Virus record (IMG/VR): IMGVR_UViG_3300028048_000079 | Coordinates: 32,001-96,000 of that record | DNA length: 64,000 nt | Reading direction: 5' to 3' (one strand) | Source: a virus | Lineage: Duplodnaviria > Caudoviricetes | In this document: positions 1 to 64,000 of the stretch, piece by piece | How the letters are laid out: every line of letters begins with the position of its first letter | Position numbering within the stretch: position 1 is the first letter of the stretch | Position numbers and translations under genes: made by a program | The notes under the pieces: model-generated | Told to the model about the DNA's origin: nothing | Databases searched by the model: none | What the model saw: only the letters and a program-made list of their open reading frames with translations

Positions 1-1446
1 AGACATAAAGTAGTCCAAGTCTTCTTCGGGTATTGAATCTAGATAGCCCACTGCCGCAGGTTCACCTTCAAACATAACAACTGAGTCATCATCTTTCCTC
101 AGTATCCCATCCTTTGTGACATATGGTTTCATTAATTTCAGATATCCTGCATCTATTTCATCGCCGAATTCTGATGCATAGTCTTCATCAGTTGTATAGA
201 ATACCAATCCACTATCATAAAATCCTCCATTATCACTATGGGCATGATAAAGCAAAAGTGGATTGCCATATTTGTCTGTTACTTTACTACCTCTAAACCA
301 ATCAAGTATGTTATTATTAGGTTCAATACTTTCATTTATGCAGTCAGCAAGCAGTTCCTCGCTTGTATAATATTCATCTTCAATTTGATGGTTTGCATTT
401 GTCTGTTGCATAAAGTCATTAAATTCATCCTTATCCTTTTCGGATAATATTTTTCTGATAATATCATCAAGTATTTCCCTACCTTGTTTTGTTTTAGCAA
501 ATATTTCTCTAAGGCACTCATTAAATTCTTCTGATGGTAGTTCAGATAATGTCATTAGGAAGAAATTTGGTTCAACAGTGCCCAAATCATACATTTGTGC
601 TACTATAATATCCCACAAGGTAGAACCGAGTCTCATATCCCACAATTCTGCCAATTTGAAATCAGATTTTTTGATAACATACTCAGCCTTTTCTCTATTC
701 TCTGGTAATCCGTGTGCAATTGCAAGTTCAAGTACACCTTTTATAGTTTCGTTAAGAAGTACTGGGAATATGATGCCTTCTGCTTTGATTGTAACCATAT
801 TTTGTGGCATACTCATAGTAACATCCACTTTACCGGCTTCTGTTATTTCATTATCTTCTTTCAGTTTATCTTTTTCGAAGAACAAGAGTATTTCATTATA
901 TTTAATGATTTTCTTATACAATGATGGCAATTCATCGTCTATTTCGAAAAGTTCCTTGATATATGAAGAAATATTTTTGGAATAGTACATAGCTGCACCT
1001 GTTACAAGAGCATTAAGCATACGTCTTTTATATATTTCCCCACTAAGGTAATTCATATCTTGAATGCTATCAAAACTGAAATCAGTTGTTTTTTCTGGAA
1101 TTAGTCTCTGATTATCATCATTGACTTCATCAACAAGTTCAACATCAATTTGTATAGTATCTTCAGGAATGCTGAAAAGTTCTGTTACTATTGTCATGCA
1201 TAGTTGCTCCAAAGCAGACTTGTTTTTTGCCTCAATGTTTTTACATGTTGAAATAAGTCTTCCCAATTCGGTTTTCAACTGATTAATATCAGTAATCTCC
1301 ATATTATCGGTTATTTTAGTAAACTTATTGGCAACGGCATTTATGATGAACTTCTCTTCTTCCTCAGGTGGGTATGAAGGATGTTCACCAAGTGATGTTT
1401 TATTTGTTTCTAATGACTTGAGTATGTGCTTTGGCAGTTCTAACAT
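1..1446 (-). CDS. Partial CDS (runs off the window start); C-terminal part resembles an ADP-ribosyltransferase-like (ART-PolyVal type) domain
   Basis: Not in the ORF track because no stop lies inside the window. ATG at 1446 gives MLELPKHILKSLETNKTSLGEHPSYPP; I checked codons 1-480 and found no stop. Contains WFRGSKVTDKYGNPLLLYHAH, similar to the N-terminus of 28129..31626. Confidence 0.7.
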   Translation of the reverse strand, partial: MLELPKHILKSLETNKTSLGEHPSYPPEEEEKFIINAVANKFTKITDNMEITDINQLKTELGRLISTCKNIEAKNKSALEQLCMTIVTELFSIPEDTIQIDVELVDEVNDDNQRLIPEKTTDFSFDSIQDMNYLSGEIYKRRMLNALVTGAAMYYSKNISSYIKELFEIDDELPSLYKKIIKYNEILLFFEKDKLKEDNEITEAGKVDVTMSMPQNMVTIKAEGIIFPVLLNETIKGVLELAIAHGLPENREKAEYVIKKSDFKLAELWDMRLGSTLWDIIVAQMYDLGTVEPNFFLMTLSELPSEEFNECLREIFAKTKQGREILDDIIRKILSEKDKDEFNDFMQQTNANHQIEDEYYTSEELLADCINESIEPNNNILDWFRGSKVTDKYGNPLLLYHAHSDNGGFYDSGLVFYTTDEDYASEFGDEIDAGYLKLMKPYVTKDGILRKDDDSVVMFEGEPAAVGYLDSIPEEDLDYFMS

Positions 1447-1449
1447 GAT

Positions 1450-2088
1450 TTAATAGACATGCATATTATAAAGAGTTATTGTTCCTTGTTTTGGATAATA
1501 GGTTGTTGGGAAAATGTCAAGACGGTTTGTACCATCAGTAAATGTATGGCATTCATTATTATCGTCTTTACCTGCGTATTTCATGCCATAATTCTGTTTA
1601 AGCATTTGTACAAGTTGTGCAAATTCAAATGGTGTCTTACGTGGGTTTCCACCTGCAAGTTTTGTGATTGAACGCCAAATGTTACTTTCAAGTTGTTCTT
1701 GGCGTTCTGTTTCCACAGCAGCATTTAGCATATCATCATCATGAATGCCTGTAATATTTCTTATTTGGGTATTTGTTAAATCCTCGTTGACGTTTTTCTT
1801 ACCAAGACGTTTTACAAACTCACTAAGTTTATAATATTCTGAATGCTTTTGGAATTTCTTCAGACGGCTTTCAATTAAGTCTTTCTTAGTAATTACCTTG
1901 CCCTCATTTGATGGCGGTATCTGTATTGTCGCCTTTTTAAGGTCAACGCCTGATTTCTGGGCTTGCTGCTTGGTAGTATCAACTGCTTTCTTAACATCAC
2001 CACCGGCAGCATCTACATCAGCGTTAAGTGTAATTCCTTCTTGCAAAGCATAACGTCTTTGTTCCTCTGTTATCTTGATTGTTCTCAT
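1450..2088 (-). CDS. Hypothetical late/virion-internal protein
   Basis: 212 aa ORF; MRTIKITEEQ...ALQE leader; TATTTAT box upstream. Confidence 0.6.
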   Translation of the reverse strand: MRTIKITEEQRRYALQEGITLNADVDAAGGDVKKAVDTTKQQAQKSGVDLKKATIQIPPSNEGKVITKKDLIESRLKKFQKHSEYYKLSEFVKRLGKKNVNEDLTNTQIRNITGIHDDDMLNAAVETERQEQLESNIWRSITKLAGGNPRKTPFEFAQLVQMLKQNYGMKYAGKDDNNECHTFTDGTNRLDIFPTTYYPKQGTITLYNMHVY

Positions 2089-2165
2089 GATTGCACAATT
2101 ATATAAATAAATATGGAGTAATTATTATTAAAAATGCCCCCATATAATATTGGAGGCATTATCTT

Positions 2166-2798
2166 TTATTTGAAATTAGGTGAAGTAAAAGGTTTTTTCT
2201 TATAGCCTATATTAGTGATAGGTTTTTGCATTTCCCCTTCTTCATCATTATCCTGCATCACTTGGTTGAATATCTCATCAAGTTTGTCTTTATAAGACTT
2301 AGCAACGCTTTCACCCATTTCCATATTGTTATCGTTATTCAGTTCGTTATTGTCCATAGGTGGTTGTTGGTTCATGTCTTGCTGAGACATATCACTTTGT
2401 GGCTGTTCAGGAACTTCCTCTGTTTCATCACCTTTTATGTTGTTCAAGATATCATTTGTATCTTCAGGTGAAAGTCCTTCAATTGCTTGTTTGACAATCA
2501 TACCAGCAACATATTTGTCAAGGTCAGCATCAGGTTGAGGTAAGTTTTCATTATAAGAACGTAGTGACTGACTTAGTTTACCAGTTAACTGTTGGATATA
2601 CTTTTTAGGGTCTGTTTCTTCATTAGCTTCGACACCTGCATCGAAATTTGTATCAAATGGGTTTTCACCATTTCCTTGAGCATCACCCATATTAGCATCC
2701 ATCTGTGGGAAGTCATCGCCTTCATCATCCATCATAGGTGGCTGATTATCCATCGGTGGCTCTGCCATCTCAGCCGGGATTTCCGGCTGAGATGGCAA
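2166..2798 (-). CDS. Acidic low-complexity ORF, probably the -1 frameshift extension of 2819..4378
   Basis: The track start is a TTG. The frame opens exactly at the A9 run at the end of the upstream gene. Confidence 0.65.
   Translation of the reverse strand: MPSQPEIPAEMAEPPMDNQPPMMDDEGDDFPQMDANMGDAQGNGENPFDTNFDAGVEANEETDPKKYIQQLTGKLSQSLRSYNENLPQPDADLDKYVAGMIVKQAIEGLSPEDTNDILNNIKGDETEEVPEQPQSDMSQQDMNQQPPMDNNELNNDNNMEMGESVAKSYKDKLDEIFNQVMQDNDEEGEMQKPITNIGYKKKPFTSPNFK
2763..2797 (-). other. Perfect 15-bp hairpin inside coding sequence, downstream of a slippery A9 run
   Basis: TGCCATCTCAGCCGG-gattt-CCGGCTGAGATGGCA on the + strand. Confidence 0.85.
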
Positions 2799-2818
2799 CT
2801 TTATGACTTTTCTTTCAG

Positions 2819-4378
2819 TTAATCTTTTTTTTTATCGCCATCGATACGTTTCATAATAGCGTCTGTGAGTTTATCAATTACTTCGTCAGTAAATGGCGCA
2901 GAGTCACCAATCTGTATACCGAATGGTTTTTCGCCCTTAGCAGAATCATCATTCCAATCCTTGCCGAATTTATCTATCTCCTTGTTAGGGGGTGTTGTCA
3001 TAGGCTTTTTCTGATAAGCAGGATGCTTACCGAAGTCATTAAGAACGGCTTCTGTTATACGGTTTACAATACGGTTAATGCTTTCGTAAGGTACTTCACC
3101 AATGTCAACCAATGATGGGTCGAGGTCATCGATATATTCACCATTGTCATCAAGTGGCTCTTCTATATCAAGTGAAATCTCGCCATTAGATGGTTGTTCT
3201 TGGCTGTCTAACCACTCATTATAGTCCTGCTCGAACTCATTGTAAGCACCGTCACCTTCAACTTCAGGGAAAGGAACTTCAATATCATCATCGCCCATAC
3301 CTGCAACATCATTTACATCAACTACTTCCTCATTCACTTTATCTGTGAAAGGTGCGCTATCACCCTTTTCGTTTGTACCTGGTGTTGGAGAGTTCTGATT
3401 GTCAGTATTGTGTACTACGTTAGCTTCCTCATGTATAGGCTCTGCATCAGATTCACCTTGATTGCTTTGGTTGTCATCAACTTGGTCTATATAAGGTGCA
3501 GAACTACCAATATTAGTTCCATTTGTCTTGTCCATGAAATCTTTTGACTTATTCCATGCAAGAACTTGTGCTTCTGTCAAAATAACAGTACGGCCATCCT
3601 TTGATTCAACTCTTACAACTTTTCCACCCTTTGGATGCTCACCGGCAACACCTGTTTCTACATACTGAGGCTTCTCAGAATATGTATCACCGCCATTACC
3701 TTTCTCACTTGGGTTCTTATCAGACTTCATATCTTCATTTGAAGCCTCACCATCCTCAGTATAAGGACCACCGGCCTTCTCAGGATTTGTTTCAGTTTCC
3801 TTCAAATCCTTGTCAAGTTTTGCGACGGCTGTGTCGGTGAAAGGGGCATTAACCTTTTTGTCTGATGGATTCTGTGCAGGTGCTTCTGGGAGAGTATGGT
3901 TCATTGTAAAGCCATTGGTCTTATCCTCTTTAAGGATAGTGCTTACATTATTCATAATCTCATTGAAACGGTCAAGTTCATGTCTCATCTCCTTAGTTTC
4001 ATTTACTTGCCATTCAGCAGCCTCTGTTTTAACGCCTTCAGTTACTATTGGTTTTTTTACACTGCATGCCTCATTAATTGACATAAGTTTAAGTTCCAAC
4101 TGTTTTGAAGCCATTGGATAAGTGAGATATTCATTACTCTTTTTGTTCATGAAACCGCCGATGTAGTCAAAATCTTCAGCAATTACCTCGGTATCTTTCT
4201 TCGGTGCTACTTTAATGTAGAATTTTTTACCTTCACGGATAATACCATATGTTTTACCATCAGCACCTTCTGTTTTATATTCAACTATGGATTGTGAACC
4301 TCTTGCGGTAGACTCATTAATGCCATAACCCATAAGGTCTTTCATCCTCTTAAGTTGTTCATCATAAATGTTACTCAT
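2819..4378 (-). CDS. Acidic prohead core/scaffold-like protein (inferred)
   Basis: 519 aa, very acidic, internal G(D/S)SAP(F/Y) repeats, many [ILV]xE motifs, TATTTAT box upstream. Confidence 0.55.
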   Translation of the reverse strand: MSNIYDEQLKRMKDLMGYGINESTARGSQSIVEYKTEGADGKTYGIIREGKKFYIKVAPKKDTEVIAEDFDYIGGFMNKKSNEYLTYPMASKQLELKLMSINEACSVKKPIVTEGVKTEAAEWQVNETKEMRHELDRFNEIMNNVSTILKEDKTNGFTMNHTLPEAPAQNPSDKKVNAPFTDTAVAKLDKDLKETETNPEKAGGPYTEDGEASNEDMKSDKNPSEKGNGGDTYSEKPQYVETGVAGEHPKGGKVVRVESKDGRTVILTEAQVLAWNKSKDFMDKTNGTNIGSSAPYIDQVDDNQSNQGESDAEPIHEEANVVHNTDNQNSPTPGTNEKGDSAPFTDKVNEEVVDVNDVAGMGDDDIEVPFPEVEGDGAYNEFEQDYNEWLDSQEQPSNGEISLDIEEPLDDNGEYIDDLDPSLVDIGEVPYESINRIVNRITEAVLNDFGKHPAYQKKPMTTPPNKEIDKFGKDWNDDSAKGEKPFGIQIGDSAPFTDEVIDKLTDAIMKRIDGDKKKD

Positions 4379-4437
4379 GTTATTTTTTCAAACTAATTAG
4401 TTATTTTAATAATAAATAGTTAATGCTTTTAATAAAG

Positions 4438-6558
4438 TCATTTAATAGAGTTTATTTTATTATATGTATTATTAATTATATCCCAAATTTTATCAAGATA
4501 GTTCATGCGTCTCAATAATTTATATATGATATTGCCACTTGACATTTCTCCACTTCTTGCCAAACCTTCCTTACGCATGTTCTTCAAACGTTTGAATATC
4601 TTCATGGTTTTCTCACCAAGTTCTTCAAGTCTTGAATTACTTGTTTCCTTGTTTATTTTAGTTTCAATATTATCAATATCCGTCATTATTTTGGCGGAGA
4701 ACTCCTTTATATACTTTTCATTAAGTTTAGCGTCATCAAAATTAGACGGTTCTGTAACCCATTTGTTTTTTGTCAAAGAATATACACCTGAAGATACTCC
4801 GGGTTCATCATAATCCTCAACACTCACTTCTACAGGATAACCGTAGATTTTAAGTTTATCATGCGTTTGGTTCCATATTTCCTTTTTAGATTTGAAATAG
4901 TCATCAATCAGTTCTGTTTTCTTATAAATGTCCTTAAAACTTACAATTATATGTACATCAATATCTGAATATTTCGACCAATTGTAATTTGCCAATGAGC
5001 CAGTGAATACAATATCCTTTGGTTTTAAATTAGGTATTGACAATTCATCGATGAAGTCATCCGCAATGTCAAGCAGTTTCTCTCTTACCCTTGAATTAAG
5101 TTTGTCGTTTATCCAAAACTTATCGTTCAGTTCATCTTTTACCTTAAATGATGAAAGACTGACATCACTTGCATCTACCTCATTAATATACAGTTTAGAT
5201 TCAATAATACCCTCTTTTCTTAATACTTCATCACCGAATAACTGTTTAATCAAATACATGACAACAGGATAATCAACAGTCATCATATACTCATTGAACT
5301 CATGATTTATTCTATTTAATCTTTCAACCCATTCAAAAATATCCCCGTTGACTCTTTCAAATAGGTTTCTGAAAGCATTTTCGTTAAATCCACCAATTTT
5401 CTCTATTCTGAAATTATAATCAGCAATGGGGATTTCATTATCCCATGATGTAACATCACTGTTATTCATGAATTTAAACTTACCGTTATTGAAGTCTTCC
5501 TTTGGTACTTCTATCGAAAAAATACTGCCATGTCCAAAATTATCAGTCATTTTTGTATTAAACCAATTCACACCGTAGGTTTCACTTCTTTTCCTACCAC
5601 GCAGTGCACATATTGTACCTTCCTCAATAATGTCATTCAAAGCCATTATATCAGTTCCATGATACAATTTTATTTTTTCCGGTAATTCATCAAAAAATGA
5701 TGGTTTCCATTCGTTTAAATTCATTATTTTACCTTCACTAATTGTCTTATTGATTATTTTAACAGCAGATGCATTGAATATAACATAATTATTTCCTTCC
5801 TCGCCATCAAAACCAAAAACAGTGCCTATTGGATAGACAATGCCCTCTATTCCACACATATTCAATAGGAATAACGATGCTGCTTTTGGAGAGCCTAATA
5901 AAGATGTTAAACGGTCATATAGTTCTTCTCCACTATTTATTCCCTCAATTATTCCCTCAGTTATACCCTCAAATCTGTTACGATATTTGGTATTTAGGAA
6001 ATTCAATCCTTTTAATATTTTTCCTTTAACTTCATCATTAACTGAATTATACCATTCAATATAGTTACTGCCATCGTTTTCCGGTATTTCAACCTCATAT
6101 ACATATGATTTTGCTTTTGAAAGACGTGGTTCCATTTCTGACAGTACGTTGAAAAAAGAATTTATCTCATTGGTATTTTCACTGTATTTTGAAATGAATT
6201 TATTTTTCTCTGCCTCTATTGTATTTGCATCAATAGTTTTTGTAGTATACATTATCATACGTAAATTATTGATAATGTCATTTGTAATATTTTCATCACT
6301 AATAGTATTATTGGCTATTGATATTAACTTTTCTGTTGTTATACGTTCATTATTTTTATCATATGAACCTGTATTTGCTTCTTTTGAACGGTCAGCATAT
6401 TCACTTGCTATTTCAGAATTATCTGTAACATAAGTGCCCCAACCGAACTCCTGAGAGCCGTCACCTGTATCAAGATACTTTTTATGATTAAACTTATTAA
6501 AGTCATAAGAAGTACCGTGAAAACCCCTTATTTCACTTATGTTTCGTCTTATATTCAT
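4438..6558 (-). CDS. Multidomain protein: two ART-like domains plus a C-terminal Pol-beta-type nucleotidyltransferase
   Basis: FHGT...FGWGTYVT; LYHGTD; GSLANYNWSKYSDIDVHI nucleotidyltransferase motif. Confidence 0.65.
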   Translation of the reverse strand: MNIRRNISEIRGFHGTSYDFNKFNHKKYLDTGDGSQEFGWGTYVTDNSEIASEYADRSKEANTGSYDKNNERITTEKLISIANNTISDENITNDIINNLRMIMYTTKTIDANTIEAEKNKFISKYSENTNEINSFFNVLSEMEPRLSKAKSYVYEVEIPENDGSNYIEWYNSVNDEVKGKILKGLNFLNTKYRNRFEGITEGIIEGINSGEELYDRLTSLLGSPKAASLFLLNMCGIEGIVYPIGTVFGFDGEEGNNYVIFNASAVKIINKTISEGKIMNLNEWKPSFFDELPEKIKLYHGTDIMALNDIIEEGTICALRGRKRSETYGVNWFNTKMTDNFGHGSIFSIEVPKEDFNNGKFKFMNNSDVTSWDNEIPIADYNFRIEKIGGFNENAFRNLFERVNGDIFEWVERLNRINHEFNEYMMTVDYPVVMYLIKQLFGDEVLRKEGIIESKLYINEVDASDVSLSSFKVKDELNDKFWINDKLNSRVREKLLDIADDFIDELSIPNLKPKDIVFTGSLANYNWSKYSDIDVHIIVSFKDIYKKTELIDDYFKSKKEIWNQTHDKLKIYGYPVEVSVEDYDEPGVSSGVYSLTKNKWVTEPSNFDDAKLNEKYIKEFSAKIMTDIDNIETKINKETSNSRLEELGEKTMKIFKRLKNMRKEGLARSGEMSSGNIIYKLLRRMNYLDKIWDIINNTYNKINSIK

Positions 6559-6606
6559 GCCTAAATGTTAAAAATAGCAAAATCTATAAAAATAAATATA
6601 GGAAAA

Positions 6607-6640
6607 TTTTGTTATAAGAAAAATAATTAGTACCTTTGCA
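6607..6640 (+). promoter_or_regulatory. Bacteroidota sigma-A promoter of clpX (representative of about 35 in the window)
   Basis: TTTG, about 19 nt, then TACCTTTG. The same architecture occurs at 15927, 22642, 24843, 25150, 26194, 35095 and at about 25 sites in 42-63 kb. Confidence 0.85.
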
Positions 6641-6668
6641 TCCGAAAAAATAAATGTAATATTATTGT

Positions 6669-7826
6669 ATGGCAAAAAAAACAACAAATGAAGAGGTAAC
6701 TCAAGAAGAGATTAAGGAAATAAAGGCACAAATGCGTGACATTATGAATAAGGTCACGCCAAAATACCTTTATGATTATCTTAATCAGTATGTAATTGGC
6801 CAAGAAGAAGCCAAGAAGTATATATCCGTTGCTGTTTATAACCATTATAAACGTTTTATGGATAACATCTATGGTTATACACAATATATTGAGGATAATC
6901 CATATCAAGATGTTGAAATTGAAAAGACTAATTGTATTGTACTTGGAAATTCCGGAAGTGGGAAAACTTATATGCTAAGACTTCTCGCAAAGCATCTGAA
7001 TATACCGTTTTATATACAGGATTCCTGTAGCCTCTCAAGTGCTGGATATGTTGGTGATGATGTCGAGAATGCGGTTCTTGGTGCATTGCGAAGCTGCAAC
7101 TTCAATGTGCAAGCCACACAGCATGCAATTATTGTCTTCGATGAGTTTGATAAACTTTCAAGAAAGAGCGAAAATCCGTCAATAACACGTGATGTCGGTG
7201 GTGAAGGTGTTCAGCAATCACTTTTGAAACTTGTTGAAGGTACAATTGTCAATGTACCGCCCAATGGTGGACGTAAGCATCCGGAACAGGAATGCATTCC
7301 TGTAGATACAAGAAATATTCTTTTCTTCGGCATTGGTGCATTTGATGGTTTGGAAAAGATTATTGAGAAACGCAAGAACAAAAAAACAATTGGCTTTAAT
7401 TCAATTGCAAAGGACAATGAAGTTGAAGAAGACTTGCTTTCAGATGTTACTTCGGATGATTTAAAGAAATATGGCTTGATTCCTGAAATTATAGGCCGTT
7501 TTCCGTTGATTACGCATGTTAAGCCTTTAACAGAAGAACAACTTTATCAGATACTTGTTGAGCCTAAAAATTCAATTATTAAACAGTTTCAGAAACTGTT
7601 TTGGATTGATAATGTTGAACTAACATTTGATGATGATGCTTTGCATATTGTTGCTAAGGAAGCATATGAAATGAAAACCGGTGCTAGAAGCTTGCGTGGT
7701 GTTCTTGATAAATTGCTTGCTGATATTATGTTTGACTACGGTGGTTACAATGAGGAAAAGGTGAAACTTAACATCACAGCTGATATGGTTTCTGCTTACC
7801 AGTCAAAAGTTAAACAAGCTGCTTAA
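6669..7826 (+). CDS. clpX: ClpX AAA+ unfoldase lacking the N-terminal zinc-binding domain
   Basis: YVIGQEEAKK, Walker A GNSGSGKT, GYVG pore loop, FDEFDK, RDVGGEGVQQSLLK, RKH loop, IGF loop, GARSLR. Confidence 0.95.
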   Translation: MAKKTTNEEVTQEEIKEIKAQMRDIMNKVTPKYLYDYLNQYVIGQEEAKKYISVAVYNHYKRFMDNIYGYTQYIEDNPYQDVEIEKTNCIVLGNSGSGKTYMLRLLAKHLNIPFYIQDSCSLSSAGYVGDDVENAVLGALRSCNFNVQATQHAIIVFDEFDKLSRKSENPSITRDVGGEGVQQSLLKLVEGTIVNVPPNGGRKHPEQECIPVDTRNILFFGIGAFDGLEKIIEKRKNKKTIGFNSIAKDNEVEEDLLSDVTSDDLKKYGLIPEIIGRFPLITHVKPLTEEQLYQILVEPKNSIIKQFQKLFWIDNVELTFDDDALHIVAKEAYEMKTGARSLRGVLDKLLADIMFDYGGYNEEKVKLNITADMVSAYQSKVKQAA

Positions 7827-8025
7827 TAGTTAGGGGAAAATAAAAGGTTGCCTATTCTACAATGTACAAGGCATATAATCTTAGCGCATCTGTATCATTG
7901 GTAGGCAATCCTTTTATTATTAAATATAACGATTATTTTCGAAACTTACCAAATAAAATGGCAGTTCACTAAAACTTTTAAACTTGTGACTACTATTTAA
8001 AGTTAATTATTTTTGAAAATACTAT

Positions 8026-8373
8026 ATGGTTTTAAATATCAACTCTGTAATAGCAAAAGGTGAGCATAAAGGCAAAACAGTAAATGATGTATTGTCTATC
8101 GGCAAAAGGGAGATATTTTCCCTTATAAAGGAAGGTTTTTCTTTTGATGACAATGTATTGTTAATGGCAGGCATTAAGAAAAATGTACGTGATGTAAAGG
8201 TTAGTAATATTTTTGCGGAGCATGAAAAAGATACAAAATCTTACGAAAAGGATACTGTAAGCCTTTCGAAGATATTAAAAGAAATACGTACAATTGACAA
8301 TCTTGATGAAACAATTGAGACTGAAATTGCAGCATCTGATGATACAAATAACGAAGATTACGAAGAAGTTTAA
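8026..8373 (+). CDS. Hypothetical protein
   Basis: 115 aa ORF with an A-rich start context. Confidence 0.6.
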   Translation: MVLNINSVIAKGEHKGKTVNDVLSIGKREIFSLIKEGFSFDDNVLLMAGIKKNVRDVKVSNIFAEHEKDTKSYEKDTVSLSKILKEIRTIDNLDETIETEIAASDDTNNEDYEEV

Positions 8374-8384
8374 TTTAAAATATT

Positions 8385-9317
8385 ATGTCTCAACTTATAG
8401 GTTTTTGTGGCAGAAAACGTGCCGGCAAGGGGGTTTTATCTGAAATTGTCAAAGAGAAATATGATGGTGTAATTGTAACAGCGGCAAATTATTTGAAATA
8501 TATTTGTTGTGAATTACTTGGGTATACTCTTGAAGAGCTAAATGAACGTAAAGATAATGGATATGTTTTCTTTCTACACCCAAGTTATCAGTGGTACGAT
8601 ACCATACATAAGTGGACGGGAATTGAGATAAAATATATTAAAAAGGAAATTGCTGGAATTAAATTCAACAATGTAAGACAGGTATTGCAAGTCATTGGAA
8701 CTGATTGCATCCGTCGTTATAACCCATCTTGGCATGTTGAATGTATGGTTAAAGATATAAAGAAATATCTTAATGAAGGTAAAACAGTTGTTGTTGATGA
8801 TGTCAGATTTCCTAATGAACGTAAAGCCATTGAAGACCTTGGTGGTGAGTGCTATTACATAGTAAGACCATTAACTGACAATGTTTCAAACCACATTTCC
8901 GAAACTTCACTTACTTGGGATATGTTTGCTGATGACCATGTGATTATTAATAACAATACGCTTGATAATTTCAAAAAACACTTTGAAGAGCATCTAAGTA
9001 TTAATGGAAATTCAGAAAATGCTCACCCAATATTCTTAAATGAAATGCCGTATTTCCAGAAGATGAACAATCTCTTTGGAAAAGAGAAAACCAAATTAGT
9101 TGAAAAGATTTTGGCACAAAATAAAGATTACGATTTGTTTAAAGACAAGGGTGTTTTTAGATTTAAGCCATCCAAATCAAGTGAATTTGCTGAATTTATA
9201 AAGGAACTTTATGGCATTAAAATTGTAGACAACAAAAGAATGAAACATATTTATTACAAGATATATAATCCTTTAATAATTGAAAATTTAAAACGGCATA
9301 TCAATGAAGACAAATGA
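8385..9317 (+). CDS. Deoxynucleoside monophosphate kinase (T4 gp1-like)
   Basis: LIGFCGRKRAGKG P-loop, RQVLQVIGTD, VDDVRFPNE, HISE. Confidence 0.85.
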   Translation: MSQLIGFCGRKRAGKGVLSEIVKEKYDGVIVTAANYLKYICCELLGYTLEELNERKDNGYVFFLHPSYQWYDTIHKWTGIEIKYIKKEIAGIKFNNVRQVLQVIGTDCIRRYNPSWHVECMVKDIKKYLNEGKTVVVDDVRFPNERKAIEDLGGECYYIVRPLTDNVSNHISETSLTWDMFADDHVIINNNTLDNFKKHFEEHLSINGNSENAHPIFLNEMPYFQKMNNLFGKEKTKLVEKILAQNKDYDLFKDKGVFRFKPSKSSEFAEFIKELYGIKIVDNKRMKHIYYKIYNPLIIENLKRHINEDK

Positions 9318-9561
9318 TGTTTCAAAAGATGTTTGGAAATCTTTCCGAAAAGCCAACCGTGAGTTACAGTTTGAACGCAACGGCGGAGGACAGTTTGTAG
9401 CCACAGATAGGACGTGGAAAAACAAAAAGAAGTATGATAGAAAAAGGGACAGAAGAATAAATTTCGACTGTCCCTCTTTATTTTATCGTAATTTTAGATT
9501 ATGCATCTTTAACAACTGTATAAACAGTGTAATTAACACCGTCTTCTGTAACAACAGATGA
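9304..9561 (+). CDS. Small basic hypothetical protein
   Basis: Coupled to the upstream stop; RKANRELQFE...KNKKKYDRK. The 3' end overlaps the convergent gene. Confidence 0.5.
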   Translation: MKTNDVSKDVWKSFRKANRELQFERNGGGQFVATDRTWKNKKKYDRKRDRRINFDCPSLFYRNFRLCIFNNCINSVINTVFCNNR

Positions 9562-12180
9562 AATCACGTGGCAACCTTCTGCTACATAACTAGTGCCTTC
9601 TCCTTCAGGATTGTTACTTGGGTCAAAGTCATAGAATTTTGGTCCGCTTGTTGTACTTGCACTACTTACAATAATATTGGCAGTACCTGCTTGGAAATTA
9701 GCATCTTTACAGTTAAGCAAGTATCTCTTGTCCTCACTACTGTTTCTGAATGTACCACCTGTGATGTTGATAGTACCTGTCTCACAGTAGATTAACTCAG
9801 GTGCATCACCATTACCTATGAAATTACCGCTTTGAATGTTGGCAGTTGCACTTGTGCTTGCTACCCAAAGGATTTTACCATTGCCATTGTTTACAATCTT
9901 GCTGTTTGTACCAGAACCCTTGATAGTGACAGTTTGTGAACCTCTTGCAAGAATACTTGCGAAATCACCGGTTGTATCAACTTCCAATGTGTGTTCATTA
10001 AGATTCAATGTTACATCATTCTTTGCCATCATACCAGGGCCAAATCTTCCTGTTTCAACGTCCTCGCTAAGTTTAACAGTACCGTTGTTATTCATAAGGG
10101 TGTTAAATGATTTCCCTTCACCAGGTAAATCATATGTTACTGCACCACCCATATCACCGACAATCTGTTTTAATGAATAAACTTCACTTTTCAATGATGC
10201 AATAGTAGCATCCTTCTCAGCAAGTTCATTGCCAATCTGTGTGTTAAGGTCTGATATGTTACCCTTTACGGCAATCTCATTGTATGGGTCAAGTGGAGTG
10301 CTTGCACCTACACCATAGTATGCGCCGTTTGGATTAACGTTAATACGTGTACCCTCGTTAGTGGCTTTGTTCTTTGAATAAATCTGAACACAGATACCAT
10401 TAGCATCACCATCATTTGTACCTACATAAGAGATTACATTTGCTGTGCTGTTATAGTATTGTGAGCCGCCGCCATCACTCTCATTAAAGATAAGTGCATA
10501 AGAACCGTTCTGCCCGGTAATTTTGCCCACAACAAATTTATTGTTGGTTTCAGCCTTTGTATAGTAGTTCTCAGGATTGAAAATGTCTGTCAACGGGATT
10601 GTAATATCTTCTTTGCCTGAATCAGAATTGAATGTGATAACAAGATTTCCATTCTCAATTTTCACCTCTGATACCATACCGTCCTTAATAAAGTCTGTTG
10701 CGTCAATTGAAGCCAAAACAGTGTCGCCATTCTTCAACTCAATAGCCTTGGTCTGTGAATTGTAGTCACCACTTGTAACATAAGATGACAAGTCCTGATG
10801 TTCTTTCAAGAAACCTTGTTCATTCACCCATGCCTCAGTTGCATAGCCTTCAAGACTTTGATGCTCAGTAAGATAATTTGCATCGTTCTCTAACTCAGAA
10901 ACCTTAGTTGGAATATCACTTTCCTTTGCCAATCCATCAACAGCAAGTGCAATATCGCCCTTAACTGCAAGTTCCTCTTCAGGCATCATAGTAGCAGAGC
11001 CGCCAACGCCGTAGAAAATACCATTAGGATTAACGTTCAAACGAGAACCTACATTATTGCTTACGTTCTTAGAATAAATCTGTGCACAAACGCCATCAGG
11101 CCCATCAGCATTAACGCCGACAAAAGTCTTAATACCGGCAATCTTGTTTTCAAACAATGCGCCACCACCATCTGACTCGTTCCACAACATTGCAACACTA
11201 TTATCGGCATTAGTGTACTTAGTCTGGAACCATCCATGTTCTACATCGTTTGGTTTAGACCAAATCTTCGAGAATACAGCATTTTTAACTGCATTATCGC
11301 CATCTTCTCTTTCAGCCTTAGTAGCAAACAATGTATCTGTTTCAGCCTTAGTATAATAGTTGGCAGGATTGAAAATTTCAGTCAAAGGGATTGAAATTGG
11401 TTCTTTACCAGAATCTGTATTGAATGTAATAACCAAATTACCATTCTCAACAACAACATTACTAACCATACCATCCTTGATAAAAGGAGTTGCATCAATT
11501 GTTGCAAGCACAGTATCATCGTGTTTGAACTCCATTTCCTTTGAAGTAGAATTGTAATCAACACCGTTGATATATGCTGAAAGGTCTTGGTGCTCAGTCA
11601 GATAACCTGCATCGTTATTGAAATCTGATACATTTTCCGGTTTGTTACTTAAGTCGTTATAACTTCCACTTGTTGCAACAGCAGCCAAATCAGCTGAATT
11701 AGCCTTTAACTCAAGTTCCTCCTTTGTTGCATAGTCTTCCAAAGACTGATGTTCGGTTAAGAATTTGGCATCAGCCTCATCTTTGGTATATACATCTGCC
11801 GACTTTGCATAAACTGAAAGAGCATCTTCTGTAACGAAATTAGCATCATTGTCCAACTCAGAAACCTTTGTAGGAACAGTAGGGATTTCGTCTTTTGTGG
11901 CGAATGTTGCCTTATCTTCCTCGTATGTTTCAGTATCAAGTTTCTTTGCTATTTCTGCGGCCAATTTTGCTTCGATTGATTCACTATTTTCTGCAATTTC
12001 ACCAAGTGTGTCCAATGCAGCAGGAGCACCATTGACAAGTTTATCTACAGCAGTCTGAATTGCTGTATTCATTTCTTTTTCGTCTACACCTCCAAAGTCA
12101 GGTGGGTTTATCATACCAGTACCACTATCCCCTGAATAGTCGTAAGCCCAAGGATTAATGTAATCTTTCTTATTATCCAT
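9499..12180 (-). CDS. Tail fibre/virion surface protein with an internal tandem duplication
   Basis: APAALDTLGEIA fibre motif; repeated YLTEHQ(S/D)L and PTKVSEL; duplicated IDATxFIKDGMVS...NESDGGG module; beta-rich C-terminus; TATTTAT box upstream. Confidence 0.7.
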   Translation of the reverse strand: MDNKKDYINPWAYDYSGDSGTGMINPPDFGGVDEKEMNTAIQTAVDKLVNGAPAALDTLGEIAENSESIEAKLAAEIAKKLDTETYEEDKATFATKDEIPTVPTKVSELDNDANFVTEDALSVYAKSADVYTKDEADAKFLTEHQSLEDYATKEELELKANSADLAAVATSGSYNDLSNKPENVSDFNNDAGYLTEHQDLSAYINGVDYNSTSKEMEFKHDDTVLATIDATPFIKDGMVSNVVVENGNLVITFNTDSGKEPISIPLTEIFNPANYYTKAETDTLFATKAEREDGDNAVKNAVFSKIWSKPNDVEHGWFQTKYTNADNSVAMLWNESDGGGALFENKIAGIKTFVGVNADGPDGVCAQIYSKNVSNNVGSRLNVNPNGIFYGVGGSATMMPEEELAVKGDIALAVDGLAKESDIPTKVSELENDANYLTEHQSLEGYATEAWVNEQGFLKEHQDLSSYVTSGDYNSQTKAIELKNGDTVLASIDATDFIKDGMVSEVKIENGNLVITFNSDSGKEDITIPLTDIFNPENYYTKAETNNKFVVGKITGQNGSYALIFNESDGGGSQYYNSTANVISYVGTNDGDANGICVQIYSKNKATNEGTRINVNPNGAYYGVGASTPLDPYNEIAVKGNISDLNTQIGNELAEKDATIASLKSEVYSLKQIVGDMGGAVTYDLPGEGKSFNTLMNNNGTVKLSEDVETGRFGPGMMAKNDVTLNLNEHTLEVDTTGDFASILARGSQTVTIKGSGTNSKIVNNGNGKILWVASTSATANIQSGNFIGNGDAPELIYCETGTINITGGTFRNSSEDKRYLLNCKDANFQAGTANIIVSSASTTSGPKFYDFDPSNNPEGEGTSYVAEGCHVISSVVTEDGVNYTVYTVVKDA

Positions 12181-12255
12181 TTTTATAAAACGTTTATTTA
12201 CAATAAATAGATAAGCACAAACAAAAAAAGACAGCGAAAAACGCTGCCCTTGTAA

Positions 12256-12666
12256 CTATCTTCTACCAAAACGATGGCCACCACTTGGTCTTTGGCCACC
12301 CCCTATATTTGGCCTTTGAATTTGTTGGCGATTGCCAAAATTGTGCGGCCTTGCTGAAGGTGGCCTGTGAATGGCTGTTCTGGGTCTATGGTGAGATGGC
12401 TGAAAGCGATGCCTTGGCGAAGGCAATGGGCGATGATACCTATGGTAATATGTTCTACCATTCAACACATATGGATAATAATAGAAATTATTATAATTGT
12501 AATAAACCAAAACACCATTATAAAAATAAGGTGTGCCGTATGTTATTATCATTTTAGTGTCATCGTTTCCTATTTCAATCTCTTGGGCATATGCGACTGT
12601 TACACAAGAACTTAGTGTAAATAATGTAACAATACCGATAATCAATGTTAAATTAATCTTCCTCAT
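12256..12666 (-). CDS. Putative lipoprotein with a Tyr-rich region and a Pro/Arg/Gly-rich tail
   Basis: Signal peptide ending in LSSC lipobox; own Bacteroidota-type promoter near 12695. Confidence 0.65.
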   Translation of the reverse strand: MRKINLTLIIGIVTLFTLSSCVTVAYAQEIEIGNDDTKMIITYGTPYFYNGVLVYYNYNNFYYYPYVLNGRTYYHRYHRPLPSPRHRFQPSHHRPRTAIHRPPSARPHNFGNRQQIQRPNIGGGQRPSGGHRFGRR

Positions 12667-12978
12667 TTTCTTACTATTTTTGTTAATAACTATTGCAAAA
12701 GTACTACAAAAAATGATATTTACAAGCCCAAAAGTATGATTTAGGGTTTTCCTCTTTAAACTTTAGGAATTTCCCTAAAACAATAGGGAAAAGCAAAAAT
12801 GGCTTCCTTGGTTGGAAGCCTTTTCAATTTTGCCTAATTCTTTTAAAACCTTTTTAGATATCGTTCGGTTGATGATATTTTATAGCCACATCCACCATTC
12901 CAAAAACGTATCATATGCTCTTTTGACATACTCTCGTCCCATAAAGGTAGTGTGCTTTCTTGTTTTTTTTTCGTAACG

Positions 12979-13356
12979 TCACGTTATAAAGTTGACGGAT
13001 AGCAATCCATTCTTTGTCAGTCTTCCAGAATACCAATCCTTGATAATCTGTTTAAGGAATTTCTTCCTATCTTCATCATCTGTTATGATTGCATGGAATT
13101 TATCATCAAGCAATAACAGAAATTCTTTCAATGACATTGTTTTTAACGGTTGCCCATTACTAAGCATATTCACCATTTTGTCCTTTATAGGATAACCATT
13201 AGCATCTATGTCATCTATCTGAACCGGTGCAAAATTCTTATCAAGATAATTCTTCACCAAGAGCACCTTTTCTGTGCTTGGAGAAAATGCTTCAGTAAGA
13301 ATATCACCAATAATCTCACGTTCAGTTTCTTCGTTTATTAATATCTTTTTTGCCAT
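12979..13356 (-). CDS. Hypothetical late/virion-internal protein
   Basis: MAKKILINEE...ILTEA leader; TATTTAT box at 13371-13378. Confidence 0.6.
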   Translation of the reverse strand: MAKKILINEETEREIIGDILTEAFSPSTEKVLLVKNYLDKNFAPVQIDDIDANGYPIKDKMVNMLSNGQPLKTMSLKEFLLLLDDKFHAIITDDEDRKKFLKQIIKDWYSGRLTKNGLLSVNFIT

Positions 13357-13415
13357 ACTGCACATATATTATAAATATCTTTACAACGAAATCAGTGCAA
13401 AGATACTATTTTTAT

Positions 13416-15842
13416 TTATTTTTCCAAATTTCCAAGACCAATATTTTCTACCTCAAATACAAATCCTTCACTTGGCTGTTTGTCTATTATATAATCTGTT
13501 ATTTTATCCTCAAATTCATGTTGTATTGCATGTAATACAGGTCTTGCACCGTAATCAGATTTTTCTTTTACCTTATCAAATATATAGTTAATTGTGGCAT
13601 CTGCATCGAAACTTTCTCCTAAAACATAATTTAATGAATTAACTTTCTTTCGGAATTTACCTATTTCCAGTTTGATTATTTCTTTGATGTTTTCTTCAGT
13701 AAGTTTATTGAAATAAATGATACTGTCTATACGATTAATAAACTCAGGTCTGAATTTATTCTTCATTGCCTTGTTAATTGCATCTCTATTGTTAGCATCA
13801 TTATTTTGTACAAATCCGATACCCTTTCCTCTATTACTGATTTCTTTTGCACCAACATTTGATGTCATGATGACAATAACATTGGAAAAATCTACAATAT
13901 TTCCCATGTTATCTGTGAGTCTACCTTCATCAAACAATTGTAAGAATACATTATGCACATCATCGTCTGCTTTTTCCATTTCATCAAGAAGTAATACACA
14001 GTGATTGTTCTTCTTGATAGCCTCAGTCAGAATACCACCCTTATCATAGCCAATATAGCCGGGAGATGAACCTGTTAATTTACTGACAGTCATCTTGTCT
14101 GAATATTCACTCATATCAAGTCTTACCATAGATTTTTCATCACCAAATACTTCCTCGGCAAGTTTCTTTGCCAAATAAGTTTTGCCACTTCCTGTAGTTC
14201 CGCTAAAAAACAGTACAGCAGGACGGTTATTATTGGCAATACCAATTCTTTGTCTTTTTACTACACGGCAAACCTCATCTACGGCTTCCTCTTGGCCGAT
14301 AACCAAAGATTTCAACTTTGAATTAAGCATTTTCAACTTGTCACGTTCATTCTCATTGAGTTTCGTAACAGGTATGTTAGTTTTAACTGAAATCAATTCC
14401 CTAACATCATCCTCATCAACCACAATAGGTTTATTGTTAAGCATTAGGTCTTTTTCAATCAATTGAATTTGTGACTTTAATTCAATTTCCCTTGATTTAA
14501 GTTTATCATATACATTTGTATATTGTTTTTCACTTGAACTATTAAGCCCTTTAAGTTTTTCTGTTACATCATGCAAGTCCTTCTTGTATTCAGTAATACG
14601 TGGGTCTTCAGCCTTTGAAATGCCTTTCTTTGCACCGAGTTCATCAATAATATCAATAGCATAATCAGGAAGATTTGCCGTTTTTACATATTGTTTGGTA
14701 AGTTTCACACAGGTTTCAATTGCAGCGTCGGTAAATTCAACATTGTGATACTTCTCATATTTAACCTTGCACAACTTCATAATCTCAATGATTTCCTCAT
14801 CAGTCTTCTCTTTCAGTTCAACCTTTTGGAAACGTCTTTTCATGGACGGTCTTCCAAGTATATAGGTATTATATGACTTCTTATCCATTGTGCATATGAA
14901 TTTGATGTTACGTTCCATCAATATCATATCCAACATATTTTCGGTATTAACCTCGCCAAATTTACTGCTTTCAGATAAAATGGACTGAAGGTCATCCACG
15001 AAGAAAATATATCCGTCTTTTTTCACTGCATCAGCAACTATTGCATTGAATTTTGCCTCAAAATTTCCCCTTAATGCGGCACCGGAAACCAATGCCATAA
15101 AATCCATCTTCATCAGTTTCTTATTTTTGAAAGCATCGGGCACTTTTTCGTTAATAATCAGATTGGCAATATGTGCAACTGTTGCTGTTTTTCCAATTCC
15201 GGAATCCCCAACAACCACAACATTGTTACGGTCACGTTTTGATAATATATTAAAAATAGTATTGATTGCTTCATCATTGCCGATAACCTCATCAATTTTA
15301 CCATTTGCTGCCAAATCATTCATATTAATAAGTAAGTCCTCTACTGGCCCCTTTAATATTTGTGGCTGTTGCATACGATTTTTCTTTGATTTACCTATTT
15401 TGGCATCTGATGGAAGTACCGCATCCAAATTAGTAAGCAACTGTTCATATGTTATACCAATTTGTTTGAACTGTTTGGCGATGTTTTCATTTAACTTCAA
15501 AATAGACATCAGCACATGGGCTGATGCAAGTCTTGTAACATTAAACTCTTTGGCTGCACTTTCAATAGCCTTATCATATATTGAGTCATGCTCCACCTTA
15601 TCGATGGTTTTTGGTGCATCTGTCTTTGAAAGAACCTGTACAAACCATTCCTGCATAGATGTGAGCGTACTTGTCAATGTTGCCTTTGAAAGCAATTGAT
15701 AAGCAGATGAATCTTCATTTTCAAGTACAGAGAGAAAAAAATACTCAATAACAATCTTATTTGTTGGATATTTCTTTACTAAGTTATTTTCAATATATTG
15801 AAATATGTTAACCGCTTCGTTTGTAAAATTGGCTTTAAACAT
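13416..15842 (-). CDS. ClpC/ClpA-type two-ring Clp ATPase
   Basis: Two Walker A motifs (GDSGIGKT, GTTGSGKT), RLDMSEYS, PGYIGY, LLLDEMEK, GIGF ClpP-docking loop, middle coiled coil. Confidence 0.9.
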   Translation of the reverse strand: MFKANFTNEAVNIFQYIENNLVKKYPTNKIVIEYFFLSVLENEDSSAYQLLSKATLTSTLTSMQEWFVQVLSKTDAPKTIDKVEHDSIYDKAIESAAKEFNVTRLASAHVLMSILKLNENIAKQFKQIGITYEQLLTNLDAVLPSDAKIGKSKKNRMQQPQILKGPVEDLLINMNDLAANGKIDEVIGNDEAINTIFNILSKRDRNNVVVVGDSGIGKTATVAHIANLIINEKVPDAFKNKKLMKMDFMALVSGAALRGNFEAKFNAIVADAVKKDGYIFFVDDLQSILSESSKFGEVNTENMLDMILMERNIKFICTMDKKSYNTYILGRPSMKRRFQKVELKEKTDEEIIEIMKLCKVKYEKYHNVEFTDAAIETCVKLTKQYVKTANLPDYAIDIIDELGAKKGISKAEDPRITEYKKDLHDVTEKLKGLNSSSEKQYTNVYDKLKSREIELKSQIQLIEKDLMLNNKPIVVDEDDVRELISVKTNIPVTKLNENERDKLKMLNSKLKSLVIGQEEAVDEVCRVVKRQRIGIANNNRPAVLFFSGTTGSGKTYLAKKLAEEVFGDEKSMVRLDMSEYSDKMTVSKLTGSSPGYIGYDKGGILTEAIKKNNHCVLLLDEMEKADDDVHNVFLQLFDEGRLTDNMGNIVDFSNVIVIMTSNVGAKEISNRGKGIGFVQNNDANNRDAINKAMKNKFRPEFINRIDSIIYFNKLTEENIKEIIKLEIGKFRKKVNSLNYVLGESFDADATINYIFDKVKEKSDYGARPVLHAIQHEFEDKITDYIIDKQPSEGFVFEVENIGLGNLEK

Positions 15843-15959
15843 CAGTAATTTTCAAAATTTATTATGAATATAATAGTCTTTTACATTTTTTTCAATGATA
15901 TATTTGGCTATTTCATGCAAAAATAGTATCTTTGCACCGTAAAAATAAAACAAAAACAT

Positions 15960-16481
15960 ATGGCAATAGTTTATAATAAGTACGTTAACAACAGAGACCA
16001 CACGTGGTATGATAGCAGCAATGTGCTGTACAGTGTCTGTTATGACACTAATGCAGAGAAGAAATCTCTAAAGGTTGTCTTTAAACAAGGCAGAACATAC
16101 CTTTATAAGGACGTAGATGTAAAGGATTATCTGTTATTCAGAAATGCAGAGTCTCATGGCAAATCAGTAAATGAGTTTATTGTCAAGAAATATAAGGGTG
16201 TCAGACTTTCTGATACATCACAAGAGGCTCTTGACGAACTCAAAGAGGAATTTATCAATGAAAACAAAGTTACTGAGGAAGCATTCACAAATCTTGCATA
16301 TCATTTAGAGATTAATAGTGAAACAAAAGAGTTCCGTCTTAAACTGAATGATAAAACAATTTACGAAGGAGTTGAGAACCAAGTATCAATTACAAGGTTG
16401 CTTAAATCAATGAATATTAACTATTCCTATTCAGAAATGGAAGGAAAAATAACAACAGAAGAGGATTTCGAAAATGAGTAA
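15960..16481 (+). CDS. KTSC-domain protein
   Basis: DSSNV...YD...LKVVFKQGRTYLYKDV...AESHGK pattern. Confidence 0.7.
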   Translation: MAIVYNKYVNNRDHTWYDSSNVLYSVCYDTNAEKKSLKVVFKQGRTYLYKDVDVKDYLLFRNAESHGKSVNEFIVKKYKGVRLSDTSQEALDELKEEFINENKVTEEAFTNLAYHLEINSETKEFRLKLNDKTIYEGVENQVSITRLLKSMNINYSYSEMEGKITTEEDFENE

Positions 16482-17838
16482 ATTAATTTTAGGTGCTATC
16501 GGTGGTGACATGATTGGTCGCCCTTATGAGTTTCACCCTATTAAAACAACGGAGTTCCCATTGTTCATAAACAATTCTAATTTTACTGATGATACAGTAA
16601 TGACTGTGGCTAATATGGCTTGGCTATTGGACTATGAGAAAAATGACCTTGTTGATATTATGCATTATTTGGGAAATATCTATTCCGATGTTGGATATGG
16701 ACAATGGTTTCACAAATGGCTTATTGCACGTAACAGATTACCATTTTTTTCATATGGAAATGGTTCGGCAATGCGCTGTAGCCCTGTTGGGTGGATGTTT
16801 GATACAATTGAAGAAACATTAGATTATGCCAAAAAGAGTGCGGAGGTAACTCATAATCACCCAGAAGGTATTAAAGGTGCACAAGCAGTAGCATCGGCAA
16901 TATTCTTTGCCCGTCAAAACAAAAGCAAGGAGTTTATTAAAGAATATATAACAAAGAATTTCGGTTATAATCTTGATAGGACAACTGACGAAATAAGACC
17001 AACTTATAAGTTTGATGTTACTTGCCAAGGTTCAGTTCCTGAAGCAATTATCTGTTTCCTTGAAGGTGATGACTATGAGTCAACCGTAAGGCTTGCAGTT
17101 TCACTCGGCGGTGATGCTGATACACAAGGTGCAATTGCTGGGTCAATAGCAGAAGCTTATTATGGTATACCTGAAAAAATACAGAAAGAAATTATTAAAC
17201 GTCTGCCAAAAATGCTTCTAAAAACAGTTGAAGCGTTCTCAGAAAATGCATTTAATCAGAACAATCAACTTTCTGTAACAGTCACACAGGAAACATCTTG
17301 GAAACGTGCATTAAATGCAGCAAGACGTACAATTGGTAAAGAGCCTATTGACAAAGAGCCGTCAGATACTTGGAAAGCGAAAGTATTACTTGCAGAACAT
17401 TCTCCTATTAAATTAGTTGAATATCTTATTTTATTTAAAAGCCTAAGACAATGGGTTGGTGTCCATTTACTAAGACATGAGCATACCCTACCTTTCATTC
17501 ATTCCCAACGTGAAGATAGAAGAAAACTTAATTGTTCAAGGGATGAATTGCCACAAGGCACTCCAAATGACCAAGACTTTGTAGTAAATGCACAAACCTT
17601 AAAGAACATATCTCGTAAGAGGCTATGCACATGTGCTTCAAAGGAAACAAGAGAAGCATGGCAGATGGTTAAGGATAAAATTAGGGAGTTTGACCCTGTA
17701 ATGGCAGATAAGATGGTAAGAAACTGTGTTTACTGTGGTTTTTGCCCGGAACTTAAATGCTGTGGATATGTTAATACTGAAAACTACCAAATAGAACTTG
17801 AAAAATATCGTAAAACTGATTATGACGAAAAAACATAA
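16474..17838 (+). CDS. ADP-ribosylglycohydrolase (DraG/ARH) fused to a ThyX-like domain
   Basis: N-terminal GAIGGD, FTDDT, GNGSAMR, THNHPEG, GGDADT; C-terminal AEHSPI...HLLRH...SQREDR...RLC. Confidence 0.8.
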   Translation: MSKLILGAIGGDMIGRPYEFHPIKTTEFPLFINNSNFTDDTVMTVANMAWLLDYEKNDLVDIMHYLGNIYSDVGYGQWFHKWLIARNRLPFFSYGNGSAMRCSPVGWMFDTIEETLDYAKKSAEVTHNHPEGIKGAQAVASAIFFARQNKSKEFIKEYITKNFGYNLDRTTDEIRPTYKFDVTCQGSVPEAIICFLEGDDYESTVRLAVSLGGDADTQGAIAGSIAEAYYGIPEKIQKEIIKRLPKMLLKTVEAFSENAFNQNNQLSVTVTQETSWKRALNAARRTIGKEPIDKEPSDTWKAKVLLAEHSPIKLVEYLILFKSLRQWVGVHLLRHEHTLPFIHSQREDRRKLNCSRDELPQGTPNDQDFVVNAQTLKNISRKRLCTCASKETREAWQMVKDKIREFDPVMADKMVRNCVYCGFCPELKCCGYVNTENYQIELEKYRKTDYDEKT

Positions 17839-18454
17839 ATGTTCCAAATGTGGTAAAATGGCTACTTGGTACTACTTACCTTCAACACGTGGACGGTCAT
17901 TCTTCTGTGATGACTGTGTTCCACGTGGTTGCACTTGCAATATTGATAATATTGAAGAAATGCCGAGCATATTCAATATGGAAAATGTAAGGTGGTGGCC
18001 AAAACATATTCTTGAAAAGTGCTTGGCTGAAAAGGGAGACCCAATGTTATGTTGTACCAATGAACGTCAAGCAGACTCTTTTTACTATGAGGTTCTTGAC
18101 GAATTAAATAGAAGAGAACCATGTGTAGAATTTGAGTATTCAGAAAGCGGCTTTGAATTTGAAAGCAATTTCTATGTTGTCGACAGAGCAGATGTTCTAG
18201 AAGTATTTGCCAAAGTGATATATCATCACCCTCAAGTAACTCAAAAAATGATAGGGAAGATGGATGAAGTTATAATGTCTTATCGTGATATACACATCAT
18301 ACCATACAATGAGTTTATGACTAAAATATCTGAATGTTGTAGACCATACATTATGAGAACAATGTTAGAAAGTGATAAAATAAATCTGAGATGCTACAAC
18401 TCATTCAGAAGCCAACTATACGAAAAGAAATTTAATATCTTATCAGAAGAATAA
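17822..18454 (+). CDS. Cys-rich zinc-finger hypothetical protein
   Basis: CSKCGKMATWYY...CDDCVPRGCTC; start refined to ATG 17822. Confidence 0.6.
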   Translation: MTKKHKCSKCGKMATWYYLPSTRGRSFFCDDCVPRGCTCNIDNIEEMPSIFNMENVRWWPKHILEKCLAEKGDPMLCCTNERQADSFYYEVLDELNRREPCVEFEYSESGFEFESNFYVVDRADVLEVFAKVIYHHPQVTQKMIGKMDEVIMSYRDIHIIPYNEFMTKISECCRPYIMRTMLESDKINLRCYNSFRSQLYEKKFNILSEE

Positions 18455-20265
18455 TGCCAAAAAAGAAAACAATAGATTTCGGCTTTACGCCATCACCATA
18501 TCAAGAAAAGATTTTCGACTTCATACAGTATGGAGTTGGAAATGCTGTTATATCAGCAGCAGCTGGTGCAGCCAAAACCACTACGGCTGTTTCTGCAATG
18601 AAACTAATCCCAAAATCCAAGAAGTGCCTTTTCATTGCTTTTAATAAAAGTATTGTAGAAGAACTTAATAGAAAACTTGAAGGCTATGATAATTGCACAG
18701 TAAAAACAATTCACAGTTTAGGATATCTTATAGTTAGAAGAAATCTAGGAAGTAATATTGATATTGATGAGTACAAATACCGCACATATCTCAAAAGCAA
18801 TATTACAGAACTGACCTCTATTGATAATGGTATATTCATGACACATCAGATGATAGAGGAATATATTGAGAGTATCACTAAACTGATTGATTATTCAAGG
18901 TTTAACCTTGCACAGTCAGTTAAGGAAATAGAACAAGTGGCTATTAGATATGATATACCTGTTTCCTTTGATGAATGTGAAGTTGCGTTGAAATGTTTGA
19001 AATGGGGCAAGGAAAACTATCAGACAATAGATTATACTGATATGGTATGGCTTCCTTATGAACTATCACTTAAACCATCAGGATTACAATTTGATTGGAT
19101 ATTCTTTGATGAAGCACAGGATGCAAGCCAAATGGCAGTTGAATTATTCTTAAGATGTTTCAAAAGAGGCACAAGGTTCTTCTGCGTAGGTGATAAAAAC
19201 CAAAGTATTAATTATTTCTGCGGAAGTTCCCCAGAAGCCTTTGATTATATGTGCAATTACCCGAATACAACAATTTTTGAATTGCCGGTTTCATATAGAT
19301 GTGCTAAGAATATTACTCTATATGCTAATAATATAGTACCTGGAATGCAATATAGAGAAAATGCTCCGGATGGCTTTGTTGTTGAAAATTGTCACATTAA
19401 CGAAATAAAAGACGGTGATATGGTACTTGCACGTTCAAAAGCACCATTGCTTAAACTATATGTTAAACTTTTACGACGTGGTGTTAATTGTTATATTAAA
19501 GGCCAAGACATTGGTGCCAATCTAATAGATTTACTTGAAAAGATTGAATACGATGACCTCAATGCAGATTTAAATAAGGACGGTGTATTTGTAAGGCTTT
19601 ATGACAGAATGTTCAATGAGCGTAACAAACTTATGGAAAAACGTGGACTTGATATGAATGATGCTACATTGTCAATGAATATCATGGAAATGTATGACAC
19701 TATAAATGCATTAATTATCCTTGCAGAACAATATAAGACCAAGGATGAACTCATTGAGCATATAAGAAGAATTTTCAAAGATGATGCCAAAGGTGTATGC
19801 CTTTCAACAGTTCATAAAGCCAAAGGTCTTGAAGCAGAAAACGTCTATATACTTTGTCATTCAATGATGCCATCAAGACTTGCACATCATGATTGGGAGA
19901 AACAGCAAGAAAGAAATCTGCAATATGTTGCCTATACAAGGCCTAAAAATAAATTAGGATTTGTTTCAGAAAAGGAAATACCACCAACCGGCAGTTCAGC
20001 AGAGCCTTCTGAAATATTAACAGAATTAACTTATATCGAAAATAAAGTTTGTAGGGTTTTAGGCAAAGAACCAATGAAACCTATGAATAATGCTGAAATG
20101 GCAAAATTCAATTTGAGGAATGCAACAGAAATTGGTGATTTACATGAAAAGGATAATTGTATAGATGTTTCTAAAAATACATTTGAAGATAATGCATCAT
20201 TCGAAACAACAGATACTGCACTTCTTGATGAGCTAATGTCATTTATAACAAAAGAAAAAAGTTGA
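18454..20265 (+). CDS. UvrD/Rep-family (SF1) helicase
   Basis: AAAGAAKT (variant Walker A), FFDEAQD, GDKNQSI, SYRC, STVHKAKGLEA, YVAYTR. Confidence 0.9.
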   Translation: MPKKKTIDFGFTPSPYQEKIFDFIQYGVGNAVISAAAGAAKTTTAVSAMKLIPKSKKCLFIAFNKSIVEELNRKLEGYDNCTVKTIHSLGYLIVRRNLGSNIDIDEYKYRTYLKSNITELTSIDNGIFMTHQMIEEYIESITKLIDYSRFNLAQSVKEIEQVAIRYDIPVSFDECEVALKCLKWGKENYQTIDYTDMVWLPYELSLKPSGLQFDWIFFDEAQDASQMAVELFLRCFKRGTRFFCVGDKNQSINYFCGSSPEAFDYMCNYPNTTIFELPVSYRCAKNITLYANNIVPGMQYRENAPDGFVVENCHINEIKDGDMVLARSKAPLLKLYVKLLRRGVNCYIKGQDIGANLIDLLEKIEYDDLNADLNKDGVFVRLYDRMFNERNKLMEKRGLDMNDATLSMNIMEMYDTINALIILAEQYKTKDELIEHIRRIFKDDAKGVCLSTVHKAKGLEAENVYILCHSMMPSRLAHHDWEKQQERNLQYVAYTRPKNKLGFVSEKEIPPTGSSAEPSEILTELTYIENKVCRVLGKEPMKPMNNAEMAKFNLRNATEIGDLHEKDNCIDVSKNTFEDNASFETTDTALLDELMSFITKEKS

Positions 20266-20284
20266 GATTAATTTCTCAACTTTT
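20257..20284. terminator. Bidirectional intrinsic terminator between convergent genes
   Basis: AAAAGTTGAGA-ttaatt-TCTCAACTTTT. Confidence 0.75.
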
Positions 20285-20291
20285 ATAATGA

Positions 20292-20528
20292 TTAGGCATT
20301 TTTGCACTCAATTCCACACACTTTCCTCAACTGAGGTGTCGGTGCGTCAATATTCTCCACAAAGCTGTCCAATGCTGTATTAGTAAATGTTGCTTCTGGC
20401 ACATCAGTATATGTGGCATCCTTCAAAGTTGGAATAGTTTTGAATTCACTTTCCTTAGCAATTTCTTTGCTAACTGCATGGGGTTCTGTATGTCCCCAAT
20501 CAAATGGATTAGATTTATTGTATTTCAT
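20292..20528 (-). CDS. Hypothetical protein
   Basis: 78 aa; third gene of a three-gene minus-strand unit. Confidence 0.55.
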   Translation of the reverse strand: MKYNKSNPFDWGHTEPHAVSKEIAKESEFKTIPTLKDATYTDVPEATFTNTALDSFVENIDAPTPQLRKVCGIECKNA

Positions 20529-20547
20529 TTTCTTTCAATTTTATATA

Positions 20548-20943
20548 TTAATAATTATGTAGATTTGCAATTTGTTCATTCAAATTCTCGAATTCTTCTT
20601 CGAAATTAATCTCGTCAAACTTCTCATCTGTATGTGCATTAATCTGTTCAACAGCGTTTGCTATGTCCTGTTTAGTTGCCAAATGGCACATACAACCTCC
20701 CGGCTCGTGGCTAATAATTTCATCTTTGGCCGTATCTATATGCTTATGCACTGAGCAGAACTTACAATCAATATTACCAAGTGAATCCTGAACAGCATCT
20801 TCAATAACCGTCTTAACTTTTTCTTCATCAATGTTAACAGTTATGTTATTGAACTTCTTATCAAGATAGCTTTCAATTACCCCGGTACGCCCTATATATG
20901 GAGTTTCATAATCATATTCATATGGTCTATATGTTCTTGGCAT
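20548..20943 (-). CDS. Hypothetical acidic helical protein
   Basis: 131 aa ORF. Confidence 0.55.
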   Translation of the reverse strand: MPRTYRPYEYDYETPYIGRTGVIESYLDKKFNNITVNIDEEKVKTVIEDAVQDSLGNIDCKFCSVHKHIDTAKDEIISHEPGGCMCHLATKQDIANAVEQINAHTDEKFDEINFEEEFENLNEQIANLHNY

Positions 20944-20966
20944 TTTCTTTGTTATTTAAATTTTAT

Positions 20967-21296
20967 TTACATATTTCTCACCTTGTCCCAAATGTTGTCA
21001 ATAACAGTACGGCTTGAGTCAATCTTAGTTTTAATTTCGGTTGCTCTTGTATCAACATCATTTATAACATAGTCACGTGCAGACGTGATTGCTGTTTTAA
21101 CCTCATCAATTGCACGGTTTGTTTCATTCGTAACATGACCTTGTGTTTCGGCATGCTTCTCGTCAATATGCTCTTCGATGTGTTCTCTCCACTCACGTGT
21201 TTCCTTTTTCCACTCACTCCACTTTTCTCTTGACTCTTCAGGAATTGTCATAGTGCGGCCACCATCATCATATCCGTAATCATTAAATATAATCAT
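20967..21296 (-). CDS. Hypothetical coiled-coil protein
   Basis: 109 aa ORF; TATTTAT box at 21318-21325. Confidence 0.55.
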   Translation of the reverse strand: MIIFNDYGYDDGGRTMTIPEESREKWSEWKKETREWREHIEEHIDEKHAETQGHVTNETNRAIDEVKTAITSARDYVINDVDTRATEIKTKIDSSRTVIDNIWDKVRNM

Positions 21297-21317
21297 CTTT
21301 TTACCTTTCTGTTTGCT

Positions 21318-21356
21318 ATAAATAGTTTGATTTTAGCAGTTGTTATACCTATTTAT
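21318..21356. promoter_or_regulatory. Back-to-back CTATTTAT boxes (putative late promoters)
   Basis: One box per strand, each facing a divergent gene; the same arrangement recurs at 28085-28106. Confidence 0.6.
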
Positions 21357-21375
21357 TAAATAAAGACATTTTTTT

Positions 21376-22569
21376 ATGGAAAACCTAAGAGAAAAAATAA
21401 AGGAGGCGTTGACCCAAGTACTTAAAGAGGGGCGTTTTGACAATACGGCAACACCATATAACTCTCATGGCGATGTTTCAAGAAGCCTTGGGCATAATCC
21501 ATTATATGCTGATAATGGTGGGCATGCAGCAAATGACACGGTTTCACAAGTGTCAACATATGATACAAACGGTCAGAACTTCAGAAGTTATGGAAATGAT
21601 ATTATCTTATCGGACAACAAATTCATAATATATAAAATAAAGAATTTCGGCAATGACCAAATAGAGTCTACTCTTAGTTTATTTGGGCGTGGTGCAGGTG
21701 CCGAAAAAGAACTTAGGCGTGCAATTGATACCATCAATGGTGCTGCCAATAGAAACGGACGTTCTGTTAAATACAGAACAATTACTTCTGTTTCATTCCA
21801 AAACACATCAAAACGTACAGGACAGATGTCAAAGACATTTTGGGAGTATAGTTTAGATAATGGGTCAAGTTGGTATATTCTTAAACCGAACCCCGTACAA
21901 TCAATGCAAGCCTCTAAACTTGTTATTAAAACAAATGAAAGCATTCAGAGATTAACTGAGGCACAAGATGAACATTTCTCATTAGAAAAATTATCATCTC
22001 TTCCGAATTTCAATCAGCGTCTTAAATATTGTAGACAGCATCTTGGAAAACATATTGGCAACGGCTCATCAAGAATAGTTTTCCAATTGGATGACCAAAA
22101 ATGCCTTAAACTTGCCAAAAATAATGCAGGCATAGCACAAAACAATTTGGAAAGTGATTATTACAAGCAATCACTTGAATGTTTTCCTAAAATATTTGAG
22201 CATGACTATGATAATGATACGTGGATTGTATGTGAATATGTATTACCGGCCAGACAAAAAGATTTCCAACATTGTTTGGGCATGAAATGGGAAAATTTCT
22301 TAACCTTTATGTCAAGATGCTATTCTGAATACAGTAGAAGGTCATCATACATTCCGAAAATGGATTATGAACAATTTCACAATCTTATTGAAAACAACGA
22401 ATGGTTTGCTGATGTATATGACTACATGAGTGGCTATCAGCCATTATTGGGCGATTTAACAAGAATTGCTAACTATGGTATGGTAAGACGTTATAATGAG
22501 GACATAATTGTTATACTTGACCACGGCCTATCAGAGGAAATATATGACGAATATTATAGAAGATATTAG
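21376..22569 (+). CDS. Two-domain protein with a C-terminal protein-kinase-like domain
   Basis: IGNGSSRIVF, CLKLAK, VCEYV, DLTRIANYG, ILDHG; leader ending VLKE and linker TNESIQRLTE. Confidence 0.6.
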   Translation: MENLREKIKEALTQVLKEGRFDNTATPYNSHGDVSRSLGHNPLYADNGGHAANDTVSQVSTYDTNGQNFRSYGNDIILSDNKFIIYKIKNFGNDQIESTLSLFGRGAGAEKELRRAIDTINGAANRNGRSVKYRTITSVSFQNTSKRTGQMSKTFWEYSLDNGSSWYILKPNPVQSMQASKLVIKTNESIQRLTEAQDEHFSLEKLSSLPNFNQRLKYCRQHLGKHIGNGSSRIVFQLDDQKCLKLAKNNAGIAQNNLESDYYKQSLECFPKIFEHDYDNDTWIVCEYVLPARQKDFQHCLGMKWENFLTFMSRCYSEYSRRSSYIPKMDYEQFHNLIENNEWFADVYDYMSGYQPLLGDLTRIANYGMVRRYNEDIIVILDHGLSEEIYDEYYRRY

Positions 22570-22676
22570 CAAAGAATGTTAAATTAACTTAACAGTCATT
22601 ATTTTTTCCTTAAAATATTTGGTTTATAAGAAAAAAATTAGTACCTTTGCCAACGAATTAAAAAAATGGCATAAAA

Positions 22677-22955
22677 ATGGTTTTTCTATTTATCGTAGTT
22701 GCTTATTTCCTTATCTGTGTAGCATTGGTTTTCTATGAAAACTATGTATATGAGAATAAAATGCCAAAGGAAACACTTATGGAAATAAATGCAAAAATTG
22801 AAATTTTTAAAAATTTAATTAGTAAAGAAACTAATTTAGTCAAGCAATCCTATCTGATGGACGAAAAGGAGTACTGGGAACATGAAAGAGACAAACTTCT
22901 AAATTATCAGAAGAAAACGGGCAAAATATATGAAATATCTAGGAAGCAAAAGTAG
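22677..22955 (+). CDS. Membrane-anchored hypothetical protein
   Basis: N-terminal hydrophobic helix; promoter at 22642. Confidence 0.55.
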   Translation: MVFLFIVVAYFLICVALVFYENYVYENKMPKETLMEINAKIEIFKNLISKETNLVKQSYLMDEKEYWEHERDKLLNYQKKTGKIYEISRKQK

Positions 22956-23664
22956 GATTGTTAATGATATCCTCCCCATTATGCTTTCAGAAATGGAAGG
23001 CAAAAGTGCATTTGTTGATGCATTCTGTGGTGGGTGTTCTGTTATCGAAAACGTTCCGTCACAATATAGGCGTATAGCAAATGACAATAATAAGTACCTG
23101 ATTGCTATGTGGAAATCGTTAACAAATGATAGATGCCGGAAGCCACCTATGAGGATTGAAAGGGATTTCTATTGTGATGTAAGAGATTCTTACAATAAAC
23201 ACGATGACCGTTATAGTGATGGTATTAAAGGATGGGTAGGATTCATGGGTTCGTTTAATGGACGTTACTTTGATGGTGGATATTCCGGCCACAATGTAAC
23301 CAGCACTAACGGTAAATCAAGAGATTATATTTCAGAAAATATAAATAATACATTAAAACAAATACCAAAACTTAAAAGCGTTGAATGGCAAAGTGGAAAT
23401 TATTGGGAAATGGAAATTCCTGACAACTCATTGATTTATTGTGACATTCCTTATAAGGATACTAAACAATACTCAACATCCAAGAATTTCGATTATGAAA
23501 AATTCTATGAGTGGTGCAAGGAAATGAAAAATAATGGGCACATCATATTTGTTTCAGAATATAATATGCCGGACGACTTTAAATGCATTTGGAGCAAACA
23601 AATCACCAATGCAATGCATCAAACTAACACCAAGAAGCCAATAGAAAAACTATTTACTCTTTAG
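22930..23664 (+). CDS. DNA adenine methyltransferase (Dam/D12 class)
   Basis: MKYLGSKSR, FVDAFCGGCSV, IYCDIPY, FVSEY. Confidence 0.88.
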   Translation: MKYLGSKSRIVNDILPIMLSEMEGKSAFVDAFCGGCSVIENVPSQYRRIANDNNKYLIAMWKSLTNDRCRKPPMRIERDFYCDVRDSYNKHDDRYSDGIKGWVGFMGSFNGRYFDGGYSGHNVTSTNGKSRDYISENINNTLKQIPKLKSVEWQSGNYWEMEIPDNSLIYCDIPYKDTKQYSTSKNFDYEKFYEWCKEMKNNGHIIFVSEYNMPDDFKCIWSKQITNAMHQTNTKKPIEKLFTL

Positions 23665-23819
23665 TTAGCGGTTCGGCAACTGCAAGTTCTGAATACAATG
23701 TATGGCCTGACTGATAAGGATAAGGTTGCGTAAAATCCTCTTCGAAACCATACTCATAATATGTTACGAAATATTCTCTTTCTCCGTTCATGACAAAAAT
23801 TATTTAACTACTTATAAAT

Positions 23820-24422
23820 ATGGATAAACTAAAAATAAGATTAAAAGCAACAGGTAAAATTGATTACTGCTATGAAAAATTGGAGCAGGATGGTTTTATT
23901 GAAAAATTTGGCCGACAAATGCCAAATTACAAGCACACTTATTTTAAAGATGAAGAAGCAAAAATACCTATGTACAGAGATGACTTTGACATCATACCAT
24001 GGGAACCGTTTGAATTATTTGGTGTTGAATGTGGGGAAGGGTGGTATGAACTCCTGAAGCCAATATTCAAATATGTTGAAGAATACAATAAAGATAAGGC
24101 AGAAGACAAACGCATGGAAATCTGCCAAATAAAGGAAAAATGGGGGTGGCTATGTGTATATCTTAATTTTTACACACCTGAAGTTAATAAAATTATCAAT
24201 ACAGCAGAAAAAGAAGCAAGCCAAACTTGTGAACTTTGCGGAAGCAAAAAAGATGTTGGTATGACATGTGAGGGTTGGATAACAACTGAATGTCATGATT
24301 GTATGAAGAAGTGGTGCCAGAAGAATGAGAAACCACACCGTTGGAAGAGAAATAGTGACGGTAAAATTTATTGGGTTCACCCAGATAAGGAAGACGAATT
24401 ATTTGAAGGAACTGAATTGTAA
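23820..24422 (+). CDS. Conserved-looking phage protein with QIKEK.G.L and CxxC motifs
   Basis: ECGEGWYELL, QIKEKWGWL, TCELCG...CHDC. Confidence 0.6.
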   Translation: MDKLKIRLKATGKIDYCYEKLEQDGFIEKFGRQMPNYKHTYFKDEEAKIPMYRDDFDIIPWEPFELFGVECGEGWYELLKPIFKYVEEYNKDKAEDKRMEICQIKEKWGWLCVYLNFYTPEVNKIINTAEKEASQTCELCGSKKDVGMTCEGWITTECHDCMKKWCQKNEKPHRWKRNSDGKIYWVHPDKEDELFEGTEL

Positions 24423-24428
24423 AAAAAA

Positions 24429-24776
24429 ATGAAATTCTTATTAAGGGCAATTTGGAATTTTTTCATAGGGTATCGAAATGGGTTTGTCCCAAAAACCCTA
24501 TATGAGCATATACCCCAATATCCTGTTAAATTTTGGTGCAGTCCACTATGGATAAACATTAAGAGTAATAATGACTTTGCACTGGTATTCGTCGATGATA
24601 GAAGTGGCACTGAAATTACTTCTGAAATCTATTGGGGTATGTATAAAACATACTTAAAGGATAAGGAAAAATGGTATCAGAAACAATTTGAGGAAAATCA
24701 TACAAAGAAAGAAAAACGTTTCCTTAAAATACATTATTGGTTAAATAACATGGATAAATTACATGACTTGACCTAA
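24429..24776 (+). CDS. Hypothetical protein
   Basis: 115 aa ORF in an operon. Confidence 0.5.
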   Translation: MKFLLRAIWNFFIGYRNGFVPKTLYEHIPQYPVKFWCSPLWINIKSNNDFALVFVDDRSGTEITSEIYWGMYKTYLKDKEKWYQKQFEENHTKKEKRFLKIHYWLNNMDKLHDLT

Positions 24777-24904
24777 ATCAATTTATTGATGAGTTTGTGT
24801 AAAAAATACCATTATTTATTTTGATATGATATTTATAATCAGTATATTTGCAAACGATAAAAAAAAAATAATTAACATAAATAACAATTTAAAATTTAGA
24901 AACA

Positions 24905-25075
24905 ATGCGTAAATTAGTATTAGTTTTCACGGTGCTTGCTTCAATGGCATTTGCATCTTGCGGTAATTCAACAAAGGGTACAGAGAACGATTCAACTAAG
25001 GTTGATACTGTAGTAGTTGACTCAATTGACAGCGTAGCTGCTGATTCAGTTCCTGTTGATTCAGTTGCCGTTTAA
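24905..25075 (+). CDS. Small lipoprotein (56 aa) rich in Bacteroidota O-glycosylation sequons
   Basis: Below the track cut-off. MRKLVLVFTVLASMAFASCGNSTKGTENDSTKVDTVVVDSIDSVAADSVPVDSVAV; lipobox FASC; promoter at 24843. Confidence 0.8.
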   Translation: MRKLVLVFTVLASMAFASCGNSTKGTENDSTKVDTVVVDSIDSVAADSVPVDSVAV

Positions 25076-25183
25076 GCCTCACAGAAAGAAATTAGAGACT
25101 TTTGAATAAAAATTAACGAGATTTCTTTGGAAGTCTCGTTTTTTTGTAGTATATTTGCAAATGATAAATATAATTTTTTTTTT

Positions 25184-25555
25184 ATGAAACAAATTTTAAT
25201 TTCAGAACTTAAAGTTGGAGATAAACTATACCGTATCAGTAATACCGACGGTAAACTTCTAACCTATACTGTCAAGAATATAGAAAATTCTTGGTATTCA
25301 CTATCTAATGAAACAGGATATATATGTGCCAACATTCACTGTATTGACACAAGTAAAAACAACCTTAATGGAGTTTTCTATACTCACCCATTTATGGCTG
25401 TATGGATGGCAGTACGTAAAATACGTGATGAACAGCATAGACTTGAACAAAAACGTAAACAGATTATTAAAGCAAATAATGTAAAGGTTAAAATAGGATA
25501 TAGTTCTTCAGATGAACACTGGTGGACTAAAATAATAAACATTTTTAAAAAGTAA
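25184..25555 (+). CDS. Hypothetical protein
   Basis: Start refined to ATG 25184, after the promoter at 25150. Confidence 0.55.
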   Translation: MKQILISELKVGDKLYRISNTDGKLLTYTVKNIENSWYSLSNETGYICANIHCIDTSKNNLNGVFYTHPFMAVWMAVRKIRDEQHRLEQKRKQIIKANNVKVKIGYSSSDEHWWTKIINIFKK

Positions 25556-25561
25556 AATATT

Positions 25562-25804
25562 ATGGGTTTATTTAAAAAGAAAAAAACAGAAGATGTAAGC
25601 GCTTGCGAATTTTCGGAAGTTATGGAAGGTGCAATGAATATTCAAGGTAAAGCCTTGGTTAATCAGACAGAACTATCAGTTGCATATCAAGCATATACAA
25701 TGTTCAGGTGGCATGACGGTTTTGGCCATGATGAATCACTTAATCAGGCTGCTATTGTTGTTATTGGTTTGGAAAAGGAAATCGAAAAACTAAAAACAGA
25801 GTAA
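25562..25804 (+). CDS. Hypothetical protein
   Basis: 80 aa ORF in an operon. Confidence 0.55.
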   Translation: MGLFKKKKTEDVSACEFSEVMEGAMNIQGKALVNQTELSVAYQAYTMFRWHDGFGHDESLNQAAIVVIGLEKEIEKLKTE

Positions 25805-25805
25805 A

Positions 25806-26123
25806 ATGACAAAAAGTGATATAGTTAGTTACAATATTGGAGCAATCGAAACAATAAAGGATTTTGTGGATTTTTGGTCTCAATACTATGGTTTAGACTA
25901 TCAGTGGAAAACAGATGATGGTGAGAAAAGTCTGATGGTTTGGATTGATTTCAAGGCTCTTGAGTCCTTTACAAAACTTTTCTCGTCAGATACAATTAAC
26001 GAAAACTATCAAGATTTCGAATGTATATTGCGTGCAAAAGATATAGTTTTTCCTAATTTCGAGAATATCCTACCATATTGCGATATTGACGAAAATGATA
26101 TACAAGAATTATTTCCCTTTTGA
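25806..26123 (+). CDS. Hypothetical protein
   Basis: 105 aa ORF in an operon. Confidence 0.55.
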   Translation: MTKSDIVSYNIGAIETIKDFVDFWSQYYGLDYQWKTDDGEKSLMVWIDFKALESFTKLFSSDTINENYQDFECILRAKDIVFPNFENILPYCDIDENDIQELFPF

Positions 26124-26400
26124 CATTTATCAATAATATGGCTATTTTTAGCCATATTTTTTGTTTTTATTTGTTTATTTCAAGAATAATTTGTACCTTT
26201 GCATTGTCAAAACAGATAAGCCACCTCACAGTGGTTTTTTAAAAACTGAAAATTGTGCACGTGCACAAGTTATTGATATATATCAAAAAATATATGAAAT
26301 GTGACATTTAAGAAGACTTATTTGATGAGAAAGTGTATAAAATACGTTATTTAATAATAAATGAAAAGTAAATAAAAATTTTTAAAGAAAGGGAAAAAAC

Positions 26401-26772
26401 ATGAAGAAAGTTTTATTTATCGTAATGTTTATGTGCACAGTTATTTGTGCAAATGCTGAGAATGAGGGAATGAATGCTGTTAATGAGGTGGCTCGTTATG
26501 AGCTTAGAATAGCAAACTACAACAGTTTATGTAGCACTCTTGAACTTACAAAAGACCAAATTGATAGTGTGAAAGAGATTATTAGTGAATATGAACGTAA
26601 TGTAGAATTTTCAATTCTTGGCTATACTGGTGAGACAAGAAAGACTTTACTTAAGAATAGCATAGATAAGCATATAATGTATATGTCCTATGTTCTTACT
26701 AAGGAGCAGTACAAGAAGTATCTCATGTTGTTTAACTTGACAATGCGTAATCGTGGAGTTGAGGCAAAATAA
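26401..26772 (+). CDS. Secreted/periplasmic helical protein
   Basis: Signal peptide MKKVLFIVMFMCTVICANA; LELTKDQ and VLTKEQYKKY repeats. Confidence 0.65.
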   Translation: MKKVLFIVMFMCTVICANAENEGMNAVNEVARYELRIANYNSLCSTLELTKDQIDSVKEIISEYERNVEFSILGYTGETRKTLLKNSIDKHIMYMSYVLTKEQYKKYLMLFNLTMRNRGVEAK

Positions 26773-26836
26773 TAAGTAAAGTCACAATAGGTCGGAATGT
26801 TAAAAGGTGAGGATTAAACGTCCCCACCTTTGTTTT

Positions 26837-28060
26837 TTAGTCCATGCCTAACTTTCTTCTGAATTTGATAATATAACTTTCAAGATATGTATTAGCCATC
26901 TCTAAGTATTCACCACCGTATTTTTCCCAAATTGGTGTGTATAAAGTATCACCTTCAGTATGTTCAACAAACTTCAAGAATGCCTCACCATTAAATACTT
27001 CTTTTGCTTCCGGTGATTTCCTTTTGATTGTACCAATGATACTAAACTCCTTATAAACTTGATTATAAGCCTTTTTGAATAATGTTATATTCTTCTTGTA
27101 GATTTTTGGCTTCTGTTGTTCTGCATACAAATCAGCACCCATCTTGTCGTAGTAGGCTTGACGGTCAAGGCCATTATACGAATAACTATCCTCATTTATT
27201 GACTTCTTCCAAGAAGATAATGTTTCAGCAATTGCTTTGTCTATACTTTCAGAAACACCACGTCGTTCAGCTTCATACTTATCATTCATTAGTTTCTGTA
27301 CGGTATTAACGATTTCCTGTGCCTTTTCCTTTATTCTCTGTTTAGCACTAAGAAGTCTTGCATCAACCTTAATTGGCTGTGAATTATACAAACTGCTTAA
27401 CTGTTTATATACATAAGTCAATTTTTCAACATTGCCTTCAGCAATTGCTTTATCAGCATTATTGAATAAAGGCTTGGCATATTGATTAATCCATCTATTA
27501 GCAAACTCATTGTTGGAAGCATTATGTTCAGCGTCAATATGCTGTGTTTCATCAATGCTTTCATTATTCTTCTGCATCATTCTTTGTTTACGTCTTTCTT
27601 CTGCCGCCTTTTTTGCTGCCGCATAAGCAGGATTTCTTTCTTCAGGACTTCTGCCAAAACCTGTTCTCAAACATTCACGATTAATTTCAGCTTCTTCTGG
27701 TGTGTAGCCTGTAAGCTTATCAACAATGCCTTCACCAAGCAATTCTTCTTTTAATTGGCTGTGTGCAATCTCTATTGCTTTATTTAACGTTGGTCTGAGT
27801 TCTTCTCTATCAACATTAAATTCATGTGCAAAAGCATCAAGAGTTTCTTCATAGTCATTACGATTACTGAAATCTGTTATTGCTTCAGGTGAAACAGCAT
27901 CAATACCTCCCCAATCCTCATAGACTTCATCCATCCATGACTTAATTCTTGGAACCATTATACTGATATAATGCTGTTCTTCAGAAGGTACACCAAAAGA
28001 CTCCTTCAAAACAGATTTTACCGCTTTTGCAATAATTTTATCATCTATATTTTTAGCCAT
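26837..28060 (-). CDS. Multi-segment late/virion-internal protein
   Basis: Start refined to MAKNIDD; leader ending VLKES; linkers VSESIDKAIAE and SINED; TATTTAT box at 28085-28092. Confidence 0.6.
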   Translation of the reverse strand: MAKNIDDKIIAKAVKSVLKESFGVPSEEQHYISIMVPRIKSWMDEVYEDWGGIDAVSPEAITDFSNRNDYEETLDAFAHEFNVDREELRPTLNKAIEIAHSQLKEELLGEGIVDKLTGYTPEEAEINRECLRTGFGRSPEERNPAYAAAKKAAEERRKQRMMQKNNESIDETQHIDAEHNASNNEFANRWINQYAKPLFNNADKAIAEGNVEKLTYVYKQLSSLYNSQPIKVDARLLSAKQRIKEKAQEIVNTVQKLMNDKYEAERRGVSESIDKAIAETLSSWKKSINEDSYSYNGLDRQAYYDKMGADLYAEQQKPKIYKKNITLFKKAYNQVYKEFSIIGTIKRKSPEAKEVFNGEAFLKFVEHTEGDTLYTPIWEKYGGEYLEMANTYLESYIIKFRRKLGMD

Positions 28061-28128
28061 TGCAATGTATATTCGAATATAATAATAAATAGTCCACAAT
28101 ATTTATTTGTAAGGTTTTTAGACAAATA

Positions 28129-31100
28129 ATGAACTCGGAAAATTTAGGAACAATATACTCAGAAAATTTCAAAAAATGGTTCGGAGATTGGGAGAATGAC
28201 CCACAGAATGCATCAAAAGTTGTAGACTCAAATGGTATGCCACTTCCGGTATATCATGGAACTGTATGCAAAGGTAAAGACGGTTTACCATTTAAGAAAT
28301 TCAAAACTGAAAGCAACGCAGGTGATGGTGTAATGTTTGCTGATAACTATTCAGTTGCATCATTCTTTGGCGGGCATGGCCAAGCACGTTTCGGTAATTT
28401 TGAAGAAAAGTTTGCACAGTGGCCGCACAAAGATAGTATGGATGGGCTTGTGGAGTTTCTTAATAACGTTCTTAAAAATGGAAAATATTCAATACGTAAC
28501 TTTAATGGGGTTTATAACGGAGAGCCTTATGAATTTTATAGATTGGAATGTGAATATTATGGCGGTGGTAGTGGTTCTACTCCGCTTGGTGACACTGAGG
28601 AAGAAGCACTTGAGACATTAAGACATGAAGTTGAAAAAGAAATAAGATATATGGAAAGAAACTCCAAACAAGGTTATACCGGTGGAGTATATAATGTTTA
28701 TCTTAATATTAGAAACCCATATATATTTGATGCACAAGGGTCACAATTCCATATGCTTAGGACACAGTTTCACCAAAAACGTTTAACTGTATTTGAATTA
28801 GTTTACTTTGTTAAGCAAACCGGAAAATACGATGGTGTTATTGTCAAAAACGTTAGGGAAACAACAATGGGTAATGGCATACTTACAACAGACTATATTG
28901 TTTTTAAACCAAATCAAATTAAGCATGCATTAGATAATAACGGTAATTATGGTTTAGATACTGATGATATGACAGAAGCAAAAATACGTGAAGCAATTAA
29001 AGAAGTATTAACAGAAGCACTCATCACTGAAGGTGTTGAAACTAAAAATATGAAACTTGCCAAACATTATCTTTATCAGAAGAAAGGATTTAATGAGCAG
29101 CAAGCCATGCAATGTATTGGCCAAATTAAAACTGATATACCAAATTCAAGACTTGGTAAATGCAAATTCATGCTTGCAATGGTAAGAATGTTCTGCGATG
29201 GTGATTTCACTGATGGAGCAACTATAATGAAAATCAATAAAAGCCTTAAATTTGCAGCATCCGATGCACATATAAATGAGTATAACAATGACTTGAATGG
29301 TTTATCCGCACAACAGTTAATTGATAAATTTGCTGTTTCAGCCCAACAAGATTTAGACCAAGATAGAAATGATGTCTCATCACAAGAATATAATGAAAGT
29401 AATAACCACTATGAAATCGTAAAGATAACCTCATTTGAAGAGGCAGAAGAGTATGGTGATTATGTATCTTGGTGCGTAACTCATTATGATGACATGTACG
29501 ACTCATATACAAGTAACGGCAATGGCGTATTCTATTTCTGTTTAAGAGATGGATGGCAAAACGAACCTGAAGAACCCGGTGAAGGCTGTCCTCTTGATAG
29601 TTATGGTTTGTCTATGATTGCTGTATCTGTTAATAGTGATGGCTCATGTAATACAATAACATGCAGATGGAACCACGATAATGGAGGAAATGACAATATC
29701 ATGACAACAAAACAGTTATCAGAAGTAATTGGAAGAAACTTCTATGATGTTTTCAAACCGCTTACATTGGAAGAGATACAAGAAAACCAAAAACGCATCC
29801 TTATGGATATTGCTGATGAAGTAAGCACTATTGACATTGAGTATGATGCTGAGAAACTTGAATTTGACCCGGACTATGGTGATACCATAGAGGCTGATGT
29901 ATATGTATATAAGTCAGAAAAAGATGCAAGTGTCATAATTGGTGAAGAAGGAGAATTTATAATTGATATGGTATTTGACTCTGTTAATTATAGAGTTGGG
30001 GATACAATGACCGTATATCTTGGCAAAAAGTCCAATTTTGTAACATTATATTATTCAGAAGGATATATTGTAAAAGGAAAACTTGTTAGTGATACATGGT
30101 TTGACCAAGCCCATAATGAGTTCAATGACGGTTATGGAATGGTTCGTCTAAATAACAAATGGAACTTAATTGATAAAAATGGGCAATACTTATTGAAAGA
30201 TTGGCATGATGCTATTGGCAGAAGACGTTTGAAAGATAGTTACATTGAAGTTGTAGATAATGGAAAAACGAATTTCATTAATATGGAAACCAATGAATAT
30301 TTGTTTGACAGACCTGTAGCTTATATATTCTTTGCCGATGATTATGGTACTTTCATAAGGTTGGAAGGTAATGACTATATACAAGTTTATGACCCCAAAA
30401 CCCTTAAATTAAGAGCACCTTGGAAAATACAACGGTTGTTAGGATATTGTTATTCATCTTTCTATTGTGTAGAATTAACAAATGATGAACAATATCTAAT
30501 TGATAACAAAGGCAATTTATATGGCTATATCAGTAAAGAACTTGCATATCAAAACCCAATGATTAACACTTCTGAAAATGAAAGCATTTCAAGAAACTAT
30601 ATTGATGAAGTAAGGTATATTGATGCACGTGATGAGAAATATAATGGAGCAGTCCACAAAAAGCATTGGACTGAGATATATAACCAAGAGCCGATAACAG
30701 ATGATAGCAGAATACGTGTGTTTCACGGATGTGAGTTGAAGACTGCTTGTAATATAGCTATTAACGGTACGTCAGGAAAAACATACCATACAAGGCAATA
30801 TTCTTATGAAGCCGGTATGAACCCATTAGGAATATTCGTAACAACAGATTTTGAAACTGCAAAGAAATTCGGTGTATCTAATTCCGGTATGGCAATTATT
30901 GAATTTACTGCCAAAGGTTCTGATTTGGAAACCCCTGTATGGAATGGCCAAGGTTCATATTTTGGACAAGGTAGTAATCCTATGCCATTTAGTAATAGTG
31001 ATGAAAGAGATGCACAGAAAATGCAATACAGACAGAATGCACTAAATACTCCCGATGATTATTACTATGATGATAAACATCAAAAACGTGACATCTCTAT

Positions 31101-31626
31101 GAGTCATGTTAGAAATTCAGATAAACCGGAAATGGCCGATAGAATTTTCAATAATACAGAACATCAGGCATTGTTTATTGGTGATTTAAATCCTAATATG
31201 ATAAAAAGAATATGGGTGAAATTACCAAGAGAAGATGGGTATGTACATTCAGATGATAACTATCAACCAATGAGTGTCAGAGAGTTTATAAAGAAATTCA
31301 AGGATAAAGAATGGTGCGAAGGTACTGATTATAAGGGAAATTGGAAATATTCCAAGATAAGAAAAGAAAAACTATTCTATCCTAATGAAGATGTTAAATC
31401 ATTTGATGATGTGATTGATAGGATTTGGAAAAATGAAAAAAATTATTATAACAGTCGTGAAGAAGTAAAACAATCACTTGAGTCTTTTGGAATGCTTCAA
31501 AATCCGCCATCAGATAATGCATATGACTTGATTAAAAACGAATTGTGGCCAAAACAGATTATACAACTGTATGGCAAAGAATATTTTAAAAATAACTTTG
31601 ATAGATTAGGACAATGGATACATTAG
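28129..31626 (+). CDS. Large polyvalent protein: ART-PolyVal-like domain, central domain, WG-like repeats, second ART-like domain
   Basis: NFKKWFGDW...SKVVDSNGMPLPVYHGT, VYLNIRNP, YDGVIV, FKPNQIK; linker EAKIREAIKEVLTEALITEG; KWNLIDKNGQYL-type repeats; RVFHGC...GIFVTTD. Confidence 0.7.
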   Translation: MNSENLGTIYSENFKKWFGDWENDPQNASKVVDSNGMPLPVYHGTVCKGKDGLPFKKFKTESNAGDGVMFADNYSVASFFGGHGQARFGNFEEKFAQWPHKDSMDGLVEFLNNVLKNGKYSIRNFNGVYNGEPYEFYRLECEYYGGGSGSTPLGDTEEEALETLRHEVEKEIRYMERNSKQGYTGGVYNVYLNIRNPYIFDAQGSQFHMLRTQFHQKRLTVFELVYFVKQTGKYDGVIVKNVRETTMGNGILTTDYIVFKPNQIKHALDNNGNYGLDTDDMTEAKIREAIKEVLTEALITEGVETKNMKLAKHYLYQKKGFNEQQAMQCIGQIKTDIPNSRLGKCKFMLAMVRMFCDGDFTDGATIMKINKSLKFAASDAHINEYNNDLNGLSAQQLIDKFAVSAQQDLDQDRNDVSSQEYNESNNHYEIVKITSFEEAEEYGDYVSWCVTHYDDMYDSYTSNGNGVFYFCLRDGWQNEPEEPGEGCPLDSYGLSMIAVSVNSDGSCNTITCRWNHDNGGNDNIMTTKQLSEVIGRNFYDVFKPLTLEEIQENQKRILMDIADEVSTIDIEYDAEKLEFDPDYGDTIEADVYVYKSEKDASVIIGEEGEFIIDMVFDSVNYRVGDTMTVYLGKKSNFVTLYYSEGYIVKGKLVSDTWFDQAHNEFNDGYGMVRLNNKWNLIDKNGQYLLKDWHDAIGRRRLKDSYIEVVDNGKTNFINMETNEYLFDRPVAYIFFADDYGTFIRLEGNDYIQVYDPKTLKLRAPWKIQRLLGYCYSSFYCVELTNDEQYLIDNKGNLYGYISKELAYQNPMINTSENESISRNYIDEVRYIDARDEKYNGAVHKKHWTEIYNQEPITDDSRIRVFHGCELKTACNIAINGTSGKTYHTRQYSYEAGMNPLGIFVTTDFETAKKFGVSNSGMAIIEFTAKGSDLETPVWNGQGSYFGQGSNPMPFSNSDERDAQKMQYRQNALNTPDDYYYDDKHQKRDISMSHVRNSDKPEMADRIFNNTEHQALFIGDLNPNMIKRIWVKLPREDGYVHSDDNYQPMSVREFIKKFKDKEWCEGTDYKGNWKYSKIRKEKLFYPNEDVKSFDDVIDRIWKNEKNYYNSREEVKQSLESFGMLQNPPSDNAYDLIKNELWPKQIIQLYGKEYFKNNFDRLGQWIH

Positions 31627-32141
31627 ATAAAATAAAAAACCTAATGAGTAAAATCGACAATACATATAAACAGTCGATTAATGAAGGTGCATGGGGTGTC
31701 GGTCCAAGACAGAGTGACGATTATCTAGATTTGCAAAGCTTTGTTATAGACGATTGCAGAAAAGTCTTCAAAGATTATATAACAGGTAAAAAAGGACAAC
31801 GCGGTAATGAAGGCGCCGATTTTTCGTGCATTGGACTAATTGACTTTATCTTTGAATTTTTCATAAAAATGGATATTGTATTTGTGGATGAAGATAAGTA
31901 CCTTGTCGATGAATATGCTAAATGTATCGAAAATTGTAAGAAAAATGAATGTTGGTTAAGTAAATGGAATCATGATGCTGATATACAAGGCTCTCTTGAC
32001 AATTTAAGTAAAAAATTAGAAATATATAAAAAGTTAGTTGATAATCCAAAACGTGAAGAAGAAAACAAGTTGATTAAAGAACTTGAAAATCTAAAAGACG
32101 ATAAAGGACTACTTGACACGATACATGACCATATGGATTAA
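31614..32141 (+). CDS. Hypothetical protein
   Basis: Leader ending SINE followed by GAWGVG. Confidence 0.55.
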   Translation: MDTLDKIKNLMSKIDNTYKQSINEGAWGVGPRQSDDYLDLQSFVIDDCRKVFKDYITGKKGQRGNEGADFSCIGLIDFIFEFFIKMDIVFVDEDKYLVDEYAKCIENCKKNECWLSKWNHDADIQGSLDNLSKKLEIYKKLVDNPKREEENKLIKELENLKDDKGLLDTIHDHMD

Positions 32142-32216
32142 CATTTTTTAACGGAATTTCTTTGGAAGTTCCGTTTTTTATTTGTAAATTTGCAGAAAAT
32201 TAAGAATGTAAAGTAT

Positions 32217-32621
32217 ATGGTAATTGAAGATTTTACAGAAGAGTACTCAAATAATTGGGTTTCGAATGATAAGTTCCTTTTTAAGAATGACGTTGTTGAG
32301 TTCTATTATCGTTGGACAATTAATGCACATACGTATCAGCCCGGTTGGGATGACGATTGGAATACACGTTATGTCATTCAAATTTTAGTTGATAATGACT
32401 CAAGACATGAAGAGCATAAAACTGATGACATTATGCTAAATGACAGACTTTATTCCTTCTTTATGAAGGAAAGGGAAATCTGTCACAAAAAACTTAATTC
32501 TGATGATTTGCAAAAGGTAATTAACCTAATTGATAAAATTAGGATTGAGCCGAAAATCAAAAAGAACAAATACGAAAAAATAAAGGCCATCCTTAATGGA
32601 GGGCACTTTATGGTATTTTAA
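32217..32621 (+). CDS. Hypothetical protein
   Basis: Start refined to the ATG after the promoter near 32184. Confidence 0.5.
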   Translation: MVIEDFTEEYSNNWVSNDKFLFKNDVVEFYYRWTINAHTYQPGWDDDWNTRYVIQILVDNDSRHEEHKTDDIMLNDRLYSFFMKEREICHKKLNSDDLQKVINLIDKIRIEPKIKKNKYEKIKAILNGGHFMVF

Positions 32622-34009
32622 TAATTTTCAAAACGTCCGCTTTTTGTCGGTTTATTAATTTGCTTGCCGACACCTAAACTGTATTTTGCATTCATTTCTC
32701 CAAAAGTGATTGGAACAATATAGTCAATACCTAACTGTTTGGCTTGCATACAAATATCAGACAATGTTGCGCCGCCACTTATATTATCATCAAAGATAAC
32801 AAATACAGTTCCTTTGATTTTATCCATCTCTTGTTTAACCATATCTGAATTGGGTAAAAAGTAATTTTTCATACCCATTCTGACATTATTCGGAAGGTTC
32901 TTAATCTGGAATTTTTTAGCTTCAAGCCTATGCATAGGTATTTTAGATACTCCACTACCCCTAAAATATGGTTTAACAATATTCCACACATCTTCTGTTT
33001 TTCTTGCTTCAACTTGTGATTTTGTGCCTTTCAAAGTGCCGAAAATCTGAGATGCTTCTAATGCTCTGTTACGCCCTTGTTTCAGTGCATTATATATTTC
33101 TTGCCTTTTGTCATACAATTTCTTATAGAACTTTGCAAGTGCTTCTGGAAATCTATCACCATATTGTTTTCTATTAGTGTTATAGCAACGGTCTAACTGT
33201 GTGTATAGCATATTATATTCATTTATTAATACATTTACATTATTTCTAATATCTTCCGTATTCTTATAATCAGAAAGAGTTTTATCAAGATACTGTTCGT
33301 GAGTAGTATTATCTTCTCCATACTTCCACATATTACTTTTATAATAATCTTTGTTTTTATTAACAAAATCCGTATCTTTTTGAAGATTTGTTAAATCCTT
33401 CTTGAACATTGTTTGATTTATTTTTATTACATTCAATCCAGAAATACTCATATTGTTTGCTAAATCCGTAGCCATACGTTCATTAAACCCACTACTGCTT
33501 GGGACTGGATATATAGAAACCCCAGTAAAATTTACATTACCGTTAGACTGAGTTTTAAAATTATTTATTGCCCATGAAACGACATAACTAACCTTTTTGG
33601 AAAATTGATTTAAAAACTCTCTATATTCAGCGTCATTCATCCACAAGTCATAAGACTCTTTCTGACCGTCGCCATCAAGGTCAACATTCATTTTTGCATG
33701 TTTATTTTTGAAATAATGCATAATTTCAGTACCACGTATTGATGTGATATTATAGGACATTATACCACCCTTTAACGGCACTTCATATGTGTCAGAATTA
33801 TTTTGGTCCATTTTACCGGTATTTAACAATTCAGCCGGGTTTAATTGACCAAAGTTTTTAGTTTGATTTGCGCTTTTACGTTTATTATATGTTAATTGAA
33901 TTCTGTTTTTACCCTTCTTGTTACTAGCGTAAACATCTTCATTTAATACATCTTCACCATTGACGTAATACTTGTAAGCCTCTTCTGTTATTTTAATAAT
34001 CCTATTCAT
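32618..34009 (-). CDS. Protein with a type I phosphoribosyltransferase motif
   Basis: IYPVPSS and the PRPP-binding loop VFVIFDDNISGGATL. Confidence 0.65.
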   Translation of the reverse strand: MNRIIKITEEAYKYYVNGEDVLNEDVYASNKKGKNRIQLTYNKRKSANQTKNFGQLNPAELLNTGKMDQNNSDTYEVPLKGGIMSYNITSIRGTEIMHYFKNKHAKMNVDLDGDGQKESYDLWMNDAEYREFLNQFSKKVSYVVSWAINNFKTQSNGNVNFTGVSIYPVPSSSGFNERMATDLANNMSISGLNVIKINQTMFKKDLTNLQKDTDFVNKNKDYYKSNMWKYGEDNTTHEQYLDKTLSDYKNTEDIRNNVNVLINEYNMLYTQLDRCYNTNRKQYGDRFPEALAKFYKKLYDKRQEIYNALKQGRNRALEASQIFGTLKGTKSQVEARKTEDVWNIVKPYFRGSGVSKIPMHRLEAKKFQIKNLPNNVRMGMKNYFLPNSDMVKQEMDKIKGTVFVIFDDNISGGATLSDICMQAKQLGIDYIVPITFGEMNAKYSLGVGKQINKPTKSGRFENY

Positions 34010-34033
34010 TCTTTTTTTCGAACTTTTTTTTAT

Positions 34034-35017
34034 TTATTCGTGGACAAAAATGCATGTCTTTTTACTCCATTCCTCATTTAATTCATCATAATATAATTGG
34101 ACAACACCATAGTATCGTTTAGCAATTTTATGAATTAATCTTTCTGCCCACTTGGAAAGCATTTTTCGATACTTCTCCGCATTAAACTGATTTGAATTTA
34201 ATTTTGGTACAGATGCATCACGATAATTCTTAAGTATAAATAAGTTGAGATTAAATAATTCCGCATCATTGGATTTGTCAAGCCCATCAAAAAAACCAAT
34301 TTCTGTTTTTTTAAGATTATTATATGACAAGGTTTCTTTGAATTTTTCTTTTACATTTGAATGATGTGCATTTAATCCTTTTAACTCTTGTTTTAATTGA
34401 TTTGTATAAGAATTGCCTTCTGTATAGTTACTAAAATAACATAGCCATGCAATATTTCTTAACAACTGACTATTTGATTTATAATTGTCTTTCATGAAAA
34501 TGGCGTTGCTTGATGTTTTCTTGTTAATGAACAACCCCTCTCCACCTCTTATTAAGTCATTCCAATCATCATATAAATGTCCTACTTCATGTGAAACAAC
34601 GTATCTAATTTTAGATGCATTATATTTTCCTTCGTCCGAAACAGGGAAAATAAATGTTAAATAAGCCATATCAAGTTTATTATCTTCTGTTAATGTTTCA
34701 TTTGAATTAGAAAAACCACTATACAGCGCCTTATCTGATATATCTTCCCCATAATTAAGAGCAATATTTATATTAATTGTCTTAAAATAAAGATTATATG
34801 AAGTAGTAAAATTAGTTTCAAAAGAACCTTTATATAAATCAACCATATCAGAAACATAATTGCAAACTGTCATTTCAACCTCTGACTTAACCTTGTCTAA
34901 AAATTCAGGATAATGTAATGCCTCATCAATAATGGACTTCCTTTGATATTTTAACACATCTTCTCCATTGACGTAATAGTTGTAAGTATCTTCTGTTATC
35001 TTAATAATCCTATTCAT
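34034..35017 (-). CDS. Zincin-like (HExxH) protein, paralog of 38576..39595
   Basis: VSHEVGHLYDDWN with a downstream Glu; shares HYPxFLD and YxGVVQ with 38576..39595. Confidence 0.65.
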   Translation of the reverse strand: MNRIIKITEDTYNYYVNGEDVLKYQRKSIIDEALHYPEFLDKVKSEVEMTVCNYVSDMVDLYKGSFETNFTTSYNLYFKTININIALNYGEDISDKALYSGFSNSNETLTEDNKLDMAYLTFIFPVSDEGKYNASKIRYVVSHEVGHLYDDWNDLIRGGEGLFINKKTSSNAIFMKDNYKSNSQLLRNIAWLCYFSNYTEGNSYTNQLKQELKGLNAHHSNVKEKFKETLSYNNLKKTEIGFFDGLDKSNDAELFNLNLFILKNYRDASVPKLNSNQFNAEKYRKMLSKWAERLIHKIAKRYYGVVQLYYDELNEEWSKKTCIFVHE

Positions 35018-35107
35018 TTATACCAAGCATTCTTATCATAAGATAATTATAATAAATTTAACCAAAATAATTTGGTAAAATCAATATAAAATAGTATATT
35101 TGCCAAC

Positions 35108-35299
35108 ATGATAGACAATACGGGAATAAACTGGGAACAAGCAAGAGTTGATGCTGCCATCAACATCATGAACGCTATACTAAGCAGTTCTGTAATGACG
35201 TTTGTATTACAATTCATTTTTAAACGTCAATTGGCTGACCTTGCCGTGGATTATGCAGATAAACTCATTGAAGAACTTAAAAGAAAAAAACATGACTAA
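35108..35299 (+). CDS. Small phage protein
   Basis: INWEQARVDAAI...AVDYADKLIEELK pattern; promoter at 35095. Confidence 0.6.
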   Translation: MIDNTGINWEQARVDAAINIMNAILSSSVMTFVLQFIFKRQLADLAVDYADKLIEELKRKKHD

Positions 35300-35777
35300 A
35301 TACATATTTTTAGATATTGACTATACACTATCTTCCAAAGATTGGGAACGGTACTACAGGGACAAAGGATTACAATACTTTGCAGAAGTAGACCCGGATA
35401 TCGATTTCCGTGCAGTAGAACGAGTAAATAAACTTGTAGAAGCAACCAATGCTAAAATTATTCTTTCATCATCTTGGCGTTTCTACTTATCCGAAACAAT
35501 TAACAGACTTAGAAATTCAGGTCTTAAATACCCTATTTCAGATATCATCAAGGGTGAAGAATGTGTTTATAGTGACAACTGGCCGGATGTAAAACACCCG
35601 ACAAGAGGTGATTTGATAAATGATTTTATCAAAGAACACCCATGTGATAGATATGTAATACTTGATGATACCAATGATATGACAGAGGAACAACAACCGT
35701 TCCTTGTACAAACATCAGTTGAATATGGTTTCAATGATGAAGACTTGGAAAAGGCAATAAATATACTTAATATTTGA
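35292..35777 (+). CDS. HAD-superfamily phosphatase (Swiss-Army-knife RNA-repair HAD-like)
   Basis: IFLDIDYTL, ILSSSWR, TRGDLI, YVILDD; start refined to ATG 35292. Confidence 0.75.
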   Translation: MTKYIFLDIDYTLSSKDWERYYRDKGLQYFAEVDPDIDFRAVERVNKLVEATNAKIILSSSWRFYLSETINRLRNSGLKYPISDIIKGEECVYSDNWPDVKHPTRGDLINDFIKEHPCDRYVILDDTNDMTEEQQPFLVQTSVEYGFNDEDLEKAINILNI

Positions 35778-35828
35778 ATAACAAGGCATATTTATAATAT
35801 ATAACGTTATAATAAAGAAATATTAGTC

Positions 35829-37475
35829 ATGGCTAAGTATAATTTAAATAGAAAACAATTGCAAGAACATATTGAGGCTGTATTGGCAGAAGCCCTATAT
35901 GACAATGATATGTCAAATCTTGCTAAAACAACCGGCGAAACAATGGACGATGACTTCCTCGATTCAGTTGCTTATTATGATAATATAAATAACGGTCCTG
36001 AAGGCCCTGTTTATGCTGATAGAAAAGCAGAAGAAATGTCATCCGATTGGAGAGAAATAGATGACCAAGCAGCAGATACACAAGCCAAATACGGAAAAAA
36101 TGCTGATGAACTTGATAAACTCAATGCATTCTCAGATACTATTGACCAATATGTCAATGACACAAATCTGAATGGATATGAGGACAATAGTGGCTTCATG
36201 GCTATGCGTGACTATGATGATGCACGTGCAGAAGCAGAACACCCAATGGAGTCAATTATCCGTAAAATGGTCAAAGAAGCATTGTCAACTGTGCATGTTG
36301 GGGATTATGACAAACCAAATCATCCGGATGATTTCTCAAACAATTACAGAACCAACGCGCATAAATTTGCACATGATGGTGTAGATGCTTATTTCGCAAG
36401 AAAAGACCAAGATAAAATGCACAAAAAAGAAAAGGATAACATGAAACGTGCAGATAAACGTGCAATGGCTGCTGCTGATAAACGTCCGTTACACCGTAAA
36501 GGCTCTCTTAACCGTGCATTTGAAAGTAAAATAAGAAATATGGTCAAAGAAGCACTTAACGAATATTCAGATGATGATGCCTTTTGGAAACAACAGCAAG
36601 ATGATGAGATGAGTTATGATATGAGAGAACTCACCAAGGCAATGCAACAAGCCAACGGTACATATCATGCAAAATCATCTGACGGACAATTCCAAACCGG
36701 TGATAAAGTAATTGTACACGGTAGAACTCAAAATATAGAAGGTGTCATTAAAGATTTCGGTACACACCTCATGACATGGGAAGAAACTTGTGATGTTGAT
36801 TATGAGAAAGACGGAAAAACATGGACATTGCTATCAGTTCCCCTTAACAAAATCGAAAAGGTAACTGCAAACGAAGGAAAAATTCATGAGGAAATAGATA
36901 CAGGCCAAGTACGTTCATCACAGGATAACGAAGACTCTAAAAGACATAGGTTAAAAAGAGATGAGGCGAATAAAGAAATTAACAGACAAATAAGGAAATT
37001 ACGTCAACAAATTTCTGATTATGAGGATGATGGAAAAGATACAACACCACTTACTAATAAAATCAAATCACTGAAAAAACAACTTAAAGAGTCGTGGTAT
37101 CCAGAAGAAGATGACGATTTGTCAGACTATTCATATGGTGCAATCATGAAACTTAACGTCGACGGAATGTTCGATGAATTGACACCTGAGAAAGTACAGG
37201 AATTGCAATCAGTAAAGGATGAATATATTGACAATTCCAATAACTATTCATCAGTCTTGGTAAGACAAATCTTACTTCAACCAGATGGATTTGATGGATA
37301 TGATGTGTCAGTAGAGGTTGCTGTATCTTCTCCTGATATGCCAATGGATGCAATCGAAGAAGAAGTTGAAAGCATGGTTTGGTACTACATCGAAGAGAAA
37401 ACTGGCGTAAGAAGCCCAAGAGTCTACATAGTAGATGAAAAGGAAGTATTCGACAGACGTTCAAAAAATAGATAA
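35829..37475 (+). CDS. Multi-segment acidic late/virion-internal protein
   Basis: Repeated linker ESIIRKMVKEAL / ESKIRNMVKEALNE; TATTTAT box at 35788-35795. Confidence 0.6.
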   Translation: MAKYNLNRKQLQEHIEAVLAEALYDNDMSNLAKTTGETMDDDFLDSVAYYDNINNGPEGPVYADRKAEEMSSDWREIDDQAADTQAKYGKNADELDKLNAFSDTIDQYVNDTNLNGYEDNSGFMAMRDYDDARAEAEHPMESIIRKMVKEALSTVHVGDYDKPNHPDDFSNNYRTNAHKFAHDGVDAYFARKDQDKMHKKEKDNMKRADKRAMAAADKRPLHRKGSLNRAFESKIRNMVKEALNEYSDDDAFWKQQQDDEMSYDMRELTKAMQQANGTYHAKSSDGQFQTGDKVIVHGRTQNIEGVIKDFGTHLMTWEETCDVDYEKDGKTWTLLSVPLNKIEKVTANEGKIHEEIDTGQVRSSQDNEDSKRHRLKRDEANKEINRQIRKLRQQISDYEDDGKDTTPLTNKIKSLKKQLKESWYPEEDDDLSDYSYGAIMKLNVDGMFDELTPEKVQELQSVKDEYIDNSNNYSSVLVRQILLQPDGFDGYDVSVEVAVSSPDMPMDAIEEEVESMVWYYIEEKTGVRSPRVYIVDEKEVFDRRSKNR

Positions 37476-37506
37476 AATAAAAACATATGTATCATAACAT
37501 ATATAA

Positions 37507-38196
37507 ATGGCACAGAAAATAAATCAAAAACAATTTGTTAATATTGTCAAAGAAACAATAACCAAAACACTTAAAGAAAGCGGTTTCGATGGATATGATA
37601 TGCAGCCACAAACTCCTATAACCAAACAACAGCAGATAGATGCCTCATGGAATGAGTTTAATGATACCAATAAAAAGAATCTTGAAAGGCAAAAGAAAGA
37701 CGGAAATGTAAGTGCATTCCTTGACAGCAACATCAATACACAGGACTTCAAAGGGCAACTTGGTATGAACACAATGTCTTCTGATAAGAATGTGGCTGAT
37801 ATGGCGCAACTTGTCAGAGGCACACCAAGACAGACAGCACAGAGATTTGATAAATACTCAAAACAAAAATATATGGAATCGAAAAAACGAAAATTCAATA
37901 TGACCGAAAGCCAACTTAATAACCTTATTAAAGAATGTATAACAGAAGTGTTGGCAGAAAGAACTAAAAAACAATTGAAAGAATCAGATGAATTTAAACC
38001 AACAGGGTATAGAACTGTCTCTAATTTAGGAGGACATGAGGTGCAAATTCATCCGTCTGGTGATTCAGCACGTTTTAAATTCTATGGCGGACAACCAACT
38101 GACTGGATGGAAATTGATTTCGATGAGAATGGCGCTGCATATGTTGAAACTGAAAGAGGAAAAGAATTATTAGCAGATTATATGAGATATCAATAA
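37507..38196 (+). CDS. Late/virion-internal protein
   Basis: Leader ending TLKES; linker MTESQLNNLIKECITEVLAE...LKES. Confidence 0.6.
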   Translation: MAQKINQKQFVNIVKETITKTLKESGFDGYDMQPQTPITKQQQIDASWNEFNDTNKKNLERQKKDGNVSAFLDSNINTQDFKGQLGMNTMSSDKNVADMAQLVRGTPRQTAQRFDKYSKQKYMESKKRKFNMTESQLNNLIKECITEVLAERTKKQLKESDEFKPTGYRTVSNLGGHEVQIHPSGDSARFKFYGGQPTDWMEIDFDENGAAYVETERGKELLADYMRYQ

Positions 38197-38205
38197 TATA
38201 CAAAA

Positions 38206-38237
38206 GAAGGCTTGGAAAACAAAAATCCAAGCCTTTT
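38206..38237. terminator. Intrinsic terminator between convergent genes
   Basis: AAGGCTTGGA...TCCAAGCCTTTT. Confidence 0.7.
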
Positions 38238-38243
38238 CAATTT

Positions 38244-38528
38244 TTAGTCATTAAGTATAACACTATCTCCTCCTGTGCCACCTTGCTCGTATTTCTCAGA
38301 AACTACCTTGGTAATTCCGCCACTTGCCAAAACAGCAGACACAGCACCAATATATGCTGCCATACCTGTTAAATCCGTAGCAATAGTGTGCATATATATT
38401 GCTTCAATAGATAAAGCAAAAACAGGTACCAATAACAATAAGCAACCAATAATGGTTACACAAACAAGAAAAAAATTCTTGCTGCTAACACCGGTGTTGT
38501 TCCTTATTAACTTTGAAAAAAATAACAT
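38244..38528 (-). CDS. Small two-TM membrane protein (holin-like)
   Basis: Two hydrophobic helices in 94 aa; TATTTAT box at 38547-38554. Confidence 0.45.
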   Translation of the reverse strand: MLFFSKLIRNNTGVSSKNFFLVCVTIIGCLLLLVPVFALSIEAIYMHTIATDLTGMAAYIGAVSAVLASGGITKVVSEKYEQGGTGGDSVILND

Positions 38529-38575
38529 GCCATTCCTATTATAGAAATAAATATGTTATTATAAAACAAAATCAC

Positions 38576-39595
38576 TTATTTCCTAAATATAGGAACTACA
38601 TTTTTACCACCATATGCCATATATTCTTTTTGCCTATCATTAAGGTAACATTGTACAACGCCTGCATAACGATGCAAAATACCATTTATAATTTTATCAC
38701 ACCACCTATGTAACTTATTTCTGTATGCTTCTGCATCAAAACCGCTGGCATTCATCTTTGGAATTGAATTTCCCTTATAGTTCTCCAAAGCCCACTTATT
38801 AACATTTTCTAATTCTTCAGCATCAGCATATTTTAAATCTTCCAAAAAATTGCCACGTCCGTCAGTTACATTAATATAACACGCACATTCTTTTAGTTTT
38901 TCACGATAATTAGAATAGTCTGTGCCACAAGACTCAAGTTCTTGATATAACTGGGAAACAAATGCCTTTCTTTCACTGTTTATGCTCAAATAAAGCATAT
39001 ATACCAATGATTGTATTATATTGCTGAATTTATCACTTCCATAAACCAACACATCATTTACAGCATCATTGTTAATTTCTTCCTTTTTATTATTAAAGAT
39101 ACCCGGACCACCGTTCATCAAACTATTCCAATCATCATAAAGATGTGTAACCTCATGAGAAACAGTCCCTAAAATAAACCCCGGATTTATCTCACCATTT
39201 TGGCTAACAGGTATGCTTAAATATAACTTGCAACCTAATAAATAATTCAACTCATCCAATTTCTCACCAGATTCACATGCTCCACTATACATATAAGAAT
39301 CATGCATATTGCCACCATAGTGAAGACTGATATCAATACTGAGATGATTAAAATATAATCTGTTATCAATGTATCTGTCAAACACTTGCTTACTTACATG
39401 GTTCTCAATCATGCCCTTTATTAAATCAATGCAAATATTTGATACCTTTAACTTAACGGCATCCAAAAACCTTGGATAATGCATTTCCTCACACAGTATA
39501 ATATCACTATACTGCTGCTCATTAACAATAACAGACTTTGGCTCACGATTAAGTCCAATTAATTCCTTTAATATCTTATCCTTTTTGTAAACCAT
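38576..39595 (-). CDS. Zincin-like (HExxH) protein, paralog of 34034..35017
   Basis: VSHEVTHLYDDWN; SERKAF. Confidence 0.65.
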   Translation of the reverse strand: MVYKKDKILKELIGLNREPKSVIVNEQQYSDIILCEEMHYPRFLDAVKLKVSNICIDLIKGMIENHVSKQVFDRYIDNRLYFNHLSIDISLHYGGNMHDSYMYSGACESGEKLDELNYLLGCKLYLSIPVSQNGEINPGFILGTVSHEVTHLYDDWNSLMNGGPGIFNNKKEEINNDAVNDVLVYGSDKFSNIIQSLVYMLYLSINSERKAFVSQLYQELESCGTDYSNYREKLKECACYINVTDGRGNFLEDLKYADAEELENVNKWALENYKGNSIPKMNASGFDAEAYRNKLHRWCDKIINGILHRYAGVVQCYLNDRQKEYMAYGGKNVVPIFRK

Positions 39596-40178
39596 TTACT
39601 TCATTCCTTTCCTTTAATTTCTTTTTATATTCAATATATTCTTCAGAAGAAACATCTGCATAACCAACTATGCTTATAGTAGGAACATGCTCATGAGTAT
39701 CACCCTCACCTAAACAATATACATGATAACTGTCATCAAAACTATCAACCTCAATTCCACGTACTTTAACCTCTTCAATGCTTATTGGTGGCATACAAAC
39801 AATACCTGTATATACATTGTTGTGCCCATCAATCCATTTAATAATGTCACCACGCTTGTAATCATATTTACTTGCTATATGACCCTTGTATTCTTTTGTA
39901 ACCTCATGAACCATTACAACAGAACCATCAATGAGCTTGTATTGACGGGTACATTCCCAACCATCAAACCCACCATCATTTACAGACAATGAATTGTCAA
40001 TTACATACTCATCAGTAATAAACATCTTGTAAGAACTGTCAGCCTCACATAAATCTTTAATTACTGCTTCAGCCTTTTCATAGGTACTGTAATAACCTAC
40101 AAAAGAATTGAAAAGCATTTCATCTTTGTCAATATCAGCATAGTCATATACTGACTTTAATTCAATTATTGTATTCAT
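39576..40178 (-). CDS. Hypothetical protein
   Basis: 200 aa ORF coupled to its neighbours. Confidence 0.6.
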   Translation of the reverse strand: MNTIIELKSVYDYADIDKDEMLFNSFVGYYSTYEKAEAVIKDLCEADSSYKMFITDEYVIDNSLSVNDGGFDGWECTRQYKLIDGSVVMVHEVTKEYKGHIASKYDYKRGDIIKWIDGHNNVYTGIVCMPPISIEEVKVRGIEVDSFDDSYHVYCLGEGDTHEHVPTISIVGYADVSSEEYIEYKKKLKERNEVNGLQKG

Positions 40179-40648
40179 ATTTTATCAATTTTTTTTATGG
40201 TTTCAACTTTTAACCTTACTGTCATTCTATGTCTATCACCTTTTCTATGTATAGTTTCCGTTTTTAATGTTTTGTAATCTGTTTTAATAATATCTTTATC
40301 ATAAAATAAATGTTCATCAATTACATAAGGAAAACAGATATTATAAACTTTTATATTAGGGGATATCAAACTTATATCTAAATCATCATTATCTTCCCAC
40401 GTTATAAGAGCAAAATAATCCACCGAATTTGAGTCATAATTCTTATCTTTGAATTTATCCCCAATAATAACATCTTCTTCAATTATCGTACATTTAACAT
40501 CAACGACATCATCTGGCTTTGCACCATAATAATGAGCATGTCTTTTATCAATTTCAAATGCAGTAAAAAATACTTTATCTGATTTATTAGTTTCTAATAC
40601 TGCCGTTGTTATAAAAGAAGTACCGACTTTATAATCTTCTATCTTCAT
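40175..40648 (-). CDS. Hypothetical protein
   Basis: 157 aa ORF. Confidence 0.6.
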   Translation of the reverse strand: MKIEDYKVGTSFITTAVLETNKSDKVFFTAFEIDKRHAHYYGAKPDDVVDVKCTIIEEDVIIGDKFKDKNYDSNSVDYFALITWEDNDDLDISLISPNIKVYNICFPYVIDEHLFYDKDIIKTDYKTLKTETIHRKGDRHRMTVRLKVETIKKIDKI

Positions 40649-40680
40649 TTTAAATATATACTAATTCTATTTTGAAAATC

Positions 40681-40890
40681 AAAAAATTTTTCTGGAATTT
40701 TTTTTTGAAATAACCTTTAATAGAATAAACCCCACCCCCCCCCTTATTTTTTCCCGGATTTTTTTCAAAGATTTGCAGAGCAAACCGTGTGCCACCGTCA
40801 GCCGGAAACATAGGGGGTGGCGGAGACGTGGGATACGTAGGTAGGGGGTACATAGGGAGGGGGTGCAGCAGTCCTACCACATCCCCTCCG
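40681..40890. other. C-run/G-run element; putative genome terminus or packaging-associated site
   Basis: A/T tracts, CCCCACCCCCCCCC at 40730-40743, five G-runs at 40813-40863; abrupt change in composition and gene class. Confidence 0.45.
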
Positions 40891-40894
40891 TGTA

Positions 40895-40910
40895 TGTTCC
40901 ACGTGAAACC
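40895..40910. promoter_or_regulatory. parS-like site
   Basis: TGTTCCACGTGAAACC, 15/16 match to the canonical TGTTNCACGTGAAACA. Confidence 0.7.
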
Positions 40911-42014
40911 TTATGCAGCCATCAGCAGTTGGTAAGCATCCTCGACCTTCTTCTGTGCGCTACCGAACATCATAGCGTTGAACTTGTCTTCCTGAGATTT
41001 CCAATTCTTCTCATTCTGAAGGTAGGTAGTCACACCATTCAGCAGCCACACCTTTGTGCCACGATTGTACTCCTGTCCTACTCCATTCTCGATGCTGTCC
41101 GTCAGGGCTGCCATAATGTTCTTTGTTCGTGTGCTGATTTCCTCAACGTGGTCAGCCTTGAAGTCAGCCTTCTTCCAAAGTTCAAAGGCGGGAGCAGTCA
41201 GACACAACTTGCCTACGAAGTCACGTGCATATTCAGCAGTGATGGTCTCCTCCTTGAGTCCAAGCATACGCTCCATGAACTTGTCGCTAAATTTAACTGA
41301 CTTGCTGAAAAGTTCAGCGGCAATTTTGCGGTTGCGCTCGATAGTCCAATCAAGACGCTCGTCGACCTTAGAAGTGTGCTTGAACACCACTTTGTTGGCG
41401 CAGCCCTTAATGGCCATGTTCAGTGTGTTCTGACAAATCACACGAATCGGTGTGAAGAAAGCCATGACACCGCCACTGCCATCATGTGAGTTAGTGAACA
41501 CCACATAGTTCTTGATTGCGTCGTTAGGGTTAAGATACGAATCCTCACCAAGTGTAGCGGTGATGAACATACGTTCGCCATAGCCAAGTGCGCCATAGGA
41601 TTCGATAACGGGTTCGCTACCACTTGCCTCCTTAATGAAGTCCATGAAGTCGAAAGCCTTGCTGTTCTGCACGATTCCGTAGCCCTTACCTACGATACCA
41701 AGTGTGTCGTTATTGTCAGTGCGCAGCGTAGCCTTATGGGTGTTAATGATGTCGGCCACTGACGGATTCCAATCGAAAGCCTCACCTTTGCGGATAGCCT
41801 CAACCATTTCAGAAGGTACACGCATCAGTGGCATTTCGCCCACCTCATAGTTAATGCGGTTTTCACTTGTTACGTCTGCCATAACGTCGTGGATGGTTGC
41901 ACCCTTCTCGCAGATTGTACCGAACTGCTGCCATGCTACACGCTGTGCACCCGTCTCTGTGTTAGGGTTAACGTTCACGTTACTCTGTCCGTTGATATTC
42001 AAAACTTGTGTCAT
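40911..42014 (-). CDS. DUF932/DUF945-family phage/plasmid protein
   Basis: AWQQFG, RTDNNDTLGIVGKGYGIVQN, NSHDGSG, TPIRVICQNTL, KHT; C-terminus LMAA. Confidence 0.85.
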   Translation of the reverse strand: MTQVLNINGQSNVNVNPNTETGAQRVAWQQFGTICEKGATIHDVMADVTSENRINYEVGEMPLMRVPSEMVEAIRKGEAFDWNPSVADIINTHKATLRTDNNDTLGIVGKGYGIVQNSKAFDFMDFIKEASGSEPVIESYGALGYGERMFITATLGEDSYLNPNDAIKNYVVFTNSHDGSGGVMAFFTPIRVICQNTLNMAIKGCANKVVFKHTSKVDERLDWTIERNRKIAAELFSKSVKFSDKFMERMLGLKEETITAEYARDFVGKLCLTAPAFELWKKADFKADHVEEISTRTKNIMAALTDSIENGVGQEYNRGTKVWLLNGVTTYLQNEKNWKSQEDKFNAMMFGSAQKKVEDAYQLLMAA

Positions 42015-42230
42015 AATAAATAATGTTTTAAAGAGTTATTACTATTTGTTTTAATTTCACGATGCAAAGGTAATAAAAAAAATTGATATATGCAAGAAAA
42101 AATGAATTTATTTTTAGTCGTTTTAATTTATTTAACAATTGAACATTTTTTAACGAATTTTTAACAGTCAATTAACATAGAAATTCAAGATTATTTTGTA
42201 CCTTTGCATTGTCATTCAGAAGATGGATGA

Positions 42231-42267
42231 AGGGTAAGGATGACACCTTAGAGTATAATCTCCGACA
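42231..42267 (+). ncRNA. Repeated small-RNA element, copy 1
   Basis: TAAGG-ATGACA-CCTTA-GAGTATAATCTCCGACA after the promoter at 42199. Confidence 0.65.
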
Positions 42268-42377
42268 CATTCATTGATAATATGTTAATTTATGTTTCAA
42301 AATGTAAGTAAAATAAAATCCGTCCTATCCTCTCGGACTGAACGGACTAACAACAATATAAGTCAAAAACTAAAACT

Positions 42378-42908
42378 TCATGCTGCTTCTGCCTTTTTAA
42401 TTCCTTGTTTGTACGGATAGCCACCCGTATAATCTATAACGGCTGTCATGACTTCTTTGTAATACTTCTCCATTTTGTTGGCAAGGTCTTTCATGTCCTT
42501 ATAGCTCTGTTTGCGGAACTTCTTTCCGCCATTGTCGACCAATACATTCTGCATCGACTTCATGGCGAGATACTTGTACTTTGGTGTGGTCTTGTCATAT
42601 GGTGAAAGCCATACAGAGCCACTACAGAACACAGATACCTTCTTGTTATATAAATCTATTTTAAAGTCAATGTATATTGAGTTTTCAGAAATGCCGTTGG
42701 GGTAGTCCTCCTTCTTCAGTGCATCCAATCTCACAAAGATAATATAGGGGCAGAAACCGCCCACTTTGCCCACAGAGACGTTTTCAGCAGTGCTGATGGG
42801 TATCAGATAGTCACGTAGCATTTCTCGTTGCTGTTGCCATTCTGTCACGTTCTTAGGGTCACGCATTGCGTTTTCCTTTGCCATGATGTTGTTAATATCG
42901 TATGCCAT
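42378..42908 (-). CDS. Early hypothetical protein (C-terminus AEAA)
   Basis: Start refined to MAYDIN; own promoter near 42962. Confidence 0.7.
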   Translation of the reverse strand: MAYDINNIMAKENAMRDPKNVTEWQQQREMLRDYLIPISTAENVSVGKVGGFCPYIIFVRLDALKKEDYPNGISENSIYIDFKIDLYNKKVSVFCSGSVWLSPYDKTTPKYKYLAMKSMQNVLVDNGGKKFRKQSYKDMKDLANKMEKYYKEVMTAVIDYTGGYPYKQGIKKAEAA

Positions 42909-43139
42909 AATTTTAATTGAATTTAAATTGTTAATAACTGATGTTCTTTTTAATAACGCTGCAAAGGTACAAAGAAATTCTGATATATGCAAATATTCTG
43001 TGCTAAAGAACGTTAAGCGGCCAATGTTTTTCCAGTTTCTTTACATTTCAGATTATCCATTACCTCTTTTGCGTGGTCATTCATTGACTTGTCACCGAAA
43101 GCAAATTTGGCTTTGCCATTTACAAAATATATCATACCT

Positions 43140-43502
43140 TTAAATCATTGTTATAAGTTCATTAATAAAATACCTCATATCGTCAGCATAATCTTTTAAA
43201 TCGTCCCATGATGTTCTGTATACGTTAAAATCTTCAGGGAAAAACTCAGACATATGCTCATAAGTGGGTTTATCACCATAAATTCGTTGAATTAACTTTT
43301 CTTGAATGGTTGTCGGCTCTCCGTCTAAAATTAAATGATATCCTTTTGGTTCTGTGCCGTAAGCCTTGAAGAACTCTACAGCGTCATGGCTGTTTGATGG
43401 GTCATTAACCAACGCTTTCCATTCCTTTTTGAATTTTTTGGACTTTCCCCAATAATATTCTTTATTGTTACCTTCATTGAGATTTATTGCAATTATTTTC
43501 AT
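43140..43502 (-). CDS. Early hypothetical protein
   Basis: 120 aa ORF. Confidence 0.65.
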   Translation of the reverse strand: MKIIAINLNEGNNKEYYWGKSKKFKKEWKALVNDPSNSHDAVEFFKAYGTEPKGYHLILDGEPTTIQEKLIQRIYGDKPTYEHMSEFFPEDFNVYRTSWDDLKDYADDMRYFINELITMI

Positions 43503-43537
43503 GTTGTTTTATTTTTAGATGTTAATAATTTTTGTTT

Positions 43538-43930
43538 TTATCCGTAGATTTCCTCGCCAAAGACGATGGTTTGCAGTAGGCAGTCAGCATCTAACATATC
43601 GCCTTCTTCTGTCATAATGTTGGCATATTGTCTTGGATAGTGGAACATAAATTTCTTGAAACCCTTTTCGATATCCTTAATGGAAACCTTATATTCCTTT
43701 TCTTCTTCTCTGTCCTCAATCAGCAGATAGCCACCATTGATTAAGACATAAGCCCAAATGTCCTCTCTGCAATCATACATAGTTTTGGCTGTTTCGTACA
43801 ATTCCTTATCGGTGTCTTGATGTGTGCCGAATGATGCCCAATAGTTGCCGTAACTTGCATCTGAAAGCCATGTTGAAAGCCAATCGTGGTTTGTAATAAT
43901 TGCTTTAACTGAATTTATTTTCTTTGCCAT
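43538..43930 (-). CDS. Early hypothetical protein
   Basis: C-terminal DADCLLQTIVFGEEIYG motif. Confidence 0.7.
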   Translation of the reverse strand: MAKKINSVKAIITNHDWLSTWLSDASYGNYWASFGTHQDTDKELYETAKTMYDCREDIWAYVLINGGYLLIEDREEEKEYKVSIKDIEKGFKKFMFHYPRQYANIMTEEGDMLDADCLLQTIVFGEEIYG

Positions 43931-43950
43931 AGTTGTATTGAATTAAATTA

Positions 43951-44031
43951 TATCTCGGAATTATTCCTTGATTTCTGTGTGCAAAGTTAATCATAATTTT
44001 TGAGAAAAACGAAGGAAATACATTTTTTAAC
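43951..44031 (-). repeat. Duplicated promoter + leader cassette (second copy at about 46325-46404)
   Basis: TATCTCGGAATTATTCCTTGATTTCTGTGTGCAAAG and TTTTGAGAAAAACGAAGGAA.TACATTTTTTAAC occur in both copies. Confidence 0.85.
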
Positions 44032-44069
44032 CAAAGATTAACATTTGTTTAGATTTATATAATGGGGTG

Positions 44070-44106
44070 TGTTGGAGACTATACTTTAGAGTTTCACCCC
44101 TACCTC
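44070..44106 (-). ncRNA. Repeated small-RNA element, copy 2
   Basis: TAGGG-GTGAAA-CTCTA-AAGTATAGTCTCCAACA on the minus strand, after the promoter near 44123. Confidence 0.65.
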
Positions 44107-44234
44107 TTTTATTTTTCTACTGCAAAGATAGTAAAAAAAGTTGAGATATGGAAATTATTTTTGTTAATTGTTATTAACTGATTGTTAATAAAACAAAACA
44201 AGGGAAGAGTGGTTTACCCTTCCCTTTTGGCTGA

Positions 44235-44250
44235 TGTTTCACGTGGAACA
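44235..44250. promoter_or_regulatory. parS site
   Basis: TGTTTCACGTGGAACA; the reverse complement TGTTCCACGTGAAACA is a perfect match to the canonical consensus. Confidence 0.8.
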
Positions 44251-44251
44251 T

Positions 44252-44794
44252 TTAGGCTGCATCTGCCATCGGCTCGTCCTCCTTCTCCTTGACGGGAATA
44301 TTAAGGTTCTTACAGAGGGCTTCATAGTTGCCACGTGCTCCACACTGCTTGCCCAATTTCTCGGACTTGTTGAGGTCGTTGATGAACGTCACGAAGTCGT
44401 TGGAAACTCTCTCGTAGTAACGCATCACTAAGCGGATGGTCACGTCTGACATCTTCTTTCCCTCAAGGCCGTTATACTTGTTGTACTCCATGCCCATCAT
44501 GTGAACTTGCTCGACCTTGCAAGCCTTGAACTGCTTGTAGCCCTTCTCGAACTCCGACATCTTGAAAGCACCCTTAGAGACACCTACTTGAAGGATGAAA
44601 TAGAATGGGATGGACTTGTGGCTATCTGCAAAGGCCACGATTTCCTCACAGATACGCTTGTGCAGCAGAGCCTTCTGTCGTTCGTCATAATGCTTTGTAC
44701 CTTCCTTCTTGTACTGCGGAAGATTGTACTTTCCGTTAATCTTGTTAGCGGCTGTGTTGCGGATTGCGGTTTCAACTGAATTTTTCATAATCAA
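44252..44794 (-). CDS. Early hypothetical protein (C-terminus ADAA)
   Basis: 180 aa, GC-richer codon usage, own promoter near 44853. Confidence 0.7.
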   Translation of the reverse strand: MIMKNSVETAIRNTAANKINGKYNLPQYKKEGTKHYDERQKALLHKRICEEIVAFADSHKSIPFYFILQVGVSKGAFKMSEFEKGYKQFKACKVEQVHMMGMEYNKYNGLEGKKMSDVTIRLVMRYYERVSNDFVTFINDLNKSEKLGKQCGARGNYEALCKNLNIPVKEKEDEPMADAA

Positions 44795-44938
44795 ATCTCC
44801 TATTTTTAAATTGTTAAACTTAATGTGAATTACTTGTCTTATTTTGACACTGCAAAGGTAATAAAAATATTTGAGACTACCAAATTTTTAAATACTTTTT
44901 AACTGGAAATACCGTTATTTAACATTCGTTCACTAAAA

Positions 44939-45100
44939 TCAATCGTTATACATCAAAACTTGTTCGATTGCATCACATACATGGTCGTAGCCACTTCCGT
45001 ACTGCTGACCTTCTTCATCAAGGACAACAAAACCTTCAGTCCAATCATGTTGGATTGTGTAACGTCCAATTTTCAGATGATTTTTATTTATTGCTACCAT
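44939..45100 (-). CDS. Small early protein (53 aa)
   Basis: Below the track cut-off: MVAINKNHLKIGRYTIQHDWTEGFVVLDEEG...; promoter near 45148. Confidence 0.6.
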   Translation of the reverse strand: MVAINKNHLKIGRYTIQHDWTEGFVVLDEEGQQYGSGYDHVCDAIEQVLMYND

Positions 45101-45246
45101 ACATTATTAATATTAAAGGGTTATTACTAATTGATTTTTGATAGCGCAAAGGTAATACTTTTTTCTGAAATATCCAAATATTAGATGAATTTTATTTGTT
45201 AAAGAACGTTAAAAATTAAGGGATATTAACAATTTTAATTGGCTTA

Positions 45247-45283
45247 CATTGGAGATTATACTTTAGGATTTTACTCCTACCTT
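45247..45283 (-). ncRNA. Repeated small-RNA element, copy 3
   Basis: TAGGA-GTAAAA-TCCTA-AAGTATAATCTCCAATG after the promoter near 45299. Confidence 0.65.
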
Positions 45284-45579
45284 TTAATTTTGATAGTGCA
45301 AAGTTAAGGAAAAAAACTGAATTATGCAACTTTTTTGTGCTAAATAATATTAAATGAATTGTTAAAAATTGTTTTGTGGGAAAGCACTTCGGTCTCGCTT
45401 CTACGTTAGGCTCTGAACACTTGTACTTTGTGCCTTTTGGCTTAACTCCACTACCCTCCAAAGGTAACTCCCACAAAACTAAAATAGTTCGCAACTTCTT
45501 TCGTCCATAGCGACATGGATTCTTTTCTTAGGCTCTGTTGCTTTTCCTAATAGGTGGGTAGCCACCCCACCACGTATCT

Positions 45580-45930
45580 CTATGCAACCTCCTTGAGGCT
45601 GATGTATCTTTCACTCCATTTCCACTTTATTTGAAATGCTGCATCATGGCAATTTTCACGGTAGGCTTGAAGGTCTGCCTTTGCCTCCTCTTTCGTGGTG
45701 CAAAAACATTCCACGTCCCATCCTTCGCCATAGTTGGACATCACACATGGACAAAGCGTAAACTCTGTCAATTCACCATCCCAATCTTTTGTGAGACGTT
45801 TAGCTGTTTCTTCTGTAATGTCACGCAAACGGCAAGCCTTCTTGCAAGCCTTATAGGTTCTGCCAAAGTTTACTAAGCCGACATACAATCCGCTTTTTAA
45901 CTTGATTTGATATTCTGTCCTATTTGCCAT
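45580..45930 (-). CDS. Early hypothetical protein (C-terminus EVA)
   Basis: NYGEGWDVEC...L.AYREN motif; own promoter. Confidence 0.7.
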   Translation of the reverse strand: MANRTEYQIKLKSGLYVGLVNFGRTYKACKKACRLRDITEETAKRLTKDWDGELTEFTLCPCVMSNYGEGWDVECFCTTKEEAKADLQAYRENCHDAAFQIKWKWSERYISLKEVA

Positions 45931-46042
45931 AACTTATTACTATTATAAATTGATTTTTAATTTGACACTGCAAAGGTAATACTTTTTTCTGAAATATGCA
46001 AATTATTTTAGTTAAAAAGCGTTTCAGAATTGTTAAAAGATG

Positions 46043-46303
46043 TTAACCAACTCTCATTACATATACACCTTCGTAGTCACCACCAAAATCGATATCAGCA
46101 ACTTTTTCACCTATTTTGAGGTCTGTGAATGGTCTGCCATCGGTTGCAACTTCTAAACCTAACTTCATAAAATCCTCTGCTGAACGTACAACATGAACTA
46201 ACGGCTTGTCACCATCTACAGCCCATGATTCGCATTCTGATGTATTAATAACAAGGTATGCACCAAAATTTTTGTTGTACTCTTTTATTTCTAAACGTTC
46301 CAT
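46043..46303 (-). CDS. Early hypothetical protein
   Basis: 86 aa ORF with its own promoter. Confidence 0.65.
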   Translation of the reverse strand: MERLEIKEYNKNFGAYLVINTSECESWAVDGDKPLVHVVRSAEDFMKLGLEVATDGRPFTDLKIGEKVADIDFGGDYEGVYVMRVG

Positions 46304-46522
46304 ATTAAAAAACTAATTTATATTATCTCGGAATTATTCCTTGATTTCTGTGTGCAAAGGTACAAAGAAATTTTGAGAAAAACGAAGGAATTACATTTTT
46401 TAACATGACTTTAACGTTTAATATAGGAAATGTTAAATCTTAGTTAAAAAAGTGTTAAAGTGCCGGAAATATTTGGTAATTTAAAAAATTATTCGTACCT
46501 TTGTATCGTCAATGAAAGACAA

Positions 46523-46559
46523 GGGGCAAAGGTGAAACTTTGAAGTATAATCTCCGACA
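46523..46559 (+). ncRNA. Repeated small-RNA element, copy 4
   Basis: CAAAG-GTGAAA-CTTTG-AAGTATAATCTCCGACA after the promoter at 46496. Confidence 0.65.
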
Positions 46560-46665
46560 TGGGTAATTATTTTTTCTTAAAAAACGTTAAAAGCAACCCC
46601 ACCTACTTTCACAAGCGGATGGGGTAAAACTGAAATGCCTAAAATTTCCAAAGGTGAGGAGGCTT

Positions 46666-46962
46666 TTATGCAGCCTCCTTCTTCACATAGCTGGTAAGGT
46701 CGTAAGTACCACGCGGTATGTGTGTGTCCGCACCAACTTCTGTAAACTTTTTTCCACGTCTTTCAAGTTCCCTACGTGTATAGGCCTGCTGCTTGCTTGT
46801 GGTGCAAGAATACTTGCAGACGTTAAACAGAATGCCATCAGCCGTTTTTTGGGCGATGCAAGTCGCATAAGAATACAACTTCGTGCCGTTAGTCCGCATT
46901 GAACCATTCTGCTTTTCCTGACCATTGATAAAAGCGTTAATCAAATCTACATTACTAATCAT
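46666..46962 (-). CDS. Early hypothetical protein (C-terminus KEAA)
   Basis: LYSYATCIA...YSCTTSKQQ motif. Confidence 0.7.
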   Translation of the reverse strand: MISNVDLINAFINGQEKQNGSMRTNGTKLYSYATCIAQKTADGILFNVCKYSCTTSKQQAYTRRELERRGKKFTEVGADTHIPRGTYDLTSYVKKEAA

Positions 46963-47217
46963 ATCTGTATCTCCTATAAATTAAAGATGTTAAACTTGTG
47001 GGGTGTCATTCCCTTAACTTTTGACGATGCAAAGGTAATACATTTTTTTGAATTATGCAAATTTTTGGGTAATTATTTTCGTCCAATTTTGTTTAATTAA
47101 CACTTAAGTGTATCATTTCTTAACAAATCATAAAAAAACGCTAAAAATTTGGTGGTTTCAAATATTATACTTACCTTTGCATTCGATTTCAAATAACAAT
47201 TCAAAATAATAAGGTAT

Positions 47218-47391
47218 ATGAATAATAAATCAAAATTTCTCTTAGTCCTAATAACGCTAATTTATTGTGCCATATTGTATTATGGTGTATTCTGTTTATC
47301 CAATCCCTACAAAAGCAGTCTGTTGATTTCTGTAGGGTTTATTGCTGTTATTTTAGCCTATGGCTACGTATTTGAGAAGTATAACAAATAA
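47218..47391 (+). CDS. Small two-TM membrane protein (57 aa)
   Basis: Below the track cut-off; follows the promoter at 47172. Confidence 0.55.
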   Translation: MNNKSKFLLVLITLIYCAILYYGVFCLSNPYKSSLLISVGFIAVILAYGYVFEKYNK

Positions 47392-47405
47392 AAAATTTTT
47401 ACGTT

Positions 47406-48095
47406 ATGAGTTGTCCTAATTTCCACAAAATCAATGCACATAATTATTATGTCGTAGGCGATACAACAACCGCCTATGATGATGAACTTGAGGAGGAGGT
47501 CGAGGTAACGAAGGATTCCTTTGACTACGATTGCGATATAGACTTTGCACAAGAAAGCGCAAAGGAAAAAGGTTTTGACCCCGTGGACTACAATGACCGA
47601 AATTCCTATCAGAATAGTATGTGTGCATCTTGTCTTTCATCTAAATCTAAATGGTATGCTTTCGGCAAAAAGGGTGCTAACATGGATTTCAACAACTTTG
47701 AATTCAGTCAAGAAATTTATGTTCATAGCGGCCATTATTCCGGAATGAACTACGATTGGGATATTTGTATATCTGATAATTTCGGTAATCACTTCCGGAT
47801 TTCTGAATACGATTCTATAGAGTCTCTTGTGGATGATATTGCCGACACATGGCAAGAAAATGCTACAGATTCATGGTATGACACATGGAATGCCGGATTG
47901 GCTAAAATCCAAAGGAAAAACCTTGTGAAGTGGCTGAATGGTATGATAGAAAAACTATCTGATGAAGTCGACGATGTGTGCCGATATATCTGTGAGGAGG
48001 TTTACGTATGTGGCGGTATCTTCTCAAATGGTGAAGCTGTCTATTACAAAGAAGATAGTCTTAAAGGTAAGGTGAACAACGTGGAGGCTGCATAA
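47406..48095 (+). CDS. Early acidic hypothetical protein (C-terminus VEAA)
   Basis: 229 aa; SGHYSG and FSNGEAVY motifs. Confidence 0.7.
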   Translation: MSCPNFHKINAHNYYVVGDTTTAYDDELEEEVEVTKDSFDYDCDIDFAQESAKEKGFDPVDYNDRNSYQNSMCASCLSSKSKWYAFGKKGANMDFNNFEFSQEIYVHSGHYSGMNYDWDICISDNFGNHFRISEYDSIESLVDDIADTWQENATDSWYDTWNAGLAKIQRKNLVKWLNGMIEKLSDEVDDVCRYICEEVYVCGGIFSNGEAVYYKEDSLKGKVNNVEAA

Positions 48096-48116
48096 GTCTC
48101 CACACCGCTACCCTAT

Positions 48117-48132
48117 GTACTCGAATGGGTAC
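48117..48132 (+). repeat. GTACTC-AAAT-GAGTAC hairpin family (also at 48484, 49258, 57632)
   Basis: Four intergenic copies, all on the + strand. Confidence 0.8.
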
Positions 48133-48166
48133 AGGTTAACACAAATATCAATTAAAATAAAAAATT

Positions 48167-48472
48167 ATGTTACGTTATAGCGGAGAAAAATTTCAGATGG
48201 TTGATAGGAAAGGAATAGTCCATGAAGTCCTACAAGTAACCAAAGGTAAGGCTAAGAAAGCCTATGAGGAAGGCAAACATATATGGATTCACCCTTGTAA
48301 TATGCGTGTATCAAATGTATGGCAGTCACCAATGCCTTTCAACAAGAAAGCGATTGAAGATAATGCCTTCCTAATGAATAGTACGTTTGATGATATTGTT
48401 AATGATTTCCGGTATTACAACTGCGACAATGAACGTGGAAAATATCCTATCTTCTTCGTGGCGGCAGCGTGA
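48167..48472 (+). CDS. Early hypothetical protein (C-terminus VAAA)
   Basis: FRYYNCDNERGKYPIFF motif. Confidence 0.7.
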   Translation: MLRYSGEKFQMVDRKGIVHEVLQVTKGKAKKAYEEGKHIWIHPCNMRVSNVWQSPMPFNKKAIEDNAFLMNSTFDDIVNDFRYYNCDNERGKYPIFFVAAA

Positions 48473-48604
48473 GCAGACCCCATGTACTCAAATGAGTAAC
48501 AAATAACATCAATTAACAATTCATTAAGGTTCTTTAAGCAAAAAAGTTTGGTAGATTAAAAAATTATTCGTAACTTTGCAGTCGAAATTAAAACAATAAA
48601 GAAT

Positions 48605-48880
48605 ATGAGAGAAGACTATAAGTATGGCCAACGGTACGGCAGACGTTTTTTTGTTGGAATCGACATCGCTCTTGTGGCAATGGTAGTATATGCTTTCAAT
48701 GCCGAGTGCTATTCATCTGAAGAAGTAAATACATTCAGTGAGGACACTTGTAAGTCTCTTGCAAAGCACGATAGTAAAAACGTCCATATCTATGAGTATG
48801 AGACAAAAAATATCGACAACATTTGTAATGCCATTAACAGAGAAGGCAAAATCGTGTTTGTAAGAGCATTTGAAAAGTAA
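48605..48880 (+). CDS. Early hypothetical protein
   Basis: 91 aa ORF after the promoter at 48571. Confidence 0.55.
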   Translation: MREDYKYGQRYGRRFFVGIDIALVAMVVYAFNAECYSSEEVNTFSEDTCKSLAKHDSKNVHIYEYETKNIDNICNAINREGKIVFVRAFEK

Positions 48881-49174
48881 GGCATAAAAGTCTTGATGGC
48901 GCAGTGCGCAATGCTTAATAAGACTTCGGTTGACCATCATCGTCTGTGAGACATACGTTCATCGTTTATAGCAGACACTTTTAAAACTAAGGACAATAGG
49001 CTGAAGGAGTTTTACCGATAGTGGGTTTTCAAGTAGGCCACAAGCACCATAAGAAAGTGCAGACAACCGGAAACGGAATGTTAGATTAGTCCTGACCCAA
49101 ACGGAATTGACCGGTAGGACATGGTGAGAGTTAAGTCCATGTGGCTTGGTGAGTGGAATAGGAACTCATAAATT

Positions 49175-49249
49175 GCTCCCATAGTCGAGTGGATAAGACG
49201 AGAACCTCCTAAGTTCTAAGCACCGGTCCGATTCCGGTTGGGAGTACCA
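49175..49249 (+). tRNA. tRNA-Arg (anticodon CCU)
   Basis: Acceptor stem GCTCCCA/TGGGAGT, anticodon arm AGAAC-CTCCTAA-GTTCT, T arm ACCGG-TCCGATT-CCGGT, encoded CCA. Confidence 0.9.
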
Positions 49250-49322
49250 CACCCTATGTACTCAAATGAGTATGGTATACGAAGTAGAGTTAATATCAAT
49301 TTAAATTAAACAATTAGAAAGT

Positions 49323-49649
49323 ATGACACAGATTGTAACAAAAGTAGGCACGTTTGACGTGATGGACAAGAACGGAAACGTATTAGTGTGTAAGAACGGA
49401 AAGGCATTGGCCACATTCACCGGTATCAATGCTTGGGATAAGGACGCTATCATCATGGCCATTGAAAGTCATGGAGAGGAACTTAATAAGGCCGCAGCAA
49501 AAGTCGGTACCGGAAACATTACATCTGAGAATGTCATTCCAACACTGAACTATATCTGTGACATGTTGAGCGACACCATCGAGGACAACAAGACAAAAGG
49601 CTTCGTAACAAGTAGGCTGAAACAAGTTATTAACAAGTTGGCAGCATAA
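49323..49649 (+). CDS. Early hypothetical protein (C-terminus KLAA)
   Basis: 108 aa ORF. Confidence 0.7.
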   Translation: MTQIVTKVGTFDVMDKNGNVLVCKNGKALATFTGINAWDKDAIIMAIESHGEELNKAAAKVGTGNITSENVIPTLNYICDMLSDTIEDNKTKGFVTSRLKQVINKLAA

Positions 49650-49669
49650 ATAAAATGAATTAGAAAATT

Positions 49670-49795
49670 ATCACGGAATAGCGGGGTTGACCGGAACCCA
49701 AGTAATACCCAGTACCCAACCGCTGCGCAGTTTAAGAAGGGGGTCTAAACAAAAACTGGTGAGGGCTTAACCGGCAACCGCTAATTCCCCGTGAT
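49670..49795 (+). ncRNA. Candidate structured RNA (~125 nt)
   Basis: Ends pair through ATCACGG/CCGTGAT, TAGCGG/CCGCTA and GTTG.CCGG/CCGGCAAC. Confidence 0.45.
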
Positions 49796-49813
49796 TAACA
49801 AATATCAATTAAT

Positions 49814-49939
49814 ATGAATTACGTAGTGAACTTTTTCACCCAAAGAGAGTATGAGCATATTCCTGAAATGCTGAAAGCCGGTAGTAAGGAACTCGCAACA
49901 GACCCTAAATCCTTTGGTGAGCGAAAGCGCAAATGCTAA
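49814..49939 (+). CDS. Possible small protein (41 aa)
   Basis: MNYVVNFFTQREYEHIPEMLKAGSKELATDPKSFGERKRKC with an A/T-rich start context. Confidence 0.35.
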   Translation: MNYVVNFFTQREYEHIPEMLKAGSKELATDPKSFGERKRKC

Positions 49940-50024
49940 ACAAATTTTAACACAAAGGTTTACACTTTTTAACAGAAAATATTTGCATATCTCGAAAAAA
50001 GTTTGTACCTTTGCATTGTCAAAA

Positions 50025-50830
50025 TAAAACAAATGGCTATGACACCCGCAAGAAAGAATTAGCGGAGTTGTAAAACCAACAATGGATGATGGGAGGTTAT
50101 GGGGAATATTCCACCTTAGTACCAATCCGAAATAGTTCAAATAATATGGACACAAGACCTCCGCCCAATTGAAGGGTATGTAAGATTTAAATTGTTTAAT
50201 ATTCATATAAGAGCGTAGAACTATGATAAGAGTAAGAGACAAGCCTTGATAAATAAGGTTAGTATAATATAAAATCATATTTAAGATTAGGCTGATTGCT
50301 GACGCTAATCACCGCAGCCCGTTATATAAGTGAAACGGCCCCGCACAGATACCGCAGCATAGGCCAAAGTGAGAACAAGCCACACCGCCTTTGCGAATTG
50401 AAGTCAGTGGACTATGTGAAATTCGCCCGCATCAATATCCGGTTCTCTATTATATCTCTTTCGGAAAGTGGCTCAACCTTCAACGCAAGATTGCCTTAGT
50501 CCGGCATATAGTGCCGTTTGAGCGAATGGCAGGGACGTGAAGGATAAACTCAGTCGGAATAATTTGCAATAGTTCTGACAATGGCTCACTTAAGAGAGTT
50601 TGCATTAGCGTAGTGATTACGATGATGATTTAGGAGGTGAGTTTTGAACATGAAAATGGAAACTGCTGTATCACAAGGGTAAAGGTTTACGATTGCTTGT
50701 TGGAGGAGGTTGTGAACAGCACTTGCAAGAGTTTTCAAAGTAGTGTTTGGTGAGTTGTCCTTTATAGGTTAGCGACCTATGGTATATGGAGGATGGAGGA
50801 CGCAGAAACTTAGATTGGATAACTCACATT
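50025..50830 (+). ncRNA. Candidate large non-coding RNA upstream of tRNA-Ile
   Basis: About 800 nt after the promoter at 50005 with no credible ORF; 3' two-thirds GC-richer than the spacers; abuts a tRNA. Confidence 0.45.
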
Positions 50831-50832
50831 TT

Positions 50833-50909
50833 GCTCTGGTAACTCAGTTGGTTAGAGTGCTCGGCTTATACCCAAGTGGTCGGGGGTTCAAGTCCCTCCC
50901 AGAGTACCA
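50833..50909 (+). tRNA. tRNA-Ile (anticodon UAU)
   Basis: Acceptor stem GCTCTGG/CCAGAGT, anticodon loop CTTATAC, T loop TTCAAGT, encoded CCA; one C-A mismatch in the anticodon stem. Confidence 0.85.
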
Positions 50910-50984
50910 TAGGAAAAAAAATTATGTTGTTTGTCATAACTTTTGGGTTTAAAGCACTATTTATTTATATAAACAATAGATAGT

Positions 50985-51551
50985 ATGCAGAATCCAAATA
51001 GTTACTTAAAACAAAAAGAGCGTAGTTTATTACGAAAACTTGAATTAATAAAAGAAAAAGGTGGTAAATGTAATCTTTGTGGCTATGATAAAAATATTGC
51101 GGCATTAGAATTTCATCATATAGACCCATCAAAAAAATTATTTCAATTAGACTCAAGACATATATCCAATACTACGACTGAGAAATTAATAGAAGAAGCA
51201 AATAAATGTATTTTGGTTTGTGCCAACTGCCATCGAGAATTACATAACAAGCAATTTGAAAAAACTGAACTACAAAACACACTTGATAATATAACATCAC
51301 GGCATATTAGTTTAAAGGAAAATAAGAAAAAAATTGGAACTTGTAAATATTGTGGTAAAGAGTTTCCATACGTAAAAGGAAAAATATATTGTTCTGCTGA
51401 ATGTCGTGAACTTGATAAACATTACCCTTCTTATGAGGAAATAATCTCGGATTATCAAAAACTTAAAAGTTGGGAAAAAGTAGCACAGAAATATAACATA
51501 TCAAGAAAAGTGATACAAAGAATTAGAAAATTTAAACAATCTCAAGCGTGA
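50985..51551 (+). CDS. HNH endonuclease (free-standing homing-type)
   Basis: GGKCNLCGY...LEFHHIDP...CILVCANCHRELH; second CxxC; HTH-like tail. Confidence 0.85.
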   Translation: MQNPNSYLKQKERSLLRKLELIKEKGGKCNLCGYDKNIAALEFHHIDPSKKLFQLDSRHISNTTTEKLIEEANKCILVCANCHRELHNKQFEKTELQNTLDNITSRHISLKENKKKIGTCKYCGKEFPYVKGKIYCSAECRELDKHYPSYEEIISDYQKLKSWEKVAQKYNISRKVIQRIRKFKQSQA

Positions 51552-51942
51552 GAGTTTTTATTAACAAATGATTTTAGAATTCATGGGGCTATCAACCGGA
51601 CACCTATCACGAATGAAAATTTTTTATATCCTGAAGACAAGTAGCGTGATGAAGGTAGTATCATACACTATCACCGGTTTTATTTATTTTATTAAGTATT
51701 AATAGATTTTTGAGTCTTACTCGTCTGTGAAAGATAGGTAAGACCTCTTTGTATCTTTTAACATGAATTAACAGAATTTTTTTGGCGGTATGAAATATTA
51801 TTTGTATCTTTGTAGCGTAAAACGTCAGAAATGGCTTATAAACGCATTTTAACGTCTTAGACTAATAACTATCCATCTGAATGCAGAAATGCGTCCTACG
51901 AGCCTTAAAAGTGGCAAAAACAATAATTCAAATAAAAAGACT

Positions 51943-52146
51943 ATGAATAACAAAACGTATGTAATCTATTCAGAGGATTTGAAGGGATTTCTTTCAAACG
52001 ATGGCTTAAGCCTTACAGAAAACATGGATGATGCAATGCACTATCCAAGCGTAGGACAAGCAATGATGGCTTCGTATAAGACATCTGAACAATTGAATGG
52101 AATATTCAAGTTCCATGAGATTTCAATCCCTGAATGCCAGAGATAA
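51943..52146 (+). CDS. Small hypothetical protein
   Basis: Start refined to MNNKTYVI. Confidence 0.5.
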   Translation: MNNKTYVIYSEDLKGFLSNDGLSLTENMDDAMHYPSVGQAMMASYKTSEQLNGIFKFHEISIPECQR

Positions 52147-52438
52147 AAATAAATTCAAAATAAAGAAAAAATATCAACCGGTCTAGGACTGGAACCTATA
52201 GTATCTTATCGTATAAGAAAATTATATTTTTAATTAATATAATTTTCATTTTCATTTCTTCCTAAGAAGAAAGAAAATATATAAAAGAAAGAAGAAAGGT
52301 TTCCTTTCATGGTCTGTAGTCCTTTGTTAAAATTATAAAAAATTCACATAGTTTTAACGAAGATTAAGACTCAACAATTTGGATAATTCAGAATTATTTT
52401 GTACCTTTGCACTTGAATTTAGGCAACAACAAAGAATA

Positions 52439-52687
52439 ATGGCGAAAATATTTCACGTAAACAAGTATAAATATAATGACGAAATAAGTATTGAAGAACG
52501 TCATTATGAATGGTATAACACAACTGAACGTGTTATCAATGGTGGGTTATGCTATCCTAAGTATAGGAGAACTTATACTGAAATAGTTGGTGTATTATCA
52601 AAAACTAATACAGTAGTTACACACAAACATTCTACTTATATCGATTTACTTGATGAATTAAAAGAATTAGGATATAAAATCAAATAA
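52439..52687 (+). CDS. Early hypothetical protein
   Basis: Start refined to MAKIFH, after the promoter at 52402. Confidence 0.6.
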   Translation: MAKIFHVNKYKYNDEISIEERHYEWYNTTERVINGGLCYPKYRRTYTEIVGVLSKTNTVVTHKHSTYIDLLDELKELGYKIK

Positions 52688-52715
52688 TTTATAATTACTT
52701 TAAACAATATCAGTT

Positions 52716-53297
52716 ATGGAACAAGTAATCGCTTATAAGGCTTTTAATGGACGTTTATTCGATACAGAGGAAAAATGTATCGCCTATGAAAAGAAGTTGT
52801 CTCAATACCCAAAGGTAAAAGAAACAACCATAAAGGCTGATGATAGTTATATCACCAATAAGGTAGGACATGGTGTATATGTTTCAACTGATATTGTAAA
52901 ACACGTTATTGAAACATGGGAAAAACCATATTCACAGAAAAAGACAAAAGTTTTCTATATCGTTGGAGGTAAATATAAATTCATTGACATACATGATAAA
53001 CATGGTGCAAGCCTTATGCGCGGAAGTACCTATCTGTTTAATAATGAAGATACATCAACAGAATGGTACTTAGGTGCAAAGCATTTCGCTGAACAAATAT
53101 TAAAAGGACATGAATTGACAGATGATTTCGTTTTATCTGAAATCAATCAAATGAATGAAATAAACTGCATACATAGCAAATTTAGCGAACTTACTGCTGA
53201 AGTAATAGAGCCAAATAAGAAATGGAAAATAGATAACCCAAAATGGACTTCCGGAGCAGTAGCACCACATACATTCACAATAGAAAAAATCAATTAA
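52716..53297 (+). CDS. Hypothetical protein
   Basis: YKAFNGRLFDTEEKCIAYE N-terminal motif. Confidence 0.65.
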   Translation: MEQVIAYKAFNGRLFDTEEKCIAYEKKLSQYPKVKETTIKADDSYITNKVGHGVYVSTDIVKHVIETWEKPYSQKKTKVFYIVGGKYKFIDIHDKHGASLMRGSTYLFNNEDTSTEWYLGAKHFAEQILKGHELTDDFVLSEINQMNEINCIHSKFSELTAEVIEPNKKWKIDNPKWTSGAVAPHTFTIEKIN

Positions 53298-53494
53298 AAA
53301 AAAAAATAGAAAACTCAAAATCAGATTGTAGTTTTATCAGGAACTTTCACTTACAATTTGTAATTTTTGCAGGAGACACAAGTTTCAAAGTGTAATTTTT
53401 GCAGGAGGATTTTTTAACAATCTGTTAATGTTTATTAACATAAAATATTTGCATATTTCAAACTTTTTTTGTACCTTTGCATTATCAAAATTGA

Positions 53495-53531
53495 TAGGTA
53501 AGGGTAAAGCCTTAAAGTATAGTCTCCAACA
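53495..53531 (+). ncRNA. Repeated small-RNA element, copy 5
   Basis: TAAGG-GTAAAG-CCTTA-AAGTATAGTCTCCAACA after the promoter at 53472. Confidence 0.65.
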
Positions 53532-53697
53532 CAGCTTGTACGGAATTGTTAATTTTATATAAATTTCACATAGATTTAACAATGATTTAACTCAAAAAAT
53601 TTGGTACTTTCAAAAATTTTCACTATCTTTGCAGTATAAATTTAATTAATATAAAATATGTATAGTTTTAAAATTAATGTAATAGGAGGACAAAAAT

Positions 53698-53877
53698 ATG
53701 ATTTTTACAGCAATTATCACATCAGCAAGTGTCGTAAGACCGGCTAAGTCCTATGACACTATTAAAAAACAAATGGAACGTATCTATAAACTCTATGCTC
53801 AAGGATATGGTACAAGAGAAATGCTTGAAGATTGTGAACAGAAAGTATACGTAATCTTCACTAAAATCCCTTATTAA
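53698..53877 (+). CDS. Small hypothetical protein (59 aa)
   Basis: Below the track cut-off; follows the promoter at 53624. Confidence 0.5.
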   Translation: MIFTAIITSASVVRPAKSYDTIKKQMERIYKLYAQGYGTREMLEDCEQKVYVIFTKIPY

Positions 53878-53992
53878 TGTCTTTTAACAGATAATTCACA
53901 TTCTTTATGACAAATAATTTGGATATTCCAAATATTATATGTAACTTTGCACTTACAAAACAGAAAGTCAAACAATTTAAATTAATATTATT

Positions 53993-54439
53993 ATGGTAGA
54001 GAATTTCAATTCAATCGTAGAGATTATGAAAAGACGTATTGCACATGATTTGCATAACAACACAAATGGTGTGCTTGATATGGTGCTTAATGCCTATAAC
54101 CGCTATCAGGAAGACGAGAGAGACGGAGTAGACTATATCTTCGACCTCAATAATCAGAATGACCTCAAATGTATGGTTGATGGTGGGTTAACCGTGACCG
54201 AAATCGTTTCGGCTTGGAATAAGGTTCAGAATGAAGGAATTACATCATATTTCCATTTCGGATGCAACTATGACGGATTAGAAGCATTAGGAACAACTAC
54301 AGACGTGAAACATGACCTTATCTCATGGCTTCCGATATTTATTCCATACGTCCTTATGTACGTAACACGATGCACAGAGTATCAAGCAATCTATGAACAC
54401 TATATCACAGAGTATCTTGAAAATAACGAAGACTTCTAA
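53993..54439 (+). CDS. Early hypothetical protein
   Basis: 148 aa ORF after the promoter at 53942. Confidence 0.65.
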   Translation: MVENFNSIVEIMKRRIAHDLHNNTNGVLDMVLNAYNRYQEDERDGVDYIFDLNNQNDLKCMVDGGLTVTEIVSAWNKVQNEGITSYFHFGCNYDGLEALGTTTDVKHDLISWLPIFIPYVLMYVTRCTEYQAIYEHYITEYLENNEDF

Positions 54440-54544
54440 TGACTATCGGTAATGTTATTGTAGCATTGGTATTCGCCTTGATAGGTGTTCTGTGGCTTAT
54501 CCTTGAAAAGAAAACCAAAGGGAAAACAATTAAATAATATCTAT

Positions 54545-54895
54545 ATGACAATAAGTAAAAAGAAAATTCAATTAATATCAGATAGTGATATAGGCACATA
54601 TCTACGTGTCTCAAAAACAAGGGCAAGGGAGATATTTGAGGAAGGTAATGGCAGACTATATGTAATGACATCTGACAGAAATCCGGTTAATTCAGCAACA
54701 ACCGCACATGAATATAAAAAAGGCTGTAAACCTTATTGTTATTATTATGATAGTGAAAGAGAATCTATCAACACCTTTGATGAACTATTGGACGATTTTG
54801 CCTATTGGCTCGATACAGACGGATATGGACATATTCCGGACAGATATAGGTCAATGCACGAAATGTTCTCATATTGGGTGAAAATTCAAAACTAA
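54545..54895 (+). CDS. Hypothetical protein, possibly a distant relative of 48167..48472
   Basis: Start refined; VSKTRAREIFEEG vs VTKGKAKKAYEEG, and TFDELLDDF vs TFDDIVNDF. Confidence 0.55.
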   Translation: MTISKKKIQLISDSDIGTYLRVSKTRAREIFEEGNGRLYVMTSDRNPVNSATTAHEYKKGCKPYCYYYDSERESINTFDELLDDFAYWLDTDGYGHIPDRYRSMHEMFSYWVKIQN

Positions 54896-54989
54896 ATTTA
54901 ACATTTACATTAACATTCTTTAACCGAGATTATTTGGTAGTCTCGGTTTTTTTTACTACCTTTGCATTGTCAAAAAGAAATAAATGACA

Positions 54990-55026
54990 GAGGTAGAAGT
55001 GAAATTCTAAAGTATAGTCTCCAACA
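54990..55026 (+). ncRNA. Repeated small-RNA element, copy 6
   Basis: TAGAA-GTGAAA-TTCTA-AAGTATAGTCTCCAACA after the promoter at 54957. Confidence 0.65.
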
Positions 55027-55049
55027 TATTTGAATGAAAATTGTTAATT

Positions 55050-55577
55050 TTAATTAATTCCCAATTTTTTTAACCAGAAATTAGTGTTTTCAGAATAAGT
55101 TAATTTTGTTTGATTTTTCTGTGAATAAATGCTATCTCGTCTAATAGTTTCATATATAACCTTTTTATAATACTTAGGTTTAGTTAAAAAACGTTCTCTG
55201 GTTAATTCGTTATCTATTATGTTTTCAGTTGCCCACACCCACCTAAGATTACAAGCACGATTATCATCTTTTTTTGTATTAATATGGTCAACCTCTGGTT
55301 TATTATCAGTATTTGGGATAAAAGCCAAGGCTACCAAACGATGAACACCAATATGATGATTTTTATTATTCTTATCCTTAATGGTTATTCTGACATAGCC
55401 ATTTTTATCTTTCTTTAAAATGGCAATTTTATCACCTTTTAAAATACGGCCAATATTAGAAACTTTAATTTCCGGATAATTTTCCAATTCTTTCCATATT
55501 TCTCCATCTATAATACTGAAATCTTCGTATTCTTGTTTCCGGTATCCTCTATATTTGTATTTTTTAACAAAAGACAT
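55050..55577 (-). CDS. NUMOD4-HNH homing endonuclease
   Basis: EIWK...VSNIGRI, VHRLVALAFIPN, VDHINTKKDDNRACNLRWV. Confidence 0.9.
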   Translation of the reverse strand: MSFVKKYKYRGYRKQEYEDFSIIDGEIWKELENYPEIKVSNIGRILKGDKIAILKKDKNGYVRITIKDKNNKNHHIGVHRLVALAFIPNTDNKPEVDHINTKKDDNRACNLRWVWATENIIDNELTRERFLTKPKYYKKVIYETIRRDSIYSQKNQTKLTYSENTNFWLKKLGIN

Positions 55578-56131
55578 TTTTCTTTAACTTTTATGCAAAT
55601 ATACTTTTTTTTGAATAATTACAAAAATATATTTGTCGAAATATATTATACATTTGTTAAATAATCCTAAATTTAACATTTATTATTTAATTTTAACATT
55701 ATTTCATATTATTTAAAATTTTGTTAAAAAATGGACAGCACACAGATTTTTCTCGTCAATTTTACCATATCCACATCATTAAATTTAATTCATTTTTTCC
55801 ATCTTTCAGTTAAAAAATTTTATTTACCTTTTTCCAATGAGAACATATTCCGGTAAATACTATAGTAAATGATACTATTTTGATATCATAATGGAATAAA
55901 AAATCTATCAATTTGACTATCAACCCCTTAAAATTCAGCCTTTGTAACTGCTTGATACTGAAAGGGTTACAATAAACTATGGTGTCTGTTTTCCCATAAG
56001 TATTTGATTATCAAGTAGTTACGGGATTTAGTAAAAAAAGTGTTAATTTTCTTTTAAAAAATGCAATAAATTTGGATATATCATTTTTATTTTGTACCTT
56101 TGCGTTGTAATTAGAAAAATGTTATTATATT

Positions 56132-56671
56132 ATGGTTAGTAGTAAGGAGTTATATCGTCAATTATTTGTATCTGTTCTTCTTCGTGAGAACGTTTTGGAA
56201 GTGGTATGTAACAACACAAAGGAGCATTATTTTGACCGCGTTGTTGTCAATTCTGATGGTACTATCAATGTATATTCACATGGTCTTAAAAAGCCTTTTA
56301 CAAGGCTTGGTTTTGATTTTGAAATTGATTATGCCAAACTGCTTTACTACATTGAGGAGGATTTGTATGCTATTCGTCATGGTGGAATTTCCAAGCATAA
56401 TATGGTTTACAAATTTCAGCCGGAGACAGAATTGTATATGAAGGTATGGAATTTATTAAGTAGTAATCAGATGTATTATTCTATAAATGTTATCAATTCT
56501 TCATCGGTTGAGATTTACGTTGAGGATGGTGACTGGAAGCATGAGCATCTGGTATTGCAGCGTCTTATGGAGAAAAATGGATTTACTTTGGTATGTAGGG
56601 AAAATATCAGAGAGGATGGTTCTGACTGCTATTCAGCCGTTCACACCTATATGTATAACGGAGAAGAATAA
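56132..56671 (+). CDS. Hypothetical protein
   Basis: GDWKHEHL and EDGSDCYSAVH motifs; promoter at 56095. Confidence 0.65.
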   Translation: MVSSKELYRQLFVSVLLRENVLEVVCNNTKEHYFDRVVVNSDGTINVYSHGLKKPFTRLGFDFEIDYAKLLYYIEEDLYAIRHGGISKHNMVYKFQPETELYMKVWNLLSSNQMYYSINVINSSSVEIYVEDGDWKHEHLVLQRLMEKNGFTLVCRENIREDGSDCYSAVHTYMYNGEE

Positions 56672-56704
56672 AAGAGAATAAATACAAATAAGATATATAG
56701 AGAT

Positions 56705-57622
56705 ATGGAGAAGATTATCGGCAAATATTTTGTATGTGATTGTGAGCATAGGGGTGACATAGAGAGTGCCAAGTCATTTATCCGGTCATTAGGCTGTGTC
56801 ATTACCGATAGTTATTGGGATGGTTATGATTGTGGCGAAGCGTGGATAGAGTTTAGTTTCTACGATAACATCTTTGTAAAGGTATATGAGAAATTATCCG
56901 GTTCTTCTGTATCTTATAGTGCTGACATCAACAAGTACATGAAGTCCGGAATTGTGCTTCCCTATCCTCTTATTAATGGTAAGGAGTTGATTGAAATGAA
57001 GAACCGGATGTCTGATGATTTTTCTGTCGGTTTTGAGGAAAGACTGCCTTTATGGTTATTCTTTCAGATTAACGAATATCGTAATCAGTATAGTCCCGGT
57101 GAGATTGTTGAAAAGGTATTATCTTACTTTGAAGAGCCAGTAGAGGTATTGGGTTACAATATTCACGTTGTGGATGGTAACAAGTTCTGTGATGTATTAC
57201 TGAAGAGCAGTTACCGGAATTTGTCGTGTAAGACGATGCAGTATGGTATTGGTGATTATTGCTTAGGTGATAGGGGATTTTTGGATTCGATTCATGTATA
57301 TGGTCAATGTCGTTGTGTTCACAAATGTATAAACACCAGTAGGCTAAGGGATTATGAATATCTGCATCGTGTGATTAACTGCATGAAGTCCGGATTGGAT
57401 ATGGAGTATCGTAATCAGGATAGTTACTATCATCCTATTGATATTATTTTATCTTCTGACAAGTACATGGATAGTGATGGTAGTTTCAAACCGGTGATTG
57501 AGATTGATGGAAAGAAGTATAGTTTGAAAGACCCTTGTTATTGGGAATGGAAGAAACCAGAGTATCATCAAGTAATAATTGATAGCAAAAAGGGTTATGG
57601 TTTAAAACCAATTGGGATTTAA
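56705..57622 (+). CDS. Hypothetical protein
   Basis: 305 aa ORF. Confidence 0.65.
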   Translation: MEKIIGKYFVCDCEHRGDIESAKSFIRSLGCVITDSYWDGYDCGEAWIEFSFYDNIFVKVYEKLSGSSVSYSADINKYMKSGIVLPYPLINGKELIEMKNRMSDDFSVGFEERLPLWLFFQINEYRNQYSPGEIVEKVLSYFEEPVEVLGYNIHVVDGNKFCDVLLKSSYRNLSCKTMQYGIGDYCLGDRGFLDSIHVYGQCRCVHKCINTSRLRDYEYLHRVINCMKSGLDMEYRNQDSYYHPIDIILSSDKYMDSDGSFKPVIEIDGKKYSLKDPCYWEWKKPEYHQVIIDSKKGYGLKPIGI

Positions 57623-57695
57623 AGGGTATATGTACTCAAATGAGTACGTTTTAGAAATAGGTTAAATATTAATTAGAAAAAATCAGATAGAATTT

Positions 57696-58187
57696 ATGAA
57701 GAAGTTATTTTACATTATATTATTTAGTTTATGTATTTGTTCTTGCAGCAAGGATGATGATATGTTTAATGAACCGGCATCTATTATTGGTACTTGGCAA
57801 GATAGGGCTTATGGCGAGACATTTATCTTTGGTGAGAATAAAGTTAAACTTATTACTATGACCGGTGATATTATTAATTTAGATTATGTTTTCACGGGTG
57901 ATGAAATTACTTTTACTGAATATGTCTATGTTGATAATAGTGATGTGATTTTGAGTTACAAGAATAAAATAAAAGAACTTGAGAACGAAGTAAAGACTGC
58001 AAGGGGTGAAAGTAGATTAGCATTGCTTGACCGGATTGCATATTTTAGGTCTTTACTATATGAAGCATGTTTAAATCAATCAGATTGTGTTTATACCTAT
58101 TCTTCCAAAGTAACTAAATTCACATTTAATGAATTATCATTTTATATTGATGATACGGAATACAATTTAACAAGAATTAACGATTAA
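57696..58187 (+). CDS. Putative lipoprotein (lipocalin-like start IIGTW)
   Basis: Signal peptide with CSC followed by SKDDD. Confidence 0.65.
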   Translation: MKKLFYIILFSLCICSCSKDDDMFNEPASIIGTWQDRAYGETFIFGENKVKLITMTGDIINLDYVFTGDEITFTEYVYVDNSDVILSYKNKIKELENEVKTARGESRLALLDRIAYFRSLLYEACLNQSDCVYTYSSKVTKFTFNELSFYIDDTEYNLTRIND

Positions 58188-58264
58188 TTAGTATTAATTA
58201 AGTTAAAAGATTCGTTTATATCAGATTTTTGTTGTACCTTTGCATTGTCAAACAAAACAAATAT

Positions 58265-58513
58265 ATGGAAAAGATTTATGTTGTGGTTTATGTATGTGTA
58301 ATGACCTTTTGTGGTGACATTTACACGGAGCAGAAAGTAACACGTAACAAGTATGTAGCCCAGAAATATTTCAACAATTACATCGCTGACATTGCCGAGA
58401 CAACCGGTGATAACATGATAGTTGAGGAAATGGGTAAAACCATATTTGACTATGAGGGTGCAAATGGCGGTAATATGTATCACGTTGAAATTTCAGAAGT
58501 ATATGTAGCATAA
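58265..58513 (+). CDS. Early hypothetical protein (C-terminus YVA)
   Basis: Start refined, after the promoter at 58235. Confidence 0.6.
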   Translation: MEKIYVVVYVCVMTFCGDIYTEQKVTRNKYVAQKYFNNYIADIAETTGDNMIVEEMGKTIFDYEGANGGNMYHVEISEVYVA

Positions 58514-58537
58514 TAAGTAAAAAAAAAATAGATTAAT

Positions 58538-58708
58538 ATGGAAGAACAATTGACATGTTTTGAGGTTGAGACAAAATACAAGAGTGGCCGTATCAGAGTT
58601 GAGACAATCATTTCAAAGAACGAGGAAAGTTTCTGGAAGTATTACGACAGGCATCATAATGTCAAACTGATTGCGGATTCTGTAATTGTGGATGCTTGGC
58701 CGGCATAA
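58538..58708 (+). CDS. Small protein (56 aa)
   Basis: Below the track cut-off: MEEQLTCFEVETKYKSG...DAWPA. Confidence 0.6.
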   Translation: MEEQLTCFEVETKYKSGRIRVETIISKNEESFWKYYDRHHNVKLIADSVIVDAWPA

Positions 58709-58727
58709 TAATTAAAATTCAATTAAT

Positions 58728-59027
58728 ATGGAAAAGACTTATGTGATTGACGATAAGAAACGATGTGTCTATCCTATATGGGGTTGGGCACAATGTTGGA
58801 AAAGTCATTTAAAGGTAGCGGAAGGTCGTAAATACCGACTTAGGACACTTTGGGGTTTTTCTGTTGATACCGAAAATAAGGTTATTGAGGTTAGTGATGG
58901 TCAGCGTAGGGTATTCGATTCAGTATATGCCGGACAAAACGGAAATCCTAATGATATGAAAGATTATTTGGTTTTTTGTGATGCGTTGAAATATCTTAAA
59001 CAAAAGGGTTATAAAACAAATTTTTAA
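58728..59027 (+). CDS. Hypothetical protein
   Basis: 99 aa ORF. Confidence 0.6.
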   Translation: MEKTYVIDDKKRCVYPIWGWAQCWKSHLKVAEGRKYRLRTLWGFSVDTENKVIEVSDGQRRVFDSVYAGQNGNPNDMKDYLVFCDALKYLKQKGYKTNF

Positions 59028-59186
59028 ATATTAATTAGTTAGAAGTAAAAGTATTGATTAATATCTTTTAACGTTTCCTTAACGTTTATTATGGTAAAAT
59101 ATTTGGTAAATTGGAAAAAATGTTGTACCTTTGCAGTACGAAATAAATAAACAACATTATTAATTTAATTAAAAGGAGATTTAGCT

Positions 59187-59489
59187 ATGAAATTTGTTTT
59201 AGGAATTAAACCAAATGTACTTAGTGGATATGGAACACTTAAAGAAGCTCGTAACCGCATTGAGGGTGTTTTGTGTTTTAGTTCTTCTTTCGGAGTTGGC
59301 TACCAAAACTCAATGATAAACACAACCGCAATATATGGCTATAATATTGAGGTTTTCAAGCGAGGTAAACACCACAAGAACAAGCATTACGTTATCTACA
59401 GATATACATTCCCTATTGAAATGTTCAAATTGCTTAATGTAGAGATTAAACAAGGTAGTCGTACATTTAAAATAATACCCAAAAAATAG
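59187..59489 (+). CDS. Hypothetical protein
   Basis: 100 aa ORF after the promoter at 59126. Confidence 0.55.
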   Translation: MKFVLGIKPNVLSGYGTLKEARNRIEGVLCFSSSFGVGYQNSMINTTAIYGYNIEVFKRGKHHKNKHYVIYRYTFPIEMFKLLNVEIKQGSRTFKIIPKK

Positions 59490-59643
59490 GAGATTAGATT
59501 ATGTATATTGCTAAATGAGATTAACAAAAATTAACTATAATTTTTTGGTGAAATCAGAATAATTTCGTATCTTTGCAGTGAATTTAAAAGCGAGGATGGT
59601 GAAAATCGTTAAAAGAGTATCCTGAATTTTAAAAATTTTTATT

Positions 59644-61308
59644 ATGAGCATTATTACACATAAATTAGAAGAATACAACACAATAGAAAGTATTAACGAT
59701 TTGGTTGGTAAAATTAACGAAAAACTTCCTAACAGAAGTGACTGTAAAATTTATCCAAACCAGATGAAGTGCGCAATTAAAGGTATTAAAATGTTTGATA
59801 GTAATTTACCTCGTCCAAATCATTTAGTGGTACAAGGTAAAACACAAGCAGGAAAAACTGGTGTTCTTACTTCTATGATTATGCTTATTGATGAGTTAAA
59901 AATAGAAGGGGCAATGTCAGTTAATACCATATATTATATTACTGGTGACAATGGGTGTAAATTAATTAAACAAACACAAGAAAGAATTAGTCATTGTTTT
60001 ACTGCTGACGGAATCGAATGTGAATTCAAATGCCTCAAAAATTCAGACCTAAAAAATGACATTAGTAATGAACAAGTTCTAACCAATACAATTATCTTCA
60101 TTGATGAAAGTCATTATGGTGTATCAAGTGAAAAAAATATTTTAATAAAATGGTTAGAAAGTAAGGCTATTAATATGCACAATGATAAGGAACTTGTTGA
60201 GAAAAGTGTTTATATTGTATCTAATAGCGCAACCCCATATGGCGAAATAAATTCTGATTGTGGTAAATACAAAAGTTATGTTGCACTTGAAACAGATGAT
60301 TGGAATGGTGAATATGGTTATGTCGGATTTAAAGAATATAACAAAAAAAACTGTTTCCGTACAATTACTTCCCAAATTAATAAGGGTAATGTGGTCGAAA
60401 TGTGTGAACAACTGTCAACTCGCTTAAATGAAATACACACAAATACTGGTAAAATGAAATGTGGTATAATCAGAATGCGTAAAGAAACATTTAAAAAGTG
60501 CCAAGATGTTTTGGAAGAATATTTTCACGTAGAAACATATTTTTCAACAAATGAAAATATTAATTACAGTGATATACAATGGAAAATGGAACACGAATGT
60601 GAAGATTGGGGTAAACCATTAATTTTCGTGGTGGCCGGTGCTTATAGAATGGGCGTTAGTATTCCGTCTACTTGTAAGAAGAATATTGGATTTATCTTTG
60701 ATTATGCAACTGGCAATGCCAAAAATAGTGTTATAACAACAGAGCAAGGATTGCTTGGTCGTGTTACTGGATATTGGAAAACAGATGATTGGTGTGATAT
60801 AACTATATACATAAACGAAAAACATTATAATGGTCTTAAAGCGTGTTATGTAGAACAAGCAATTTCAACACCAATGGCTGATGTTAAACAAAAATTTGTA
60901 CCAAAAGAAGAAGGCACAAAGGTCGGTATTATAAGTGATGATGATTTTATTGAAATTTTTTGTGATGAAAAGTTTGGCGATAAGGAATACAACCATAAGG
61001 TAAAAGAGTTTGTGGAAACAAGTCTTAGAGAAATGGGAAAACCTTTACCAGAAGATATTGTTTGGTTACCTGGTCGAAGAAATGATAAAAGGAACAAGGT
61101 TAGGTTTAGTCAACCAACATTTAGTTTAAAAGAAGATGGTGCTAGGTCGATTTTATCTAAAAAAGAGAACATCAATAAACAATGTTATACAACTTTGTAT
61201 GATATTGATGAAAATACCATTAAGGTTAGATATGGAAAAATCGTAAAAGGTGATTATGTTGAAACCTATGATGAAAATAAGAAAATAATACATACTTTAA
61301 CAACATGA
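59644..61308 (+). CDS. SF2 helicase-like P-loop ATPase
   Basis: QGKTQAGKT, IFIDESH, SAT, QGLLGR. Confidence 0.75.
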   Translation: MSIITHKLEEYNTIESINDLVGKINEKLPNRSDCKIYPNQMKCAIKGIKMFDSNLPRPNHLVVQGKTQAGKTGVLTSMIMLIDELKIEGAMSVNTIYYITGDNGCKLIKQTQERISHCFTADGIECEFKCLKNSDLKNDISNEQVLTNTIIFIDESHYGVSSEKNILIKWLESKAINMHNDKELVEKSVYIVSNSATPYGEINSDCGKYKSYVALETDDWNGEYGYVGFKEYNKKNCFRTITSQINKGNVVEMCEQLSTRLNEIHTNTGKMKCGIIRMRKETFKKCQDVLEEYFHVETYFSTNENINYSDIQWKMEHECEDWGKPLIFVVAGAYRMGVSIPSTCKKNIGFIFDYATGNAKNSVITTEQGLLGRVTGYWKTDDWCDITIYINEKHYNGLKACYVEQAISTPMADVKQKFVPKEEGTKVGIISDDDFIEIFCDEKFGDKEYNHKVKEFVETSLREMGKPLPEDIVWLPGRRNDKRNKVRFSQPTFSLKEDGARSILSKKENINKQCYTTLYDIDENTIKVRYGKIVKGDYVETYDENKKIIHTLTT

Positions 61309-61431
61309 TGTGAAGAGCAATAAAAATAAGGCTATATCCAAACAAGGAACAAGAACTGAAACTAAACAAGGTTTTGGGTTGCTATTGATAGCGTAGTAGT
61401 ATTTAAAGGCGCAAACAAATAATAATATTAT

Positions 61432-61710
61432 ATGAAGATTTCAAAATTACATTCATTTAGTTTTCCTTTGGGAATTAGTGAGGGTGGTGTATTTGTTTAT
61501 GCAACGAATAAGGGTATAACCATTGATGGCGAGGTTGATGGTATATATGATGATGTTGATATTCTGGATGCTCATGATTTGAAAAATGCCATTGATGATG
61601 CAATTCAGAATTGTCCTTCATTGACAGATATTGATAAGGATATGTTTGGAACACATATTGAAGATGTTAATTCGCATATTAGTTATTGGTGGGAGGTGAA
61701 TTATGAATAA
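61432..61710 (+). CDS. Hypothetical protein
   Basis: 92 aa ORF. Confidence 0.55.
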   Translation: MKISKLHSFSFPLGISEGGVFVYATNKGITIDGEVDGIYDDVDILDAHDLKNAIDDAIQNCPSLTDIDKDMFGTHIEDVNSHISYWWEVNYE

Positions 61711-61936
61711 GAATAACATTATTTATTATTTATTGATTTTTATGATAATTGGTATAGTCTTTTCTCTTATTGAGGGTGCAATTATCATGTGCGGAACATT
61801 ATCAACCATTTCTGACAAATTATTTTGGTCTGCAATGAATGTGATGTTATTCATTGGTTGTCCGGTTGGTGTACTATGTATTAACAAGTTATCTGAAACT
61901 GGCGATAAAAGATTACGTGCAAAAGGCTTGATATAA
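61703..61936 (+). CDS. Small two-TM membrane protein
   Basis: Two hydrophobic helices. Confidence 0.55.
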   Translation: MNKNNIIYYLLIFMIIGIVFSLIEGAIIMCGTLSTISDKLFWSAMNVMLFIGCPVGVLCINKLSETGDKRLRAKGLI

Positions 61937-61995
61937 AAAATTAATTAATATGAAAAGAGGACAACATGAAGCTTTAAAATTATCTAATAAAAAAT

Positions 61996-62244
61996 ATGAA
62001 GAATTTTATTTTGTTTTTGTTTATTGGCAGTTTGTTGTTTTTATTCACCGGCTGTTATAAAGATGGCACTAAGCATATTGGTGTTGAGGGCATTCGTTCA
62101 GAAGTATTAGTAAAGGAGATTAACTACAAAGGTCATTCTTACATTGAGTTCAAAGAAGAAGGTACGTATGGCCATGGATGGGTACATAATCCAGAGTGTT
62201 TAACGAATGATATTGGGGAATTATTGAGTAATCAGTATGAGTAG
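61996..62244 (+). CDS. Small lipoprotein
   Basis: Lipobox FTGC; YKGHSYI...HNPEC. Confidence 0.6.
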   Translation: MKNFILFLFIGSLLFLFTGCYKDGTKHIGVEGIRSEVLVKEINYKGHSYIEFKEEGTYGHGWVHNPECLTNDIGELLSNQYE

Positions 62245-62848
62245 GATTTATAAATATTTTTACAATAGGTCTTTAAGGAAGTTTTCTGAAAAGATTAAGG
62301 TTTGGTTGGAGGATAAATCCGGTGATGATTTAATTGAATTGGTTTTAAACTATTATTTCCATAATTTTTCTTCACATGTAAATGATTTAAAGAATATATT
62401 GTATGACATTGAGGAAAGATATCATATAATGTCAAATTATTTTTCAAGGAATGTTTGTCTTTATTCGCCGGAGATTAAAAAATTCTCATTTGACAAGACA
62501 ATAAATGATGGTGAATGGTTAAGTGTAAATAAGGTTTTGCAGAATGGTTTTTGGGAAATGTATAATGTTCCTCACCTTTACAATAAGTTTGGCTTGGTAA
62601 GTTTATATTATGATATATCCTCTGTTACCGGTTATTCCAAGCGTGGTTTTCTGGAATTTATAAGGGAGTGTTATTGTCATTCTTTTAATATCGAGTTTGA
62701 ACCGGTAGTATATCTTTCTGTTAAGGATAAGAATGGCAATGAGTATAAGTTGGATAATACTTTGGCAGTATTTGAATTAGATTTGCTTAGGAATGGGTAT
62801 AGTTTATTGCGTGAAGATGGTTCTAATCTCATATATATCTATGGATAA
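62237..62848 (+). CDS. Hypothetical protein
   Basis: 203 aa ORF. Confidence 0.55.
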   Translation: MSRIYKYFYNRSLRKFSEKIKVWLEDKSGDDLIELVLNYYFHNFSSHVNDLKNILYDIEERYHIMSNYFSRNVCLYSPEIKKFSFDKTINDGEWLSVNKVLQNGFWEMYNVPHLYNKFGLVSLYYDISSVTGYSKRGFLEFIRECYCHSFNIEFEPVVYLSVKDKNGNEYKLDNTLAVFELDLLRNGYSLLREDGSNLIYIYG

Positions 62849-63056
62849 ATTATATCATTTCCTTTGTGGTGTGTTATTTTTTCCGTTTGTGTATATTCAA
62901 TTGCTTTGTTACGAGTTATGGTATAAATTGCAGTTTAAGTTTTTTTCACTTTTAATTAAGTTATATTAACGAGAAATATTTTGATTTCTCGTTTTTTTGC
63001 TGTACCTTTGCATTATCAAAACAAAGCAAATATACTTATTTAAAGAAACTTTGAAT

Positions 63057-63419
63057 ATGAAACAGAAAGAAAAAGAACTTCTTTTAAAGGAGTTGAGTGC
63101 AAGATTGCCTTATCATGTAAGGTGTAAGATATGGCTTAAAGATGGAACAACCGAAGAAGGTTTGTTAGACTTAGAGCATAATTATGGTAATGTATTGCAA
63201 GATGCTTTTTATTATAATAAAATAAAAGACATCAAGCCTTATCTTCGCCCAATGTCAAGTATGACTAATGAGGAAAGAAAAGAATATGAAGCCACATGTA
63301 GTGATTGCTATGAAACATTGGAAACATACGATTGGTTCAATGCACACCATTTTGACTATCGTGGCTTGATACGGATGGGTCTTGCTCTTGAAGCACCAGA
63401 GGGAATGTATAAAAATTGA
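63057..63419 (+). CDS. Phage protein with KPYLRPMSSMT and HHFDYRGLI motifs
   Basis: Start refined, after the promoter at 63003. Confidence 0.65.
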   Translation: MKQKEKELLLKELSARLPYHVRCKIWLKDGTTEEGLLDLEHNYGNVLQDAFYYNKIKDIKPYLRPMSSMTNEERKEYEATCSDCYETLETYDWFNAHHFDYRGLIRMGLALEAPEGMYKN

Positions 63420-63462
63420 TTGATTATAACAAGTGAAGAAATAAAAAAATAGAGAAATAACT

Positions 63463-63816
63463 ATGGGAAAGATTAAGAAAGAAGAATATCCAATAAAGGA
63501 TAATGGATTTGAATATGACGGCAAAACGTATGATTGTCAATTTGCAATTAAGCGTGATGTCAAAATGATTCTGCAAGAAGCCGAAACGTCTCATAAAGAT
63601 ACTTTTGACGAACTTTATGATAGGAATACATTAAGACCGGATAAAATTCGTATATATGTGGATGAAGATAATATTCCTATTTATGGAATGATTATATATC
63701 TTATAGACTATAAAGAAGAAAACAATAGTAGGTATGCTTGTGGTGGATACTATAGATTTGAATTTGATAATTCAGTGCTTTTACCACATCCATATCAAGA
63801 AAGCATTTGTTGGTAA
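63463..63816 (+). CDS. Hypothetical protein
   Basis: 117 aa ORF. Confidence 0.55.
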   Translation: MGKIKKEEYPIKDNGFEYDGKTYDCQFAIKRDVKMILQEAETSHKDTFDELYDRNTLRPDKIRIYVDEDNIPIYGMIIYLIDYKEENNSRYACGGYYRFEFDNSVLLPHPYQESICW

Positions 63817-63830
63817 TAAATGGAATAATT

Positions 63831-64000
63831 ATGGCAACAATTACAGAAGATTACGCTTCGCTTGAGACTGCTAAATTCTTAAAAGAGAAAGGGTTTGAGT
63901 GTAATTATACTATGTTTGCAAAACTCACAAAAGATTTTCTTCTGGTAGATTCTATTCAAGAAATGGATAGAATCATAAACAATACTAGATTAATATTAAA
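63831..64000 (+). CDS. Partial CDS (runs off the window end)
   Basis: MATITEDYASLETAKFLKEKGF... Confidence 0.55.
   Translation, partial: MATITEDYASLETAKFLKEKGFECNYTMFAKLTKDFLLVDSIQEMDRIINNTRLIL

Follow-up and report, generated by a model that had tools for sequence, protein, structure and literature searches.

Conserved terminal Ala-Ala dipeptides as candidate ssrA-like ClpX degrons on early proteins of an uncultured huge phage

ClpXP reads the terminal Ala-Ala of the bacterial ssrA tag. The locus described here raises the question of why many neighboring phage proteins carry the same two residues at their own gene-encoded C-termini. The locus lies within a window of 64,000 nucleotides (the whole stretch of DNA that was analyzed), part of a record that comprises a genome fragment of a huge uncultured phage whose host group is rumen or gut Bacteroidales. 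The record is 124,868 bp (125-kb) long and roughly 32% complete. No close DNA relative of the record was found among annotated phages, and a query of IMG/VR with the 229-aa protein of the locus returned no match. A complete relative, G007, has a 351-kb genome.

Eight of the 15 credible open reading frames between 40.9 and 49.7 kb end in Ala-Ala, as compared to 4/168 elsewhere in the record (Fisher p = 1e-7). A prior sequence-only reading had counted seven of 14. Its seven endings, and one ending in Val-Ala, were all confirmed, whereas its total changes with a gene that it missed (43013-43135, ending TLAA); the concentration of Ala-Ala endings in this region, which it had proposed to check by position, is borne out. 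It was also right that ClpX is the only product left of 40.7 kb with this ending, and that the gene at 58265 ends in YVA (Table 1). A small-RNA unit probably overlaps one of the 15 frames (45216-45461), which may be no gene; beyond the window, one gene ending in Ala-Ala encodes a SprT-like domain. The internal frequency of the Ala-Ala dipeptide in the region is 0.8%, and against this rate the endings are strongly enriched (binomial p = 1e-13), so composition alone is rejected as their cause. In the complete relative G007, only 1/436 proteins ends in Ala-Ala, namely its ClpX. The syntenic block of the relatives L008/L009 has the ending on 9-10 of 13-15 genes, and 0/11 genes downstream of the block have it. 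Because the tail is missing from five or six genes within the block and from about 100 further genes that have the same type of promoter, it does not mark early genes in general.

Table 1. Genes with Ala-Ala or Val-Ala endings, and the ClpC-like unfoldase gene, in window coordinates
Coordinates	Strand	Product	C-terminus	Endings in orthologues	Remarks
6669..7826	+	Phage ClpX without zinc-binding N-domain	...KVKQAA		Host-type promoter at 6631
13416..15842	-	ClpC-like double-ring AAA+ unfoldase, 808 aa			IGF loop at 675-677; host-type promoter at 15925
40911..42014	-	DUF932 / TIGR03299 phage-plasmid-like protein, 367 aa	...YQLLMAA		
42378..42992	-	Protein without known function	...KKAEAA	VEAA, AEAA, AKAA, TLAA (174-184 aa)	
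43013..43135	-	40-aa protein	...KTLAA	RLAA in all (40-44 aa; L001, L004, L007, L008)	Final gene of three-gene unit
44252..44788	-	178-aa all-helical protein	...PMADAA		Acidic tail, predicted disordered
45580..45930	-	116-aa protein	...KEVA	IKAA (L008/L009)	
46666..46962	-	98-aa protein	...KKEAA	KKEAA (L009)	
47406..48095	+	229-aa alpha/beta protein without assigned function	...NVEAA	NVEAA (L006), RKVAA (L008)	
48197..48472	+	91-aa protein	...FVAAA	IPAA (L008)	
49323..49649	+	108-aa protein	...NKLAA	NKLAA (L008)	
58265..58513	+	82-aa protein	...VYVA		Host-type promoter at 58235

The tagged proteins are a varied set. Paralogy among them is rejected, as an all-against-all BLAST found nothing below E 0.04. 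In Pfam, PHROGs, and NCBIfam their sole annotation is DUF932, and a search of the ESM Atlas for their function gave no result. The DUF932 protein belongs to both Pfam PF06067 (E 1.4e-36; 126.9 bits, cut-off 23) and NCBIfam TIGR03299 (119.4 bits, cut-off 110.7); its gene has the highest GC of all genes in the record. The gene at 42378..42992 likely starts at ATG 42908, giving 176 aa, because its promoter lies at about 42969. The AF2 model of the 178-aa protein has a pLDDT of 89.9 overall and below 50 in the final 10 residues, so that its tail is predicted to be disordered. That of the 229-aa protein has a pLDDT of 95, and its last 10 residues form a helix rather than a free tail (pLDDT about 80). 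Neither model has a significant match among PDB folds.

Conservation in homologues, on which the sequence-only reading had staked its proposal, is found: orthologues of all eight Ala-Ala proteins in related phage contigs also end in Ala-Ala, even where the length or sequence of the tail has changed. Across the tagged genes all four Ala codons (GCA, GCT, GCC, and GCG) and all three stop codons (TAA, TGA, and TAG) are used, and orthologues differ synonymously (e.g., GCT to GCC at 46666..46962, GCA to GCT at 49323..49649, and differing Ala and stop codons at 42378..42992). Since these codons vary, selection acts on the protein level. The base following the stop codon also varies, and a nucleotide motif at the stop codon is rejected. 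In two large families, with 120 homologues each, the last residue is Ala in 119/120 and the residue at -2 is Ala or Val only; the DUF932 family ends in Ala-Ala in 98/120 and Val-Ala in 20/120, and the 178-aa family in 104/120 and 15/120. The entropy is 0.07 bit at -1 and 0.5-0.7 bit at -2, as compared to 2.1-3.3 bit at the hypervariable positions -3 to -8 of the 178-aa family. In the wider family of the 229-aa protein, only a subset ends in Ala-Ala or Val-Ala. The DUF932 proteins of crAss-like phages end in EAL, VWE, or YAA, and the tail is therefore an add-on, separate from the fold. Selection on the ending is thus independent of the fold, as indicated by the synonymous, stop-codon, and tail-length changes and by the crAss-like DUF932 proteins without the tail. 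These patterns support the view that the Ala-Ala ends are a selected C-terminal signal at the protein level, and of just the type that ClpX reads.

The phage encodes candidate machinery for such a signal. Phage ClpX scores 453 and 467 bits against the NCBIfam equivalogs TIGR00382 and NF003745 (cut-offs 371 and 359). The alignment begins at profile position 39-48 and residues 1-60 contain zero Cys; the protein is a ClpX core only, without the N-terminal C4 zinc-binding domain. The segments AGYVG (pore 1), SITRDVGGEGVQQ, GGRKHP, and TIGFNS line up with ClpX of solved structure, and the GYVG, ITRDV (pore-2), RKH, and IGF loops are all kept. Six residues that contact the ssrA tag are retained: Tyr-Val of pore 1, Thr/Val of pore 2, and Arg/His of the RKH loop. 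The same six ClpX residues contact Ala-Ala-COO- (PMC7652416). Among 120 homologues of phage ClpX, 50 end in AA, 30 in VA, and 5 in IA, and 35 lack an Ala end; the tail is present across relatives that are 50-96% identical. By these counts, an [A/V/I]-A tail is widely conserved on phage ClpX. The second unfoldase, with the IGF loop already noted from the sequence, has ClpC as its top PDB sequence matches (full length, E 8e-129), with Walker A motifs at 212 and 548 and hence two AAA+ modules in addition to the IG[FL] loop. It falls below the NCBIfam ClpA and ClpB equivalog cut-offs, and is for this reason called ClpC-like, with no orthologue assigned. A clpP gene, for which the sequence-only reading had proposed to look elsewhere in the genome, is absent from the record (roughly 32% complete) and from five partial ClpX-bearing relatives; a true ClpP is encoded in complete relatives, which are more distant.

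The tagged genes sit behind host-type promoters, which they share with the ClpX and ClpC-like genes, and their GC/GC3 ranks are 1, 2, 4, 7, 8, 19, 20, and 22 of 183 in the record. A rumen Paludibacteraceae metagenome-assembled genome (MAG) carries a DUF932 contig that is 66% identical, a clpP-clpX pair, and the tmRNA tag GENNYALAA; the ssrA tag of the candidate host group thus ends in ALAA.

We consider it reasonably probable that the Ala-Ala endings (Val-Ala in some relatives) are hard-coded, ssrA-like ClpX degrons on immediate-early proteins. Eight proteins of the region and ClpX have a free Ala-Ala terminus, and two more proteins have Val-Ala. Degrons of the C-motif 1 type would have been added independently to about ten unrelated immediate-early proteins with strong promoters and host-like codons, whose lifetimes are probably short by design. 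Their free [A/V]-Ala ends would enter the axial pore of a ClpX hexamer, either that of the host or the N-domain-less ClpX of the phage. ClpX would dock via its IGF loop to ClpP, either the host's or a phage copy as in the complete relatives, and the bound protein would be unfolded and degraded. Early proteins would then have short, sequence-tunable lifetimes and would be gone after promoter shut-off. Because phage ClpX carries the same tail, its own level may be self-limited, comparable to the C-terminal autodegradation tag of ClpA. That ClpX recognizes the tails, that the proteins are degraded and made early, and that the tails act as a timer is inferred. The earlier proposal is supported in part, namely by a selected C-terminal signal of the ClpX type and by intact Clp parts; the tails may time protein loss, saturate ClpXP, or serve another end. 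The strongest known ClpX tags, LAA and LVA, have Ala or Val at -2 (PMC10862746). An acidic residue (Glu or Asp) occupies -3 in several tails (AEAA, ADAA, KEAA, and VEAA), and E. coli ClpX would recognize such tails less well; in E. coli a terminal Ala-Ala is by itself insufficient, and strongly enriched tags are neutral or positively charged (PMC10862746). The genes of the block without the tail, the helical model of the 229-aa protein's end, the 35 ClpX homologues that do not end in Ala, and the absence of clpP from the record also weigh against this reading.

Several known systems invite comparison. The tmRNA (ssrA) tag and other C-motif 1 degrons share with the phage proteins a short, often flexible tail that finishes in a free Ala-Ala or Val-Ala. 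The Y-x-L-L-x-A-A tail of the phage DUF932 protein resembles the YALAA of the candidate host tag, and the strict conservation of the last two residues only matches the mapped specificity (PMC7652416, PMC10862746). In contrast to the ssrA tag, which is added by trans-translation, the phage tails are gene-encoded, many are acidic at -3, and an SspB-type adaptor part is not evident. Hard-coded ssrA-like tags on phage proteins are likewise found in the integration-dependent immunity of mycobacteriophages, in which Int and Rep bear C-terminal ssrA-like tags and ClpXP-dependent instability sets the developmental decision (Broussard et al. 2013, in the account given in PMC9635641). In that system, however, the tags sit on two regulators of a temperate switch and are lost upon integration. 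The jumbo phage described here has tags on about ten early proteins that are unrelated and have no integrase or repressor annotation, it brings its own ClpX, and a link to integration was not seen. ClpA is another unfoldase whose C-terminus directs it to the protease that it serves, and deletion of its last 9 residues prevents autodegradation (PMC7568338); the enzyme and the tag sequence differ from those of phage ClpX, for which self-degradation would be the counterpart. In CmdA and M. tuberculosis HigA1, a terminal AA or VA marks the protein for ClpXP and a change to DD abolishes the effect (bioRxiv 10.1101/2024.02.24.581848). These antitoxins of toxin-antitoxin-chaperone systems are single regulators of cellular defense, as opposed to the block of phage early proteins described here.

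Other readings of the same endings differ in how well they fit. Abundant Ala-Ala early proteins might instead serve mainly to occupy host ClpXP as competitors, so that other proteins (e.g., labile antitoxins or phage factors) are stabilized as a counter-defense and removal of the tagged proteins is incidental. Such a role would suit one tag on many strongly promoted genes, and weak tails with acidic -3 residues could make slow, occupying substrates; moreover, ClpXP-dependent antitoxin loss triggers some abortive-infection systems, e.g., CmdA with its terminal Ala-Ala (bioRxiv 10.1101/2024.02.24.581848). Yet a phage that adds ClpX, and relatives that add ClpP, would raise proteolytic capacity rather than block it, and the tagged proteins, being conserved, folded, and unrelated, seem to have individual functions; we regard saturation as unlikely. 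An equally improbable arrangement is that ClpX is not the reader of [A/V]-Ala. Its place might be taken by the phage ClpC-like unfoldase, with or without an adaptor, by a further host protease (e.g., FtsH or Lon), or by a non-proteolytic partner for docking, remodeling, or localization. A second ClpP-docking unfoldase is indeed encoded behind the same promoter type, and acidic upstream residues fit the E. coli ClpX rules poorly (PMC10862746). However, Ala or Val at -2 with Ala at -1 is the mapped ClpX specificity (PMC10862746, PMC7652416), phage ClpX keeps every contact residue, and ClpX is itself tailed across its relatives.

The tails may also be passive inheritance, having arrived with genes from GC-richer Bacteroidales mobile elements and having no current phage role. 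The tagged genes are among the GC- and GC3-richest of the record and DUF932 is a typical mobile-element family, but high GC3 fits host codon adaptation for immediate expression equally. Even phage lineages with DUF932 proteins only 60-63% identical to this one retain the dipeptide, although the neighboring tail residues change freely. Purifying selection is therefore ongoing, and this origin is very improbable. Hardest to credit is a nucleotide or compositional artefact, in which GCN-GCN before the stop codon serves a terminator hairpin, parS, or termination context, or reflects Ala-rich composition. The hairpin of genes 46666 and 47406 does use the GAGGC of their Glu-Ala codons, and parS-like sites adjoin two stop codons; however, these sites are located after the stop, and the variety of Ala codons, stop codons, and following bases largely refutes this explanation, against which the excess of Ala-Ala endings over the region's own dipeptide frequency also counts.

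A wider proposal can be made, although we hold it only tentatively and think it somewhat doubtful. The clade of huge Bacteroidales phages may run its own programme of tag-directed proteolysis with an N-domain-less ClpX, ClpP, and a ClpC-like unfoldase. Its ClpX would read ssrA-type tails and skip adaptor-dependent host substrates, and graded Ala-Ala tails would erase the early proteome on schedule, the unfoldase last. The programme, if true, would amount to an early-to-late switch at the post-translational level, for which phage biology offers no described counterpart; searches of the literature for a phage-encoded ClpX or for early phage proteins ending in Ala-Ala yielded no description.

The timing of phage gene expression is seen almost wholly as transcriptional control. 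If early proteins are made for destruction, protein lifetime would be a second programmed layer, with a tail strength that is readable and tunable. The Ala-Ala tail would offer a simple sequence mark for short-lived host-takeover or anti-defense proteins in uncultured phages, and a rationale for the ClpX, ClpP, and ClpC genes of many jumbo phages. The tagged proteins may also provide natural degron sets for the Bacteroidota, whose ClpXP substrate rules are essentially unmapped.

Every C-terminal ending listed in the sequence-only reading was found among genes called by a codon-usage score trained on the long open reading frames of the record, together with one further gene, which ends in TLAA. 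In the block at 40,911-49,649, 8 of the 15 credible open reading frames end in Ala-Ala (a count that includes 45216-45461, which probably overlies a small-RNA unit), and one more ends in EVA. Elsewhere Ala-Ala ends are limited to 4 of 168 genes, namely ClpX plus three that lie beyond the window's right edge, which bears out the proposed enrichment of the block over the rest of the record (8/15 vs. 4/168; Fisher's exact p = 1e-7). With the frequency of internal Ala-Ala dipeptides in the region itself (0.8%) as background, the binomial probability of 8/15 is 1e-13. In an outside control, the complete 351-kb genome of a relative (436 genes called), a single gene ends in Ala-Ala, its ClpX (KKAA), and a single gene in Val-Ala, its DUF932 protein. 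One of the four Ala-Ala genes outside the block encodes a SprT-like metalloprotease domain (PF10263, E 9e-14).

The tailed proteins very probably carry a selected [A/V]-Ala-COOH signal. The eight are mutually unrelated (no match below E 0.04 in all-against-all BLAST), and apart from DUF932 they have no functional match in Pfam, PHROGs, NCBIfam, or ESM Atlas, or in fold searches of the 178-aa and 229-aa models. Their terminal alanine codons include GCA, GCT, GCC, and GCG, the stop codon is TAA or TGA, and the following base varies. Conservation of the ending in homologues, put forward earlier as a check, was confirmed: on related phage contigs reached through DUF932 homologues, each of the eight genes, like the EVA gene, has orthologues, and every orthologue ends in Ala-Ala, with synonymous differences at both alanine codons and all three stop codons present. 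A nucleotide-level cause of the endings is essentially excluded. In a lineage whose DUF932 protein is 60% identical (contigs L008 and L009), 9-10 of the syntenic block's 13-15 genes end in Ala-Ala, versus 0 of 11 downstream genes.

Among homologues of the DUF932 protein, 98/120 end in AA and 20/120 in VA; for the 178-aa protein the counts are 104/120 and 15/120. Position -1 is Ala in 119/120 members of both families, and position -2 is restricted to Ala or Val, a single Ser excepted. Entropy in the 178-aa family is 2.1-3.3 bits at positions -3 to -8 and tail length is variable; the AF2 model of this protein has a pLDDT of 89.9 overall and below 50 over the last ten residues. The DUF932 proteins of crAss-like phages end in EAL, VWE, or YAA, and only a subset of the 229-aa protein's wider family has the tail. 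Given this conservation, the variable tails, the low model confidence of the 178-aa tail, the differing crAss-like ends, and the 229-aa subset, the ending is an add-on to unrelated folds, with purifying selection on two residues and the free carboxylate. About one-sixth of the 178-aa family tails (P0241-P0360) contain E-N-N at a distance of six to eight residues from the C-terminus (e.g., ...EENNAIADAA), reminiscent of how the Bacteroidales tag GENNYALAA begins; in a tail rich in E, N, and K this could be coincidence.

Features of the tailed block and the phage Clp components (window coordinates unless marked genome)
Feature	Coordinates	Ending	Orthologue ends	Remarks
ClpX	6669-7826	KQAA		host-type promoter at 6631
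ClpC-like protein	13416-15842			808 aa; full-length alignment with ClpC structures; host-type promoter
G+C-rich non-coding stretch	40700-40900			right after DUF932 gene; G10 run, CCCCCT repeats
parS-like 16-mer	40895-40910			TGTTCCACGTGAAACC
DUF932 protein	40911-42014	AA		
AEAA protein		AEAA	VEAA, AEAA, AKAA, TLAA	
TLAA protein	43013-43135(-)	TLAA	RLAA	40 aa
parS-like 16-mer	44235-44250			TGTTTCACGTGGAACA
ADAA protein	44252-44788(-)	ADAA	AKAA, ALAA	178 aa; orthologue tail lengths differ
EVA protein		EVA	KAA	
VEAA protein		VEAA	VEAA, KVAA	229 aa
VAAA protein		VAAA	IPAA	
ORF-less promoter units	about 42230-42330, 44090-44130, 45250-45300, 46500-46560, 53480-53520			conserved ~35-nt element (...GGTAGGRGTRAAAYYCTAAAGTATARTCTCCAA...)
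SprT-like protein	78840-79544 (genome 110840-111544; contig alias L065:8840-9544)	AA		outside window; own host-type promoter

The window covers bases 32,001-96,000 of a single viral record of 124,868 bp with 34% G+C; since the completeness of the record is ~32% (CheckV) and its genes have homologues on metagenome contigs 340-400 kb long, it is a piece of a jumbo phage genome. Nearly all genes from ~41 kb rightwards are preceded by TTTG...TAcCTTTGCA, which is the form of the housekeeping promoter in Bacteroidota (-33 TTTG, -7 TAnnTTTG). Among annotated phages, crAss-like Bacteroides phages have the proteins nearest to DUF932, and the bin of a yak-rumen Paludibacteraceae MAG includes a 3.2-kb contig with a 66% identical copy. 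The likely host is a member of the Bacteroidales.

Most tailed genes are individually promoted, with a hairpin or a gap behind them. The ORF-less units, each with a host-type promoter followed by the conserved element, look like small RNAs dispersed in the gaps between Ala-Ala-tailed genes. The two parS-like 16-mers, where none is expected by chance, begin right behind the stop codons of two tailed genes, or within 1 base of them, and the motif also occurs 3' of the DUF932 stop in relatives. The stretch after the DUF932 gene is unusually rich in G+C, with C-tracts and G-tracts, and contigs of several relatives break near it; possibly it marks an end of the genome or a packaging site. Just downstream of DUF932, three related contigs (L001, L006, and L008) have genes of the GmrSD type (DUF262/DUF1524), whose G+C is very low (23-32%), together with a gene resembling DprA/YAcAr, and the window's phage has other genes there.

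In E. coli, the main determinant for ClpXP is the terminal Ala-Ala-COO-, contacted by Tyr153/Val154 (pore 1), Thr199/Val202 (pore 2), and Arg228/His230 (RKH loop) (PMC7652416). When C-terminal pentapeptides were screened without bias, 91% of the 100 best degrons had Ala-Ala, and the top single tag, ending in LVA, was degraded by ClpXP like YALAA (PMC10862746); Ala or Val at -2 and Ala at -1 are exactly what the phage families permit. Proven ClpXP substrates include natural proteins that end in AA or VA, e.g., CmdA and M. tuberculosis HigA1 (bioRxiv 10.1101/2024.02.24.581848), and ssrA-like tags are present on phage Int and Rep in integration-dependent immunity systems (Broussard et al. 2013, as described in PMC9635641).

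In the Paludibacteraceae MAG the tmRNA tag is GENNYALAA, and a clpP gene adjoins a clpX gene on one contig. Beyond this pair, the MAG (contigs C185 and C34) holds two more short ClpX-like genes (64% and 52% identity to the phage ClpX) and two more clpP genes, which suggests co-binned jumbo-phage contigs.

The phage ClpX scores above both NCBIfam ClpX equivalog cut-offs and retains GYVG, ITRDV, RKH, and the IGF loop. It lacks the zinc-binding N-domain, because alignment starts only at profile position 39-48 and the first 60 residues contain no Cys. Tails vary across its family: among 120 homologues (72-96% identity), 50 end in AA, 30 in VA, and 5 in IA, the other 35 stopping a few residues earlier or ending otherwise, and more distant relatives end in KVA, KKAA, or ETA. 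ClpA offers a precedent for an unfoldase whose C-terminus tags it for degradation; deleting its last nine residues prevents autodegradation (PMC7568338). The IGF loop noted earlier in the ClpC-like ATPase was confirmed, and this protein also contains two Walker A motifs. A clpP gene, to be sought elsewhere in the genome, was found neither in this ~32%-complete record nor in five partial relatives, but true ClpP (E 1e-58 to 1e-78) accompanies a short ClpX in four of five larger, more distant relatives, both complete genomes included.

The most economical reader of the ending is probably a ClpX-type unfoldase that would take the [A/V]-Ala end and pass the protein to ClpP, so that the tailed proteins would be short-lived. 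Half of the tails have an acidic residue at -3, with which E. coli ClpX would recognize them less well; lifetimes may be graded, the Bacteroidales or phage enzyme may differ in specificity, or the tails may have another reader. Such another reader, e.g., the ClpC-like enzyme, is unlikely, and it is similarly doubtful that the tailed proteins saturate ClpXP as a counter-defence. Passive inheritance of the tails is less probable still. The tailed genes have the highest G+C and GC3 in the record (ranks 1, 2, 4, 7, 8, 19, 20, and 22 of 183; Mann-Whitney p = 4e-5), a trait repeated in relatives; this fits either import from GC-richer Bacteroidales elements or host-codon adaptation for immediate translation.

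Neither ssrA-like degrons nor individual phage regulators that carry such tags are new; in the literature, no paper was found that describes the convergent tagging of unrelated early proteins across a whole block in combination with a phage-borne set of N-domain-less ClpX, ClpP, and a ClpC-like protein. The proteolytic timer proposed from the sequence is a reasonable hypothesis. Because the promoter class of the tailed genes is common to ~100 untagged genes, the tail is a mark not of the early genes as a whole but of a subset that clusters near the divergent promoter region at ~47 kb.

What the first reader, a model, noticed from the sequence alone, without database searches (positions are those of the whole stretch)
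42231..55026. Six dispersed, individually promoted copies of a ~36-nt covarying RNA element in the early region: candidate decoy/anti-defence small-RNA system
Seen: copies at 42231(+), 44070(-), 45247(-), 46523(+), 53495(+) and 54990(+). Consensus is RGG-[5-bp stem]-RTRAMR-[stem]-RAGTATARTCTCCRA. The stem changes but keeps pairing: TAAGG/CCTTA, TAGGG/CTCTA (one G-U), TAGGA/TCCTA, CAAAG/CTTTG, TAAGG/CCTTA, TAGAA/TTCTA. Each copy lies about 15-25 nt behind its own Bacteroidota -7 box and is not a leader of any ORF: three point head-on into convergent genes and three are followed by a fresh promoter. The loop RUR can always pair with the conserved UAU, giving a possible small H-type pseudoknot. 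A degenerate seventh copy may lie at about 59592-59624. Established: type III antitoxins (ToxI) are ~36-nt pseudoknots that phage phiTE mimics, and solitary CRISPR-repeat mimics act as RNA anti-CRISPRs. Inference: these are abundant immediate-early sRNAs that titrate a host RNA-binding defence protein.
Basis: partly seen in the sequence, partly recalled or inferred. Interest (0 to 1): 0.92.

Follow-up and report, generated by a model that had tools for sequence, protein, structure and literature searches.

The report
Repeated early RNA hairpin-tail cassette
Six separately promoted copies of a small, strongly conserved RNA hairpin with a fixed single-stranded tail sit in the early region of this gut Bacteroidota jumbo phage. 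The same module occurs in hundreds of copies in related uncultured phages, matches no described RNA family, and shows no sign so far of being a defence decoy.

Summary
There are six exact copies and no seventh. Each has a 5-bp stem that covaries, a G-U-R-A-N-A loop and the tail AGUAUANUCUCC, and each lies 16-26 nt behind its own TAnnTTTG promoter box.

The module is a family trait of 215-400 kb gut and rumen phages:
- Each genome carries 9-14 copies, clustered in about 18 kb.
- I collected 188 distinct copies with 34 different stems. Wobbles are G.U and almost never A.C, so the fold lies on the transcribed sense strand.
- New here: GTTAA follows the element at exactly +16/17 in 142 of 188 copies. 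The rest fall on a 10-nt ladder. GTTAA belongs to phased GTTAA/TTAAC arrays that precede most early promoters.
- 62% of copies point at a gene that has its own second promoter; 19% face a convergent gene.

A diverged copy in cultured Bacteroides phage DAC19 and one copy in a Muribaculaceae chromosome are each followed by a real terminator, like small-RNA genes.

Best reading (0.42): an abundant early non-coding RNA or leader that is a protein-binding site. The main rival is a cis-acting pause or antitermination site.

The decoy idea has no support: no host look-alike, no tandem array, no toxN found, and no covariation for the pseudoknot. Other first-stage readers also flagged this stretch.

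The parts
42199..42288 (+). Cassette 1. P1 -7 box TACCTTTG at 42199-42206, purine-rich leader, element at 42232-42267 (stem TAAGG/CCTTA, loop ATGACA, tail AGTATAATCTCCGACA), GTTAA at 42284-42288 (+16). It faces the 3' end of the minus-strand gene 42378-42992.
44038..44130 (-). Cassette 2. P1 -7 box at 44123-44130, element at 44070-44105 (stem TAGGG/CTCTA with one G.U, loop GTGAAA), GTTAA at 44038-44042 (+27). It sits directly behind the terminator at 44200-44226.
43982..43989 (-). P2 of cassette 2: a second -7 box, TAACTTTG, 80 nt after the element and upstream of the gene that starts at 43930.
45226..45306 (-). Cassette 3. P1 -7 box at 45299-45306, element at 45247-45282 (stem TAGGA/TCCTA, loop GTAAAA), GTTAA at 45226-45230 (+16).
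45147..45154 (-). P2 of cassette 3: TACCTTTG, 92 nt after the element and upstream of the gene that starts at 45100.
46496..46590 (+). Cassette 4. P1 -7 box at 46496-46503, element at 46524-46559 (stem CAAAG/CTTTG, loop GTGAAA), GTTAA at 46586-46590 (+26). It faces the single inverted gene 46666-46962(-), whose terminator lies at 46598-46619.
53472..53552 (+). Cassette 5. P1 -7 box at 53472-53479, element at 53496-53531 (stem TAAGG/CCTTA, loop GTAAAG), GTTAA at 53548-53552 (+16).
53624..53631 (+). P2 of cassette 5: TATCTTTG, 92 nt after the element and upstream of gene 53698-53877.
54922..55047 (+). Cassette 6. Terminator of the upstream gene at 54922-54948 overlaps the P1 region. P1 -7 box at 54957-54964, element at 54991-55026 (stem TAGAA/TTCTA, loop GTGAAA), GTTAA at 55043-55047 (+16). 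It abuts the stop of the inverted HNH endonuclease gene 55050-55577(-).
59592..59624 (+). The claimed degenerate seventh copy is NOT a copy. It is the 5' leader of gene 59644-61308 and shares only short words with the element (GTGAAA, AGAGTAT).

Best explanation
Each cassette is a small early transcription unit read by the host RNA polymerase from a strong host-type promoter (P1). After a purine-rich leader (roughly 8-20 nt if transcription starts about 5 nt after the box; the start is inferred) the transcript carries a fixed module: GG, a 5-bp hairpin whose shape but not sequence is kept, a G-U-R-A-N-A loop, and a 12-16 nt single-stranded tail (AGUAUANUCUCC-RWYA). So many invariant bases around a freely covarying stem are what a binding site for one specific protein looks like. 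I take the RNA itself to be the product: an abundant early non-coding RNA, or a leader that is cut off, made from 6-14 gene copies and acting in trans as a partner or sponge for an unidentified phage or host protein.

Shown: the copies, the sense-strand fold, the dedicated promoters, and the independence from the neighbouring gene.

Inferred: that the RNA is short and free, that a protein binds it, and that it acts in trans.

The fixed 16-nt distance to the first GTTAA of a phased DNA array suggests the module is read or finished co-transcriptionally. Assuming about 15 nt of nascent RNA lie inside the polymerase, the whole element has just left the enzyme when the active site reaches GTTAA. 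That could be a pause or roadblock that sets the 3' end or loads the factor. This step is pure inference.
For: RNA-level fold:
- All 280 stem pairs in 56 copies that were not filtered for pairing are standard, with 11 G.U and no A.C.
- 129 further distinct copies are 99.5% paired, and 4 of 5 pairs change on both sides. There are 28 G.U cells against 3 non-standard ones. No shuffle in 500 reached the observed score.

Own promoter: 176 of 188 copies have one.

Independence from the next gene:
- A second -7 box lies between element and gene in 92 of 100 co-directional copies.
- The downstream genes are unrelated to one another.
- 31 of 161 copies are inverted and face convergent genes. Ten of the 73 copies without a nearby second promoter reach a terminator-like hairpin 59-76 nt downstream.
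- Whole cassettes also occur in tandem, for example L148.

Small-RNA gene anatomy elsewhere:
- Bacteroides phage DAC19 has P1, an element-like hairpin and tail, a 9-bp terminator with a U-run, and then P2, in an unannotated 275-nt gap.
- A Muribaculaceae chromosomal contig has promoter, element and a strong terminator.
- In one orthologous group the tail itself closes a CUCC/GGAG hairpin followed by a U-run.

Copy number: 6-14 copies per genome, clustered in the early region.
Against: - In the commonest arrangement (109 of 182 copies, P2 within 135 nt) only 1 copy has a terminator-like hairpin before P2. P1 transcripts there should run on into the gene unless they are stopped or cut in some other way.
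- Co-orientation with the next gene is favoured about 3:1.
- The fixed +16 spacing to a DNA-phased motif is explained more naturally by a cis, polymerase-coupled signal.
- No partner protein was identified.
- No RNA data could be obtained.
- The DAC19 copy has a drifted tail and is single.
Confidence: 0.42

Rival explanations
1. The element is a cis-acting co-transcriptional signal, working like nut or put sites or a hairpin-dependent pause. The nascent hairpin and tail bind a factor or the polymerase itself while the enzyme sits at the GTTAA array. This changes elongation (pausing, antitermination or attenuation) for polymerases that started at P1 but not for those that started at P2.
For: - It lies close behind the promoter, with a variable leader but a fixed downstream spacing: GTTAA at +16/17 in 142 of 188 copies, the others at 26/27, 36-38 and 46-48.
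- 108 of 109 copies with a nearby P2 have no terminator between the element and P2 or the gene.
- 100 copies are co-directional against 31 convergent.
- Cassettes sit directly behind the terminators of the upstream units.
- The 5-bp stem with a GNRA-like loop recalls boxB. A hairpin 12-17 nt behind a putative stop at the end of the tail matches the geometry of a hairpin pause (his-pause geometry is from my own knowledge).
Against: - 19-24% of copies point at the 3' ends of convergent genes, where antitermination would only make antisense RNA.
- Nearly every served gene has its own promoter downstream of the site.
- The tail does not resemble the Bacteroidales rrn boxA (GUUCUUUGAA).
- No NusG-like gene was found in five phage genomes, and here the control genomes did give hits.
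- Tandem cassettes and the terminator-bounded copies in DAC19 and Muribaculaceae make no sense for a read-through signal.
Confidence: 0.27
2. One reading: the RNAs are decoys that titrate a host RNA-binding defence protein, mimicking a type III antitoxin or a CRISPR repeat.
For: They are many-copy, early, strongly promoted structured RNAs of about the right size. This is a special case of the best explanation and nothing excludes it. One chromosomal copy exists in a Muribaculaceae genome.
Against: - No host counterpart was found. There were 2 hits in representative genomes of 185,579 species, none in arrays, and nothing in 151 Bacteroidales.
- The Muribaculaceae unit has no homologue in 401 family genomes. 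Its neighbour is a ModF-like ABC ATPase, not a defence gene.
- Copies are never in tandem 36-nt arrays.
- Stems vary within one genome.
- The pseudoknot has no covariation.
Confidence: 0.12
3. A DNA-level element. Transcription from P1 through the purine-rich leader forms an R-loop, so the hairpin forms in the displaced non-template strand. It then serves as a site for priming, nicking or another DNA transaction, in register with protein bound to the GTTAA/TTAAC array.
For: - The 10-nt ladder and the 10-11 bp phasing of GTTAA/TTAAC are properties of DNA.
- G.T wobbles are tolerated in DNA hairpins and the fold is strand-specific.
- The leader is 76% purine.
- The cluster ends at a sharp change in GC skew near 56 kb.
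Against: - 6-14 such sites within 18 kb, on both strands, is unlike known origins or nick sites.
- The arrays are general upstream features of early promoters and are not specific to the element.
- Distant relatives (L176, L208, DAC19, Muribaculaceae) keep the hairpin and tail without the GTTAA at +16.
Confidence: 0.08
4. The cassettes are mainly portable regulatory repeats, like the PeSL elements of T4-type phages. Their lasting effect would be to promote recombination and shuffling of early ORFan genes, and the hairpin would be incidental.
For: - Whole cassettes of 180-280 nt cross-match at about 70% identity between different positions.
- 4 of 9 breaks in collinearity between two relatives lie within 50 nt of a cassette edge. 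About 1.4 would be expected.
- Composite terminator-promoter junctions flank the cassettes. PeSLs are described in PMC4122927.
Against: Recombination does not explain the perfect compensatory pairing in 34 stem variants, the invariant loop and tail bases, or the fixed 16-nt spacer inside an otherwise indel-prone cassette.
Confidence: 0.06

Closest known systems
PeSL (promoter-early stem-loop) cassettes of T4-type phages (PMC2839356, PMC4122927)
   Same: Both are short regulatory cassettes repeated many times between small, variable early genes of a large phage. Each carries a host-type early promoter and a stem-loop and is associated with indel breakpoints.
   Different: In a PeSL the stem-loop is the terminator upstream of the promoter. 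Here the conserved hairpin and tail are transcribed downstream of the promoter, have invariant loop and tail bases, and are followed by a second promoter.
Lambda-type nut sites (boxA + boxB) and HK022 put RNAs
   Same: Both are promoter-proximal nascent-RNA signals in early phage transcripts. BoxB is also a 5-bp stem with a GNRA-like loop next to a conserved linear segment (from my own knowledge).
   Different: There is no boxA-like sequence and no NusG-like gene in the phage. A fifth of the copies point away from any gene. Genes have their own promoter downstream of the site. There are 6-14 copies rather than 2.
ToxI / pseudo-ToxI type III antitoxin RNAs
   Same: Both are structured RNA units of about 36 nt, and phages can encode such units (from my own knowledge).
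   Different: ToxI units are tandem repeats processed by an adjacent ToxN. These are single units 0.9-7 kb apart, each with its own promoter. No ToxN was found (inconclusive), and there is no covariation for a pseudoknot.
RNA anti-CRISPRs (solitary CRISPR-repeat mimics)
   Same: Both are solitary, promoted, repeat-sized hairpin RNAs in phage genomes (from my own knowledge).
   Different: No CRISPR repeat resembling the element was found in the genomes searched. The stem sequence differs from copy to copy, whereas a mimic should copy one repeat.
Unannotated intergenic unit of Bacteroides phage DAC19 (MT074139.1, about 70040-70210)
   Same: The architecture is the same: TAnnTTTG promoter, A-rich leader, AAGG, 5-bp stem (TAGAA/TTTTA), GTAAAA loop, AAUAUAAU... 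tail, then a second promoter and a gene.
   Different: It is a single copy. The tail has drifted towards AT (UCUCC has become UUUUU). A canonical terminator, whose stem is itself GTTAA/TTAAC, closes the unit.

Membership tests
Type III antitoxin (ToxI-like) or phage pseudo-ToxI | Tandem direct repeats of the ~36-nt unit | tested here: not met
   Copies are 0.9-7 kb apart. The closest pairs (149-178 nt) are whole cassettes, each with its own promoter.
Type III antitoxin (ToxI-like) or phage pseudo-ToxI | Adjacent or cognate ToxN/AbiQ-family endoribonuclease | tested here: inconclusive
   PF13958 was not found in 5 phage genomes, but the control genomes also gave no hit. PHROGs matches of 10 neighbouring proteins gave only families of unknown function and an HNH endonuclease.
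Type III antitoxin (ToxI-like) or phage pseudo-ToxI | Pseudoknot fold | tested here: inconclusive
   Loop RUR can pair with UAU in 99.5% of cells, but no pair changes on both sides. The proposed knot would leave no linker nucleotide between the two helices.
RNA anti-CRISPR (solitary repeat mimic) | Close similarity to the CRISPR repeat of a host system | tested here: not met
   The full-motif scan of representative genomes of 185,579 species gave 2 single hits and no arrays. The model found none in 151 Bacteroidales. This applies only to the genomes searched; the true host is unknown.
Lambda-type nut site | BoxA element matching the host rrn boxA | tested here: not met
   A Bacteroidales rrn leader carries GUUCUUUGAA. 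The tail AGUAUANUCUCC is unrelated.
Lambda-type nut site | The site lies in the transcript of the genes to be read through | tested here: not met
   This holds for about 62% of copies only. 19% face convergent genes, and 92% of co-directional copies are followed by another promoter.
Lambda-type nut site | BoxB-type hairpin (5-bp stem, GNRA-like loop) bound by an N-like peptide | not testable with these tools
   The stem and the GURANA loop are compatible. No N-like protein can be recognised from sequence.
PeSL cassettes | Composite terminator stem-loop plus early promoter, repeated in variable early regions | tested here: met
   There are terminator/P1 composites at 54922-54964 and at 44200-44226/44123-44130. 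Cassettes are repeated 6-14 times per genome.
PeSL cassettes | Association with indel or replacement breakpoints | tested here: inconclusive
   4 of 9 breaks lie within 50 nt of a cassette edge in one genome pair, against about 1.4 expected.
Any Rfam 15 family | Covariance-model match | tested here: not met
   At gathering thresholds the window gave only two tRNAs. In E-value mode over four copies and over the host copy there were only chance-level hits.

The most novel reading that the evidence does not exclude
The cassettes are a multi-copy battery of immediate-early RNAs. Their invariant hairpin and tail would capture a specific host protein: an RNA-binding immune effector, a ribonuclease or a transcription factor. 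Their 3' ends would be set not by a terminator but by the polymerase meeting a protein-bound, helically phased GTTAA array 16 nt downstream. That would be a new class of phage RNA sponge with a new way of forming a small RNA.
Probability: 0.12. Interest if true: 0.9.

Novelty: new variant of a known kind. Interest (0 to 1): 0.62.

Why it matters
This is a deeply conserved structured RNA motif with very good covariation support. It matches no Rfam 15 family, and a search of the paper library for the tail sequence found no description of it. It is present in many copies in a widespread group of human-gut and rumen jumbo phages that infect Bacteroidota, a group for which almost nothing is known about early gene control. 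It would also be the first clue to how these phages organise their early promoters: phased GTTAA/TTAAC arrays, tandem promoters, and terminator-promoter composites. If the RNA binds a host protein, it is a handle on host take-over or counter-defence in a major gut phylum. If it acts in cis, it is a new kind of polymerase-coupled signal in a phylum whose transcription machinery differs from that of E. coli.

Tried and rejected
- A closing helix between the leader and the 16-nt spacer: matched pairs were no better than mismatched ones (p 0.7 for Watson-Crick pairs, 0.2 with G.U). An energy-based version was marginal (p about 0.03).
- A second hairpin with GTTAA...TTAAC as its base: inward extension was no better than permuted pairs (p 0.08). 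These are discrete DNA motifs.
- A micro-ORF after GTTAA: there is no conserved peptide or frame.
- A common gene family downstream of the cassettes: none.
- A seventh copy at 59.6 kb: rejected.
- Host counterparts: the genome-contig scan, the model search of 151 Bacteroidales and a BLAST of 401 Muribaculaceae found nothing. The weak hit in G036 lies in coding sequence and has no hairpin.
- Defence context of the Muribaculaceae copy: the neighbour is a ModF-like ABC ATPase.
- Phage genes for ToxN, NusG, RegA and HU: not found. The ToxN and RegA searches had no positive control.
- Literature search for the tail as a text string: only a chance CRISPR spacer.
- Deposited phage records: no canonical copy.
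- A sigma-70-like promoter reading of the tail (TATAAT-like), and a reverse-strand promoter: these cannot explain the covarying stem, and the spacing to the boxes does not fit.

Full report
**Observation**

I estimate about 0.015 exact matches by chance.
- R-G-G
- a 5-bp stem
- a 6-nt loop
- the complementary arm
- R
- the tail

A TAnnTTTG box (the Bacteroidota -7 element) ends 16-26 nt upstream of each copy. A covariance model built from relatives scores the six copies at 52-66 bits. Nothing else in the window or the whole 124,868-bp record scores above 11.4 bits. The proposed seventh copy at 59592-59624 does not pair and lacks the tail.

**What the genome is**

The window is part of an IMG/VR virus record that CheckV rates as 32% complete. 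It has 34% G+C, two tRNAs, a ClpX-like ATPase and tail proteins. Relatives that carry the element are 215-400 kb contigs. One is a 379,916-bp genome with terminal repeats. The phages encode up to three sigma-70-family factors. Host-type TAnnTTTG promoters therefore fit early genes (inference). The nearest cultured relatives are Bacteroides thetaiotaomicron phages DAC16-23 and SJC03, with 37% identity in a helicase.

**The element is a family trait**

Related genomes hold 9-14 copies, all inside about 18 kb of early-type, promoter-dense DNA. Pattern scans of viral and metagenome collections (human gut and other samples) gave 188 distinct copies with 34 different stems.

Covariation evidence:
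- In 56 copies chosen without regard to pairing, all 280 stem pairs are standard, with 11 G.U and no A.C.
- In 129 further distinct copies aligned by the model, 99.5% of cells pair and four of five pairs change on both sides. No shuffle out of 500 and no slid register comes close.
- The excess of G.U over A.C puts the fold on the sense strand, that is, in the P1 transcript or in the displaced non-template strand.

The loop is G-U-R-A-N-A. The bases GG, the first two stem pairs, AGUAU and UCUCC are nearly invariant even in copies found without fixing the tail. No pair changes on both sides.

**New anatomy**

1. GTTAA follows the end of the element at +16 or +17 in 142 of 188 copies. Most of the rest fall at 26/27, 36-38 or 46-48. 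Further GTTAA and TTAAC sites continue with a 10-11 nt period.
2. The same pentamers form phased arrays upstream of most early promoters, at -40, -50 and -60 from the -7 box. Genome-wide, same-sense neighbours are 10-11 bp apart. They are therefore a DNA-level feature, either a bound protein or curvature.
3. The leader length varies (mostly 13-29 nt from the -7 box) and so does the distance to the next promoter. The 16-nt spacer does not. The spacing is therefore constrained (inference).
4. Two further helices I suspected did not survive permutation tests: leader with spacer, and GTTAA...TTAAC as a hairpin.

**Context**

Of 161 copies with enough flank, the first downstream gene is:

| First downstream gene | Copies |
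|---|---|
| Co-directional | 100 |
| Convergent | 31 |
| None called | 30 |

In 92 of the 100 co-directional copies a second -7 box lies between the element and the gene, typically about 93 nt after the element. The downstream genes are unrelated to one another.

Cassettes sit directly behind the terminator of the upstream unit, as at 54922-54948 and 44200-44226 in the window. In the window:
- Copies 2, 3 and 5 are of the tandem-promoter type.
- Copy 1 faces a minus-strand operon.
- Copies 4 and 6 face single inverted genes, one of them an HNH endonuclease, which may be insertions between the element and the next promoter.

Only 1 of 109 tandem-type copies has a terminator-like hairpin before the second promoter. 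Ten of the 73 other copies reach one 59-76 nt downstream.

**Copies outside the jumbo group**

- A Muribaculaceae genome bin holds one copy on a truly chromosomal contig that also carries TamB, Omp85 and LptD. The copy has its own promoter and a strong terminator about 50 nt downstream, and lies at the contig end. It has no homologue in 401 genomes of the family, and its neighbour is a ModF-like ATPase.
- Cultured phage DAC19 has one diverged copy in an unannotated 275-nt gap. The order is promoter, A-rich leader, hairpin, AT-drifted tail, a 9-bp terminator, a second promoter and then a gene.
- Distant relatives L176 and L208 keep the hairpin and tail behind a different promoter-like motif and lack the GTTAA at +16.

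The hairpin and tail are therefore the conserved core.

**Interpretation**

The data establish a transcribed, sense-strand structured module with many invariant bases, which is most simply a protein-binding site.

Evidence that the RNA is a free product:
- 19-24% of copies are inverted.
- The served genes have their own promoters.
- Whole cassettes occur in tandem.
- Copies elsewhere are bounded by terminators.
- The copy number is high.

Evidence for a cis, polymerase-coupled role:
- Most copies lack a terminator before the next promoter.
- Orientation is biased 3:1 towards the next gene.
- The spacing to a DNA motif is fixed.

A unifying idea, which is inference only, is that the polymerase reaches the first GTTAA just as the complete element leaves the exit channel. 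A pause or roadblock there could set the RNA end or load a factor.

My weights are:

| Reading | Weight |
|---|---|
| Trans-acting early RNA | 0.42 |
| Cis pause or antitermination signal | 0.27 |
| Defence decoy (a special case of the first) | 0.12 |
| Non-template-strand DNA element | 0.08 |
| Purely a recombination cassette | 0.06 |

**Comparison with known systems**

- It matches no Rfam family.
- It is not ToxI-like in organisation.
- It is not a recognisable CRISPR-repeat mimic.
- It is not a lambda-type nut site. The host boxA is GUUCUUUGAA, and the phages encode no NusG-like protein.
- The closest analogue in organisation is the PeSL cassette of T4-type phages. Here too, whole cassettes of about 200 nt cross-match at about 70% identity, and 4 of 9 synteny breaks between two relatives lie at cassette edges. 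PeSLs, however, have no conserved transcribed hairpin and tail.
- No paper in the library contains the tail sequence in a relevant context.
- No deposited phage record holds a canonical copy.

**Limits**

- No expression data could be obtained.
- The host is unknown.
- Host searches covered samples only.
- Most copies were harvested with a pattern that fixes much of the tail, although the model-found copies agree.

Noticed in passing
window 42050-42200, 46380-46490, 53410-53450, 54900-54940 and genome-wide: TTAAC/GTTAA pentamers form arrays with 10-11 bp spacing upstream of most early TAnnTTTG promoters. Peaks lie at -40, -50 and -60 from the -7 box, and there are up to four in a row between divergent promoters. 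This is a helically phased DNA signal, either a bound factor or curvature, and it is not described for Bacteroidota phages as far as I could find.
   Followed up: partly
window 46598-46619 (-); homologous places in G003, G002 and G005 (e.g. L125 about 11900): The terminator hairpin of gene 46666-46962 shares its 12-nt loop (ACTTTCACAAGC on the + strand) with hairpins in related phages whose stems are entirely different (CCCCACC/GGATGGGG against TAGTTAAG/CCTAACTA).
   Followed up: partly
window 42318-42355: The hairpin just after the stop of gene 42378-42992 keeps a conserved loop (CTATCC-TC-CGGAC-like) in six related phages while its stem changes. Other first-stage readers called this parS. 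I did not test that.
   Followed up: partly
window 55050-55577 (-): An HNH endonuclease gene (PHROG E 2e-26) is wedged in inverted orientation between cassette 6 and the next promoter at 56087. It looks like a mobile insertion.
   Followed up: partly
G000:C1:11023-11196 (outside the window); G003:C1:360306, 37845, 262344: These phages encode one to three sigma-70-family factors (region 2, up to 68 bits). This implies stage-specific redirection of the host polymerase.
   Followed up: no
window about 56000: GC skew jumps from about 0-0.1 (46-56 kb) to 0.25-0.35 (beyond 56 kb), although genes are on the + strand on both sides. The element cluster ends exactly there.
   Followed up: partly
L176 2100-2700; L208 1850-2500: Distant relatives use a different repeated promoter-like motif (TTTGGCA-N6-ATTGC, and TTTGG...TATAATATAGTGTAA) around the element. 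It may be recognised by a phage sigma factor.
   Followed up: no
L129 19075-19260 (Muribaculaceae MAG contig JAFYSL010000006.1): One canonical copy of the element lies on a chromosomal contig, with its own promoter and terminator, at the very end of the contig. It has no homologue in 401 other Muribaculaceae genomes. It could be a captured phage module or the edge of an unassembled mobile element.
   Followed up: yes
L148 2900-3160; L241 9169-9361; L237 2043-2260; L253 2108-2320: Two complete cassettes lie in tandem, 149-178 nt apart, with the second P1 standing where P2 normally lies.
   Followed up: partly
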